DNA of 63,557 nt, the filler included, from Stramenopiles sp. TOSAG23-6 (taxonomy: Eukaryota), in assembly GCA_900128565.1 (NCBI GenBank). It is 52 parts of 52 records of this genome, joined end to end, with 100 filler letters (N's around TTAATTAATTAA, not from the genome) between each part and the next. Parts side by side here need not be neighbours in the genome. Positions count along the whole stretch, not along the records: positions 7,405 to 8,537 come from LT639653.1; 51 more parts are not named here. The stretch is one strand, 5' to 3'. Below, one piece after another: positions 1 through 63,557 of this stretch. Below the pieces are notes generated by a model. It was not told the origin of the DNA. It did not search any database and worked only from the letters and a program-made list of their open reading frames with translations. Position 1 is the first letter of the stretch. Each line of letters opens with the position of its first letter. Position numbers and translations under genes: made by a program.

Positions 1-192
1 CCTATCATAATTGTTCATAGGTCCGCTATTTCTAATCTTCTGTCCACTGAATATTTGTTCAACCATAGTAGCTTGTTGTTGTTCCTTTTCTGAAGCAAAA
101 TGCAGTGGCGTCACTCCGTCTTGCATAGCCTGATTGACATTTGCGTTTGCATTGATAAGGTTTTCAACGACGTGTTGAGAGTAATAAGACAT
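1..192 (-). CDS. Ankyrin-repeat protein, partial
   Basis: Manual translation MSYYSQHVVENLINANANVNQAMQDGVTPLHFAS. Confidence 0.7.
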   Translation of the reverse strand, partial: MSYYSQHVVENLINANANVNQAMQDGVTPLHFASEKEQQQATMVEQIFSGQKIRNSGPMNNYDR

Positions 193-485
193 TTTGAAAT
201 ATTGGAAGGTTTCCCACTTTTTTCTCTTTTTCTCGCTGTGTTAAAGCCAATATAAATATATTATATCTGTGTCTTCGATGATGACGACGTTCAAATGTGT
301 ATTACCCGGTAACTTGAAAAAAATTAATTGTGTTTTTTTTTTTTTTCAGCAAGTACTTACGCTAGTAGTCATACGCTACCTTTTTAGTAAGGTACATTTA
401 CTCTTAAGTTTTCTTTTCAATAAATTATATTTTTCCAGTAGTCACTCTGATACGACAATCAAGGCAAAAGCTACCGACATAGACA

Positions 486-1101
486 ATGGCATTCTCTCTT
501 AAAAAGTACGGATTTGAATATCCAAAGGGTCCCTTCATGATTGCGCATCACCTTCTCATTTTGGGTCTCTTTATTCATGTTACTTCTCTTGGAATGAATG
601 CTTTGGTATATACAGAACCCTCATCCCTCGAAAAGCAATGGCGGTGGAAACAGTTGGTATATGGCTGGAATGGGCATTTGGTTAAGAATACAAATGATTG
701 GACAAAGTGGTATTCATACTCGCAAATGATTGAACTATTGAAAGACAATATTGAAATCCCGAAAAGCATCAAAAGTGAACGACTCTCTTTCTACAACAAT
801 TTGAAAATCACTGGCATATTTTACCTTGTTTTTCAGATAATGTCGATTCTATTGATTGTAATTACACTCTTTAATGCTTGCCAAACATCTAGGATCATTA
901 AAAGAATGAATTTTGTTGGTTTTGCAATTATCAGTCACTTCTTGGCTAATACGTATGTTTTTTTTTTTTTTAGTAGGGAATTTTGTACCTAACCAAAAAA
1001 AAAATATTTTTTTTAAATGTCCAACAAGAAATTATTTCATTTTTTTCTGCGTTTTTTACCTCCATTTGACTGTAGACAATTCTATATCTAACAAGATCTA
1101 A
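486..1101 (+). CDS. Multi-pass membrane protein, 2 exons (intron 953-1028, GT-AG, branch box present)
   Basis: Hydrophobic segments; phase-2 join of ORF 486 to the frame of ORF 913. Confidence 0.55.
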
Positions 1102-1136
1102 CAAAAACGAAAAATGTTAAATTTTTTTTCATACAA

Positions 1137-1236
1137 NNNNNNNNNNNNNNNNNNNNNNNNNNNNNNNNNNNNNNNNNNNNTTAATTAATTAANNNNNNNN
1201 NNNNNNNNNNNNNNNNNNNNNNNNNNNNNNNNNNNN
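1137..1236. other. Artificial contig linker N44-TTAATTAATTAA-N44 (first of ~51; recurs every ~1.21-1.23 kb)
   Basis: Identical 100-nt spacer with stops in all six frames; flanking contigs decrease in length from ~1136 to ~1112 nt. Confidence 0.98.
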
Positions 1237-2240
1237 AGGGTTTTACGCCCTTTCTGATAGCTGCAGAGAAGGGTAGTTATTTGGCAATGAAAATGCTACT
1301 TTCGAAAGGTGCAAATGCTTTTGCAACAACTCAATTGGGCGAAAACGCTATACTTTTTGCAGCAAAGAATAATCACCCGATGAATCTTCAATTGCTATTA
1401 CAGTACGAAAAGGAGGGAAAGAAACTTGACATGAATGGTGCTAATAGCAAGGGCATGACTCCACTTGCGTGTGCCATAGAAAAAAGATCTTTCGATGCAG
1501 TAAATATTTTGCTGAAGCATGGTGTCAATATCAATGAAAGCTCGATAAAATTTCGAAATCGACATATCACTCCACTTATGTTTCCCTTCGTCAAAAACCG
1601 TCCCGGCAGTGAAAATATAGTTCGATTGTTACTTCAATCGGGTGCAAATATTAATGAAGTAACAGCTAACGGGGAAACTGCATTATCTTTTGCTATTAAG
1701 AGGGCTAGTATGCTGCACTGGCGCAAAGAAACGTTTGAACTTTTACTAAAAAGTGGTCCAAATGTAAGTCAACTACTGTACTTCGAGAGCGAAATGGACG
1801 GGCATCCAATAAAAGTTGATGGTGAGACAGCATTAGGATATGCAATAAAAGCCAATATTGATCCAGATTTATTTAAAATAATAGTTGATGCCACAGCAAA
1901 TATTGATGCAAGAAATATAAATGGAAAAAATGCACTGATGTTGGCAAAAGAAGAACAATTGGAGGAGTTAAATAAGGGTCGAAATAAGGGTCTTTTTTAT
2001 GTTGAAAAATATGCGAATGATTATGTGGACATTCTAGAGAAAAAAATACAGAACGAACAGGAAAGGAAAAGGGATGCAGACCAAGAGTTAGATAACGTTC
2101 TAGCACCTGCTCTTGACAAGTTTGATGATTTGGATGTACAAGTAGGAGAAACCGACACAAAAGAAGGAGAAACTGGCGTAGAAAAAGGAGAAGCTGACAT
2201 AGAAGAAGGAGAAGCTGACGCAGGATGCGTGGTATGCTGA
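1237..2240 (+). CDS. Ankyrin-repeat protein (5' partial) with acidic tail and C-terminal CVVC (CaaX-like)
   Basis: Multiple GxTPL/GETAL ankyrin motifs. Confidence 0.9.
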
Positions 2241-2470
2241 AAAATTGAAAATTTCATATTATTTTTTAATTCATTTTATTAAAATATTTTTTTATCACTT
2301 TATATACTTTTTGAATAGCAACACTCTTTTTTGTGTGTACTCTTCCAATGTGTTTTTTGACACTTCTTTGNNNNNNNNNNNNNNNNNNNNNNNNNNNNNN
2401 NNNNNNNNNNNNNNTTAATTAATTAANNNNNNNNNNNNNNNNNNNNNNNNNNNNNNNNNNNNNNNNNNNN

Positions 2471-3249
2471 TGTTCTAAACGTGTAGTTGAAGGTTGTTTC
2501 ATCTGTAATGTAGCAAAAGCGTCGTACAAGTGTCCAAAGTGTAGAATTAAATATTGCAGTGTCAAATGTTCAAAGATACACAAAGAAGTAGGTTGCTCCT
2601 ACGAACATCTTTCAACGATACATGCGAATCAGATGGTAATCCAGAATAAACGTGCACGGATAAATTACACTGACACTGATGAAACCGTTGTTGATCCCAA
2701 CTGCTCGGTCACACTACTGGGCGAAAAAGATCAACAAGCCCTTTTGAGATCAAAAAGAATTAGATCTGCTTTACGCGACCCTTGGCTACAGTTAGTACTT
2801 GTTGAAATAAATAACCCGCTGCAATTTGAGAAGAATTCGACTGGTTTATCAACCTCTTGCAAAAGGCAAAGTATTTCTCTTTGTTCATCTTTTGGTGCTA
2901 CTTTGTCACCACCATTTCGATTAGGTTGTCCTAATTGTAAAACAGGATTCACTAATCAGACAGAATATATAAAGCATCTATTGAAAAGTGCTGGTGTTGA
3001 TCAACATAATAAGGAAGAAATATTAGATGGTGCAACCGAAAGACATAAAAATATCAATAGGACTAGCACAACCCTACCCCTAACAAAAACACAACAAAAA
3101 ATGGATATTTCGTGGTAAAGAAAACTCCCACCGGTACAAATGGATTAGGCTCTTCAAGAGATCGACTCAAAGCACTTCAGTATAAATTGGCTAATGATGA
3201 ATCATTTTACAAATTTGCTAATGAGTTGCTTGATACTATAAATAAGTGA
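2471..3249 (+). CDS. ZNHIT3: zf-HIT protein, ZNHIT3/Hit1-like, with apparent frameshift at ~3067-3118
   Basis: CFICNVAKASYKCPKCRIKYCSVKCSKIHK in frame with ORF 2633; C-terminal DRLKALQYKLANDESFYKFANELL lies in another frame. Confidence 0.7.
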
Positions 3250-3479
3250 TTTAGATTGTTCACGAGTGCAAAATTGAAAAATAAAGTTTTTAAAAAATAC
3301 AACAATTTTGTTAATATAAATTTTATTTGAACTCATTATTCATAAAAATGTATTTAATTTTATGAAAGAATGATTTTGTGTGTAGGTAACAATATTAAAG
3401 ATCTAAGGTCATAACTGAGGAAGATAACATCGAAGATTTACCGTTCTTGCGTACTGCTACAGAGACACTACAGGTTCAA

Positions 3480-3604
3480 GTTCTTGGGTACTTCTACAGG
3501 CAATGCGGCGTCGTTAACGTTCTTGGGTACTACTACAGGCAATGCGGTACCGTTAACGTTCTTGGGTACTACTACAGGCAATGCGGCGCCGTTAACGTTC
3601 TTGG
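3480..3604. repeat. 39-bp tandem repeat (>=3 copies, truncated by contig end)
   Basis: GTTCTTGGGTACTACTACAGGCAATGCGGCGCCGTTAAC units; open on the minus strand as KNVNGAALPVVVP. Confidence 0.85.
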
Positions 3605-3704
3605 NNNNNNNNNNNNNNNNNNNNNNNNNNNNNNNNNNNNNNNNNNNNTTAATTAATTAANNNNNNNNNNNNNNNNNNNNNNNNNNNNNNNNNNNNNNNN
3701 NNNN

Positions 3705-4838
3705 AAAGTTGATCAATCACACTGTTGGAACAGAAATTGGCAAAGTGTGGCATTTTCCTGCAGCGAAAATCCGATAGAAGTTTCTAAACGTCTCGCGGGG
3801 TGGAAACAACATGAACTTGCTCAGCGTGTAAATGAAGAATTTCTGCCTTCGTATTGCTTAAATGACACAGAAAGTTCATCATACGCTACTCTATCGTTAG
3901 AGCTATTGGAAGAATGGATTCTTGATTTACTTCTCTACGCAGAAAATCATGAATTGGCATTCACAAAGCTAACTTCACTTGGATCATCTGCAGTAGCTCT
4001 GTGCCAATCACTACTAAAACGAATAGATTCCATAAAGACAAAGCTCTTGCTTGTACGTTTTCTATTAGCATCAGTCTCTAGTGACGAAACAATACTCTCT
4101 AAAGAATCACTAAAAGACCAGTTGAGAGTTCATGAACTGTCACTTAAAATTTTGATAAAGTTGCCGTCAATTTTACAGCAACATTTAATTCATTTAGAAG
4201 CAAAGCCCTCACTTTTAATTGAAAATCTTTTAATGATGGAGCAAATTCCTCTTGTGGCATTACTATTTCAGGAATTCCAAGAACTTCGATGTGATGAGCT
4301 GGTCACAAAAATGGCACACAAGGCAATGGAATGGAATGTAAAATCAATCTCAAATAATCTGGAGCTTCAACAATGTAAATTTTCATATGATTATGATTTT
4401 CATTTTATCAAATTGATAGGAAATGATGTTATTGACACCGAGACTCGCAAGAAACATGTCTATATCACATCCCCAAATATTACACTTGCCTGTTCACTAT
4501 TGGATCTCTGTACAATTCCTGAAATTGTTAGCAGAGCATGCTTTGCCATATGTGACTCTATTTCTAAAAGGATGTGCGAATCTGCCACATCATCATTGAT
4601 TGAATCAATGATCGAAAAACTACTACAGTATGCAAAATACCGTCTCAGAAAAAGTTCAATGGTGAATGACAATATACTGAGTGATTGTACGAAACTCATA
4701 CGGAGTATTCCAATACTGCGGACTCTGTATAAACTCTCAACCCGAGATTCATGTTACAGCGAGCTTGCTATACCTCTCACAGATCTCTGTCGACCAGAGT
4801 GTTTGTGTAAAATTCGAGATTTCCTTATATCACCTGCT
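3705..4838 (+). CDS. Large helical protein fragment, possibly spastizin/ZFYVE26 C-terminal region
   Basis: Long ORF; PSLLIENLLMM and following segments recall the ZFYVE26 C-terminus. Confidence 0.45.
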
Positions 4839-4965
4839 NNNNNNNNNNNNNNNNNNNNNNNNNNNNNNNNNNNNNNNNNNNNTTAATTAATTAANNNNNN
4901 NNNNNNNNNNNNNNNNNNNNNNNNNNNNNNNNNNNNNNTACCGAAAAAAAAAAACAAAAAAATAC

Positions 4966-5745
4966 ATGCTTCATTTTCTGCAGGATTCTCTCTATGCGAG
5001 CCTTCAATTTTTGTTGATCCACATTCTTTCTTATTGCGATTGGGCTGATAGCACCCACATGTATTTTGGAAAAATATGTCAAAAAAATTTAAAATTTTTT
5101 GTTAGGTACAAAATTTTTATAAAAAAAAAAATTCAAATTTTGGAAAAATATGTCAAAAAAATTTAAAAAATTTTGTTAGGTACAAAATTTCGTACGAAAA
5201 AAAAAATTCCAAAAAAATTCCAAAAAAAAAAATAAAATACATTCCTTCTCTGTCGTTTGTTGATATGCTACACATGTGTTTGTATCTATATCTTTTTGTA
5301 ATGATACATCGTTTGTTTTCCTCTTAAAAAGATCTGCACGATCAAGTACGTTTGATTTATCTGAAAAGTCGCAACACCAATAGTTACAACAAGTTGGTGT
5401 TTGATCATCTGCACCGTCAGGTAACTCAAAATTGGTACAGTTTATATTTGGAGCGGTACATTTAAAGTGTGCGGGCACATACAGTGCTCTCATAACATTA
5501 CCACCAACAACTGTACAACAGAAAAGTATCGAGAGAATAGGTAAACATGATCTAGTAGCACGTCCAGTTCTAGCATCAGCATCTCGACAGACTTGAGCAA
5601 ATTCTTGTGGTGACATGACTCCACGTAATCGCCCGTCCATTATATTTCTAGCAAACCTCGTACCAAGAGTATCCTTACAATTACTCCTTGAACCAGTTTC
5701 TGAGATATAAATCGTATTCGGATCTCGGGAAAATAGAGTACCCAT
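4966..5745 (-). CDS. Cys-rich membrane protein with MG start, spliced (intron 5059-5240 GT..AT), 3' partial
   Basis: ORF 5176-5745 joins in phase 1 to exon CGCYQPNRNKKECGS. Confidence 0.65.
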
Positions 5746-6171
5746 GATTGAATTAAATTAAATAATATTGTCTCTTTTCAAACTATTGAATGATTGAATT
5801 ATAAACGTCTCACAACAAAAAGGAACAAGTAAATTTGAAAAAATGTTCTTTTCTTGACTCTTGTTTAAGTTGTAACTTTTGACTCTGTGTCTTTTGACCG
5901 TTTCACGTTTCACAAACTTTCACTTTCACGAAAATTGAAAATTAGGTACAAAAAAATGGTACGGAATCGTAAGTTTTGTTGTGGTTTTATGAATAACAAA
6001 AATAATACGTTTCCAAAAACAAACATGACGATTCTCTGACTGATTCTCGCTTTCATCAAAACTTCAAAAGGNNNNNNNNNNNNNNNNNNNNNNNNNNNNN
6101 NNNNNNNNNNNNNNNTTAATTAATTAANNNNNNNNNNNNNNNNNNNNNNNNNNNNNNNNNNNNNNNNNNNN

Positions 6172-7304
6172 ACAAATGAATAAACAACAATGATATCAAA
6201 TATATTTGTCTTGATTAGTACAATCTTTAAAATACCCCAAACAACATCAACAATATCAGAATTATAAAACAAATGAATAAACAACAATGATATCATATAT
6301 ATATGTGTCTTGATTAGCACAATCTATAAAAATACATCCAACAACATCGACAATATCACAATTATGAAACAAACGAATAAACAACAATGATATCAAATAT
6401 ATTTGTCTTAATTAGTACAATCTATAAAATACGAAAAACAACATCAACGATACCACAATTATAAAGTGAATGAATAAACAACAATGATATCAAATATATA
6501 TTTGTCTTAATTAGTACAAAACAAACAATACTCTAAACAACATCAACAATAACATAAGTATAAAACAAATAAATAAACAACAATGATATCAAATATATTT
6601 GTCTTGATTAGTACAATCTCTAAAATACTTAAAACAACATCAACAATACCACAATTATAAAACAAATAAATAAACATCAATGATATCAAATATATTTGTC
6701 TGAATTAGTACAATGTGTAAAATACAATAAAAAACATCCACAATATCACAATTAAAAACCAAATGAATAAACAACAATGATATCAAATATATTCGTCTTG
6801 ACTAGTACAATGTATTGAATACTGAAAACAACATCAACAGTATCACCATTATTAAACAAATGAATAAACAACAATGATATCAAATATATTCGTCTTGACT
6901 AGTACAATCTATAAAATACTACAAACAACATCAACGATACCACAATTATAAAATAAATGAATAAACAACAATGATATCAAATATATTTGTCTTGATTACT
7001 ACAATGTATAAAATACTGCAAACAACATCAACAATATCAAAATTATGAAACAAATGTAAAAACGACAATGATATCAAATATATTTGTCTTGATTAGTACA
7101 ATGTATAAAATACTCAAAACAACATCAACAATATCACAATTATAAACCAAATGAATAAACAATAACCATATCAAATATATTTGGCTTCATTAGTACAATC
7201 TATAAAATACAGCAAATAAAATGAACAATATCACAATTATAAAAAAAATGAATAAACAACAATGATATCAAATATATTTGTCTTGATTAGTACAATCTAT
7301 AAAA
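6172..7304. repeat. ~97-bp AT-rich satellite, ~11 diverged copies
   Basis: Recurrent AAATGAATAAACAACAATGATATCAAATATATTTGTCTTGATTAGTACAATC at ~97-100 nt period. Confidence 0.95.
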
Positions 7305-7404
7305 NNNNNNNNNNNNNNNNNNNNNNNNNNNNNNNNNNNNNNNNNNNNTTAATTAATTAANNNNNNNNNNNNNNNNNNNNNNNNNNNNNNNNNNNNNNNN
7401 NNNN

Positions 7405-8537
7405 AAAGTCACTACAACAATGAATGAAAAAGTATGCGAATTAAAAAGGAGTCAAGAACAACTAATCATGACAAAAGAGGAATTGGTAATGATAAAAACG
7501 GAACTTGAATTATTACAATTAGATAACTCTACAATAAAAAAGGAATTGGCACAAAAAAATAGCACGACAAATGCAAGACAAAGTACTCATATGGTTGATG
7601 AATCATTACGTAGGAAAGAACAACAAGTTATTCAATTACAGAATGAGTTAATGCAAAGTCGTGTTTCTATTAATTCTTTATTAGAGGAAAGAAATTCTTC
7701 TCAAAATGAGAGTCATGTCTTAAAAAATAAAGTTGCTGAATTAGAATCAAAATTAAAAGAAATGCAAGCAGTTGATAATAATGAAGATATCGTAGATGAT
7801 GTCTTGCGTAATTCAAATACAAATGAATTAACAAAGGTTGCAGAGGCAGTTCTAAGTATGAGCACTGAGAAATCGACTCAGTTGCAAAAGAGTAATACAA
7901 AATCTGATACAAAACAAGATGAACTAAGCGATGAAAAACAAATAAGTTCTTTACGGAATTCTGGTGCGTATTCACCAAGTGGGAATTCTATTAATAATGT
8001 TCGTTTTCAAAATTAAATTGTTTTTTTTTTCATACGAAATTTTGTACCTAACAAATTTCGAATGTAAAATATTTTTCATAATACATTTTGATGGTACAGA
8101 TAATTTTGGTTTAGATGTTTCAATTCCATCATTAAGTGNNNNNNNNNNNNNNNNAAGTTATGATGACATCGTAAATGAACATAAGATAAATGAGTCAAAA
8201 ATAAACGAAATTCCTACAATGAAGAAAAATAATGAGTTTTTGGATTCAACTGAAGAAAAAAATAATAAACACGAAAACAAAGACTTTCAAACTGAACATC
8301 GACAAAAAGTTTTAATTGAACAATCTAATATAAAGTTACAAGTACAATTAGCTGAATTGCAGGAGTCAAATACAGTTATGAGACTTTCTATAGTTGGTTA
8401 TCAAGAAACAATTGAAGAATTACAAAAAAAATTAAACAAAAATAGTCAAAAACACGAAATACTATCTGAATCATTAGAAAAACTTTTATCATTTTCGAAG
8501 TCTGCTTCAAAAAAAGTAGTGGAAGAGGCTAAAAAAG
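7405..8537 (+). CDS. Coiled-coil protein fragment, intron 7999-8086 (GT..AT)
   Basis: ORF 7420 and the frame of ORF 7964 join in phase 0 at CAT|TTT; nearby AGs are out of phase. Confidence 0.8.
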
Positions 8538-8637
8538 NNNNNNNNNNNNNNNNNNNNNNNNNNNNNNNNNNNNNNNNNNNNTTAATTAATTAANNNNNNN
8601 NNNNNNNNNNNNNNNNNNNNNNNNNNNNNNNNNNNNN

Positions 8638-9147
8638 TTCGTCATTTATGTCGCCAGTGGAAATTGAAAAAATGTCGTTGAGGTCGTTACTATCAAATGA
8701 ATGTTTACCAGTAGCCGCTGCAGCTGTGTGAGTTGCAGGTGGACCAGCACTTGTGGTTGCTCTGAAAAATAAAGGTAACTTAGACGGTGAGTTAGTGTCA
8801 CTCCAAGTTTGTGCGTCGTCAAAACCAGGAGACCAAGAATTGGTTTCGTCGTCTGCATCAGGAAATGTTCCGTCAAACACAAGGGCATCCTCCCGTGTGT
8901 TTTTCTTTTCTTTTTCTTTTTCTTTTTCTTTTTCTTTTTCTCTAGGTTCAATGAAAGAGTCCAGGGTGGGTTCACTAAAACGGAAACCGCTCTCTTGGAT
9001 GGGTGAAATTTTGTCGTCAGTTGTTGCTGGACGACCGGCAGATGTAGTGGTGTCCAGCTCCAAATCGAACTGCATCATCGTCTCCATTGCTGATATAGTT
9101 CGAGAAGCGCACATTAATAGGAAAATATGACTTAAATAGGGTCTCAT
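8638..9147 (-). CDS. Hypothetical protein with predicted signal peptide, 3' partial
   Basis: Hydrophobic N-terminus, EK repeat. Confidence 0.5.
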
Positions 9148-9388
9148 ACTGCTTGCTTTTTGTGGGTATAATGAATATGAGCAGTTACAAATTTAACAGT
9201 ATATAGTATACTGTATACAGTCGCCGACCGGTATCTAAACATGCATGCGGGGAGAGGAGGACTCGAACTGGCTATTTTTTTTTACTAAATTTAAAAGTCG
9301 ACTGACTGTCAATTTTTGATCTGATCGTTTTCGAATTTAATTTGTGTTTGTTTGTTTTACATTTCACATACACAATACACTATATCAA

Positions 9389-9769
9389 ATGAAACCCAAT
9401 GCTATTTGTTCAAAAGAAAAACTATATGCTTTAGGAATAGACATAGGGACTACATCAGTAAAAGTCGTATTGACTGAGGGTATAGATGCAACAATGATTG
9501 CACATGATTCTGTTGAAACAAAAGCATATATAGAGAGAACTAGTCATGGGTTATTCATGGAACAAGACCCAAACCAAATTTTTGCAGCTTTAGACAAGGT
9601 TTTTATAAAATGGAACGCAATTCATAGCATAAGGAGTATGTTGAGTAGTCTTACTTCTCTAGGAATTACTGGTCAAATGCATGGTATTGTTTTATTTGAC
9701 CAGAGAGACTTCAAAAAACACTCAAATTTATACACCTGGGAAGACAAGCGTTGTTCAAAAGAATTTCTG
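9389..9769 (+). CDS. SHPK: FGGY-family carbohydrate kinase (sedoheptulokinase-like), N-terminal part
   Basis: LGIDIGTTSVK, EQDP, GITGQMHGIVL, LYTWEDKRC. Confidence 0.85.
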
Positions 9770-9924
9770 NNNNNNNNNNNNNNNNNNNNNNNNNNNNNNN
9801 NNNNNNNNNNNNNTTAATTAATTAANNNNNNNNNNNNNNNNNNNNNNNNNNNNNNNNNNNNNNNNNNNNGAGGGTAACGATCTTTACCATGAAATGATTG
9901 AAATCATCTAAACAATTACTCATA

Positions 9925-10707
9925 TTATTGCGTATTATCAAGTGCAAGTATTGCTGGACTCAGAAAATAAAACCAGAGACTGCACACGGCAAGCCACTCT
10001 GCATAATTTTGAGTATAGTCAAGCCCTTGACCTGAACTAAGCCAAATACCAAAAAATAATACAAGATTCAACAGACAAACACAAGACACGCCAATACTTA
10101 TCTTTACATACATAGTTTGCTTAATTGCACCATTAGTTGTATCATAAATTAAACAACCAGTTTGCAAAAACTCAAATATAATGAATGAGACAAAACACAC
10201 ATTTGTAAACGTCAAATGAGTGTAAAGATCAGCGTTTGAATAATCGTACGGTGTAGAACAACTAGAATCTCCATTTGTGTATACTACAAGTCCAACAAGA
10301 CTTATGCATGCTGTCGTAACCAAGAGAAGTAAAAAAGAATTCATTTTAAGAAATTTGCCATTCAAATAAATTGGATGACGCGCGACCATACCAGCAAAAA
10401 TAAATATTGAAACCAGTATCATTCCTGGTATTGCAATTTTCCAACCTTCGCTAAAATATGAACTAATAGTAACTTCGTAGAAAGAAAAGGGGAAATACCC
10501 ACAACTCAACGAGACTGTTAAAATTTGAACAAGTACACAAAAAACAATTCCACAACTTATGAATATGAGTGTATTATACCGACCAAACAAATGTGACAAG
10601 TCCTTCTTTCCAGTTTTTTCATATGTACGCCATGGTGTAACGGAACTAGGGCGTGTTCCAACGTGATCAGCAGTTGTAGTAGTAGGCAAAAGGTTGAAAG
10701 ATTGCAA
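9925..10707 (-). CDS. Six-TM protein, Frag1/DRAM/Sfk1-like
   Basis: TM pattern, TISS motif, conserved H in TM4 and EW in last TM; start uncertain. Confidence 0.55.
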   Translation of the reverse strand: MQSFNLLPTTTTADHVGTRPSSVTPWRTYEKTGKKDLSHLFGRYNTLIFISCGIVFCVLVQILTVSLSCGYFPFSFYEVTISSYFSEGWKIAIPGMILVSIFIFAGMVARHPIYLNGKFLKMNSFLLLLVTTACISLVGLVVYTNGDSSCSTPYDYSNADLYTHLTFTNVCFVSFIIFEFLQTGCLIYDTTNGAIKQTMYVKISIGVSCVCLLNLVLFFGIWLSSGQGLDYTQNYAEWLAVCSLWFYFLSPAILALDNTQ

Positions 10708-11100
10708 TACCAGGAATGATACTGGTTTCAGTTATGACCTTCGATGGTCAGTCAAAAACACGCACAAACCTGCTCGATATTACCAGTCAAACTTGATTGT
10801 AAGTAACTGTCCAATAATATCTTTTTGACTACTAGTAAGATATGTACCTCGGCATTGACTGGTATATTTTGTTTACCACTAGACTAGATATAATGAGTGT
10901 ATAGAAAACATAGACTAAATTGTCATATTTCACATCACAATGGAGGAGTTTGTTGAACCCATGCTAGCACCTATAGACAAATTGCGCCCTTATGACGGTG
11001 NNNNNNNNNNNNNNNNNNNNNNNNNNNNNNNNNNNNNNNNNNNNTTAATTAATTAANNNNNNNNNNNNNNNNNNNNNNNNNNNNNNNNNNNNNNNNNNNN

Positions 11101-11575
11101 TTTATTTTTATTTTTTATTATGTATGGACACAACCACCATACATTCATTTATTTTTGTCCCTAGGAAGACATCCTCTTCCTCCCACCAACTCTTTATTTT
11201 TTTTATTTTTCCCTCTTTTTTTATTTTTATTTTTTATTATGTATGGACACAACCACCATACATTCATTTATTTTTGTCCCTAGGAAGACATCCTCTTCCT
11301 CCCACCAACTCTTTATTTTTTTTATTTTTCCCTCTTTTTTTATTTTTATTTTTTATTATGTATGGACACAACCACCATACATTCATTTATTTTTGTCCCT
11401 AGGAAGACATCCTCTTCCTCCCACCAACTCTTTATTTTTTTTATTTTTCCCTCTTTTTTTATTTTTATTTTTTATTATGTATGGACACAACCACCATACA
11501 TTCATTTATTTTTGTCCCTAGGAAGACATCCTCTTCCTCCCACCAACTCTTTATTTTTTTCATTTTTCCCTCTTT
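11101..11575 (+). repeat. 119-bp near-perfect tandem array (4 copies) with two hairpins
   Basis: Period 119; ATGTATGG-n9-CCATACAT hairpin, ATTTTTG, GTCCCTAG, GGAAGA-n5-TCTTCC hairpin. Confidence 0.95.
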
Positions 11576-12049
11576 TGTTATTTTTATTTTTTTTTTTTTC
11601 TTTTCTTTATTTTTTTTCTTTCTTTTTTTGTTTTTCTTTTTTTTTAATTTCTTTTGATTTTATTAAACACTCATTTAAAAGGCCCCTTAGATTTTATTCT
11701 GAATATATTTCCATTTATTTATTCATAAGGTATCAACAACGATAATAATATTTCACTATTTCATATAATAAAGGAAAAATACCGCATGTTATGTTAAAAT
11801 GATCCAACTATAATCTCACTAAATAAACAGATATATAATATAAATGTGTAGCTGAACATCTTTTCAAAAGAAACATACAACAGTCAATTGGTGAAATATT
11901 TCAATTATATACAGAATTAAAACATGATTTTTACAAGAATATTGTACAAGATTCATTTAGAATACACAAAATACCTGAAATAATATAAAACATATGTAAA
12001 TTATAGAGTACATAAATAAACGACCATATAGAAAAAATGTCAATGTGTA

Positions 12050-12230
12050 TTGAAAGTATAGAAAATACCGCCATCAACATCAACAATATAACAATTATAA
12101 AACAAAAGAATACACAACAATGATATCGAATATATTTGTCTTCATTAGTACAATCTATAAAATACTCCAAACAAGATCAACAATATCACAATTATAAAAC
12201 AAATGAATAAACAACAATGATATCAAATAT
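12050..12230. repeat. Edge of the ~97-bp satellite
   Basis: Same unit as 6172-7304. Confidence 0.85.
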
Positions 12231-12330
12231 NNNNNNNNNNNNNNNNNNNNNNNNNNNNNNNNNNNNNNNNNNNNTTAATTAATTAANNNNNNNNNNNNNN
12301 NNNNNNNNNNNNNNNNNNNNNNNNNNNNNN

Positions 12331-13460
12331 AGTTAGCTATATCCTCTTGTGGAGATATGTCATCGACAAAGTTAGCTATATCCTCAGTAGTATCGACAGT
12401 TATCTTCATCATGTCAGATTCGGAATTTATACATGTGTTTTCATCTATCGAACTATTCGCTTCATTATCTAGCGAATTTATTAAAGTGGAAATATCTCTT
12501 ACGGCAACATTGGCAAAAAAAGCCGCAGTTTTAACGGCGTATCCAGACTTTGCATTTTGCTGCTGTCTTTTAAAATTAGAATCTACCTCGCGTATAGTTG
12601 CGCGGGATATAAGAGNTGTCAGTTGAGATGTTCGGTTAATGTATCTTTTTTCTAATATATCCCATTGACATTTAATTTTGTGTACAACAGATTTCTTAAT
12701 TTTAGTGCAGGATTGCAATGAACGAAATAAATTGATTTTTACTTTATCGATATTCGATTCAATACTCACACATTGTTCAGTGTAAGTACGCATTGCATTC
12801 TCTAAAAACATAATCTGTTGTTCTATATCTTTGATATAATTCAGTCGGAATTCTTTCATATAGTGCCGATGCACTATAGTCCCTACATCTTCCATAGTCT
12901 GTAGACTGTTGATATTTTCTGTGTGACTTTCCATTGCTGCTTTTGCAGCTGAGGATTTTAAAAGCTTCTCAAGAATTTCACAGCGAAACCTCTCCAATTG
13001 TTGCGGTGCTTCTTCAACTTGAGATAAAAACGATTCATGCTCATCTTCATGCTTATGCATAGGGATACTTCCATGATTAGCATGAAGTGAAGATATTTGA
13101 AATTCTATTCGAAGGAGTCCAGCTTCATGTTTGTGAAAAAATATTTAAAATTTGAAATTCGTTAGGTACGGAATTTTCTATGAAAAAAAAAAGATTTGAA
13201 ATTAATGATGAAAACATACAGCCTTACGGACTCGACTTTCAGCACGACTAACATTTTGTGTTATTTCGTTCAAATCGGTAGTCAAAATATCATCTTCTTC
13301 ATCACTACTCTCGTCAATATCTTCAAAATCAAAAGGAATTTCATTTATATCTTGGTTTATATCTTGGTCGGTAACTGGATCTTCAAAATTATTTATATCT
13401 TGGTGGGTAACTGGATCTTCAAAATTATTTATATCTTGGTGGGTAACTGGATCTTCAAAA
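12331..13460 (-). CDS. Coiled-coil protein fragment, intron 13127-13219 (GT..AT); 36-bp coding repeat at ~13350-13460
   Basis: RVRKA|EAGLLRIEF phase-0 join; the first two downstream AGs are phase 1. Confidence 0.75.
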
Positions 13461-13560
13461 NNNNNNNNNNNNNNNNNNNNNNNNNNNNNNNNNNNNNNNN
13501 NNNNTTAATTAATTAANNNNNNNNNNNNNNNNNNNNNNNNNNNNNNNNNNNNNNNNNNNN

Positions 13561-13946
13561 TTAGCTTGGATGATAAATATGTTAAGGCATATGGTCGAAA
13601 AGGTGCAATTGAATTCTTCTTGAAACGCTACAACCAAGCCATGAAGACCTACCGTCAAGGTTTAGAAATTGATCCTAATGATGCAACTTGTTCTGACGGT
13701 TTACAAAATACCGCTCGTAAGATTCAACAAATGGCATCAACTGGTACTAAAGAAGAACGAGAACAGCAAAGAGCCGAAGCGATGAAAGATCCAGAGATCC
13801 AAGCGTTATTGCGTGATCCAATTCTTCAGGGCGTTTTGGAAGATATGCAAAAAGATCCTCAGAAAGCTGCGAAGCATATGAGAAATCCTAGTATTGCAGA
13901 GAAAATCCAGAAACTAATTGGTGCTGGAATTATTGGTACAGCTTAA
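13561..13946 (+). CDS. STI1: Hsp70/Hsp90-organising protein, C-terminal TPR2B+DP2
   Basis: YVKAYGRKG TPR; AMKDPEIQALLRDP...KIQKLIGAGII. Confidence 0.95.
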
Positions 13947-14107
13947 TATTGAGTTTAATCGTTTGAGTGTAGATTTTTTTTCGATTGGAACCATTACTAT
14001 AAAATTATTTTATGTTTTGTTTTAGATTTTAGAATATTGTATTTTTTGTTTTTGCTACTGTGACATAAGTACATTTTGCTATCGCTGCTGATCATCAACT
14101 CCAAAAA

Positions 14108-14146
14108 CTGAGCAAGAACTGTTACCCGGTAACAGTTCTTGCTCAG
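14108..14146. promoter_or_regulatory. Perfect 19-bp-arm palindrome centred on GTTACCCGGTAAC
   Basis: CTGAGCAAGAACTGTTACC-C-GGTAACAGTTCTTGCTCAG, intergenic. Confidence 0.6.
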
Positions 14147-14488
14147 CGAGGCGAACAACTCATGNNNNNNTCTTCATTTTTTTGGTATAAAATTCCGTAC
14201 CTAACGAATTTTTGTACTTCGAGCCAGTCCATTATTTGTGTACAAAACTGACAAAATTTCCGAAATTTGTGTGAAATTCGGTAAATTTCCGGAAATTTGA
14301 TTTTCTTTTTCGTACCAAATGGTACAAAATAATTTTTTTACCCCTCATGTTTCGTGAAATTTCGTACAAAGTCAGTTCCTCTGAGAGGAACTGAACTGAA
14401 AAATTTCCCTGCATCGACTCGTTTCGCTGCACCATTCTGTATTAACTTACAAACAAAAAGACCTCTTACATAAATCTCTTATTCTACA

Positions 14489-14690
14489 ATGGGAAAACGC
14501 CGTTCTAATCGCAATGCTGTCAAGAAAGTTGCATTAAATGCTAACAAAGACACTACCATCAAATCTTCTGGTGCTGTAGCTGCAACAAACGAAGTTTCTG
14601 GTGAAGCGTCAAAAGTTCACGCTTTGATTCTTGCTGGCGATGCTTCTGCTCTTGCTGAGTTGAGCATTTCTCAAGTTATCGGTGCTGATG
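14489..14690 (+). CDS. Hypothetical protein N-terminus
   Basis: ATG in an A-rich context, biased codon usage. Confidence 0.6.
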
Positions 14691-15117
14691 NNNNNNNNNN
14701 NNNNNNNNNNNNNNNNNNNNNNNNNNNNNNNNNNTTAATTAATTAANNNNNNNNNNNNNNNNNNNNNNNNNNNNNNNNNNNNNNNNNNNNTACTGCCTTA
14801 GGTACAGAATTGACACAAAAAAAAATGGACTGTAATTTCACAAATTGTACTACAGTACAAATGAAGTTTATATAAGATGAAGATTGCAAGTAATCTCAAA
14901 TCATTATCCGCATTGCATTCGTTGTTTGTGTAATCTTTGAAAAAAAAAATATCTTTGAAGTCCTTTGAAGTCCAATTTCATTTCAAATTAAATTTTTCAA
15001 TACTTATGCCTAACTGACCAGTTCGACTTCGACTTCGACTTGACTTCTTATATTTATAAAAATTTATATTTGGAAGTCTTGGTTTTATTTTAGTTACTAA
15101 TTACAGTAGCCCCAGAA

Positions 15118-15919
15118 ATGTCTGGATGGGGATTTAGTGCGTTATCTGACATAGCTTCTCATGCGCAAAACTTAGCCAATCAAGCTATTGTAGAAGGAGG
15201 GAAACTTATGGATGACGTGGACGACGGCCTTGGTGAACCAGATCCAGAAAAAAGTCTAATGTCGCGTGACGAGTTTGAAGCAAAGCTCATGCTTTTCTAC
15301 AAATCACACAACCCTGAACGACTTGCTCAACTACCAGATATAGTTGAAACATACTTGTATCATCAATCGCATCTCAACGCTAGATTAGAAGAACAATACG
15401 GCATGGATTTAACCTCCATTATATTACCCGCTGGAATCACGGAATCGCGTTCACGAGTTAACACAACTTCTTCAGAAAAGTCTGTTGAATCACCGACTTC
15501 AAATTTCGACGAAGAGCGGGCACTTTACACTCAACGGGTGGCTAGTCTCACTAAGCAAATACGATTATTTTCGGATGAAATTAATGAAGCGAATAGTCAA
15601 ATAGAAAAGGTAAAAACAGAAAATACAACGCTGAAAGAACGGATTCAGAAAATAGATGCTAACGGAGGAAGTACAATTTCAAATATAAAGCCTAGTGATA
15701 ATCTTCAATCCAAACGGATTATTGAACAACAAAAACGGGAGATTATTCAGTTAAAGCAACAAATGGGAACAGAATTGGAATCAATTTCAACACTGAAAAC
15801 ACAAAAAGATGAAGCGAACAAAAAGATTAATTCTCTTGAAACACAAAAAGATGAAGCGATCAAAAAGATTAATTCTCTTGAAAGTGATTTGAGACAAAAA
15901 CAAAAAGTCGAAAGAGATT
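15118..15919 (+). CDS. Coiled-coil protein, 3' partial
   Basis: Long ORF, heptad-rich C-terminal part. Confidence 0.8.
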
Positions 15920-16071
15920 NNNNNNNNNNNNNNNNNNNNNNNNNNNNNNNNNNNNNNNNNNNNTTAATTAATTAANNNNNNNNNNNNNNNNNNNNNNNNN
16001 NNNNNNNNNNNNNNNNNNNCAAAATTTCGTACGAAATATAAATAAATTTAAAATTGATCCTGAAAACATAC

Positions 16072-17035
16072 ATGCATTATACCATATCCACCAATTATAC
16101 TGTGAATACTCTGTAATTTGAAATTCAGATGTAGTATTGTATTTTTGATTATCAATTTTTGCACTCCTTATTGAATCTTCTTTGTGTGTATTATATTTTG
16201 AATCTTCTTTGTGTGTATTATATTTTGAATCTTTTACGTGTGTATTATAATTTGAATCTTCTTTGTGTGTATTATATTTTGAATCTTTTACGTGTGTATT
16301 ATTTTCGTCCACTATTTCACTATAAAGAATATTCTTTGGTATACCATTCGCTGGTGCATTTGGGTTAGGTGAGAAGAAAAATAATGAAATTACAAAAAAG
16401 CAAGTCGAAAACCAAGCAATATAAAGATTCCAATTAGGTATATCATATACATTGACAACAACTAGAGGCGCAATGATATAAGTCATTGCAACACCGACCG
16501 TATTTGAATTAACTGCACATGATGTCGCAAATGTTCTTTCTGATGGGTGAAACCAAATACGTGAAAGAAGTGCAGGTGAATTTACAAACATTGGCTGTGC
16601 CAATGCTGCGATAAATTGACCAAGTACAAGGATAAAAGCTTGATTATATCCATCCCAATAACAAGCTGCAAACCTTAACCAAGCGCCCGTGGATTGAAGA
16701 CCAGCACCATATAAAACACACCTCCGAAGACCATATTTATCTAAAGCCCATGATCCAATAAAACTCATTGGCAAATACATAATAAAATACACAGTTACAA
16801 GTAATGTGCAATGAACTGCAAAGTATCGTAAAGCAAGAGTTGTTATCGGAGCATATGAAAAACATATTGCATTATTTGTAGCAGACAGAAGCGAAAATAA
16901 CGTCAACACTAACCACCGATCTGTATACACTTTTGGTGCACTCACAAAAGAAGAACAACTTTCCGAACGACCTATTACAACTTTTTTTGATGCACTTATA
17001 GACTGACGCTCAAAGCTCCCATATTTATTGAACAT
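16072..17035 (-). CDS. MFS transporter, FLVCR/SLC49-like, exon 1 (donor AT|GTATGT at 16071)
   Basis: VYTDRWLVL, WALDKYGLR, GQFIAALAQP, WFHPSERTFATS. Confidence 0.9.
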
Positions 17036-17480
17036 TTTGTTACTACTCTCGGTATATATAATATGAATCGTGTGATATCATATAGTAATATCTCGAGCGT
17101 TTTTCTTTTTCTGTGGCTGTATTCTTAAGTTTAGCTTTTTGGTTTAGGNNNNNNNNNNNNNNNNNNNNNNNNNNNNNNNNNNNNNNNNNNNNTTAATTAA
17201 TTAANNNNNNNNNNNNNNNNNNNNNNNNNNNNNNNNNNNNNNNNNNNNAATTTTTTGAAAGATGTAGAAATTATTCGATTCGAAATTCAGTTGTCAATAT
17301 TTCGGAACAAAACTGCTTGTTTTTTTGACACAGTCTTTTCTCTTAGTTGAATAATTGATCAGCTGACTCAGGAACTACCTATAACCATGTGTTGTTGTTG
17401 TTGTTCGTTTTGGTGTGCGCACAATAATCAGTAAACAAATTGGCACACTACTACGTATAACTAATTACTCTCATAACAAA

Positions 17481-18230
17481 ATGATACGGTTTATATTATG
17501 TACAATGTTACTTTTATCTCAAAATGTATTTCATATTGAAGTTGAAGCAGCATCATCAAGCCCTGTAGCAGCTACAGATAACAGTCCTACTACTCTCCCC
17601 TTCACAGAACTCATGCAACTTTTACAAGCCCCACAACAGGGAGTTGGTAGCAATAGAGTAACAGACTATCTATCTCATGATTCGATTGGATTGAGGGGGG
17701 CTTCAAGAGCTTTTCAAGATGTTCAGTACTCTACGTGGGCGATAAACGACCCAACAAATAAATTCCTTTACCAGGCTGCCGGGGAGGGAGACACAGAGAA
17801 AGTCAATTTGTTNTTGAAAATTGGTGCTAATGTCAACGCGACTATTGGAAGCCGACAAACCGCATTGTATATTGCTTCAGAGGAAGGTCATGAAGAAGTA
17901 GTCCGAGTTCTTCTTGATAAAGGTGCTAATGTCAATCAGGCTGATGAATTCGGATGTACTCCATTGTGGATTGCTTCATCTCAAGGTTCTGAAGGAGTAG
18001 TTGAAAGACTCATTGCTGCTGATGCTGATGTCAATCAGCCTAGCTGCTGCGGAACTACACCATTGACGGCTGCTTCACAGAATGGTCATGAGGGAGTAGT
18101 TCGAGTACTCATTGATCATGGTGCTAATGTAAGTCAGGCTGATGACGGATATACTCCATTGCATTTTGCTTCATTGTATGGTCATGCGGGAGTAATTCAA
18201 CTACTTGAAGATGCTGGTGCGATTGCTTAA
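17481..18230 (+). CDS. Ankyrin-repeat protein with N-terminal signal-peptide-like segment
   Basis: MIRFILCTMLLL...; about five ankyrin repeats. Confidence 0.85.
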   Translation: MIRFILCTMLLLSQNVFHIEVEAASSSPVAATDNSPTTLPFTELMQLLQAPQQGVGSNRVTDYLSHDSIGLRGASRAFQDVQYSTWAINDPTNKFLYQAAGEGDTEKVNLXLKIGANVNATIGSRQTALYIASEEGHEEVVRVLLDKGANVNQADEFGCTPLWIASSQGSEGVVERLIAADADVNQPSCCGTTPLTAASQNGHEGVVRVLIDHGANVSQADDGYTPLHFASLYGHAGVIQLLEDAGAIA

Positions 18231-19022
18231 GCAGGTGAAGATGGACCATGAATGATGAAGAAAATATTTTCAAAAGTATACAGCATTGCTAAAAGTTGAA
18301 AAGATTCAATATGGAGATCAAGATATTGTGAAACTACTTTTCCATTCAAGAAAAGTTCTTTGATGTGTTGATATGTTNNNNNNNNNNNNNNNNNNNNNNN
18401 NNNNNNNNNNNNNNNNNNNNNTTAATTAATTAANNNNNNNNNNNNNNNNNNNNNNNNNNNNNNNNNNNNNNNNNNNNTCTTCATTTTGAGTCGTATAAGA
18501 GGAGGAGGTGGTGTTTTAGATTAGTTTTATATGTAGTAGGAAAGAGTTAAGATGAATTTCAATTGAATTTTTCAACGACCGAGGATATATATTTTTGAAA
18601 ATTTGTTAGGTACAACATTTCGTACGAAAAAAAACAAATTAAAGGTAATTTTATAAATCGGAAATCGCCGACCGGCGTCAAAAAAAAGAATCCTTATTTT
18701 TTATTTCTTTTTTGTATAATATAATATTCTTTCATAAATAACATTTATTTTTTTGTTATTTTTGTAGTATGTATGGACAACCACCATACATTCATTTAGT
18801 TAAGGTCCCTATATTATATAATCTCAAATCGTCCGTTAATATTTTTTTCCAAAATAAATACTTCGGATCATAAAAGTTGATCGATCGATAATCAGCCGGT
18901 CAGTCAAAAAAAAATAGAGCAAAAATCCAAAAATAGAAATAAGGTAAACAAGAGAACCTCCTAAGCTACAGTAGATTAAGTATTTCATACTCACTTGAAT
19001 GTAATATAGACTTTTGAACAAC

Positions 19023-19605
19023 ATGGAGTCATCGCCTGCGTGGTTTCATGGGTATGCATCTGAAGCAGAGTCTCGACAAATCCTACAGTCTCAACCGTCT
19101 GGGACTTTTTTGGTTCGATTGTCTCATTCCAGGCGCAATTGTCTATTGCTTTTGTTTGTAAATTCTATGTGCTCCGTTGAACGATATAAGATTCAACGAG
19201 TATATGATACTCATAAAAGTATGCAATATAGAATTGACCCGCTTGCGTTTCATGGACATGGTTCTGATATTATAGAAACTTCTGTCGTCGGCTTAATACA
19301 CCAACACATGCAAATAGGTAATTTATCTATACCTCTACCAAAACCAGAGAAAGACTCTTCTTTTGCTTATTTTTTAGAGAGTCATGGTCGTAATTGGTTT
19401 CATGGTTTTCTCCGTTATGAGGAAGCTATTAAGTGCTTACAACACAAACAACCAGGCTCTTTTCTATTACGATTTTCAGAGTCACAACCTGGGGCATTAG
19501 TCATTGTTTGGACGTCTCAAGACAATTCGTCTCAAAAAGTACAACAAACAATTGCCAAAAATATGTCAACAAAACTCTTACAATCCTCCTCTCAAAAAGA
19601 ATCGT
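19023..19605 (+). CDS. Tandem SH2-domain protein, 3' partial
   Basis: WFHG...GTFLVRLS and WFHG...GSFLLRFSES. Confidence 0.9.
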
Positions 19606-19758
19606 NNNNNNNNNNNNNNNNNNNNNNNNNNNNNNNNNNNNNNNNNNNNTTAATTAATTAANNNNNNNNNNNNNNNNNNNNNNNNNNNNNNNNNNNNNNN
19701 NNNNNCGTNTTAACCATTTTNTTTTTTTTTTTACCTTTACGTTACTAAGATACAATAT

Positions 19759-20415
19759 TTATACTACTTCAGTATTTTGACAAGTGAAATCATCGACGAC
19801 GGTAATCGAAGTATGATTTTTATTCGATTGTACATTATCTTTGATGATGGTATTTCTACACACTATATCAAACCCTACAGTCATATTGTTCAACTCAAGA
19901 CTCGTTTGTTTTTCAAGATTTATTCTTTTAACTCGTCTTCTTTCATCTTGAATTTCTTTTTGGGTAGTATTTCTATATGTTGGATTGTTTGATTTTAGTA
20001 GAATCGTGTTATTAGGACTATTTTTTCTATTTTCAAAGTTAACTTTAACTTTCTCTTTTACATTTTCAACGCTTTCAAAATGGCTCAAATTGTAAGAAAA
20101 TACACGAAATAACCAAAATGAACAAATGGAATCCCACCAAGCATCCTCTTCCGCAATGGATTTTAAAATAGATGATATATGGAGTTTTGCTATTTTGTGG
20201 TCCACTGGTTTTTCACTGCCGTGGACTCTCGACCATATTGTAGGTGATTGAGTAGCAAGTGACTGTTTCAATTGTACACTTTTCATTAAGTTTTCTTTGG
20301 CAAAAACTTTTGCCTGCCTCGTATTTTCTCCAAGGGCTTTACTTGCCTTTTTATGTGCCTTTCGACGACGTCGATTTGTATATTTCTGACGTCTTACGGG
20401 AAACAACGGCTTCAT
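19759..20415 (-). CDS. Hypothetical basic protein
   Basis: 218-aa ORF only. Confidence 0.45.
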   Translation of the reverse strand: MKPLFPVRRQKYTNRRRRKAHKKASKALGENTRQAKVFAKENLMKSVQLKQSLATQSPTIWSRVHGSEKPVDHKIAKLHISSILKSIAEEDAWWDSICSFWLFRVFSYNLSHFESVENVKEKVKVNFENRKNSPNNTILLKSNNPTYRNTTQKEIQDERRRVKRINLEKQTSLELNNMTVGFDIVCRNTIIKDNVQSNKNHTSITVVDDFTCQNTEVV

Positions 20416-21279
20416 TGATGAGTTTGGAACTTTCTGGTGGTTTATTCTTCTTGTGTCAAAAAATATTTGCTAGTCAAAAAACCTGTAACTGTTTCGGTTT
20501 CAGCGATTTCAGCTTGTTACCGGGTAATATCGAAAAAATCTCAAATGATTTCAATGATTTCAAAATGAATTTTGAGAGCAGACACAAATAAATATATAAA
20601 TATAAATGCAACCAGAAGCAGAGAAGCAGAATTGGATACGAAACGATTTTTTATTTTTATTCTTCAAAGAAAAAGATTTTTTATTCTTCAAACGAGAACA
20701 TTTCTTACGCAAAATGTTCTTTCTCCAAATGTTCAGTTTTTTCTGTTTTTTCTGAATCGACAACACGTTTACCAGCGATGACGACAGCAGGAATTGTAGT
20801 CACCCCTGCGCCTGCAACAGCCAAGGCCATGCNNNNNNNNNNNNNNNNNNNNNNNNNNNNNNNNNNNNNNNNNNNNTTAATTAATTAANNNNNNNNNNNN
20901 NNNNNNNNNNNNNNNNNNNNNNNNNNNNNNNNAAACAAGCATTTTCATGAAATCAATCAATGTGTGTTTTGTGTTATAACAAGAGACAAGACAAGACCAG
21001 AGAGTGAAATTTGACACAGTTCGATCTTCGACGTGGACATTAGAAAAAAACACGAAATTTATTAGTAAATACTATCGGGCGGTTAATTAATTATAGCAAA
21101 TATGACATTAAACGGCCAAATCACACGAACTCTGTTTGATTCCTTGCATAGCAAAAAATCATTTTATCAATAGGTCTGATGTCTGTCAATGACTGGGTTG
21201 TTTTCGTTTGTTTGTTTTCTTAATAAAATACTATTAAAGTAAAAAGCCTTTACTGTTTTATATCGTATATTCTTTAAAA

Positions 21280-22058
21280 ATGTCTCTCGCCTTTACAAGT
21301 CTACCACCTGCAGAAGCAGCCGAGGTTGTGGATGACAACCAAGGTAAACCGCTTTGTTTTGCTTCGGAGAGTCGTAATGTTGGAGAAGATGAAAAACTTC
21401 TCGCTGTTGATTTTCCTTCAGGAAATCGTCGAGTTGAAGAAGCTGAAGGTATTGTTGTCAATGAAGATAGCAATGCCGATGCTGACGACGTCTTTAACGG
21501 CAACTTCATTGAAGTGAACAAGCAAAGGTCGTGCCCCAATGAGTCAAGAGTGTTGAATGGCCTGAAAGTGGTCGCCACCCATTCTTCCCCCTCTTCGCCC
21601 CCTTCTTCCCTTCCTTCTTCGCCTCGTGTAGATGAAGCAGCCACGACTTCTGATACCTCCGCGAATTCAAGAAAGCGATGTCGTGTAGAGGAAGAGCCGT
21701 CGAAGGAAGCGAAGAAGCCAAAGACGAATTCAGTCTGGACTGATTGGGAAGATGACCTAGTGAGATGGGGAGTAAAAACGTTTGGGAAAAAATGGACTCC
21801 GATGTGTAAGGCCATTCTCAAAGTTAATCCTTCTTTTTCTAAAACTGTCCGCCAATGTACGTCTTCATCATTCAAAATTTATGTTTCTTTTTGTATCAAA
21901 CTTTTGAGTGTAATAATATTTCTGATCAATTTCTATTTTTTTTACAAGTACAGGTAGATGTCGCTGGAAGAGACATTTAGATCCGTCGCTAAAGCCGTCG
22001 TCGAAGCAAGCGAAGAAGCCAAAGACGAAATCAGGCGCGAAGAAGCCAAAGACGAAAT
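21280..22058 (+). CDS. Myb/SANT-domain protein; canonical GT-AG intron 21857-21953
   Basis: WTDWEDDLV...FGKKW...KTVRQ|CRCRWKRHLDP after splicing. Confidence 0.9.
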
Positions 22059-22218
22059 NNNNNNNNNNNNNNNNNNNNNNNNNNNNNNNNNNNNNNNNNN
22101 NNTTAATTAATTAANNNNNNNNNNNNNNNNNNNNNNNNNNNNNNNNNNNNNNNNNNNNTACTTCTTCAATAATTGATTCTTCTAATATTTTTCCACTTTG
22201 AGTACTTAGTTTTCAACA

Positions 22219-22962
22219 ATGGATGATTCGAATTCGCGTGAGCGAGTGATGCTGGCAGTTGATATATCTAGTGAAATGATGGATAAAACATGTGCTCGAC
22301 CTGGTGATCCCTTAAACCAGGATCGACTGGTCCGTCGAATTAACATTGTGAAAGACGCTCTGTTGCGTTTTGTTGAATTAAAAAGTAAATTTAACCCGTT
22401 ACATTTATTCGGTCTCTGTGTTCTCACCGACACCGTAGAGGTGATACAAGATTATACGTCTAATATTGGAGCTTTTAAGCAATGTATAAAGAATATTTGC
22501 GTAGATACTTCTTGTGGTAAAAACCTTACACTAGATTTTGAAAAACTCTTTTTGAACCCTATCATACATTCAGAAGAAACATCTAGAATAACCCACCTAG
22601 TAATAGTTTATGGACGTTCTTACGAATTACCATCATTGTCGAATCGTGAGTTATGTCGCAACGTTATTGATAGTCGTAATTTTTTTTTTGATATTATTTA
22701 TCTTCATGCTCCAAAAAATATACATCTCAAACAATCGACTGATTTAGCCCCATATCAAAATAGACCAAAAAGAGTATGTCAGGAGGTGTATGATTTTTTG
22801 AGTGATTTAGAAAGTCATCGTATAGAAAAGGATGGCATATCGTATTTTTTTGAGATGGCAACTAATGGGGAAAAACTTTTACGAAGCTTCGCCTTGTGTT
22901 TGAGTAGTCCAAAACAACGAAAACCTCAACATGAGCTTGAATACCGTGAATATTCTGTATAG
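22219..22962 (+). CDS. BABAM1: BRISC/BRCA1-A subunit MERIT40-like vWA protein
   Basis: ERVMLAVDISSEM, FVELKSKFNPLHLF, IVYGRS, FFFDIIYLH, CQEVYD, PKQRKPQ. Confidence 0.8.
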   Translation: MDDSNSRERVMLAVDISSEMMDKTCARPGDPLNQDRLVRRINIVKDALLRFVELKSKFNPLHLFGLCVLTDTVEVIQDYTSNIGAFKQCIKNICVDTSCGKNLTLDFEKLFLNPIIHSEETSRITHLVIVYGRSYELPSLSNRELCRNVIDSRNFFFDIIYLHAPKNIHLKQSTDLAPYQNRPKRVCQEVYDFLSDLESHRIEKDGISYFFEMATNGEKLLRSFALCLSSPKQRKPQHELEYREYSV

Positions 22963-23177
22963 AAATGTTTATTTTCAATAAATGAAGTATGAAAGTAGAA
23001 TATAACTGTATACTAATTTGTATCTACCTACTATAAGAAAATCACTTTTATTATTTTGATGTAGAAGCATGTTGTAAAATTTATATTCAAATTATAATGA
23101 AAAATTTGGAATAGGTATGAAAAAGTAATATAAAAATAATCATATACCTCTATTAAAATAATGATCTATTCTGTGTC

Positions 23178-23284
23178 TCATTCTGTGGCACAATATCGCT
23201 CTGTCCATAACTTTGCTGTTGCATCATGCTTGGCACGATCTTTCAGATATTCATCTGTAACTGTCTGAACGAGCGGATCAGCGG
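23178..23284 (-). CDS. Ubiquitin-conjugating enzyme E2, C-terminus
   Basis: Manual translation ADPLVQTVTDEYLKDRAKHDATAKLWTERYC. Confidence 0.8.
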
Positions 23285-23384
23285 NNNNNNNNNNNNNNNN
23301 NNNNNNNNNNNNNNNNNNNNNNNNNNNNTTAATTAATTAANNNNNNNNNNNNNNNNNNNNNNNNNNNNNNNNNNNNNNNNNNNN

Positions 23385-24390
23385 CGAAGAGAAAATGATT
23401 TGGTAGACAGTCGTGGTAAGCAAGGTAGCTATGAATGGTCACCCGCAAAAGTTACACAAACACATGTCTTACAACATTCTGTTGCATATAGTCTTGAATT
23501 TGAATCTGGAAGATTTGAGGGTAGAATCCCCAGTGAATTTGTTCGGTCCCGTGTCATAACAACGAAAGGTCTATGGAGTAAAACAAAATCTAGTGTTGGT
23601 ATGGGTGATCACGTCATAGCAGCACTACATGAAAAGAATAAGAAAGATAAAATGAACTCCAAAATTCAGAATGAAACAAAAGCAGAAAAAAATTCAGACA
23701 ATACAAAAAATATAAACAATGTAACACTTCAAAAAGGATTGAAAAAGATGAAAACTACACTGTTTTTTCATAAACGAAATAATCAAATAACTGCACCCGT
23801 TGATAGTACAGCAAGCAGTGAGAAACAGCAGACCTGTTTTGAACAAAAGAAGTCTCGTCATGAGAAACAAAGTAAATTAGCTAAATTAGGCAATATATCA
23901 AAATTAAAATCAAGTAACCATAGAATTGGCAATAAAAATGAAAACNNNNNNNNNNNNNNNNNNNNNNNNNNNNNNNNNNNNNNNNNNNNNNNNNNNNNNN
24001 NNNNNNNNNNNNNNNNNNNNNNNNNNNNNNNNNNNNNNNNNNNAAAAAGATATACAAAGTGAGACAAAATTGATAAAAGTAAATAATGAAACAAAAAACA
24101 GTAAAAGTGGAAAAAATAATGAAACAAAAATCGAAAACAAAAAGAAAAGTAGATTACTAAAGTTACAAAATCTGAAAAAGCTTCATGCTAATAATGTAAA
24201 TACAAATAATAATAATAAACAACAAGAAAGATATACACAAAAAACATCAAACACTGACAATGAAATAAATATTCAAAAGAATCAACGGAAATTGTTTCGA
24301 CTTGCAAAAAGAAAAGAAACGAAAAGATTCATCAACGATACTGTTCGAAATGATTTCCATAGAAAGTTTCTAGCAAAGTACATGCAATAA
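23385..24390 (+). CDS. K/N-rich protein with Tudor/Agenet-like segment and Cwc15-like C-terminus (internal N gap)
   Basis: WSPAKV...YSLEFESG...IPSEFVR; terminal KRFINDTVRNDFHRKFLAKYMQ. Confidence 0.6.
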
Positions 24391-24799
24391 TACACAGTTT
24401 TATATACGTATAAAGTAAGGGATATGCGATTTATATTTTAGCTGTATAACTCATTTCTGTTATAAACTATCTTTAATTCATTTTTAGTATTTTTAGTATT
24501 TTTATAAAGTNNNNNNNNNNNNNNNNNNNNNNNNNNNNNNNNNNNNNNNNNNNNTTAATTAATTAANNNNNNNNNNNNNNNNNNNNNNNNNNNNNNNNNN
24601 NNNNNNNNNNCCAGATATTTATTTTTTCTTAAATTCAAAAAGCAAAAAGGAATCTAGGACCTTAATCAAATTCAAAAAAGAAGCCCAAACCTGGATTTCG
24701 AGCGAAATCTCTAGCAGCTGCTGAAGGTACTACATTACGATAATTACAATTAACCCTAAAAAGTCACATTAATTTATGAATTGTTAATTCATAAATCAA

Positions 24800-25734
24800 A
24801 TGGGTATGAAGAGTTCCATAATTCTTTTGATTCTTGCACAGCAAGGAGCTCAGATAATCTTTGCAAAGCAAATGTCAAATCCGGTTGACCTTGGTCATGG
24901 ATACTCCCACTGTAGTGTTTCATTTTCATACGCGGAGTGTAATTTTTACGCACAAGCTGAATCCAACAGTAATGCTGAACCGACTAAATGTAAAGATCCA
25001 GATTGTGCTCCTCCTGGATGCTATACCGAAATTAATGATAAAAGTGAAGTAAAGTATTACTGGAATGAGAACAAAATAGGAGACTGTACAGAGAAACAAA
25101 CATGTAAGTGTAAACTTTACCATGGTTCTAGACAAGTCATCCAAACTTACGGTAAATGTGCGAAACCAATAAACTATTACGACATTTGTGAAAGAATTGC
25201 AAAGGTTAACAATGGCATATTCAAAGATACCACCAACTGTACCACGGATTGTACTCCTAGAGGTTGTTCTTTTGAATATAAAAAAGACGTAAAAGATAGC
25301 AAAGTGAAGGCGCATTACTCATATAATAGCAATATAACAGAAAAAAATGCTTGTAGCAGTAAAAATATATGCATTTGTGAAAGGGATGATCTTTACAGTG
25401 AATCGGAATGCCCAAATCCGATTAATTCTGAAGAGGAATGTAGAGCTCGCTCACATGGGCACTACGTGTCGCAAACTATTTGCGAGAATAAAGATTGCGC
25501 CCCCCGAGGTTGCTATTATGAGAAACACGAGCAAGTAGGTTTGAATAAGTCAGGTTACTACTGGAATGCAGATAAAAGTGGTTCATGTAAAGACGTGTTT
25601 TGTTTGTGTGGGATTGTAATAAATTCTAAACAAGTCCTGCAAAGTCGTGGAACGTGTACACATCGTACAACAAAAGAGGAATGTCAAAAGCTGGCACATC
25701 AAAACAGAGAATCATTTTATATCAAGCCTAGTGA
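24800..25734 (+). CDS. Secreted Cys-rich repeat protein, 3' partial
   Basis: Signal peptide; repeated EC..A...CxPxGCY...YYWN...C.C modules. Confidence 0.8.
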
Positions 25735-25835
25735 ANNNNNNNNNNNNNNNNNNNNNNNNNNNNNNNNNNNNNNNNNNNNTTAATTAATTAANNNNNNNNN
25801 NNNNNNNNNNNNNNNNNNNNNNNNNNNNNNNNNNN

Positions 25836-26960
25836 GTTATTATTGTTATTACTATTGTTATTATTACTATTGTTATTATTGTTATTACTAGTATTATTAT
25901 TATTATTATTATTACTATTGTTATTACTATTATTAGTCCAATCGACCAGAAAAGCAATGACATGCTCCCGTATTAAATTGACTACTTTATATACAACACA
26001 TTCCTTTTCCCATACAGAACACTTTTTCATAATAAAATCTTCAATATTAGAAAGAACCTCTGTTCCAAGCCAATTACCAACAGAACTAACATTTATTTTT
26101 GGTCCTGATTTTTCTGGATAATATTCGCTAAATTGAACACTGAGTACTAAAGGAGGGACATGTACAACACGTATTGAAGACGCTTTCCAAGAAGAAAATG
26201 TTGCATTTCCTAAATATTGATTATTTATAATTTTTGCAATCTCAATATTTTCCTTTTTCTTTTTCTTTTCAAGCAAGACTTCAGTCTTTGCTTCTTTTGC
26301 TAATTGTATTTGTTCCTCTGCATGTTGTTGGGCAAAATAAATAGTTTCTTGTTTATGATTGACTTTTGCCAAAGCTATTCTTGCATCTATATCTAGTGGT
26401 GACGTATAATCGAAATTAACCACTTGTTCTTCTACCTGTTTGTGCTCAATCAATGTGAAAAAATATTTCAAATAAAAAAAATCATTAGGTACAAAATTTC
26501 GTATGAAAAAAAAATCGAAATTGAAATGAAAACGTTCTTGGTTAGTTTTCAATCGCTCAATTTCACGAATTGTTTCTAATGCTTCCAAGTCAGCTACAAT
26601 TGCCCGATGTTCTGCGATCTCTATACATTTTGTGAAAATATTTTAAATTTGAGATTCTTTAGATATGAAATATAAGAAAAAAAATCATTAGGTACAAAAT
26701 TTCGTACCAAAAAAAAAAAATTGAAATTCATGATAAAAACGTACATGGATAAGTTATCTAAATCATAAATAGACATTCCTTCGCTCTGAAGTAATTGAAA
26801 CGTTTCTTCAAGCGAAAATAACTTTTCTTGAGCTTCTAAAAGAGGAACATTTGTTTGTTTATTTTGTTTCATATTCTTTTGTGCATTATTATTTTGTGTC
26901 ATGGCTTGCTTTGACTCCACTGGAACTGCCACACTTTGCTTTGACTCCACTGGAACTGCC
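25836..26960 (-). CDS. RWD-domain protein fragment (RNF14/ITT1-like), introns 26623-26744 (GT..AT) and 26537-~26445 (GA donor)
   Basis: HVPPLVLSVQFSEYYP...WL...W...VVYKVVNLIRE RWD motif; poly-Asn tract. Confidence 0.7.
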
Positions 26961-29900
26961 NNNNNNNNNNNNNNNNNNNNNNNNNNNNNNNNNNNNNNNN
27001 NNNNTTAATTAATTAANNNNNNNNNNNNNNNNNNNNNNNNNNNNNNNNNNNNNNNNNNNNGTTATTATTGTTATTACTATTGTTATTATTACTATTGTTA
27101 TTATTGTTATTACTAGTATTATTATTATTATTATTATTACTATTGTTATTACTATTATTAGTCCAATCGACCAGAAAAGCAATGACATGCTCCCGTATTA
27201 AATTGACTACTTTATATACAACACATTCCTTTTCCCATACAGAACACTTTTTCATAATAAAATCTTCAATATTAGAAAGAACCTCTGTTCCAAGCCAATT
27301 ACCAACAGAACTAACATTTATTTTTGGTCCTGATTTTTCTGGATAATATTCGCTAAATTGAACACTGAGTACTAAAGGAGGGACATGTACAACACGTATT
27401 GAAGACGCTTTCCAAGAAGAAAATGTTGCATTTCCTAAATATTGATTATTTATAATTTTTGCAATCTCAATATTTTCCTTTTTCTTTTTCTTTTCAAGCA
27501 AGACTTCAGTCTTTGCTTCTTTTGCTAATTGTATTTGTTCCTCTGCATGTTGTTGGGCAAAATAAATAGTTTCTTGTTTATGATTGACTTTTGCCAAAGC
27601 TATTCTTGCATCTATATCTAGTGGTGACGTATAATCGAAATTAACCACTTGTTCTTCTACCTGTTTGTGCTCAATCAATGTGAAAAAATATTTCAAATAA
27701 AAAAAATCATTAGGTACAAAATTTCGTATGAAAAAAAAATCGAAATTGAAATGAAAACGTTCTTGGTTAGTTTTCAATCGCTCAATTTCACGAATTGTTT
27801 CTAATGCTTCCAAGTCAGCTACAATTGCCCGATGTTCTGCGATCTCTATACATTTTGTGAAAATATTTTAAATTTGAGATTCTTTAGATATGAAATATAA
27901 GAAAAAAAATCATTAGGTACAAAATTTCGTACCAAAAAAAAAAAATTGAAATTCATGATAAAAACGTACATGGATAAGTTATCTAAATCATAAATAGACA
28001 TTCCTTCGCTCTGAAGTAATTGAAACGTTTCTTCAAGCGAAAATAACTTTTCTTGAGCTTCTAAAAGAGGAACATTTGTTTGTTTATTTTGTTTCATATT
28101 CTTTTGTGCATTATTATTTTGTGTCATGGCTTGCTTTGACTCCACTGGAACTGCCACACTTTGCTTTGACTCCACTGGAACTGCCNNNNNNNNNNNNNNN
28201 NNNNNNNNNNNNNNNNNNNNNNNNNNNNNTTAATTAATTAANNNNNNNNNNNNNNNNNNNNNNNNNNNNNNNNNNNNNNNNNNNNGTTATTATTGTTATT
28301 ACTATTGTTATTATTACTATTGTTATTATTGTTATTACTAGTATTATTATTATTATTATTATTACTATTGTTATTACTATTATTAGTCCAATCGACCAGA
28401 AAAGCAATGACATGCTCCCGTATTAAATTGACTACTTTATATACAACACATTCCTTTTCCCATACAGAACACTTTTTCATAATAAAATCTTCAATATTAG
28501 AAAGAACCTCTGTTCCAAGCCAATTACCAACAGAACTAACATTTATTTTTGGTCCTGATTTTTCTGGATAATATTCGCTAAATTGAACACTGAGTACTAA
28601 AGGAGGGACATGTACAACACGTATTGAAGACGCTTTCCAAGAAGAAAATGTTGCATTTCCTAAATATTGATTATTTATAATTTTTGCAATCTCAATATTT
28701 TCCTTTTTCTTTTTCTTTTCAAGCAAGACTTCAGTCTTTGCTTCTTTTGCTAATTGTATTTGTTCCTCTGCATGTTGTTGGGCAAAATAAATAGTTTCTT
28801 GTTTATGATTGACTTTTGCCAAAGCTATTCTTGCATCTATATCTAGTGGTGACGTATAATCGAAATTAACCACTTGTTCTTCTACCTGTTTGTGCTCAAT
28901 CAATGTGAAAAAATATTTCAAATAAAAAAAATCATTAGGTACAAAATTTCGTATGAAAAAAAAATCGAAATTGAAATGAAAACGTTCTTGGTTAGTTTTC
29001 AATCGCTCAATTTCACGAATTGTTTCTAATGCTTCCAAGTCAGCTACAATTGCCCGATGTTCTGCGATCTCTATACATTTTGTGAAAATATTTTAAATTT
29101 GAGATTCTTTAGATATGAAATATAAGAAAAAAAATCATTAGGTACAAAATTTCGTACCAAAAAAAAAAAATTGAAATTCATGATAAAAACGTACATGGAT
29201 AAGTTATCTAAATCATAAATAGACATTCCTTCGCTCTGAAGTAATTGAAACGTTTCTTCAAGCGAAAATAACTTTTCTTGAGCTTCTAAAAGAGGAACAT
29301 TTGTTTGTTTATTTTGTTTCATATTCTTTTGTGCATTATTATTTTGTGTCATGGCTTGCTTTGACTCCACTGGAACTGCCACACTTTGCTTTGACTCCAC
29401 TGGAACTGCCNNNNNNNNNNNNNNNNNNNNNNNNNNNNNNNNNNNNNNNNNNNNTTAATTAATTAANNNNNNNNNNNNNNNNNNNNNNNNNNNNNNNNNN
29501 NNNNNNNNNNGTTATTATTGTTATTACTATTGTTATTATTACTATTGTTATTATTGTTATTACTAGTATTATTATTATTATTATTATTACTATTGTTATT
29601 ACTATTATTAGTCCAATCGACCAGAAAAGCAATGACATGCTCCCGTATTAAATTGACTACTTTATATACAACACATTCCTTTTCCCATACAGAACACTTT
29701 TTCATAATAAAATCTTCAATATTAGAAAGAACCTCTGTTCCAAGCCAATTACCAACAGAACTAACATTTATTTTTGGTCCTGATTTTTCTGGATAATATT
29801 CGCTAAATTGAACACTGAGTACTAAAGGAGGGACATGTACAACACGTATTGAAGACGCTTTCCAAGAAGAAAATGTTGCATTTCCTAAATATTGATTATT

Positions 29901-32900
29901 TATAATTTTTGCAATCTCAATATTTTCCTTTTTCTTTTTCTTTTCAAGCAAGACTTCAGTCTTTGCTTCTTTTGCTAATTGTATTTGTTCCTCTGCATGT
30001 TGTTGGGCAAAATAAATAGTTTCTTGTTTATGATTGACTTTTGCCAAAGCTATTCTTGCATCTATATCTAGTGGTGACGTATAATCGAAATTAACCACTT
30101 GTTCTTCTACCTGTTTGTGCTCAATCAATGTGAAAAAATATTTCAAATAAAAAAAATCATTAGGTACAAAATTTCGTATGAAAAAAAAATCGAAATTGAA
30201 ATGAAAACGTTCTTGGTTAGTTTTCAATCGCTCAATTTCACGAATTGTTTCTAATGCTTCCAAGTCAGCTACAATTGCCCGATGTTCTGCGATCTCTATA
30301 CATTTTGTGAAAATATTTTAAATTTGAGATTCTTTAGATATGAAATATAAGAAAAAAAATCATTAGGTACAAAATTTCGTACCAAAAAAAAAAAATTGAA
30401 ATTCATGATAAAAACGTACATGGATAAGTTATCTAAATCATAAATAGACATTCCTTCGCTCTGAAGTAATTGAAACGTTTCTTCAAGCGAAAATAACTTT
30501 TCTTGAGCTTCTAAAAGAGGAACATTTGTTTGTTTATTTTGTTTCATATTCTTTTGTGCATTATTATTTTGTGTCATGGCTTGCTTTGACTCCACTGGAA
30601 CTGCCACACTTTGCTTTGACTCCACTGGAACTGCCNNNNNNNNNNNNNNNNNNNNNNNNNNNNNNNNNNNNNNNNNNNNTTAATTAATTAANNNNNNNNN
30701 NNNNNNNNNNNNNNNNNNNNNNNNNNNNNNNNNNNGTTATTATTGTTATTACTATTGTTATTATTACTATTGTTATTATTGTTATTACTAGTATTATTAT
30801 TATTATTATTATTACTATTGTTATTACTATTATTAGTCCAATCGACCAGAAAAGCAATGACATGCTCCCGTATTAAATTGACTACTTTATATACAACACA
30901 TTCCTTTTCCCATACAGAACACTTTTTCATAATAAAATCTTCAATATTAGAAAGAACCTCTGTTCCAAGCCAATTACCAACAGAACTAACATTTATTTTT
31001 GGTCCTGATTTTTCTGGATAATATTCGCTAAATTGAACACTGAGTACTAAAGGAGGGACATGTACAACACGTATTGAAGACGCTTTCCAAGAAGAAAATG
31101 TTGCATTTCCTAAATATTGATTATTTATAATTTTTGCAATCTCAATATTTTCCTTTTTCTTTTTCTTTTCAAGCAAGACTTCAGTCTTTGCTTCTTTTGC
31201 TAATTGTATTTGTTCCTCTGCATGTTGTTGGGCAAAATAAATAGTTTCTTGTTTATGATTGACTTTTGCCAAAGCTATTCTTGCATCTATATCTAGTGGT
31301 GACGTATAATCGAAATTAACCACTTGTTCTTCTACCTGTTTGTGCTCAATCAATGTGAAAAAATATTTCAAATAAAAAAAATCATTAGGTACAAAATTTC
31401 GTATGAAAAAAAAATCGAAATTGAAATGAAAACGTTCTTGGTTAGTTTTCAATCGCTCAATTTCACGAATTGTTTCTAATGCTTCCAAGTCAGCTACAAT
31501 TGCCCGATGTTCTGCGATCTCTATACATTTTGTGAAAATATTTTAAATTTGAGATTCTTTAGATATGAAATATAAGAAAAAAAATCATTAGGTACAAAAT
31601 TTCGTACCAAAAAAAAAAAATTGAAATTCATGATAAAAACGTACATGGATAAGTTATCTAAATCATAAATAGACATTCCTTCGCTCTGAAGTAATTGAAA
31701 CGTTTCTTCAAGCGAAAATAACTTTTCTTGAGCTTCTAAAAGAGGAACATTTGTTTGTTTATTTTGTTTCATATTCTTTTGTGCATTATTATTTTGTGTC
31801 ATGGCTTGCTTTGACTCCACTGGAACTGCCACACTTTGCTTTGACTCCACTGGAACTGCCNNNNNNNNNNNNNNNNNNNNNNNNNNNNNNNNNNNNNNNN
31901 NNNNTTAATTAATTAANNNNNNNNNNNNNNNNNNNNNNNNNNNNNNNNNNNNNNNNNNNNGTTATTATTGTTATTACTATTGTTATTATTACTATTGTTA
32001 TTATTGTTATTACTAGTATTATTATTATTATTATTATTACTATTGTTATTACTATTATTAGTCCAATCGACCAGAAAAGCAATGACATGCTCCCGTATTA
32101 AATTGACTACTTTATATACAACACATTCCTTTTCCCATACAGAACACTTTTTCATAATAAAATCTTCAATATTAGAAAGAACCTCTGTTCCAAGCCAATT
32201 ACCAACAGAACTAACATTTATTTTTGGTCCTGATTTTTCTGGATAATATTCGCTAAATTGAACACTGAGTACTAAAGGAGGGACATGTACAACACGTATT
32301 GAAGACGCTTTCCAAGAAGAAAATGTTGCATTTCCTAAATATTGATTATTTATAATTTTTGCAATCTCAATATTTTCCTTTTTCTTTTTCTTTTCAAGCA
32401 AGACTTCAGTCTTTGCTTCTTTTGCTAATTGTATTTGTTCCTCTGCATGTTGTTGGGCAAAATAAATAGTTTCTTGTTTATGATTGACTTTTGCCAAAGC
32501 TATTCTTGCATCTATATCTAGTGGTGACGTATAATCGAAATTAACCACTTGTTCTTCTACCTGTTTGTGCTCAATCAATGTGAAAAAATATTTCAAATAA
32601 AAAAAATCATTAGGTACAAAATTTCGTATGAAAAAAAAATCGAAATTGAAATGAAAACGTTCTTGGTTAGTTTTCAATCGCTCAATTTCACGAATTGTTT
32701 CTAATGCTTCCAAGTCAGCTACAATTGCCCGATGTTCTGCGATCTCTATACATTTTGTGAAAATATTTTAAATTTGAGATTCTTTAGATATGAAATATAA
32801 GAAAAAAAATCATTAGGTACAAAATTTCGTACCAAAAAAAAAAAATTGAAATTCATGATAAAAACGTACATGGATAAGTTATCTAAATCATAAATAGACA

Positions 32901-34310
32901 TTCCTTCGCTCTGAAGTAATTGAAACGTTTCTTCAAGCGAAAATAACTTTTCTTGAGCTTCTAAAAGAGGAACATTTGTTTGTTTATTTTGTTTCATATT
33001 CTTTTGTGCATTATTATTTTGTGTCATGGCTTGCTTTGACTCCACTGGAACTGCCACACTTTGCTTTGACTCCACTGGAACTGCCNNNNNNNNNNNNNNN
33101 NNNNNNNNNNNNNNNNNNNNNNNNNNNNNTTAATTAATTAANNNNNNNNNNNNNNNNNNNNNNNNNNNNNNNNNNNNNNNNNNNNGTTATTATTGTTATT
33201 ACTATTGTTATTATTACTATTGTTATTATTGTTATTACTAGTATTATTATTATTATTATTATTACTATTGTTATTACTATTATTAGTCCAATCGACCAGA
33301 AAAGCAATGACATGCTCCCGTATTAAATTGACTACTTTATATACAACACATTCCTTTTCCCATACAGAACACTTTTTCATAATAAAATCTTCAATATTAG
33401 AAAGAACCTCTGTTCCAAGCCAATTACCAACAGAACTAACATTTATTTTTGGTCCTGATTTTTCTGGATAATATTCGCTAAATTGAACACTGAGTACTAA
33501 AGGAGGGACATGTACAACACGTATTGAAGACGCTTTCCAAGAAGAAAATGTTGCATTTCCTAAATATTGATTATTTATAATTTTTGCAATCTCAATATTT
33601 TCCTTTTTCTTTTTCTTTTCAAGCAAGACTTCAGTCTTTGCTTCTTTTGCTAATTGTATTTGTTCCTCTGCATGTTGTTGGGCAAAATAAATAGTTTCTT
33701 GTTTATGATTGACTTTTGCCAAAGCTATTCTTGCATCTATATCTAGTGGTGACGTATAATCGAAATTAACCACTTGTTCTTCTACCTGTTTGTGCTCAAT
33801 CAATGTGAAAAAATATTTCAAATAAAAAAAATCATTAGGTACAAAATTTCGTATGAAAAAAAAATCGAAATTGAAATGAAAACGTTCTTGGTTAGTTTTC
33901 AATCGCTCAATTTCACGAATTGTTTCTAATGCTTCCAAGTCAGCTACAATTGCCCGATGTTCTGCGATCTCTATACATTTTGTGAAAATATTTTAAATTT
34001 GAGATTCTTTAGATATGAAATATAAGAAAAAAAATCATTAGGTACAAAATTTCGTACCAAAAAAAAAAAATTGAAATTCATGATAAAAACGTACATGGAT
34101 AAGTTATCTAAATCATAAATAGACATTCCTTCGCTCTGAAGTAATTGAAACGTTTCTTCAAGCGAAAATAACTTTTCTTGAGCTTCTAAAAGAGGAACAT
34201 TTGTTTGTTTATTTTGTTTCATATTCTTTTGTGCATTATTATTTTGTGTCATGGCTTGCTTTGACTCCACTGGAACTGCCACACTTTGCTTTGACTCCAC
34301 TGGAACTGCC
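25836..34310. repeat. Seven identical copies of one 1125-nt contig (period 1225 including linker)
   Basis: Identical sequence and ORFs, each copy bounded by linkers. Confidence 0.97.
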
Positions 34311-34515
34311 NNNNNNNNNNNNNNNNNNNNNNNNNNNNNNNNNNNNNNNNNNNNTTAATTAATTAANNNNNNNNNNNNNNNNNNNNNNNNNNNNNNNNNN
34401 NNNNNNNNNNTTTTTTTTGTTTTTTTTTTTTGTTCGAAATTTTTTTCCTAACGATTTTTTTTTTTTTTTTTTGAAATTTTAAATTTTTTTTGACTTTTTT
34501 TTCAAATGTACTATA

Positions 34516-35398
34516 AATACTTTTTCACAATATATGGGCAGAGTATAAAGCTTCATTTACAAAAAGTGGATTTGGAAGTGTATTTCATGACAAAAATACA
34601 AATAATTTAATAATAGACGAATCTCTAAAAGAACACGAAAAAATTGAAAAAATGGAAAAAATTGAAAAAATTGAAAAAATTGAAAAAATTGAAAAAATTA
34701 CAACTTCCGGAATTAAATTAGGAAATGATATTCAAATGAATGCTACACGAAATATAAATTTCTTGAAAAATACAGCAAATGATATATACTCAGATCGTAC
34801 TAACTTACTGAATATTGCAAAACAACGCGCTGAAATTTTTAAAGAAGTGTATGTTGTTTTTTTTTGAATTTTTTTTTTTTTTCGTACGAAAATTCGTACC
34901 TAACAAAAAAAAATAATTTTTGAAATTTTGAAATATTTTCACAAAAATACAGAGCATCTGAATTTACAACTGCATACAAAACATCACGAAATAATGCAGA
35001 AATATCACAAAATTCTTTTTTATCAACTGAAATTATTGAAACATTTAATAGTGATGTTAATTCAGGGAAAAAAACACCAACAGAAGCTGGAATTGATGTA
35101 GTCAAAACTGTTATTAATGAGGTACGTTTGTATCATTCATTTTTTTTTTTGCATAGTAAATTTTTCAAAAAAAAAAAAAATTTTTAATTTTTCAAAAAAA
35201 AAAAAATTTCATACGAAATTTCATACCTAACAAAAACATTCTTTTTGAAATATTTTTTTAGTACAGACAAAACAAAATACAAAGACAAATATAGATGCAA
35301 TACACAATGTTGCCAATGAAGCTTATGATGATCGAGATGAAATTAGTGAAATTATTCAAAAAAAAACAAAAGAAACTTTACACAATGCAAAATCAGAT
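34516..35398 (+). CDS. Multi-exon hypothetical protein; GT-AG introns 34849-34952 and 35122-35266 carrying the branch box
   Basis: Frame-preserving joins KEV|ASEF and INE|TKQN. Confidence 0.75.
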
Positions 35399-35763
35399 GT
35401 ATGTTTTTTTTTTTTTTTTTTTTTTTTTTAGAGAATTTTTTTTTCGTAAGAAATTTCGTACCTAAAAATTTTTTTTTTCGTACGAAATTTTGTACCTAAC
35501 AATTTTTTTTAGATTTTTTTTTTTGAAATATTTTTNNNNNNNNNNNNNNNNNNNNNNNNNNNNNNNNNNNNNNNNNNNNTTAATTAATTAANNNNNNNNN
35601 NNNNNNNNNNNNNNNNNNNNNNNNNNNNNNNNNNNTTATTTTTTTATTTTTCCTAATTTTTATATTGTTTTTTTATTTTTCCTAATTTTTGTATTTTTTT
35701 TTTTATTTTACCCAATTTTGCTTGCATTATTTTTTTATTTTTCCTAATTTTTATATTGTTTTT

Positions 35764-36759
35764 TTATTTTTCATAATTTTTGTAATTTGCACCATTTTTA
35801 AGCAAAAGTTCTGTCATCCCATCAGATACCGCCATGTCCAGAGGTGTCAATCCCAATTTACTTTGAATATTTGGATTTGCACGATTTTTAATGTTTTCAA
35901 GCAAAAGTTTTGCCATTTCAATATTATCGAGATGTACAGCAATAATCAGAGGTGTGAATCCGTTTTCAGCTTGAATATTTGCACCTGCACCACACCAAAG
36001 CAAAAGTGCTGCCATTCTAATATTATTGTGTGATGCAGCTTGGAACAGAGGTGTATATCCGTTTTTATCTGGAATATCTGGATTTGCGCCATATTGAAGC
36101 AAAAGTCTTGCCATTTCAGTTTTATTATCAGATACAGCACTGAACAGAGGTGTATATCCGTTTTCATCTTTAATATCTGGATTTGCACCATTTTCAAGGA
36201 AACGTTGCATCATTTCAGTATTATTATCATATATTGCTATACCCAAAAGTGACTGTTTACCAATTGAAGTATTTAGCATATCGTTTTTCTCATCTTTTTT
36301 CATATCCCTTAGTATATCATATCCAAAATTTTCTCTGTTGATTTGGGCAGCAAGACCAAGTAGATCTGTTCTTACTTCAACTGTAGGTCCACAGGTTTCA
36401 TAAGAAGCTGTATAAAATACAGGCTCTGAATCTTTCGCCAATCGTTCATACTCAAAGTTTCGGAAACTAACTCTTTTAGCTGCTTGTTCATTTACAGGGT
36501 CTCCCGTTGTCTCTTTATTATATTCTTGAATTTCAGCAAAAAGACCATTTACTGTCTTTGGTTTGGTATCTTGAGGATTTGAAAAAGCTGCCATTGCCAA
36601 GAGACCAGCCATGTATGTTAAACGTGATGGGTCGATGGACCCAATCATAGCTATATTTGTTCCTTTTCCATTTTTTTTCATTTCTTTTAGATAGTCAACA
36701 ATTTTACTCCCATAACATGAACCAGATACAATAGCAATTGGAGTATCTTTGGAGAAACG
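35764..36759 (-). CDS. Ankyrin-repeat protein, 5' partial
   Basis: GANPDI..NGYTPL repeats. Confidence 0.9.
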   Translation of the reverse strand, partial: RFSKDTPIAIVSGSCYGSKIVDYLKEMKKNGKGTNIAMIGSIDPSRLTYMAGLLAMAAFSNPQDTKPKTVNGLFAEIQEYNKETTGDPVNEQAAKRVSFRNFEYERLAKDSEPVFYTASYETCGPTVEVRTDLLGLAAQINRENFGYDILRDMKKDEKNDMLNTSIGKQSLLGIAIYDNNTEMMQRFLENGANPDIKDENGYTPLFSAVSDNKTEMARLLLQYGANPDIPDKNGYTPLFQAASHNNIRMAALLLWCGAGANIQAENGFTPLIIAVHLDNIEMAKLLLENIKNRANPNIQSKLGLTPLDMAVSDGMTELLLKNGANYKNYEK

Positions 36760-37145
36760 NNNNNNNNNNNNNNNNNNNNNNNNNNNNNNNNNNNNNNNNN
36801 NNNTTAATTAATTAANNNNNNNNNNNNNNNNNNNNNNNNNNNNNNNNNNNNNNNNNNNNGTGAATCTGTAGACGTAAATTTTTCTCACCCTGTAGACTTT
36901 TGCCCTTTTATAGCGAGGCATATACGTACCAAGGTCTCCGTAGTGGGTCTAAACATTATTTCTCAATCTGTTAGAGGAAAAAACGCAAACTCTGTAGGTA
37001 TGAAACGTGCATTTTACGAGGCATTCTGTGCGGCATCTAACATAGAGCAGCCCCCAGTCAATGATGCAACTCCACAATACCCTGGTCTTGTTCTTTCCAT
37101 TTGTATAGCTACACATTAAAAAAAGAGAGATTACAATTGAAAAAA

Positions 37146-37982
37146 ATGAATAAATCACGTCAAAAATATGAGACTGTGGTCAACGAAGAAAATATCCGAC
37201 TAATTAAACAGAGAAATGTGGCTTCGAAAGGTATGGGTAATTTTAATAATCGCACGAAATATATTGAACTGATGAAACAACGAACAAAAGATGACCTTAG
37301 AGCAAAGGCAAAAATTAAAAGTGAACGACGAGCAAAACTAATGGAAAAGAGAGCAGCCGCTGAAAAATTGTACAAAGAAATGCAAATTGCAAAATTTAAA
37401 GCGAGAGATGAAAGAATCAGAAAATTCCAGCTAAAAAAGGAGAAAAAACGTCAAATTGCAATAAATCGGGGACAAGGCTCATCTGAGAAACCTCCTCAGA
37501 CTAAAGGTGATCTATTAAATGCAAAGCGACGTGAGGAAATGGAGCTTAAAATGAAAAAAAAACTTGACCATGTGAGTTTTCATCCTTCACTTTATATAGA
37601 TATTACCCAATTTTACATTTTTTTTTTTTTACAATGAAATTCTGTACCTAACATTTTTTTTCAACCAAAAAAAAAATATATATTTTCCAACAATTCATAT
37701 TGCTAAAGTAAAAAGACGAAAACATCAACTTCGAGAAAAAAAGCGAATTGAGCGTAATTTAAGATTGGAAGAAAGAATGGCCAATGCTGCTCAGATGAGA
37801 AGAGCATTGCAATTTCAAGCACAAGAAAAAGCAGAAGAATTAGCAAGTGAGCAGGTTCGTTTTTATCATTCATTTTTTACTTTTATTTTTTCTTTTTCAT
37901 TGAAAATTTTCAGCAGTACTTAACGATTTTCAAATTATAAAACATATTTTCTTCAAANGCATGCTCGATCGGAACGAATGAA
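37146..37982 (+). CDS. Basic coiled-coil protein; introns 37572-37698 and 37855-37962 (both GT..AT)
   Basis: KKLDH|IAKVKRRK and ASEQ|ARSERM phase-0 joins. Confidence 0.75.
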
Positions 37983-38487
37983 NNNNNNNNNNNNNNNNNN
38001 NNNNNNNNNNNNNNNNNNNNNNNNNNTTAATTAATTAANNNNNNNNNNNNNNNNNNNNNNNNNNNNNNNNNNNNNNNNNNNNTATTGCTCGTGAGGAAGC
38101 TGCTGCTGCTGCTGCTGCAGAAGCTTCATAAGCGATCTGTTAGATTGAGTTGGTGCTCTTTCGTGTAGACTCCATTCTTACGAAGGTCTCTTGCGAAAGG
38201 TCATCCCAATTCTCTGTATTAAATGCGTTCTGCCACTACTCTGTATGCCACTCCCGAGACTGCTTTAGATGTATGATTTAATTGATATGTTATATAAGCT
38301 TCTCATAAGCGCAATAAAGTCTGTGACCGACCAATTTTGTTGATTTTATTCATTATTACTTTTCATATAGAGTTGTGAATATTTTATAAGTACGAACTAT
38401 ATACACAACTATATACATCATGTACAAAATGACTATTGAGCTACAACTTGATATATTTTCTTTTATTTTGAAACACACATTTATTAT

Positions 38488-39205
38488 CTATGCCACAACT
38501 TCAGTACATTGATCCTCAACATCTGCATCAGATGTTTCATTATTTTGAGCCTCCACCGTTTGAGGTGTGTTTGCTGGAGCATTGTTGTTTTCAGTTACTT
38601 TTTCAATTTGGTTTTCAATCTCTGAAATATTTGGAGAAGTAGCGACAACGTCCTGCTCNNNNNNNNNNNNNNNNNNNNNNNNNNNNNNNNNNNNNNNNNN
38701 NNNNNNNNNNNNNNNNNNNNTCTGAAAGAAATCCATAATAATCGTCATGAGCATCTACACAATCTTTCAATTGTAGTGTATGCTGAGCACAAACGTCGAA
38801 AAAATCTTCTTCATTCTTTTTTGCATTTTCCACACACGTTTCCCATGCAGAAAAAACATCTCCACAAGGACCTGCTTTCATGTACAAACAAAAACCACAT
38901 TCAGCTTTAGATTCTTTACATACACCTGCTTCATGATCCCATCTGTCTGAACTACAGAGTGTACCTTCCAACTCGCCATCTATACCATCAACGAGGGCCA
39001 CATTCTCTTGCTTTGTAGGCTGTTCATCGTTAGCAGGTATTTCACCTGCCCAAGTCTTTATATGAGAAGGTTTGAAGGTTTCATTCTCAACAGTTTTGTT
39101 AGTATCTAATAATGTTTGAATAGAATCGATATTCTGAACACGACGTATCAAAGTATTCGAGTATTTTGCAGGACAGCTATTTCGCCGAGCAAGCGTTACA
39201 TGAGG
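38488..39205 (-). CDS. GCK-domain (twin CX9C-like) protein
   Basis: ECGFCLYMKAGPCGDVFSAWETCV...C...L.DC..AH.DYY. Confidence 0.85.
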
Positions 39206-39483
39206 NNNNNNNNNNNNNNNNNNNNNNNNNNNNNNNNNNNNNNNNNNNNTTAATTAATTAANNNNNNNNNNNNNNNNNNNNNNNNNNNNNNNNNNNNNNN
39301 NNNNNTCAATTTTTAATTTATATATTTTTTTTTTTTGGTAAAAAAATTTTGTACCTAACATATTTTTTTAGATTTTTTTTATTTTTTTTAAATTTCGAAA
39401 TTTTTTTTTTTTTTTGGTTTTTATAAAAATTTTGTACCTAACAAAATTAAAATTTTTTTTTGAAATATTTTTCCAAAATACAT

Positions 39484-40336
39484 TTCACCAATACGTAAAA
39501 GATGGATTATGAAAGAATTATCTTCACTGCATTGTGATAACAGAAATAATAGATTGGTTTTTTATCATGAAATTTTTGAGTGTTTTCGAAAAGTAATTAT
39601 GAATGCATTTCCAATGATTGCGTATCCATGGCCATCGGTTCAAATGTATGTTTTTTATTTTTTTTTTTTCGTAAATATTTTTTTGGTTTCGTACGAAATT
39701 TTGTACCTAACAATTTTTTTTTTTTTTACTAACCAAAAAAAAAAAAAAAAATTTGAAATATTTTTACAAAGTACATGTTTCTTGGTTTATTAATAACATT
39801 TTGTTACCTTGGGTATTATTATACATCTCAACCATCCTTATTTGATAATGTAAATATTTTGCGTTGTGGGTCGCTTATAGTGTCAATTATTAATTTGTTT
39901 GTGGGTATATTTTATCAAAACAAAACATTACCTCACAAAGCACAAGAAATATTTGAAGCAAATGCACCAATGTTTTTATTAATTTTGCATGGTATTTGGT
40001 TTTTTATAGCATCTGCGTCTTGTACTGCAATGCGATGGGGAAGAAAACTTCCAATTTTATTAGAGCCGAAAAAGCTCGATGATGTTGATGAGGAGCGGAT
40101 GAAGAAAGTTATGCTTGAAGTCTCGACTCAATTTATTATTGAAGAAGATTTAGGGATTGAAATCTATGAAGAAAATAAAACAATGAAACAAATTATTGTT
40201 CAAATGTCGGATCATCACAATTATAAATCTAAAGTAATACGCAAATTAAATCATAGAGCAAAAGCACCATCCGAAGAAGCAAAGAGGAATGAAATACGAA
40301 AAAATAATGTAGATAATGAAATGGGTGTACGTGAGA

Positions 40337-40341
<5 letters not shown>
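39484..40341 (+). CDS. Multi-pass membrane protein C-terminus; intron 39646-39776 (GT..AT)
   Basis: FECFRK...PWPSVQM|FLGLLITF phase-2 join; the nearby AAG is phase 0. Confidence 0.75.
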
Positions 40342-40369
<28 letters not shown>

Positions 40370-40587
40370 GGTTTTTAAAAAAAATTTTTTACCTAAAAAA
40401 AAATTAATTTTTTTTTTTTTTTTTTTTNNNNNNNNNNNNNNNNNNNNNNNNNNNNNNNNNNNNNNNNNNNNTTAATTAATTAANNNNNNNNNNNNNNNNN
40501 NNNNNNNNNNNNNNNNNNNNNNNNNNNTGTTAGGTACAAAATTTCGTATGAAAAAAGAAAGTACTATAAAAAAAATAAAAAACGTAC

Positions 40588-41357
40588 AGGATGCATGCAA
40601 ATGCGGGAAAAAACTATCAAAGCGTGCTACATCATTACTAATTAAGTTAAAAATTTGTCCACTTGTTGAATTTTGTGTCACAGATAGTCTTAATTTCAAT
40701 AATTTTAAATTAATTAGCCCACAAGTTGCTTGTCGAGCATTCCAACCGGCCTTCATTGTTAGGTACTGTATTTTGGAAAAATAAATTCGATTTTTTGTAA
40801 AAAAAAAAAAATCGTTAGGTAAAAAATTTACTATAAAAAAAAAATTTCGATTTTTTTTTTAAAATAAAACGTGCATAGACGCGATGGTGGACAATAATTT
40901 GAAATGCTGCGGTACAAACTAAAGCAAAAGCATACAATAGACCTTTATACATTTGTCTGTTTTTAGACTCTGTTAACCATGTGAGTATTAAGTGTAAGCA
41001 TACAGGTTGAAATATTCGAGTGACCGATTCTAACCAAGTCCATAAAGCTGATTGAAAAAACTCATATCGATTCGCTTCAAATAAAGCTCTAGCAAAAGAT
41101 GAGGATCTTTCTTCACATTTAGCTTTCTGTAGTTCCACATGCCAGGCATCTGATAACTTGGTAATTACATTTTCTGCATGGTCTTGAGAAGGTACGTTAT
41201 CCAAGTCTAACATTGTTAATGCTTTTACACTGCCAAGACGAAGAAGAGGCCACACAAAGCAAAATAATACTTTTGATAACCACGAGAGAGAGTCATTGTC
41301 CATGCCAGCTTGTTTCTCCTTTCCTACGGAAACTGCTGCAATTTGTGAGACACTCAT
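40588..41357 (-). CDS. ABC transporter subfamily C (MRP/ABCC4-like), N-terminal exons; GC-AG intron 40766-40874
   Basis: SWLSKVLFCFVWPLLRLG; HHRVY|YLTMKAGW...GQIFNLISNDVARFD. Confidence 0.92.
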
Positions 41358-41749
41358 GTTTATTCTGAGCTTCTAGAAGTTTATTAAATACGCAATACAA
41401 CACATATTATATCATAATACTTCGGAAGTGGAAAAGAGTAATAAATACATGTATTATATTATTAAAATTAGAATGATTACAAAATAATAAGTCGGAAAAA
41501 ATTTGCTACCCTAGTCCTGAAAGTAAGATTTTGTAAAATTTTAATGACTCTGTGCTCTCAATTTTTTTGCTTGTTTCTTTGACACGTGTTATTGCGATTT
41601 CGAGAGATTTTAAATTTTTGAAAATTTTAAATTCAAAAATACGAATCTTNNNNNNNNNNNNNNNNNNNNNNNNNNNNNNNNNNNNNNNNNNNNTTAATTA
41701 ATTAANNNNNNNNNNNNNNNNNNNNNNNNNNNNNNNNNNNNNNNNNNNN

Positions 41750-42695
41750 TGGTGATAATTCTGATTCGTCCAATAGTATAAGCTCGGACACGGAGTCACC
41801 TCAATATCTTGAATCACCTCAATATCTTGAGTCACCTCAATATCTTGAATCACCTCAATTTGATGAAGTATCAAGTAATTATTTTGAGTCGGATCCTTAT
41901 ACTGATGATAATAGTATTACTTCTCCTCCTCCCAGGAGTATGCAACAGTGTTTGAATTTTCTTGAGGGGCCGTCGTCTAATAACCCTTGGCAGCAAGTTT
42001 GTCGAAGTAAAATGAAGAAGTCATGTGGTTGTGCAGTAAAACAAAAAGTGTCGTCAATTGCAACTACGGAATCAAGAGAATCAGAGCAAAGACAAAGTCA
42101 CACTCTCTCTTTTTGTTCTACTGACAACCAGAAGGTAAATGCATCTTGTGTTGAACCTGCTTTTGTTTCGCAGAAAGTCAGAACACCTGAAGAGTACGCA
42201 CACAACCAGGGTTACTGTGATGCTTCTGTCAACACGGCTTTGAATGCAAGGATGTCTAAACGTGCTGCAGATATTGCTGCTTTAGAGGAAAGAATAGCTA
42301 TTTTAAGGGCGGAGCAAGCTGCGGATGATGAATTGCGACGACAACTTCCACGGTTAGCCGGTAGAGATAAGAATAAACGCCGTAGTAGAAATACCTCTGA
42401 TTTACGCCAGGTTCAAGGGAAATGTTGTGCATTCTTTGATTCCCCTGCTGAATTCAAATGTGATATAAATCCTCAAGAACAACAAAATCAAGAACAACAA
42501 AACCAAAGCTGTGATAATTGTGATTGTGATTGCCACTACCTAGCAAAGGCTAGTCGTGAGGCAATACTTGAGAAGCTAGTAGAAGGTATTAACTTTNNNN
42601 NNNNNNNNNNNNNNNNNNNNNNNNNNNNNNNNNNNNNGTCGGTGAAGGTGTATGGGGTGTACCCTACTTTTACCACTAAATTAAAAGAAAAATAG
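41750..42695 (+). CDS. Hypothetical protein with ESPQYL repeats
   Basis: Open frame through the contig; 18-bp repeats at ~41792-41860. Confidence 0.5.
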
Positions 42696-42971
42696 AAAAA
42701 AGTAAAATAAATATAGTAATAGAATTTTGAAATTTCTTTTTATTATTATTATAAGAAACACCCGATTTGGGATATTAATTTGTTTTTAAAATTAAAAGTT
42801 TTTGACACAAAATCTGTAGGTATTGACAAAAATCTGTGTCAATATTTTTCGTGTTTTTTGTTGCATCAATANNNNNNNNNNNNNNNNNNNNNNNNNNNNN
42901 NNNNNNNNNNNNNNNTTAATTAATTAANNNNNNNNNNNNNNNNNNNNNNNNNNNNNNNNNNNNNNNNNNNN

Positions 42972-44092
42972 AAGAATATAATGTATAAAATCTGCGCCCA
43001 TGGTACCGGGAAATCCCATGTAAGAACATTGTATTGGCGCAGGTTGTAACGCACACACTTGATTACATCCACCTCTAATATATCCATCTAAATTTATAAG
43101 TATATGTATAGAATCTCTATGAATCATACGTCCTACGTCTACATAGGATAAATCACTTACATCTTTAAAATGCTCAACGCCTTCTTGTAGGTATCTTCTC
43201 CATTTTGATTCATCATCTTTACAACAAGCATAACAAAATATTTCAATTTTTTCACGGTTGTTGTTCTAACGTAAAGTTATATCCTAATGCATTGAAAGGT
43301 TGAATTGACGGTAGAACATTCTCTTTTTCTAACTCACGTTCGAGGTTCTGATTCAACTTTTTGAAATCATCATCATATGTCTTCCATGCACCTGTTGCTG
43401 CATTAGCGTGACAGAGATACGTAAACGCAAGGGGGTAATTTGGTCTCAAACTTAAAGCTTTTTTGTAACATGTGATTGCGTCATTATACCGTCCTACATC
43501 TTGAAATGCACCCGCTAAATTACAATACGCATCTGGAAATTCTGGTTTTATTTTAATGGCAGTTGTGTAACATTTAATAGCCATATCCAATTGTTTTAAT
43601 GTTTTGTGTGCATTTCCCATATTTGAATACGCTTCTGCAAATCTACCATCTACAGCTATGGCTTCCTGATAATGTGCAATGGCTTGATGAAGTTTTCCTT
43701 GATCTTTTAATAGAGAACCTAAATTATTTTGTGCTTCTGGGAATTTAGGCATTAGTCGACATGCAGTTGTATAACAATGAACAGCTTCTTTCACAAGACC
43801 CTTATCTTTTAGTGCATTTCCTAAATTATTATACGCATGTGGATGATCAACCTTTAAACGTAAAGCAGTCCTGTAACATCCTATAGACTCATCGATTTTA
43901 CCCTGTTCACGTAATGCGTTTCCTAGATTATTATATGCATCTGGAAAATTAGGTTCGAGTTGAATGGCATGACGATAACATTTCATTGCTTCTTTAATAT
44001 CGCCTCTATCAAAATGACAATTTCCAAGATTCCCATGAGCTATAGCAAAGTCAGGGCGTAGTCGTATAGATTCAGCAAAAGCCATTACTGCA
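42972..44092 (-). CDS. OGT: O-GlcNAc transferase (TPRs + catalytic N-lobe) with internal deletion/frameshift at ~43255
   Basis: TPRs (PDAYNNLGNAL), LPSIQPF, EIFCYA, IHILINLDGY, APIQCSYMGFPGTMGA. Confidence 0.9.
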
Positions 44093-44292
44093 NNNNNNNN
44101 NNNNNNNNNNNNNNNNNNNNNNNNNNNNNNNNNNNNTTAATTAATTAANNNNNNNNNNNNNNNNNNNNNNNNNNNNNNNNNNNNNNNNNNNNATGTATTT
44201 TGGAAAAATATTTCAAAAAAAAAATTTAATTTTTGTTAGGTACAAAACTTCGTACGAAAAAAAACTTCATACAAAAAAAATATAAAACATAC

Positions 44293-45273
44293 ATGTCTCA
44301 TATAATCATCAACTACATTTCGAAAACATTTACTGTATGGAATTGTATTACATTCAATTGGTTTGATCTTTTGTATAGTTTTGAGAATATCTCTTACATC
44401 GGATACATCAGATGTACTATCTCTAGACAAAACATCACAATTTGATAATTTTGTTTCCTCTTTATATTTTTCGATTTCTACTTCAACAATAGATTGTATT
44501 GTAAAAAAATATTTTTTTCATTCGAAATGGATCAAAAACAAATGTTACATAAAAACAAATTGTAAAAGAATACACCTGAAAAACAAATGTTNNNNNNNNN
44601 NNNNNNNNNNNNNNNNNNNNNNNNNNNNNNNNNNNNNNNNNNNNNNNNNNNNNNNNNNNNNNNNNNNNNNNNNNNNNNNNNATCCCATCTTGATTGAAAT
44701 ATTGAACGTTTCACATGTAGTGAAAAAAAAAATTAATTTTTAAAAATTCATTAGGTACAAAATTTCGTATGAAAAAAAAAATTCGAAATTGAAAAAAAAT
44801 TAAACATACATCATCATTCACCAACAAATATTTAGCATACTTTTCCTTATTAAAAAAAGCCATCAACCAAGGCATCGAAAAGGTTGCAATCACATTTTTT
44901 TTACAATTCTCCAATCTGTAATTATTCTTATTATTCTTATATCTAGGAATTACATCAATATTTAATCCAACATAAAAACATCTAAAGATTCTTTCAAAAA
45001 GTAATAGTATGTATTGTGAAAAATATTTTTTTTTTGTAAAATTTGTTAGGTACAAAATNNNNACGAAAAATAAATTCGAAATTAAAAAAAAAAAAACATA
45101 CATAGACGGTGCAATTCGAACTAGAAATATATTTTTCTTCTTTTTAGTGTTGGTGTTGGTATTTGAATTTTTTTTAAAGTAAGTGCTACATAGCGCTGTT
45201 CCTATAGCCTTCATAAGAGGTAAAAAATCACCAGTAATTGTTTTTTGTCGTGCCATTGCCTGTCGAATCCGGG
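44293..45273 (-). CDS. Multi-exon hypothetical protein; introns 45009-45101, 44715-44809 and 44193-44292, all ending YAT
   Basis: RIAPS|ILLLFE and LVNDD|VKRSIFQ joins. Confidence 0.65.
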
Positions 45274-45413
45274 ATATATTTTGAAAAAATATTTCAAAAA
45301 AAAAATCGTTAGGNNNNNNNNNNNNNNNNNNNNNNNNNNNNNNNNNNNNNNNNNNNNTTAATTAATTAANNNNNNNNNNNNNNNNNNNNNNNNNNNNNNN
45401 NNNNNNNNNNNNN

Positions 45414-46533
45414 TTATTTTGATTTTTTTCAGATATTTTGTTGTTTTGATTTTTTTTTGGTAAAACACCACCAACATGTAATGATGTGTTATTTTCATCA
45501 TTATCAATTTTTCCATGAGTATTCCATAAAATTGCTGATGTTTGTTCATCATTAACCATTTTGGGTACAACATCATCATTAAACGAAAAAATATTTATAA
45601 AACCTAGATTTCGTGCATATATTGTCATTTGCTGTACAATGACTTCGTCATCGGAAGCACTGTATATATAGGATATATATAGGAAAATAGTACAACATTT
45701 AAAAAAAAAGTACAATTTTTTTTTTTTTTGTTATTAAAAAAAAAAAAAAAACCTAACCCTAATATAAAATTTTCTATACAAAAAAAAACGTACATAAAAA
45801 TTGATTTGATATTTGTCTTTTTTTTAAGTATTTCAATATGATTTACATAATCTGTTAATGGTGCATTGACACGATCATGACGCTTCCTGGAATCTCCAGT
45901 ACGAATATGTACCCCCACGATTGGAGCAGCTTTGTGCAAAGATTCAAAAAAATGTATTGAATTTTGAAATATCCATTTTTTTGGTTTCCATAACCATAAT
46001 TGAATTGAAGCAAACCAAAGTCCTGAAATCATTATTCTATTTTTTTTATTCTTTTTATTATTTTTATTATTTTTTGTAGAGTTTGTAGGGTTAGGGTTTG
46101 TAGGGTTAGGGTTTGTAGGGTTAGGGTTATAATCATGTAGTGTTGGACTTTTGCAAGAAGCTTGAAGAATTGATCTTGGTTTAAAAAAACCAATTCTAAA
46201 TATATTTTTTTCTATATTTTTTTCTATATTTGTTGTATTTGTTGTATTTGTTGTATTTGTTGTATTTGTTGTATTTTTCGTTTTTGTCAAAACCGAATTT
46301 GTACTTAATTTTGTACCTAAATGAAAAAGAGGAATGTCTTCTACAGAATTCTTTGTATGAAGTGTGAAAAAATATTTAAAAAAAAAAAAAAAAAAAATTA
46401 GGTTTTTAGGTTTACGTACAAAATTTCGTACGAAAAAAAAACCAAAAAAAAAAAAAAAAATTTCAAAAAAAAAAAACCAAAAAAAAAAAAAAAATTTCAA
46501 AAAAAAAAAAATCAACCTACATATGTTGTACAA
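45414..46533 (-). CDS. Fucosyltransferase (FUT8/NodZ-like); introns 46357-46520 (GT..AT) and 45660-45793 (GT-AG)
   Basis: PIVGVHIRTGD motif I and KSIF|IASDD motif II. Confidence 0.75.
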
Positions 46534-46633
46534 NNNNNNNNNNNNNNNNNNNNNNNNNNNNNNNNNNNNNNNNNNNNTTAATTAATTAANNNNNNNNNNN
46601 NNNNNNNNNNNNNNNNNNNNNNNNNNNNNNNNN

Positions 46634-47753
46634 TAATATTTTTTGTTCGATAGCAATCTCTGGAACTGTTGCTTGTTCAGGCTTTACCTTTGTTTCATCT
46701 ATCATATTAGGTTGCGGCTGAACTGGGGTTTCTATTTCTTTTGGAACTAAATGCGTTGTACTTGGTGATGTAATCCATTCTAAACCAAAATTTTCGCCAT
46801 GTATCCAAACTAGTTTGTCGTCAGATCCAGGTTTTTTTATTCTACACTCGAAATCTGAATTGTCCGTCTGTGTTACAACTGCATCATGCCAAGCATCAAG
46901 TTTATTACGGCGAACTAATATTTTTTGATCTACCGCAATCGCTGGAATTAATTTTCTTCGAGACGGAGTTTTATATTTTCTTAGTGCCTTTGGCGTATTT
47001 ATTGATGTTGATGATAAAGTAGGCAGAGATGGCCCACTTTGTTTGTTTTTGCACTCACAATTTAAGGAATTATAATTCTCTACATGTTTAGCTTTAATCC
47101 ATTCATTCATCATTGAAATTACTTTCTCGGTTTTACATGATATCGCTACCCTTCGATTTTTAGGAGGACTACACATGTTGAATTTCTTCTGAATACTTTT
47201 CAACGTAGCAAAACCTTCCGGCATAAAACGCCTAATTATATCTAGAGTATCTTCTGTTTTTACAAGAAATGTATAAATAAAGTTCAAACATTTTTCGATA
47301 ACTGAAATACACTTCCTATGTGCATACATTGCATCTACGACTATTCCAATTACACCAAGGTATATGTAATCTTTGCTCATGCATAGAGGGAAATCGATTA
47401 GAATATCAAAGCAAATACTGGCAATTTTATGATTATCGGATATATCAAAGTTTGAATAATTATCTACTACCATTCTTTCTACTACTACCTTAGCTTTAGC
47501 CTGTTCGGTGGTTTCTTTTTCTTTTGAGATTGAATCTGTTGAACTTGGAAATGTAACCCACTTTGACTCATAATCTTTTTTATGAGCCCAGACCAGTTTT
47601 TCATCAGATCCAGGTTCTGTCACACTAAATTCAAAATCCAAATCATCAATTTGTGTAATTACTGCAGAATACCATACATCAAATGTATCATGACGAAATA
47701 ATATTTTTTGTTCGATAGCAATCTCTGGAACTGTTGCTTGTTCAGGCTTTACC
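46634..47753 (-). CDS. Protein with repeated Tudor-like modules and a helical segment
   Basis: Repeated QKIL.R...D.W..AV.TQ.D..DFE....PGSD.KLVW.H. Confidence 0.65.
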
Positions 47754-48196
47754 NNNNNNNNNNNNNNNNNNNNNNNNNNNNNNNNNNNNNNNNNNNNTTA
47801 ATTAATTAANNNNNNNNNNNNNNNNNNNNNNNNNNNNNNNNNNNNNNNNNNNNTCGCGGTGAGTGGCAGGTTCAACAACTGCTTCTGGTTCAACGTGGTG
47901 ACGCCGCCACATGTTTTTAAATTTTTCTTTGAAACCTGTAATTTTCAACGATTACTGGAGGAAAAAGTTACAACTGTTAGTCTGTTACTGGTACACTGTA
48001 ATAATGAAACTAGGAAGGTTTGGCTCAAGGGAAATTTCTTTGCGGTTTTTTGTGCTGTCATATTCTTCAGTTTTATCCTGATATTTCGTGTCATTTTGTA
48101 AGTTAGCTACTCTTTTTTGTGTGGTACTACACAGGAATTGAATAGTGTCTACAAAAGCTCTCTTCGTTTAACCGCATTTGTTTTCAGCCCAGTAAA

Positions 48197-48908
48197 ATGT
48201 TTTTTGGTGCATTTGCAAATGAGGCCATAAATGCTGCTTTAAAGACTTCAATATGGTCAGAGGATATTCGTTTTTCGCCTTTCCTTGTGTGTTGCACTGG
48301 ATATGAGACTGGTACTGGTGGAAATGTATTCTTTATATTAGAGGAAAGACACTTAGATGAAAAGGGTTGTTGTGATAATATCTCATCATTTCCTAATGCA
48401 ACTTGGGAAGCTGATAGACCTCTTAGACGTTGGAGACGTCGTTGGTCAGAATGCCAGGCCTTTTTTAAACGAATAGCAAAGGAATTCCCGTTGCCTTCAA
48501 CAGCTATCCTTTTACGAAAAGTATCAACCAAAGTCGGATACAGTCGACATCGTGAAGAGGTTCGCGTTGAGCAACTATCACATTTTCTACGAATTTTATT
48601 TTCCTCTGGATGGCAAGAAGAGAATAACATTCAATTACAATCTAGTCCACACTTTACGCAATTTTTCCGACAGGATGAAATAGGCTCAGGAAACCTCAGC
48701 GATCCATCAGGAGTAAAAAGCACCATCATCGCTGCTCGTCGACGTCTGCGTGCAGAAAAGTTACGAAATTCATCAAAGTCCCCCACAGCTAGAAAACGAT
48801 TAGTAGTTAAAGCTGGGTGGTTAGAAAAGCAAGGCAATCGAAAAAAATTGACGAATATATTTTCATCATCAGAGAATGATAATTATCAAGTGCGATGGTT
48901 CGAGTTAT
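48197..48908 (+). CDS. PX + PH domain protein, exon 1 (donor at 48909)
   Basis: RRRWSEC..F...EFPLP...R.EQL..FL (PX); VKAGWLEKQG...VRWFEL (PH). Confidence 0.8.
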
Positions 48909-49072
48909 GTATGTTTAATTTTTTTTTCAATTTCGAATTTATTTTTCATACGAAATTTTGTACCTAACGAATNNNNNNNNNNNNNNNNNNNNNNNNNNNN
49001 NNNNNNNNNNNNNNNNTTAATTAATTAANNNNNNNNNNNNNNNNNNNNNNNNNNNNNNNNNNNNNNNNNNNN

Positions 49073-49872
49073 TTTGCTCTATAATGAGCCATTCCTGTTT
49101 ATCTGCTCCAGTGAAAGTAATGAATTATACCAGCGGAATACCATATCAGGAACCAAAGGGTGTACAAGTGGGTAAAACATGGCCTGTCTGGGATACAGCG
49201 GCACCAATTTCAGCTTCAAGAGAGCAGCGCTGGAATGTCACTTTTGATAAGACAACAAAATTTGTCAAAATTTGTCAGAATGTCAAAGATTATGGTTCTA
49301 GAGGTCCTAAATGTATAACTGCCCCATCGTTTGTCAGGTCATGGAAAGAAGAAGTAAATGGTAAATTATGTACTGGTAATGACGAATATGAAGGAGGCCA
49401 AAAATGTCTCAATATGTGTAAAAATGAAAAGAAATGTAAAGCATGGACATTTGCCGGTGCAGGTCGGAACGGCACAGTGACGAAGAAAAATGGACGATGT
49501 TGTCTCCTCTCTACTAAACCTCTTAATTGTACCACGAAAATTAGTGGTAGCTATTCAGGTATTAAAGGTGTTCAAACATATTTGACAGAAACTATAGATT
49601 TTAATAATTTTGAAGGAGGGCCAAATAAAGGAAAGCTTCTTTTAGAATATCCTTCAAAAATGTCTAGCTCAAAAGGCAAACCTCAGCTTCATATGTGGTC
49701 TCTCAAATCATTAAAAGCAAAAGACGGTAAGCAAATTGCTAAAATTTCCTTGGCACGTGGAGGACTATGTCTTACGAGTGGAAATCTGAATAAAACTACA
49801 ACATTTTTACCTGTATGGCTCGAGAAATGTAGTAAGGATTCAACAAACCAAAGTTATAGATTTACTTTCTAA
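49073..49872 (+). CDS. Carbohydrate-binding protein C-terminus (PAN/apple and ricin-like elements)
   Basis: C...C.....CKAWTF...CCL; GLCLT...LEKC....NQ. Confidence 0.55.
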
Positions 49873-50291
49873 TTCTTTTATGATAAAACAATTATAAGCT
49901 ATACCAAGCGGTACCACTTTCTTGTAGTCAAATTTCTGTTTGAATAAATTAAGCAACTTGTGACTCGCACTATCACAATTGTGTATATTTTATTAGTCGG
50001 AAAACATTGCTTCTTGTAGTTGTGTTATCGAGTTCTCCAAATTCTTTTTGACCTCTTCTATGTCTTTAAGATGGTTTTCTGTCATTTTTTTTTCTCCTGT
50101 AGTTTCTAAAAGGTTACATTCTTGGGTCCGCATTATTCTCTTCAGACCATCCGCTATATATGGGTCCTTATTTCGGTCCAAGGTGTTCATTNNNNNNNNN
50201 NNNNNNNNNNNNNNNNNNNNNNNNNNNNNNNNNNNTTAATTAATTAANNNNNNNNNNNNNNNNNNNNNNNNNNNNNNNNNNNNNNNNNNNN

Positions 50292-51408
50292 GTTAGTCCA
50301 TTCTCATTTGTTTCCGTCGTTTTTTCTTTGATTTTGTTCTTGTTGTTGTCTTCAGTTTTCTCTGAGGTGAAATAAATCACAAAACCCAATAACATTACAG
50401 CCATTAATATACCTCCTGATACAGCAACCCATGTAATCAGTGGTGTTTTTGTTGCATTTAATCGACATTCGCGATTTTTCTTACGTGGTATCGGTGGTAC
50501 ATGTTCGTATTCTGAACTTTTACACTCTGTGATGGGTTTACATTCAAGTTTATATGGTATCGGTGTTACGTGCTCGTATTCCGTAATTTCACATTCAACT
50601 TTGGGCTCTGGTTTTTGTATGTGTTTATCAACATCACCTTCAACTTTGGGCTCTGTGCCAACACCTTGTTGAATTGGTTTTGGTTTACACACACGATCTG
50701 TTTTACGTGTGGGTTTCTTATATTCGTATTCTGAGCTTTTACACTTTGTAATTTTCCTGCACTGGATTTGACCTTCTTGGGGTTCCGGCGGAACATCTGT
50801 CCCATCTTCCCTTTCAAAATCTGTCTTTAGCTTACTATCTTGGGGATCTATTTGAATATTCCAAGGTTGTCCCGGTGTACATTCTTTGAATACGTATGTC
50901 TCTTTAGGGCACGTACAGAGTCTACAAAATTGCCTTCCTTTTTTGGTAAAAGCTTCGAACCATTTCATTGTCCGTTTGTGCCCACTTGGACACTTATCCC
51001 AGCACGTGTTTTTAGATGTATCGTTCCCCTTAAAAAGAAAACATTTCTTTCTAACTTTAAAAACTATGGGATAGTTATTCTTCTCATTCTCAACTTGTTG
51101 ATTCTCTGTCGTTACCTTAAATCCTATGGTAGACTTAGTAATTGAGTTGTATAGATACAGATTGTTCTCTTTTGGATCAAAGTCATTTACTACAACATTG
51201 TAAAATACACCACCATCATCTTTTAAATCTGTAAACTTTTTTTTACGCTCGGTAAGAACGGCAATTACTGTTTCTCCTGTTTTTTCTTTCATGCTTTCAT
51301 CATCCCAGTCACCGTCGTTGTACAAAGATCTTCGATCATCTGAACGAAACGTGGGACCAATACATTTTCCTTCTGGCGTTTTCTTAATGCATATACTGAC
51401 AGTTCTTT
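50292..51408 (-). CDS. Single-pass membrane protein with Cys repeats (TNFR-like)
   Basis: C..IT.CKSSEYE...PT...DRVC repeats, then a TM helix. Confidence 0.7.
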
Positions 51409-51561
51409 NNNNNNNNNNNNNNNNNNNNNNNNNNNNNNNNNNNNNNNNNNNNTTAATTAATTAANNNNNNNNNNNNNNNNNNNNNNNNNNNNNNNNNNNN
51501 NNNNNNNNTACGAAAGTTTGTACCTAACGATTTTTTTTTGAAATATTTTTCCAAAATACAT

Positions 51562-52560
51562 GTATGAACTCCTTGTTACAGATAGGATGTAGAGTCCGTG
51601 TTTTGTATGGAATTGATTTTATCAATTCCAATGATAGTAGTACGTTTTCATCATCAATTTTTCAAATGTATATATATTTATTGTACCCACTCCAAAGATT
51701 TTGTACCTAACGATTTTCAAAATTAGAACATATTTTTTTTTTCGTACGAAATGTTGTACCTAACGATTTTCAAAATTAGAACATATTTTTTCACAATACT
51801 GTAATTCCACACGAATATTTTGGCGAAGCGATTGAAAATTCCACAACCAATGTTGTCATTGATTTTGGCGATTCTGGCCAGTTTGCATTTGCAAAAATTA
51901 AAAATAGTAATGGTATGTCGTATATTGACCCTGACGGATGGAAAGTTTCAATGTTTGTGAATGATAACACTAAAGCTCATAATGGATCTAAACAAATATT
52001 TGTCGATGAAACTGCGACGTCTTCAGTGGTTGATGTCGAAAAAAGTATAGTTAAGTTGCAATGTGGACTCGCTGTTCGAGTGACATACGATGAGAGTTTT
52101 CGACATGCATTTCCTGAGGAAAAGTATGTATGTTTTATTTTTTTTTTTAACAAAAAATCGATTTTTTTTCGTATGAAATTTTGTACCTAACAAATTTTAG
52201 TTTTTTTTTTGAAATATTTTTCCAAAATATATGTCTTCACTGGTAAAATTTTATATTGTAGTGGGACAAATGTTGAGGTAGATTTTGGAAACAAAATAAA
52301 AATCGATTTCTCTCACGATGGATTTGGTGGTTTCACTGACGCTGACGGATGGATGGTCACTTTTGAAATCGTCTCAAAATCTCGTAATTCGAATAAATTG
52401 ATAAAACAGAAATTACCGATGTCAGTGAATAAGAATGTTGTATATAAAAAATCATCTACTGCTACTACGAAAAACGTAGATGCAGGTTTGAAGTCTATAA
52501 AAGTGAAAGAATCTCGTAAAGTAAAGGATAAGCCTTTTCACAAATTGTCCAAGCGCGAAT
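51562..52560 (+). CDS. Multi-exon protein with a duplicated beta domain; introns 51640-51801 (GT..TG), 52128-52232 (GT..AT), donor 52561 (GA)
   Basis: Internal repeats align (YFGEAIENSTTNVVIDFG / FTGKILYCSGTNVEVDFG) only with the non-canonical acceptors. Confidence 0.75.
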
Positions 52561-52725
52561 GAACGTTTTCATTTTTTTTTCAATTTCGAATTTATTTTTC
52601 GTACGAAATTTTGTACCTAACGATTNNNNNNNNNNNNNNNNNNNNNNNNNNNNNNNNNNNNNNNNNNNNTTAATTAATTAANNNNNNNNNNNNNNNNNNN
52701 NNNNNNNNNNNNNNNNNNNNNNNNN

Positions 52726-53842
52726 GGAAAAGACGTAGTCGATCGACTGGTGAAGAAGGAAAATTCATAAAAGAAGATTTCGAAAGAGTGGTGGAAGAGC
52801 GAAATTTTGTTGATGAGACAAATGATAAAAGTTCCACTAGTGTTAATGGAACGAATGACACGAAACCCCTCGACATATGTACACTTATACCCCCAGTATT
52901 GCCTACAAATGACTGGTCTGATTTATATTCTTCATATCTTTGGTCCCCTGTTAGCGTCTTTCATACAAAATTGGATACAAGGTTATCACGTTTTATTAGA
53001 GAAAAAGGTTACTGAAGAAGAACCACCATTGGTAAAACTAAACATCTCTCCACGTGAGGATACAGCAGACGATACTATAGATAACATACTAAAAGCGGCA
53101 TCAGACGCAGTAAAAGTAACAAATGTACAGTATGTACTTGAAGAAGAGATGCATGCATTATTTCACCATCTTTCGGGCAAAAATTTAGCAAATGCAACAG
53201 ATTATACAATTGATTGGAATTCTCTATTAAGGTATTTAGAAGATACGTTTGGCGAATTTGGTGATTATAAACAACCAATTGACAGCCCCACAGATATTTT
53301 ACCATCATCGGCTGTAATTGCTGCAACATATGATGGAAGAATTCCAGATGTTGATCAAGGAGAATTAGATCATATTTGCGAAAAACGACTGAAACTTTTA
53401 CGTAGGGAAATGCATGTACATGCTGTCTTGACTAATAGACTGTATAATGCGTGTGATATTGCAGTAGATCCTTCAATATCTTTTCAAAAATTCTGCCCTN
53501 NNNNNNNNNNNNNNNNNNNNNNNNNNNNNNNCGGTTTTGCAGTATATCCAAAACATTACTACACTGGATCGCATGGTAGCAGTATTGATACATATCTTGA
53601 GGGAGATGATGACATTTGGTCAGAGGTTTTAGAACTGACGCAACCATCAGAGGATGAATTACATTCTTTATTTACATATTTTGATGATGAGTGTGAAGGA
53701 TACAAAGTTGATTGGGATGAATTTATCGAAGGACTCGAAGAAGAGTTTGGTAAATCGGCAGATCCTGACAATGAGGAAGAATATTATCGTGAACAAACTT
53801 TACTAGAACACAGAAAAAGTTGCTGGTCTTTAACTAGAGCAG
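52726..53842 (+). CDS. Acidic EF-hand-like protein fragment with a frame change at ~52880-53015
   Basis: LFTYFDDECEGYKVDWDEF; two overlapping ORFs. Confidence 0.55.
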
Positions 53843-53993
53843 NNNNNNNNNNNNNNNNNNNNNNNNNNNNNNNNNNNNNNNNNNNNTTAATTAATTAANN
53901 NNNNNNNNNNNNNNNNNNNNNNNNNNNNNNNNNNNNNNNNNNCAAAAATAACAAATTTTACAAAAAAAAAAAAAATATTTTTTCACAATTCAT

Positions 53994-54333
53994 GTTATAA
54001 AGGAACTGATACTCATGATATATATAATATAGCATGGCCTAGTCCAACTATTGTTAGAAAAGCTCTTACCAAAGGATCTTTTCTAAGCCGAAGTCTTAAA
54101 GTGTGCATATATGTTTTATTTTTTTTTCAATTTTTATATTTTTTTTTTTCGTACGAAATTTTGTACCTAACAAAAAAAAAGAAAAAAAAAATTGACATAT
54201 TTTTTTACAATGTTTGATTAATCCTGATAAAAATATGAAATCGAGTTGGATAATGGGTGGAAAAGGTAAAACTGCAGATCGATTAGATGGAAAGAAGGAG
54301 AAAAAAATAAGTGATGATTGGACTTGTTACTGA
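53994..54333 (+). CDS. 3' exons of a hypothetical protein (branch-box intron ~54101-54206)
   Basis: Open exons YKGTDTHDIYNIAWP and INPDKNMKSSWIMGG. Confidence 0.55.
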
Positions 54334-54546
54334 AAAAAAAATGTATTTGGTTAGGTACAAAATTTTGTACGAAACAAAAAGAGAAATATTTTCAGTTTAA
54401 TATTCATTAAAAAATCTTTTTTTTTTTTACTCTTTTTTTATTTGATTTTTACAAAATTTTGTAATTGTCTTATAAAGAAATGGTATAAAATGTATAATCT
54501 GTAATTGCACTTTTGCATTCATTCAATCTTGTTTTTTTTATCATCA

Positions 54547-54997
54547 TTAAAAACTATCATCAAAATCATCATCATTTTCATCATCATCATCATCGAAATC
54601 ATTTTTATCATAATATAAATCATTTTCATAATATAAATCACTTTCATCATTATCATCAAAATCACGTAGAGCATTTAAAATCAACAAACTGTCATCTTTT
54701 GACTCACTATCAAAACTGTTCAATACATGCGCATCATCACCATCACCAGTAGCATTCGATTCATCATTGTCAACTCCAAGAGTAGATATTTTTTCTTCTT
54801 CAGATTGTGTTTTACCATTCAACCTTTGATATCTTTTTAAAAAATCTGTTTTTGATTCACGCAAATACATTTCAAAAAGTTGATCTTCCATTACATCCAA
54901 AACAGCATATTGATTTTCAACTAGATCTGGTTGATCCAAATCCAATGACATTTCCCCTTGTTCATCATTATCCACCGAGTTTATAACCATGTCCATG
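54547..54997 (-). CDS. Acidic terminal exon preceded by a branch-box intron ending TACAT
   Basis: ORF plus TTTTTACAAAATACAT acceptor box. Confidence 0.6.
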
Positions 54998-55158
54998 ATG
55001 TATTTTGTAAAAATATTTCAAAAAAAAAAATTGAAAATTTGTTAGGTACAAAATGTTTNNNNNNNNNNNNNNNNNNNNNNNNNNNNNNNNNNNNNNNNNN
55101 NNTTAATTAATTAANNNNNNNNNNNNNNNNNNNNNNNNNNNNNNNNNNNNNNNNNNNN

Positions 55159-56274
55159 ATCTTCATCATCAACAATATCATTATTATTATCATCATTAAC
55201 AATATCATTAGTAGTAGTAGTAGTAGTAGTAGTAATACTATCATCAACAATATCATTATTATTATTAGTAGTTGTAAAACCATCATCAACAATATCATTA
55301 TTACTAATAGTAATACTACTACTACTAGTAAAACTATCAATATGATCATCATTTTTAATATTCTCATCATTCATTAATTTCTTTCTATGAAGAGCCATTG
55401 GAGGAGTTAATAAAGAAAAATGTTGTTTTTCATTACTTATTTTTTTTTTATCCGTTTCAGATAATTTTTTAAACGTTAAAACTAACAAATGAATAAAAAT
55501 TTCAGTTGATTTTTTGTTGTGTTTTGAAGCAGCCAAAAATAAACGCATGCATATTTAGATAATATGTCAAATAGAAAATTTTGTTAGGTATTTATTATTA
55601 TTATTATTAGTAGTAGTAGTAGTATTGAAAAAAAAAATTAATAAAAAAAAAAAAAAAAATGAAAACGTACATCACCAATTGTAGACCAACTTTTTGCATT
55701 AGAATCATCATCAGAATCATCATTTGTAGTCGTTTCAGGTATTTGAGTATCATTTGATACATTTAAAACATTTGAACCATTTGAATCATTTGTAGTTTCA
55801 CTTTGATGATTTTCTTCATTTTGTTCAAAATTATTATTTTTTTTCATAGCAAATTTTGTACCTAATGTATTTTCTTCATTCATATCATTTTTTTCAACAA
55901 ATATTGATGTTAAATCATCGCCATACGTTTCTTGTAATTTTTGATTTAATATTTTTTGTCTGTTTTTATATGCTTTTTCAATTGTTAGTATATCATTTAA
56001 TTTGTTTTTATTGTGTTTTGTATAAAAAATTACTAATTTATCATGAAATGTTGTATCATTATTATTATTGTTGTTGTTGGTAGTAGTATTGTTATTATTG
56101 TTGTTATTATTATTATTGGTGGTGGTCGGAGTAGTTGTTGTTGTTGGTGGTGGTGTATTAAAATCATTTTCATTATCAACAATATTATTATTATTAGTAG
56201 TAAAACTATCATCATCAACAATATTATTATTATTGGTAGTAGTAGTAGTAAAACTATCACCTTCATCATCAACA
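55159..56274 (-). CDS. Low-complexity (D/N/T-rich) protein fragment; intron ~55546-55670 without a usable AG
   Basis: ORFs 55638-55883 and 55111-55548 flank the AT|GTACGT donor and a TACCTAAC. Confidence 0.55.
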
Positions 56275-56374
56275 NNNNNNNNNNNNNNNNNNNNNNNNNN
56301 NNNNNNNNNNNNNNNNNNTTAATTAATTAANNNNNNNNNNNNNNNNNNNNNNNNNNNNNNNNNNNNNNNNNNNN

Positions 56375-57489
56375 TTTTATAATTGTGATATTGTTGATGT
56401 TGTTTGGAGTATTTTATAGATTGTACTAATCAAGAAAAATATATTTGATATAATTGTTGTTTATTCATTTGTTTTATACTTGTGATATTGTTGATGTTGA
56501 TTGGCGTATTTTATAGCTTATACTAATCAAGACAAATATATTTGATATAATTGTTGTTTATTCAGTTGTTTTATACTTGTAATATTGTTGATGTTGACTG
56601 GAGTATTTTATAGATTGTACTAATCAAGACAAATATATTTGATATCATGGTTCTTGATTCATTTGTTTTATAATTGTGATATTGTTGATGTTGTTTTACG
56701 TATTTCATAGATTGTACTAATCAAGACAACTATATTTGATATTATTGTTGTTTATTCATTTATTTCATAATTGGGATATTGTTGATGTTGAATGGCGTAT
56801 TTTATAGATTGTACAAATCAATACAACAATATTTGTTATCATTGTTTTTTATTCATTTGTTTTATAATTCTGATATTGTTGACGTTGTTGATGTAGGTAT
56901 TTTATATATTTTGCAAATCATTACAACAATATTTGATGTTATTTTGGTTTATTCATTTGTTTTATAATTGTCATATTGTTGATGTTGTTTCAAGTATTTT
57001 TTAGATTGTACAAATCAATACAACAATATTTGATATCATTGTTGTTCATTCATTTGTTTCATACTTGTGATATTGTTGATGTTGTTTATGGTATGTGCTA
57101 TGAATTCAAAAAAAGCCACTATATTGGATAGAATTCTTGTTTTCGATTATTACTGTTGATTAATTTGTTTTATACTAATCATATTGTTGACATCATTGTG
57201 TGTATTTTATTTATTGTACAAACCAATACAACAATTTTCGATATCATTGTTGTTTATTCATTTGTTTTATAATTGTGATATTGTTGATGTTGATTGGCGT
57301 ATTTTATAGATTATACTAATGAAGACAAATATATTCGATATCATTGTTGTGTATTCATTTGTATTGTAATTGTGATATTGTTGATGATGTTTTTCGTATT
57401 TTATAGATTGTACTAATCAAGACAAATATAATTGATATAATTGTTGTTTATTCATTTGTTTTATAATTGTGATATTGTTGATGTTGTTT
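56375..57489. repeat. ~97-bp satellite (reverse orientation)
   Basis: Reverse complement of the 6172-7304 unit. Confidence 0.95.
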
Positions 57490-57613
57490 NNNNNNNNNNN
57501 NNNNNNNNNNNNNNNNNNNNNNNNNNNNNNNNNTTAATTAATTAANNNNNNNNNNNNNNNNNNNNNNNNNNNNNNNNNNNNNNNNNNNNTAAAAATTCAT
57601 ACTGAAAACAAAC

Positions 57614-58473
57614 ATATCCTCCGCAGCTATGATGAGATTACCGCTTTTATTATCCCAACCGTTGTTCCGAATAGGGACATTATCTCTAGTCAAGCACCGT
57701 CTTGGACGTGATGATTGTTTATACGAAAAAGAGCTGTTCATTTCGCTATATGTATTAAGTAAACTTTTTGTTAGTTTCTGAACAATTCGGTGTTGTTTAT
57801 TTTTATTACGATTCATTGTATCGTTATTTCTATTCTTATTACGATACGCTGTATCATTATTTCTACTATTCTTATTATTAATATTACTTTTATTTCCACG
57901 AGAGACTGGTCTTTTTCGCACATTTTTTGATGCGTTTGGTTTTGGTGGTAGCCTTGAGAAATTATTTGGTTTCGGCGGCCGTTTTGATGACGGCATTGTA
58001 TAATGCATTGACTTTTCATCATGTGATGTGCGTTTACTCGGTAAATACTGAATATTTGGTACCTTGGAGGAGTCTACTTCGACCTCAGAGACACATGAGA
58101 AAATTGAAGATTTTAGTTTTCTATATGGATTAACTACGGTAAACGATCCGGTAGAGACTAATTTTGTTGTTATATTATTCATTTCATTTAACTCAAGACC
58201 TAGTAGACTCGACGCTGATGGAATCGAAGGAAGCTTCTTTTCCAACTTGTCAGCTGAAGTTGTTTCCTTTTCTATTGAAAATAAAGAGTCTGATGGAGTG
58301 TTTTTTGATGAAAATGAAGAGTCTGATGGAGTTTTTTCATTAAAAAAAGAGGGTTCTTCAGTACCTACATATTTAGGTTTGTGACATTGTCGTTTGTCTT
58401 CCTCTTCTTCTGCAGAATGGAAATCGTCAAGTTCGCTACTACTACAGCTGTTGTGACGTTGGTGGTTCAACAT
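57614..58473 (-). CDS. YAK1: Yak1/DYRK-family kinase, N-terminal region (donor AT|GTTTGT at 57613)
   Basis: KLTKSLLNTY...F.Y....PRRCLT.......NNGWDN...NLII. Confidence 0.8.
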
Positions 58474-58804
58474 CTAGATTGCTACAGATACTATCGGATA
58501 TGAAAACCTTAGCTGTTTGGATGCTATAAAGAGCCAACGCGATCAAAATAGTGAGACAAACTTATCATCTCCGCGAATCAGTCACAGAATTCAATATCAA
58601 TTTAAAATCGAGTCTACACTTCTCTCTTGGAAGCTACCCTTCGTCACTTTTTTTTAAATTCAATAGCAGCAACAAGTTGTTCAAGTTGTTGAAATTAAAC
58701 ACAGNNNNNNNNNNNNNNNNNNNNNNNNNNNNNNNNNNNNNNNNNNNNTTAATTAATTAANNNNNNNNNNNNNNNNNNNNNNNNNNNNNNNNNNNNNNNN
58801 NNNN

Positions 58805-59410
58805 GCACACGAAGCATTTTCTCCTCGAGTCCTCTCTACAGAATCCAGACGGGAATTAGTCAGCTTTTTTTATCACGAATTTGGCGGAAACGATACTTTA
58901 CAACGTTCTTCAAAGTGGTGGTCTGAATGGCGCCAGAGACCATCACAGCGCCCAACACTTCGACTTAGAAGGCTTGGTAAAACACTTACTACAGCGGATG
59001 GATTTGAATCTACTGAATCAGGCTTTCTATTCAATACATGTAATGTATATATACCTCCTTTAGTCAATTCTGATTGGCCGTTAGCGCCATTATTGTCGAT
59101 TCGTTCAAGTACTGATGGATCAGGAGGATCAGGTAAATTTTACTCTGCTTCATTCATAAAGGGAGCGTTGGCACTTGCAGATGCTGGTAGTGCATGTAAA
59201 TGGATTTGCCGCGGCGAAGACAGCAAGACTGATCATTTGTGTTTATTTGCTTTATGCCATGTCGCTTTAACTTCGCGGGAGAACCTTCAAATGCCTTCCA
59301 TATGCAATGTATTCAGACGTTTATGGAAACGATGGTTAAGTAGCTACATTGTTACATCGCCAATATGCGATATAGAAAATGATATTGGAAAAAAACATAC
59401 ATCTTCCTGA
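58805..59410 (+). CDS. Open frame of ~200 codons, possibly RPAP1 C-terminal-like
   Basis: No stop from 58805 to 59410; PPLVNSDWPLAPLL segment. Confidence 0.35.
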   Translation, partial: AHEAFSPRVLSTESRRELVSFFYHEFGGNDTLQRSSKWWSEWRQRPSQRPTLRLRRLGKTLTTADGFESTESGFLFNTCNVYIPPLVNSDWPLAPLLSIRSSTDGSGGSGKFYSASFIKGALALADAGSACKWICRGEDSKTDHLCLFALCHVALTSRENLQMPSICNVFRRLWKRWLSSYIVTSPICDIENDIGKKHTSS

Positions 59411-59563
59411 ATAGTCGCCTCTGCAAATACTTCATCACCCAAAATATTTCGTAACGGCGCTTCTAACACTCCTCGTGTCTTTTGAAATTTTCTACGTATC
59501 TCTGAAGTTGAACTAGACATCGCAGAAGTTGTCTCGCTGTTTNNNNNNNNNNNNNNNNNNNNN

Positions 59564-59919
59564 GTGCTATCCTCGGGTAATTTTTTGACAGCTTTCCAGA
59601 GCGCATCCTCAGTACAAACTTTTGACAAATCTGTATCTTCTTGTGCAGGTATCGTATTAATTTTAGATATTGAAACGTGTTTACCCATCAAATCGCGGTT
59701 ATCAGCAGAAATTCGAGATGCGAGTTTCTTCTTACCGCGATTTCTAAGTTTATTCAATAAAGCTGGATTCAGTTGTTTCTCTAACTGATTCTGTGCATCT
59801 GCAATTTCATCAATACTCAAGTTTTTCAACATTCGCAAGACATCAGCAGATGCTTCCGTATTTTTGATAGGAAGCGTCGTTGTTGTTGGAGGTGGTATAG
59901 TCTTCGGTTTAGGTGTACG
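59564..59919 (-). CDS. RPAP1: RNA polymerase II-associated protein 1, N-terminal domain
   Basis: LKNLSIDEIADAQNQLEKQLNPALLNKLRNR. Confidence 0.7.
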
Positions 59920-60019
59920 NNNNNNNNNNNNNNNNNNNNNNNNNNNNNNNNNNNNNNNNNNNNTTAATTAATTAANNNNNNNNNNNNNNNNNNNNNNNNN
60001 NNNNNNNNNNNNNNNNNNN

Positions 60020-60063
<44 letters not shown>

Positions 60064-60106
60064 TTTTTTTTGACCAATTTCAAATGTAAAATATTTTTTC
60101 ATTACA

Positions 60107-61076
60107 CATGTCGATGGACATCAACATTGTCATATTAGAACGTGTATACGTGAAAATCTTGCTCATACATTTGCCACCGCTGGAGTTCGTTTTGTACGTA
60201 CGTTTTAGTTTTTTTCAATTTTTATCTACAGTTTTTTTTTCGTACGAAATTTCGTACCTAACGTTTTTTTTTTTTTTAAAGAAAATATTTTTTCACAATA
60301 TATGTATCCCAATAGAATGTAACAGCTTAAAAACATTATGTATTTCGTGTGGTCATGTTGTAGGAGAAGCTTCAAGTGCTCGTCAAGTGTATGAAAAATA
60401 TGGAATGAAGACTCCTTCATTGTTTGTCGGTCTAAGTTTTTGTGGTTCAACATACTCAGTACACGAAATGTATGTTTTTTTTTTTTTTTTCATGAATTTC
60501 AAATTTAATTTTTTTTTTATTTTTTTTTTTTTTTNTTTTTTTTTTAGGAAAAAAATGAAATTTTCATATTAGAAAAATAACGCAAATCTGCACAATAGTA
60601 AACAAAAACAAATTTTGAATTTTTTTCTGACCAATTTAACATGTCTNCATATTTTTTCACGATATTTGATTTGTGCAATAGAAAAACAACTTTTTGAAAA
60701 AAAAAAAAAAAATATTGGAGATGAAATCATTTTGGATGATAGAAATTCGTTAGGTACGAAAATAAGTACGAAAATAAATTCCCCAAGTATAAAAACGGAT
60801 CGTACTATTTTAGAAATAATGGTTCACCCGGGTGAACTCCCTAACCCTAATAAAAACCCTAAGAACCCTAACCCTAATAAAAACCATAAAAAACCTAAAC
60901 ATCTTAAAAATTGTAAAAACCCTAAAAAAAGTGATGAATTTTTATATGATAGTTTTCATATTTCTCCTGATCGATTTGAAGAATTAAAAACACTTTGTGA
61001 TCCAATACTGATTGAATATATGAACAATAACTATGAACTTGTTTCTTCATTAGAAGCATACAATAAAATAAAATAA
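60107..61076 (+). CDS. YDJC: YdjC-family carbohydrate deacetylase; intron 60198-60303 (GT..AT) and intron from 60470
   Basis: HVDGHQHCH, GVRFV|RIPIE, LEIMVHPG, DRFEELKTLCDP. Confidence 0.88.
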
Positions 61077-61341
61077 GTGATTTATGATATTTCTTTATTA
61101 GAAGCATACAATAAAATAAGCGATTTATGATATNNNNNNNNNNNNNNNNNNNNNNNNNNNNNNNNNNNNNNNNNNNNTTAATTAATTAANNNNNNNNNNN
61201 NNNNNNNNNNNNNNNNNNNNNNNNNNNNNNNNNAAAAAAAAAAAAAAAAACTCAAAAAAAAAAAAAAATCTCAAAAAAAAAAAAATCATACGAAATTTTG
61301 TACCTAACCAAAATTTGTTTTTTTTTTTAATATTTCACCAG

Positions 61342-62099
61342 AATGTATGAGTCAAGTTCAGATGATTTTACAGAGAGTTCAGAAGATGATTTCATGGATG
61401 TAGATAAAAAAGAAGATGTATGTTTTTATATCAAACCTAACCCTAATTTTTATATCAATTTTTTTATATCAAGATTTTTATATATCAAGATTTTTATATC
61501 AAAATTTTTATATCAATTTGTTTTTCATTTTTTTCTAAAATCAAAATTTTTATATATCAAAAAAAACCCTAACCCTAACCCTACATTGTCTACAATTGAA
61601 ATATTTTCATACACGAAATAATGCTCAAATTGTCAGTGTTTTACAACAAAATCAAACATTAAATCATCAAATAGGTAATGTTAAAAAAGAATTGAACAAA
61701 GCCATACAAGAGAAAATATCTTGGAAACAAAAATACAGAGAAACTTCCTCAAAATATGAAATTTTAGTACAAAAAAATCAAAATAATTCTAACCTACCGA
61801 ATAGCCCTAACCCTAATGAACCAGCTGCGACAGTTTTGTCACAAATGAAAATGAATGACAAAAATACATCGCGTTTATCACGATTAGTTCATTCTTTGAA
61901 ACAAAAAAATCAAAACATTCAAAATACAAATGTGATTTTACAAAAAGAAAATAAAAATTTACAAGATGAAAATAAAATGTTACAAAAACAAAATCGAATT
62001 CAAAATTTAAAAACACAAACTCAAAAAAAAGGTTTACAAGAAGAAAATCGAATTTTTAAAGATGAAATTGATAGTTTACAGACTGAAGTAGAGCGTATG
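61342..62099 (+). CDS. Coiled-coil protein fragment; intron 61418-~61610
   Basis: DKKED|TRNNAQ phase-0 join. Confidence 0.65.
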
Positions 62100-62445
62100 G
62101 TTTCATTATGAATTTCAATTTTTTTTTTTTTTTTTTTTTTTGGTTTTTTCAAAAAAAAATTTTTTTTTTGTTTTTTTTTTTTTTTTTTTTTTTTTGGTTT
62201 TTTCAAAAAAAAATTTTTTTTTGAGTTTTTATTTCGATACATTTTCATTATGAATTTCAAATTTTTTTTTTTTTTGAAACTAAAAAAAAAAATTTGTACC
62301 TAAAAATTTTTTTTGATTATTTTTTTTACAATATATTTTTAAAAANNNNNNNNNNNNNNNNNNNNNNNNNNNNNNNNNNNNNNNNNNNNTTAATTAATTA
62401 ANNNNNNNNNNNNNNNNNNNNNNNNNNNNNNNNNNNNNNNNNNNN

Positions 62446-63557
62446 CGCCTTGTCAGAATGCTTTACGGGCGGAACGGACAGGTTCGAAATCTTTTCATCG
62501 GCCAGTTTTAGTTGCGTAGAGAAGTCGTTCACTTTTCGGCGTAAAGAGGCAGCCTCTTTCATGGCCCTGGAAAGGTTTTCTTTCAGGTCCGCCTGGTTAG
62601 CGCTGTTTTCGGCATGGTCGCTTTCGAGTGTGCTTACCTTTGCATTAGCCGCAAGGAGGTCATTTTCTAAGGTCTCGCATTTTTCGACCAGTGCTCCTCG
62701 CTCCCGCGTCACCGTTTCCAGCTCTTCTTCGAGCCGTTCCTCTTCTCGTTTCGCCTTTCTGACTTCATCTTCCATCTCTTTTTGGAGCGTGTCTTTCTCC
62801 TCTTGAAGCATTTCCATGTTCGTTGTCATGGTCTTAATGTTCTCCTTCAGCTCGTTGCATTCGTGCTTCGTAATTTTGATTGTGTCTTTCAGCCGCTCAA
62901 GCTCTTTGGCGTTGTTTTCCTCGAACTCCTGTAATGCTTTTGTGCATCGTTGGATTTCCCTCTGTTGTTCCTTTATCCTTCGTCTGTCTAAAGCTGAAGC
63001 TTGGCGAGCTTCGTGTAACTTCCCTGTCACCTCGGCCACGGTCGCCGACAGGCCCGCCGACCGTTCCTTCTCTGCTAACAGGTTCTTTTCTGCGTTTACG
63101 ATAACGTACTGCACCTCCCTCAACTCCTTTTGCATTTTGAAATTTTCATCTTTGAGGGCCTCGACTTCACTTTCTAGCTTCGCGGCCGCAGTCCGCACTT
63201 GCTCTTGCAAGGAGTTTATTTTGGTGACCTGCTTGTCTCTATTTAATTTCAGTGCTTCAATTTCCCGCTCGGACGATGTTATTTTATTTTTCAGCGTTTG
63301 TGAACCTTGCTTCTCGCATTCCAACAAGTCTTCCGTTTCTAACAGTTTCGTTTCTAATTTCATCAGTACGGCCTGCCCCTCCTCGTGAGTCTTTCGTGCG
63401 AACTGTAGCATTTTTCTACTAAATGGCACCATCTCTTTCTTCCAAATTTGAGCATTATTTGCCGCCTCCTCGACCGCTTTTTCTAAGTTGACCGTGGGCA
63501 TGGACGGTTTAATGGCACTCTTTCCCATCTCGTATGCCGTCTTCTGCTTGAAAAAAA
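62446..63557 (-). CDS. Long coiled-coil protein fragment, noticeably more GC-rich
   Basis: 376-aa heptad-rich ORF. Confidence 0.8.

What the first reader, a model, noticed from the sequence alone, without database searches (positions are those of the whole stretch)
8027..8052. Long conserved branch-site box TTTCGTACGAAATTTTGTACCTAAC in nearly all introns
Roughly 30 introns on unrelated contigs carry this ~25-nt motif in the sense orientation (e.g. ~985, 5176, 8030, 13161, 26486, 26688, 34881, 35478, 39688, 44235, 48945, 52170, 52598, 54148, 60238, 61288). It is far longer than the usual 7-nt TACTAAC. It contains a 12-nt palindrome (TTTCGTACGAAA) and two GTAC cores 12 nt apart. Inference: it may pair extensively with a variant U2 (predicted GUAGGUAC in place of GUAGUAUC), bind a dedicated factor compensating for weak splice ends, or be the relic of an introner family.
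Basis: partly seen in the sequence, partly recalled or inferred. Interest (0 to 1): 0.88.

Follow-up and report, generated by a model that had tools for sequence, protein, structure and literature searches.

The report
Repeated intron family with conserved box
The 25-base box is the best-kept core, including the likely branch site, of one family of about 100-base look-alike introns that fills the genes of an uncultured marine protist and seems often to end in AT instead of the usual AG.

Summary
The box is real: 35 hits at up to 3 mismatches against 0 expected. Twelve of these are extra copies in seven identical contigs. There are 31 unique copies at up to 5 mismatches.

It is not a free-standing signal. 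The whole intron of about 90-145 nt is stereotyped: G(T/A/C)AYGTTTT, T-run, box ending CCTAAC, T-run, AAATATTTTT(C)AC..ACA(T/G). Copies also lie antisense inside ORFs (3) and outside ORFs (3). Mismatches pile up at CpG positions (43 of 68), while TACCTAA is almost invariant.

Best reading: an introner-like intron family whose box carries the branch site.

Unexpected extra: 9 of 12 complete members end in AT, not AG, and 11 of 12 are in frame. For one of them, seven YdjC-like homologues show that removing exactly 60198-60303 (GT..AT) is right: 115.5 bits against 97.1 for the best GT/GC-AG choice.

No snRNA gene lies in the window, so the variant-U2 idea stays untested. No RNA joint was obtained.

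The parts
8028..8052 (+). The box of the finding (1 mismatch to the consensus)
7999..8086 (+). Whole intron around the finding, 88 nt, GTTCGT..ATACAT. In frame. The nearby AG (8098) fits only with a donor 4 nt further in
60198..60303 (+). 106-nt family member in a YdjC-like gene, GTACGT..ATATAT. Its removal is fixed by homology (registers 0 to +3, none ending in AG)
60470..60667 (+). Next intron of the same gene, 198 nt removed, no clear box. The register is open and no top-scoring register ends in AG
39646..39776 (+). Family member, 131 nt, GTATGT..GTACAT, 4-nt direct repeat AT|GT at the joints
52128..52232 (+). Family member, 105 nt, GTATGT..ATATAT, 5-nt direct repeat at the joints
44715..44809 (-). 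Family member, 95 nt, GTATGT..CTACAT. No in-frame GT/GC-AG choice was found
45009..45101 (-). Family member, 93 nt, GTATGT..ATACAT (the box holds 4 N)
13127..13219 (-). Family member, 93 nt, GTATGT..AAACAT
26623..26744 (-). Family member, 122 nt, GTACGT..ATGTAT (in the contig present 7 times)
26445..26537 (-). Family member with 5' GAACGTTTT. The 3' end is not settled (GAG| or later AGs)
5059..5240 (-). 182-nt member with a 74-nt internal tandem duplication (two branch-site boxes). The frame call is a tie
34849..34952 (+). Family member with canonical ends, GTATGT..ATACAG
35122..35266 (+). Family member with canonical ends, GTACGT..GTACAG
40766..40874 (-). Family member, GCACGT..ATACAG (GC-AG), in an ABC-transporter-like gene
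55842..55866 (+). Box of a full-length degenerate copy lying antisense inside a 211-codon ORF of the - strand (read as ..LGTKF..)
60749..60773 (-). Box lying antisense inside the YdjC-like ORF of the + strand. It coincides with an insert of about 25 aa relative to homologues
46297..46321 (+). Box-like copy antisense to a 302-codon read-through ORF of the - strand, about 90 nt from a sense copy (46411-46435)
14181..14205 (+). Box copy (5 mismatches) downstream of the HOP-like gene, with no intron context
18605..18629 (-). Box copy (1 mismatch) outside long ORFs, with no 5' splice motif upstream
54350..54374 (-). Box copy (1 mismatch) between two convergent genes, with no 5' splice motif upstream

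Best explanation
The box is the most conserved internal segment of one family of homologous, short (about 90-145 nt), T-rich spliceosomal-type introns. The family has multiplied through the genes of an AT-rich, uncultured marine protist: an introner-like element.

Each member carries its own splicing signals:
- a yeast-like 5' site, G(T/A/C)AYGTTTT;
- the box, whose last bases TACCTAAC act as the branch site (inferred);
- a U-rich stretch, AAATATTTTT;
- a family-typical 3' end, ..ACA(T/G).

The rest of the box is two tandem copies of a 12-mer (TTTCGTACGAAA / TTTTGTACCTAA). It is inherited family sequence that decays mainly at its CpGs. It may also serve the element's spread, but nothing here shows an RNA structure or U2 pairing.

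Excision removes exactly the segment from the 5' G to the terminal A(T/G). This restores the reading frame, and in most members the intron then has a non-AG (AT) 3' end.

Shown: the family architecture, its density, the orientation classes, the CpG decay, the frame rule, and one homology-fixed junction. Inferred: use of the branch site, mobility and its mechanism, and splicing in RNA.
For: 1. Whole-intron likeness between unrelated genes: alignments of 32 and of 12 members. The 3' motif follows the box.
2. Density: about 40 box-bearing copies in about 52 kb of unique contigs. Sixteen of 19 intron-like GTAYGTTT sites have the box or its core.
3. Copies that cannot be acting as branch sites: 3 antisense in long ORFs and 3 outside ORFs, of 31. 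The antisense copy in the YdjC-like gene matches an insert relative to homologues: 29.8 bits unspliced against 40.8 with 75 nt removed.
4. Internal tandem duplications: 5063-5209, period 74; double boxes at 35442/35476 and 51699/51752.
5. Forty-three of 68 box mismatches fall on 6 CpG-related positions. Positions 18-24 (TACCTAA) have 2 mismatches in 217 cells.
6. The box ends 34-65 nt before the 3' end.
7. Frame rule: 11 of 12 members are in frame, P about 5e-5. Eight of the 9 whose end was set by the consensus alone are in frame.
8. Homology: all 7 homologues read [FY]xR[IV]PxE across the junction. Of 797 stop-free junctions, the best removes 60198-60303, at 115.5 bits. The best of the 8 GT/GC-AG choices scores 97.1.
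9. The same intron type occurs in another gene on a public metagenome contig (L001).
10. The box region is matched by 643, 111, 35 and 854 distinct contigs of four seawater RNA runs.
11. Introners with TSDs, TIRs and rare 5' sites are documented in many marine protists (passages of PMC9860276).
Against: - No RNA joint across any member was obtained. The one contig that could be laid was not covered on its exons.
- Mobility is inferred. No empty site, no ortholog comparison and no autonomous element was seen.
- The flanks give a 2-5-nt direct repeat (AT|GT) in 9 of 12 members. It matches the family's own ends, so a target-site duplication cannot be told from a site preference. Terminal inverted repeats are short: GTAT..ATAC pairs in the minimum-energy fold of only 4 of 12 members.
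- If every intron of the genome has this form, a lineage-wide constraint cannot be fully separated from common descent.
- For 7 of 13 members an in-frame GT-AG choice exists with a donor 4 nt further in (GTTTT). Frame alone therefore does not prove AT ends.
- In 3 members (52167, 60238, 26687) I chose among neighbouring ATs knowing the frame.
- The contigs come from a highly fragmented assembly with Ns.
Confidence: 0.7

Rival explanations
1. Lineage-wide splicing code. In this organism every intron must carry a long 5' site, the 25-nt box and the 3' motif to be spliced. The likeness then reflects constraint, not multiplication of one element.
For: Sixteen of 19 intron-like sites have the box or its core. 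The intron-like sites without a box still show a degenerate ..ACCTAAC / GTACTTAAC. TACCTAA is nearly invariant.
Against: - Copies occur antisense in ORFs and outside ORFs, where no splicing constraint acts.
- Non-signal segments such as CAATTTCGAA are shared.
- Tandem duplications occur inside introns.
- Ten of 31 copies have G5 changed to A, and there is no compensating change.
Confidence: 0.15
2. Extended pairing with a variant U2 snRNA. U2 of this organism would read GUAGGUAC and pair with GUACCUAAC and beyond.
For: GTACCTAAC is the best-kept part of the box. The core CUAAC is the usual branch motif (recalled knowledge).
Against: - No U2 gene is available.
- By my own comparison with the recalled GUAGUA region of canonical U2, CUAAC already pairs with it, so a variant is not needed.
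- The 5' half of the box varies freely at CpGs.
Confidence: 0.08
3. A dedicated protein binds the palindrome TTTCGTACGAAA or the tandem 12-mers. It could act on RNA to define the branch region or the odd 3' end, or on DNA as the element's transposase site.
For: The box holds a perfect 12-nt palindrome and a tandem 12-mer. The non-CpG positions of the first half are more than 90% kept. This is compatible with the best explanation.
Against: No protein candidate was found. The copies were chosen by likeness to the box, which inflates its conservation. A recent origin explains the same data.
Confidence: 0.15
4. Minor-spliceosome-like (U12-type) introns that have been amplified. This would fit a long conserved 5' site, a long conserved branch box and a flexible 3' end.
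For: GTATGTTTT shares 7 of 9 bases with the recalled U12-type 5' consensus GTATCCTTT. U12-type introns are known to tolerate non-AG ends, and a large expansion is reported in Physarum (search listing only).
Against: The box lies 34-65 nt from the 3' end, whereas U12-type branch sites lie about 10-20 nt away (recalled). GTAYGT plus CTAAC fits the major type. No U11, U12, U4atac or U6atac gene was seen, though the window is small.
Confidence: 0.05

Closest known systems
Introners / introner-like elements (Micromonas, Aureococcus, Symbiodinium, many marine MAGs; PMC9860276, passages read)
   Same: Many homologous short introns at unrelated gene positions. They carry or recruit splice sites, are AT-richer than exons, have short direct repeats at the joints, include rare GC/GA 5' sites, and occur in marine protists.
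   Different: Here most members appear to end in AT rather than AG. The TSD and TIR are not resolved. Density is very high, about 1 per 1.3 kb in this window. Whether this family is already in the published catalogues could not be checked, because the supplements are closed.
Non-canonical introner elements of Amoebophrya (PMC7789003, passages read)
   Same: Repeated introns with 3-5-nt direct repeats overlapping the exon/intron borders, complementary intron ends, non-GT-AG termini, and a marine protist host.
   Different: Amoebophrya elements have 8-20-nt inverted repeats and no clear terminal dinucleotides. Here the 5' end is a strong GTAYGT, a clear branch box is present, the end pairing is weak, and one terminal pair (GT..AT) dominates.
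Yeast-type major-spliceosome introns (GUAUGU ... UACUAAC ... YAG; recalled knowledge)
   Same: A strong 5' GTAYGT and a CTAAC branch motif at a comparable distance from the 3' end.
   Different: The conserved stretch is 25 nt, not 7. The 3' YAG is missing in 9 of 12 members. The introns are homologous to each other.
Euglenid nonconventional introns (PMC12501133, abstract read; PMC6221363 and PMC12621601, passages read)
   Same: Non-GT-AG borders, short direct repeats at the borders, and proposed pairing of the intron ends.
   Different: The defining signature 5'-N3CDG..CH'GN5-6|R is absent. Here GT is at the 5' end and a canonical branch motif is present.

Membership tests
Introner (introner-like element) family | Many introns of one genome homologous to each other along their length, at unrelated gene positions | tested here: met
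   Alignments. There are 31 unique boxes. Sixteen of 19 intron-like sites carry the box or its core.
Introner (introner-like element) family | Removed from the mRNA so that the reading frame is restored | tested here: inconclusive
   Eleven of 12 members are in frame. One junction is fixed by 7 homologues. No RNA joint was obtained.
Introner (introner-like element) family | Signs of transposition: target-site duplication and/or terminal inverted repeats | tested here: inconclusive
   A direct repeat of 2-5 nt (AT|GT) occurs in 9 of 12 members, but it equals the family's own ends. GTAT..ATAC ends pair in the minimum-energy fold of 4 of 12 members.
Introner (introner-like element) family | Copies also outside introns or in the other orientation | tested here: met
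   Three copies are antisense in long ORFs and 3 are outside ORFs, of 31.
Introner (introner-like element) family | Lineage- or strain-specific intron positions (recent gain) | not testable with these tools
   No genome and no relatives are held. The metagenome scan gave one further copy only.
Major (U2-type) spliceosomal intron | 5' GT/GC with a U1/U6-matching hexamer | tested here: met
   In one search, 21 of 32 rows have G[TAC][AT][CT]GT upstream. The 5' bases are GT in most, GA in 2 (26484, 52597), GC in 1 (40814) and AT in 1 (54147).
Major (U2-type) spliceosomal intron | Branch motif YURAY upstream of the 3' end | tested here: met
   CTAA is invariant and the last base is C in 24 of 31 copies. 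The motif lies 34-65 nt before the 3' end. Its use as the branch point was not tested.
Major (U2-type) spliceosomal intron | 3' terminal AG | tested here: not met
   Nine of 12 complete members end in AT under the only register that fits all. For 60198-60303, homology excludes every AG choice by 18 bits or more.
Minor (U12-type) intron | 5' [AG]TATCCTT, branch box TCCTTAAC about 10-20 nt from the 3' end (recalled definition), and minor snRNAs | tested here: not met
   The 5' end is GTAYGTTTT, the box is TACCTAAC, and it lies 34-65 nt from the end. No minor snRNA is in the window. The full genome was not testable.
Euglenid nonconventional intron | 5'-N3CDG ... CH'GN5-6|R signature (PMC12501133 abstract) | tested here: not met
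   The ends are G(T)AYGT and ..ACA(T/G). No CAG/CTG pair lies at those positions.

The most novel reading that the evidence does not exclude
Almost the whole intron complement of this marine protist descends from one introner. Its members are spliced with a canonical 5' GT and branch site but a 3' terminal AT (GT-AT introns as the majority class). That would imply a spliceosome with altered 3'-site recognition, or 3'-site choice set by the element itself, for example by its conserved ..AAAATACAT end or its box.
Probability: 0.35. Interest if true: 0.8.

Novelty: new variant of a known kind. Interest (0 to 1): 0.6.

Why it matters
Introners are the leading explanation for bursts of intron gain. 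A family this dense, about one copy per 1.3 kb of this window, would show an intron complement being made or remade by one element. It comes with clean, strong 5' and branch signals and mostly non-AG 3' ends.

It would also offer a natural test of how the second splicing step picks its 3' site when AG is absent. The box gives a simple probe (a 19-25-mer) to find the organism's introns in marine metagenomes and metatranscriptomes. It also warns that gene callers using the GT-AG rule will mis-annotate this lineage.

Tried and rejected
- **Whole genome and relatives:** none held.
- **Earlier notes of the scan:** nothing found.
- **RNA evidence:** On the single contig 34411-35535 the exons had next to no cover and no joint matched an intron. 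This says nothing about splicing either way.
- **The search for homologous proteins:** three queries gave no hits.
- **PDB searches** with the two short YdjC-like exons gave nothing useful. **Pfam** on exon pieces gave mostly nothing; YdjC scored only E = 0.16 on the C-terminal piece.
- **Metagenome scan** with a 19-mer: 2 loci, of which one is a chance match in a bacterial gene (L002).
- **Hairpin GTACGA/TTGTAC inside the box** (my idea): 79.7% of cells pair, but this does not exceed the shuffles (394 of 500 shuffles were as high), so I rejected it as a conserved structure.
- **Pairing of the intron ends:** weak.
- **Model with the donor at GTTTT (+4) and a downstream AG:** it fits 7 of 13 members and fails for the rest. 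In 40814 and 60238 it deletes conserved residues.
- **AT-AC register:** possible for only 5 of the 9 AT-type members.
- **An automatic rule for the 3' end** was too brittle, giving 5 of 7 in frame with many introns unscored.
- **Organism:** not identified. The Atlas hit is a BRISC/BRCA1-A member-1-like protein of plants and animals. The one named YdjC-like homologue is from a choanoflagellate transcriptome. Neither places the organism. A diplonemid origin was considered from the literature, but nothing in the sequence supports it.
- **Literature search for the box string** returned only unrelated primer and sequence matches.

Full report
**What the window is.** The 63.5-kb window is not one locus. 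It is 52 contigs of 1.11-1.14 kb joined by N44-TTAATTAATTAA-N44 linkers. Contigs 25836..34310 are seven identical copies of one contig. GC content is 22-36%. The ORFs are eukaryotic: ankyrin, OGT-like TPR, tandem SH2, STI1/HOP, MFS and FGGY. No whole genome is held. DNA of this sequence is held by small runs of one coded organism and by seawater metagenomes, and parts of it by seawater metatranscriptomes. The source is therefore a marine, uncultured-type protist. I could not place it further.

**The observation.**
- The 25-mer has 35 matches at up to 3 mismatches and none in 100 shuffles.
- Twelve of the 35 are extra copies from the duplicated contig, which leaves 23 unique loci.
- At up to 5 mismatches there are 44 matches, and 31 unique copies after dropping the palindromic re-reading at 54351.
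- A looser search for the 12-mer core finds further cut or degenerate copies, among them 5942, 39347, 39430, 45046, 51516, 51699, 55042 and 62292. That makes about 40 family copies in about 52 kb of unique sequence.

**What surrounds the box.** Aligning the copies with their flanks shows that the whole intron is stereotyped. The order is:
- exon | G(T/A/C)A(C/T)GTTTT,
- a T-run, often with CAATTTCGAA,
- the box ending in CCTAAC,
- (G/A)A and a T-run,
- (T)GAAATATTTTT(C)AC..,
- a short tail ending ..ACA(T/G) | exon.

Twelve complete members are 88-182 nt long. The box begins 16-100 nt after the 5' motif, mostly 29-45 nt, and ends 34-65 nt before the 3' end. Of 24 GTAYGTTT sites in unique contigs, 19 look like intron starts, and 16 of those have the box or its core downstream. 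The other three (45793-, 60470+, 61418+) are T-rich introns with at most a degenerate ..CCTAAC.

**Classes of copies.** The 31 unique boxes fall into four classes:
- 23 lie in the sense strand of an intron with a recognisable 5' motif. One search found 21 by pattern. To these I add 37628, with GTGAGT, and 54147, with ATATGT.
- 2 are cut by a contig start but are followed by the 3' motif and an ORF (34428, 61284).
- 3 lie antisense inside long ORFs of the other strand: 46297, 55842 and 60749, with opposite-strand read-through of 302, 211 and 142 codons.
- 3 lie outside long ORFs without any 5' splice motif: 14181, 18605 and 54350.

The antisense copies are read as ..LGTK.. in the host ORF. In the YdjC-like gene the antisense copy coincides with an insert of about 25 residues relative to homologues. 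The profile score rises from 29.8 to 40.8 bits when 75 nt are removed. Two introns hold tandem duplications of the box-to-3' part: 5063-5209, period 74, and 51699/51752. A third has two boxes 34 nt apart, at 35442 and 35476.

**How the box varies.** Across the 31 copies there are 68 mismatches to the consensus. Forty-three fall on six positions that form, or would form, CpG (4, 5, 8, 9, 16, 17). Examples are G5 to A in 10 copies and T16 read as C in 7. Positions 18-24 (TACCTAA) have 2 mismatches in 217 cells.

The box reads as two tandem 12-mers, TTTCGTACGAAA and TTT(T/C)GTACCTAA. The copies were chosen by likeness to the whole 25-mer, so absolute conservation is inflated, but the contrast between positions is not. 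This pattern fits a recently multiplied sequence that decays at CpGs, with constraint on the branch-like end.

A hairpin between the two GTAC cores appears in single-sequence folds. It has no covariation support: 79.7% of cells pair, and 394 of 500 shuffles reach that value.

**The ends of the introns.** This was not part of the finding, but it bears on 'weak splice ends'.

The 5' end is a strong GTATGT or GTACGT. Two members start GA, one GC and one AT. The family's 3' end is mostly ..ACAT or ..ATAT, not AG.

I took the segment from the 5' G to the terminal A(T/G):
- 11 of 12 complete members join the flanking ORFs in frame (P about 5e-5). The twelfth, 5175, is a tie of 39 against 40 codons.
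- For 9 of the 12 the end was set by the consensus alone, and 8 of those 9 are in frame. For 52167, 60238 and 26687 I chose among neighbouring ATs knowing the frame.
- Nine of the 12 end in AT and three in AG.

Frame fixes only the length. Registers shifted by the shared bases at the joints are equivalent:
- 9 of 12 members share 2-5 bases, typically AT|GT.
- An AT-AC register is possible for 5 of the 9 AT-type members, but not for 13161, 60238, 52167 or 26687.
- A model with the donor 4 nt further in (GTTTT) and a downstream AG is in frame for 7 of 13 and fails for the others.

**Homology test of one junction.** A search of 1.84 billion representatives with the 54-residue exon 60306-60467 found 9 proteins at E up to 0.001. 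One of them carries the source name ChbG/UPF0249 deacetylase, and one comes from a choanoflagellate transcriptome. I fetched seven of the nine, leaving out P0004 (1058 aa, 4 short stretches) and P0008 (71 aa). All seven read ..[FY]xR[IV]PxE.. where the window has ..GVRFV | intron | IPIE...

I built a profile from the seven and scored all 797 stop-free, in-frame junctions around the intron:
- The best, at 115.5 bits, removes exactly 106 nt: 60198-60303, GTACGT..ATATAT. Three equivalent registers exist, none ending in AG. The product reads GVRFVRIPIE.
- The best of the 8 GT/GC-AG choices scores 97.1. The two choices that use the family 5' site score 92.2 and 90.6.

For the next intron of the gene, every top solution removes 198 nt. 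The register is open within about 1 bit, and again no top solution ends in AG.

At least one family member is therefore excised at a non-AG 3' end, unless the assembly is wrong at that spot. This rests on protein homology, not on RNA.

**Abundance elsewhere.** A 19-mer of the box scanned over the metagenome collection gave two loci. L002 is a chance match inside a bacterial gene. L001 carries the same intron type (GTATGTTTT.., box, GAAATATTTTT) after an exon of a different gene.

When contig 34411-35535 was laid on four seawater RNA runs, its exons were barely covered and no intron joint was seen. The last box and its 3' flank (35469-35535) were matched by 643, 111, 35 and 854 distinct contigs. 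Summed depth there reached 88,630, against about 1-5 on the exons, and the loose ends were T-rich and family-like. These are contigs laid at 90% likeness, summed over loci and perhaps over organisms. They show that box-bearing sequence is present in very many different transcribed or contaminating loci in seawater RNA libraries, and nothing more.

No snRNA gene lies in the window, either at Rfam gathering scores or at E up to 1. The single weak hit, mir-11 at 14105-14149, is an inverted repeat. The variant-U2 idea therefore cannot be tested here. From recalled knowledge, CUAAC already fits the canonical U2 GUAGUA region, and I see no extended pairing of the upstream box with the flanking canonical U2 sequence. 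A box-binding factor remains possible and untested.

**Comparison with what is known.**
- *Introners.* These are homologous introns spread by transposon-like elements. They are documented in many marine protists, with 3-9-bp TSDs, TIRs, varied recruitment of splice sites and up to 40-50% GA/GC 5' sites (passages of PMC9860276). The curation rules of a later survey list only AG and AC as accepted 3' ends (passage of PMC12130899).
- *Amoebophrya.* It has repeated non-canonical introns with 3-5-nt direct repeats over the borders and 8-20-nt inverted repeats (passages of PMC7789003).
- *Euglenids.* Their nonconventional introns follow a different signature (abstract of PMC12501133). Diplonemid non-canonical introns are GC-rich at their ends (passages of PMC12621601).

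The present family shares the introner logic. It differs in combining yeast-like 5' and branch signals with a mostly AT 3' end.

I found no paper that names this box. One search looked for the sequence strings, and searched on introners and non-canonical introns. The supplementary catalogues that could hold it are closed, so 'not yet described' is unproven.

**Verdict.** The box is best explained as the conserved core, with the branch site, of an introner-like intron family (confidence about 0.7). The long conservation comes mainly from common descent plus constraint on TACCTAAC, not from a shown new pairing. The likely GT-AT excision is the most surprising element and needs RNA proof.

Noticed in passing
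25836-34310: Seven identical 1125-base contigs stand one after another in the window, so the assembly was not de-replicated. This inflates any motif count (14 of the 35 box hits).
   Followed up: yes
6172-7304 and 56375-57489: Two contigs consist wholly of a 97-base satellite (11.6 and 11.3 copies, 79-85% matches), in opposite orientation.
   Followed up: partly
11101-11592: A 119-base tandem repeat (4.1 copies, 99% matches) that is open in one reading frame.
   Followed up: no
60815-60870; also about 45760 and about 61435: Telomere-like CCCTAA/TTAGGG repeats lie inside the YdjC-like ORF, where they read as PNPNKNPKNPNPNK, and inside two introns.
   Followed up: no
55842-55866, 46297-46321, 60749-60773: Antisense copies of the intron element are read through in frame by host ORFs, giving ..LGTK(F/L/I).. 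peptides. In the YdjC-like gene this is an insert of about 25 aa relative to homologues. A GTACGA..TATTTTAG intron on the host strand is possible there (35.5 bits against 29.8 unspliced).
   Followed up: partly
43252-43265 (- strand): The OGT-like gene changes frame between its TPR part and its catalytic part with overlapping ORFs and no family intron. By my recollection of OGT, not tested by any search, a stretch present in other OGTs seems to be missing. This could be a misassembly, a deletion or a box-less intron.
   Followed up: no
Box positions 4-5, 8-9, 16-17 in all copies: Substitutions concentrate at CpG (43 of 68). This suggests cytosine methylation and deamination in this organism's genes or elements.
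   Followed up: partly
L001:1-1076: On this public metagenome contig, the first about 180 bases are a eukaryotic exon plus a family intron. The rest is AT-rich sequence of another kind and ends in adapter-like bases, so the contig is probably chimeric.
   Followed up: no
14105-14149: A perfect inverted repeat (aagaactgttacc/ggtaacagttctt) downstream of the HOP-like gene is the only weak Rfam hit (mir-11, E = 0.015, below the gathering score).
   Followed up: no
51509-52625: The gene on this contig is built of tandem protein repeats (..LQxG..VRV.Y.. / ..DFG..DGW..), each preceded by a family intron. Some introns may therefore have been copied together with their exons.
   Followed up: partly

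Follow-up and report, generated by a model that had tools for sequence, protein, structure and literature searches.

The window, the whole stretch of DNA analysed here (63,557 nucleotides, linkers included), comprises 52 contigs of an AT-rich eukaryote (46 distinct), each of about 1.1 kb and joined by linkers. The 3′ part of a YdjC gene was located on the contig at 60020–61133, with the 5′ part of the gene lying beyond the contig; all features of the gene described here are on the plus strand. The contig opens in the 3′ part of an upstream intron (60020–60109, its 5′ part off the contig), placed by an RNA loose end and by family analogy, which is followed by an upstream exon (60110–60197, (H)VDGHQH ... 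GVRFV) that matches Pfam YdjC and is covered by an RNA contig. Intron A (60198–60303) separates this from a downstream exon (60304–60469, (R)IPIECNSL ... FVGLSFCGSTYSVHE), which matches eight YdjC-like proteins and has its first 23 nt in the RNA contig. Intron B (60470–60667), with a GTATGT donor, was placed by homology scoring, and the last exon (60668–61076, ICAIEKQL ... EIMVHPG ... stop) by profile and homology, with an RNA contig from sample X1 (see below) lying on 60991–61130 with one other letter.

The YdjC motifs HxDGHQH, RxPxE, GLSFCG and EIMVHPG occur in that order. The upstream exon matched Pfam PF04794 with E = 5e-4, single YdjC exons all falling below the Pfam cut-off, and word-based protein searches with single exons gave no matches. 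When the downstream exon was used as the query, nine protein matches were obtained, seven of them above the Pfam YdjC cut-off; the other two were a 71-aa fragment, which was kept, and a HEAT protein, which was dropped, so that eight relatives were used. Compared with the YdjC/ChbG carbohydrate deacetylases (PF04794), the host gene departs from an ordinary member only in its introns and in two loop inserts of low complexity; the last exon holds an antisense fragment of the core of the intron family described below (60779–60725) and CCCTAA runs, which are read as loop inserts.

Six proteins of the window had no exact match in the protein collection. Atlas searches with window proteins returned family names and no lineage. 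An OGT fragment of the window shares, by an eye count, about 44% of its residues with human OGT; this is low for an animal, and the host seems not to be one. Elsewhere in the window, an identical 1125-nt contig is present seven times (25836–34310), an artefact of assembly or packaging, and the whole contigs at 6172–7304 and 56375–57489 are filled by a diverged tandem repeat of roughly 85–90 nt. The contig at 62446–63557 has a GC content of 48%, against 21–41% elsewhere, and may derive from another organism.

Intron A is 106 nt long, lies in phase 1 and runs from GT to AT: the exon reads ...GTA C up to 60197, the intron begins GTACGT at 60198 and ends ...CACAATATAT at 60303, and the next exon opens GT ATC CCA ATA GAA. 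The spliced reading across the join is G-V-R-F-V-R-I-P-I-E. The original prediction had anchored a GT–AT intron at this position on the R-x-P-x-E segment of YdjC proteins, and this anchor held: R-[IV]-P-x-E was found in eight of the eight relatives, none lacking the RxP residues, and the query by which they were found did not contain the Arg codon. For scoring of the junction, all in-frame, stop-free pairs with a donor in 60180–60215 and an acceptor in 60280–60349 were compared with a profile of the eight relatives. The pair 60198–60303 came top of 656, at 117.7 bits, tied with three equivalents slid to the right by 1–3 nt (TA..TG, AC..GT and CG..TA), all of which give an identical mRNA. Shifts of 1–3 nt to the left place Cys where the relatives have Arg and score 111.3 bits. 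The claim that the register is fixed at a GT start was thus borne out against left shifts and not against the right slides; GT at 60198 is preferred because it fits the donor consensus and coincides with the boundary of the family.

Four other pairs were rejected on the RNA contig and on their lower homology scores, although all are in frame. These were GT60202..AT60307 (114.1 bits), GT60194..AT60299 (110.4 bits), the canonical GT60194..AG60281 (99.1 bits), which had not been considered in the original prediction, and GT60198..AG60315 (94.0 bits), which uses the ATAG acceptor. The last is the first in-phase AG for the 60198 donor; as predicted, it deletes RIPI from the product, and it scores 94.0 bits against the 117.7 bits of the AT junction.

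RNA evidence was sought in two seawater metatranscriptomes in the form of assembled contigs, X1 and X2, of which X2 was a poly(A) run; the share of the words of the window found in them was 0.12 and 0.05, respectively, small values that are not taken as a sign of habitat. One X2 contig (record 9; 207 nt, depth 6.6) aligns to 60107–60200 with one other letter, and 19 of the 20 nucleotides of its loose end equal 60307–60326, with a rough chance of 4e-6; the lone mismatch is at the wobble position of a Pro codon. As GTA follows both 60197 and 60303, the join in this contig is 60197|60304. The codons for I-P-I come straight after GTA, 60282–60303 is absent, and the contig joins at 60304 and not at ATAG. 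Intron A is thus missing from the contig with a precise join and 23 letters beyond it. This support comes from one contig of one study, and the 23 letters past the join, below the 31-letter rule for bridging, make it a loose end and not a joint; there were 83 pieces and 30 loose ends, and the RNA placements given here come from the 16 and 12 of them, respectively, that were listed. RNA support for intron A is thin but specific, and together with the top place among the 656 junctions it confirms the GT–AT intron at 60198..60303.

Four of the eight X1 pieces listed are other copies of the intron, in which the likeness begins exactly at 60198. At 60219–60254, very many short X1 contigs match the core of the intron only, with a summed depth of about 7100; these are unspliced copies, DNA or excised introns, which contigs cannot distinguish. 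An RNA joint that links 60774 to 60855 through 32 intervening letters, at depth 2.9, was set aside, as it looks like another organism or a repeat. Intron B and most of the two downstream exons had no RNA cover, a gap that counts neither for nor against their placement.

Two ways in which the GT..AT boundaries could be mistaken were weighed against these data. The AT end could be an artefact, through a T-for-G assembly error, or splicing could be canonical and use GT60194..AG60281 or GT60198..AG60315. The assembly is fragmented and homopolymer-rich, and both GT..AG pairs are in frame; against this, the X2 contig has I-P-I after GTA and nothing of 60282–60303, the two pairs score 18–24 bits lower, and the AT end recurs in 10 copies of the window and in an independent assembly. 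This explanation is largely refuted, and we give it hardly any weight. Alternatively, the cut could really lie 1–3 nt to the left (AC..AT, CG..TA or TA..TA), or the family could be one of AT..AC introns (U12-like) misread by two bases. AT flanks both ends of most copies, where either reading gives the same mRNA, and the unplaced other letter of the X2 contig could be at 60197. Since a T at 60197 would also amount to one difference in that contig, the RNA alone is no bar to a left shift, which is disfavoured because of the Arg in all eight relatives and the family boundary. Few copies of the family rule out an AT..AC reading, and intron A is one of them. Either form of this second explanation is held to be scarcely credible, and the GT..AT reading is kept below.

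The two other introns of the gene were then compared with intron A. Before 60107 the X2 contig leaves the window and reads ...G-C-P-S-P ahead of HVDGHQH, as the relatives do, and the upstream intron therefore ends at 60106–60109. No AG occurs anywhere in 60020–60112; by analogy with the family, the end of this intron would be ...ACACAT. This single contig thus shows two non-AG acceptors, those of the upstream intron and of intron A. For intron B, homology scoring gave TT at 60667 as the best end from a GT start (103.9 bits), with a GT..AT reading ending at 60670 (98.9 bits) and an AT..AT reading at 60468–60665 (105.0 bits) as alternatives; AG occurs at 60547 and 60681, and a GT or GC donor paired with either one leaves no open frame. 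The upstream intron and intron B, both of which are without the palindrome described next, also lack an AG end.

Intron A is one copy of a repeated family, to which most of the introns examined in the window belong. The family consensus opens with GTAYGT and a T-rich spacer. Next comes a 16-nt palindrome that closes in CCTAAC, and then a second spacer, which varies, AAATATTTTT and about 10 bases, the last three of which are YAT or YAG. In intron A, the 5′ splice site GTACGT (60198–60203, plus strand) has one mismatch to GTATGT and is U2- or yeast-like. The family core (60242–60262), identified from aligned copies, comprises the palindrome at 60242–60257 and then CCTAAC, and forms a 6-bp hairpin in the predicted fold; the branch A would lie at 60261, 42 nt before the end of the intron. 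Aligned copies likewise define the 3′ box (60282–60303), in which AAAATATTTTTT is followed by CACAATATAT, ending in TAT. A family profile built from 10 other copies, with the contig of intron A left out, matches 60198–60302 over its full length with E = 1.2e-11.

The ends of 15 typical complete copies, set by the family consensus, were 11 AT and 4 AG in the same context; nine atypical or undecidable copies, intron B among them, and copies cut by contig ends were left out of this count. The AT end keeps the frame in all 11 AT copies and is the sole open frame in 8 of them. In 9 of the 11, some in-frame GT or GC..AG alternative lies within 15/45 nt (in 4, from the same donor), and the frame alone is therefore no proof of the AT copies. 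When the exons next to other copies were searched with Pfam, no further firm anchor for an AT end emerged. The CCTAAC box is present in 14 of the 15 copies, 35–65 nt before the end, the T tract and 3′ box are conserved, and the acceptor follows the last T tract by 7–13 nt. Of the complete introns examined in the window, more belong to the GT..AT class than to any other, and this class appears to be the commonest in the genome.

Of 27 hand-picked donors, 23 were GT, 2 GA, 1 GC and 1 AT, and 18 read GTAYGT; 19 of the 27 are preceded by AT at the end of the exon, against a background of 9%. The GA, GA, AT and GC donors belong to the copies at 26537 (minus strand), 52561 (plus), 54109 (plus) and 40874 (minus), the last being a GC..AG copy in an ABCC-type transporter gene. 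A GT..AG intron in a Myb-like gene (21857–21953) has no family core and is also preceded by exonic AT. The core and 3′ box are tandemly duplicated in the introns at 5240–5059 (minus strand), 35399–35535 and 51640–51800. Telomere-like CCCTAA/TTAGGG runs occur within an exon and within introns, at 60838–60880, 61430–61590, 45700–45760 and 46090–46125, and the branch hexamer CCTAAC is itself a permutation of this repeat.

With regard to splicing class, intron A has the GT donor, CCTAAC box and T tracts of U2-type introns, and its 3′ end is AT where AG is usual. A U12-type assignment was rejected: relative to the U12 donor consensus, RTATCCTT, there are 3 mismatches in positions 3–8 in intron A and 2–4 in the 15 copies, and the branch box stands 35–65 nt from the end. 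The AG-ending sister copies share the same anatomy, which indicates the ordinary spliceosome. Intron A is, in our judgement, probably a member of an introner-like family that is removed by the U2-type spliceosome at a YAU acceptor. The GTAYGT donor would be read by U1/U6, the branch point for U2 would be the A in CCTAAC, and the choice of acceptor would depend on position, 7–13 nt beyond the last T tract, together with an A at −2, and −1 could be either U or G. The AG rule would then have been relaxed by the cell, rather than a new enzyme having evolved. No snRNA or splicing-factor gene was found in the window, and Rfam gave 0 matches.

The excision of intron A could instead be non-spliceosomal and guided by structure, as in euglenids, with pairing of ATGTAT and ATACAT bringing the ends together and another enzyme making the cuts. 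The consensus ends do form a short inverted repeat, which pairs over 3–8 of 8 positions in the 15 copies (counted without a control), and the predicted fold pairs both junctions of intron A. That fold is weak, however (z = −1.79, with 9 of 200 shuffles equally good), the repeat in intron A reaches only 3 of 8, and the conserved U2-like donor, branch box and T tract, together with sister copies that end in a canonical YAG, speak against it. Because the fold is marginal, this route is very unlikely, and removal by the spliceosome remains the preferred reading.

The copies were next compared with one another. A motif scan of metagenome contigs recovered a single locus (L001); there, in a different assembly, an unrelated gene carries an intron that is identical to intron A at 92 of 106 positions and ends in TACAT. 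Intron A scored above shuffles against the 14 other copies with z = 3.8–15.4 for 13 of them and 2.0 for one, and the first 65 nt, spacer included, are near-identical between introns of unrelated genes. Partial copies were also found outside sense introns, antisense in exons or in intergenic DNA, five of them with E values of 2e-8 to 3e-5. The near-identity of the spacer between unrelated genes and the antisense and intergenic core fragments suggest copying, and we infer, with less confidence than for the splicing class, that the family may have spread as a small non-autonomous mobile element. No target duplication specific to a copy was seen: AT is often present at both ends, and a copy's own pair of flanks matched as well as random pairs did. 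The terminal inverted repeat is weak, with 3 of 8 positions paired in intron A.

Antisense core fragments in coding frames are read as L-G-T-K loop inserts, one of them in the last YdjC exon (60725–60779, minus strand, E = 4e-6) and others in two further genes (55835–55880 and 46279–46320, plus strand, E = 3e-5 and 0.03, respectively). Donorless partial copies lie in intergenic or 3′ regions at 14177–14218, 18593–18640 and 54333–54383.

The shared sequence might also be no trace of a mobile element. The intron would then be a real U2-type GT..AT intron, and what its copies have in common an unusually long splice signal, in which the branch and acceptor boxes are extended, held by selection and read by co-evolved snRNAs or U2AF. 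Such a signal would fit the lack of a copy-specific target duplication, the exonic AT before 19 of 27 donors, which resembles a signal, and the two palindrome-less YdjC introns that also do without AG. It fits poorly with 65 nt of near-identity that extends through a spacer in unrelated genes, and with core fragments lying antisense in exons or between genes, where a signal would be useless. We regard this explanation as unlikely, if less so than structure-guided excision, and return to the introner-like reading.

Similarities to known systems were sought in the literature. In the available portions of the reports on Fritillaria, 3′ AT is given for 44% of introns in F. pellucida and 34% in F. 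borealis (PMC13326754), the introns are repeat-derived and those with 3′ AT are handled by a U2-type spliceosome (PMC13326754, PMC11282704), and U2AF is duplicated (PMC13326754). A YAY triplet there closes the intron and also stands before the donor, as YAT and AT do here; the main Fritillaria classes are AG/AC and AG/AT, whereas here the donor is the canonical GTAYGT and the acceptor alone departs (PMC13326754). Introners are described as widespread, in Micromonas, Aureococcus, Chrysochromulina and others (PMC9860276, PMC12130899, PMC11282704), and they resemble the present family in that unrelated genes share short, similar introns, copies also occur outside introns and the element carries the 5′ site. 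As far as the available text of these papers goes, their 3′ sites are AG or AC, in contrast to the mostly AT ends here, and many of their families have target duplications or inverted repeats, in contrast to the lack of copy-specific duplication here. The branch motif was absent from the searched portion of the PMC9860276 supplement file.

Amoebophrya, a marine protist, likewise has a majority of non GT–AG introns that are partly repeated; according to the available part of that report, these have no clear terminal signature and carry inverted repeats of 8–20 nt (PMC7789003), whereas the donor here is strictly GT, a branch box is present and a single alternative acceptor predominates. Rare mammalian GT–AT introns are documented in the accessible part of PMC1557818, of U2-type in DGCR2 and of U12-type in DEADC1 and SLC24A6; these cases show splicing of GT..AT ends but are isolated, whereas here more of the complete introns examined fall into this class than into any other. 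The available portions of PMC10639083 and PMC13149111 make no mention of GT–AT, and no GT–AT-dominated protist was found in the literature searched, outside which most subscription papers fall.

A broader reading, which we put forward tentatively as a possibility on the weaker side of even, is that the default acceptor of the major spliceosome has switched from YAG to YAU in this lineage, with the GU donor kept and independently of Fritillaria. Distance and the conserved box would define the 3′ site, the exonic flank of the donor would also have changed from AG to AU (19 of 27), U1, U5 and U2AF would have co-evolved, and even introns without the core would end without AG. If the YAU switch is true, the proposed docking of the acceptor by pairing between G(+1) and G(−1) would be dispensable genome-wide.

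Few rules of gene expression are as conserved as the AG that terminates introns, and this family behaves like introner-type U2 introns yet departs from that rule. GT..AT as the commonest class isolates one change, from G to U at acceptor position −1, with the donor constant. It offers a cleaner natural test of 3′-site choice by U2AF, Prp8 and the donor G than Fritillaria, in which both ends differ, and intron A, for which the AT..AC reading is impossible and RNA contig cover exists, is a good test case. Standard gene prediction would break genes of the host lineage, and introner surveys based on annotated introns would overlook the family.
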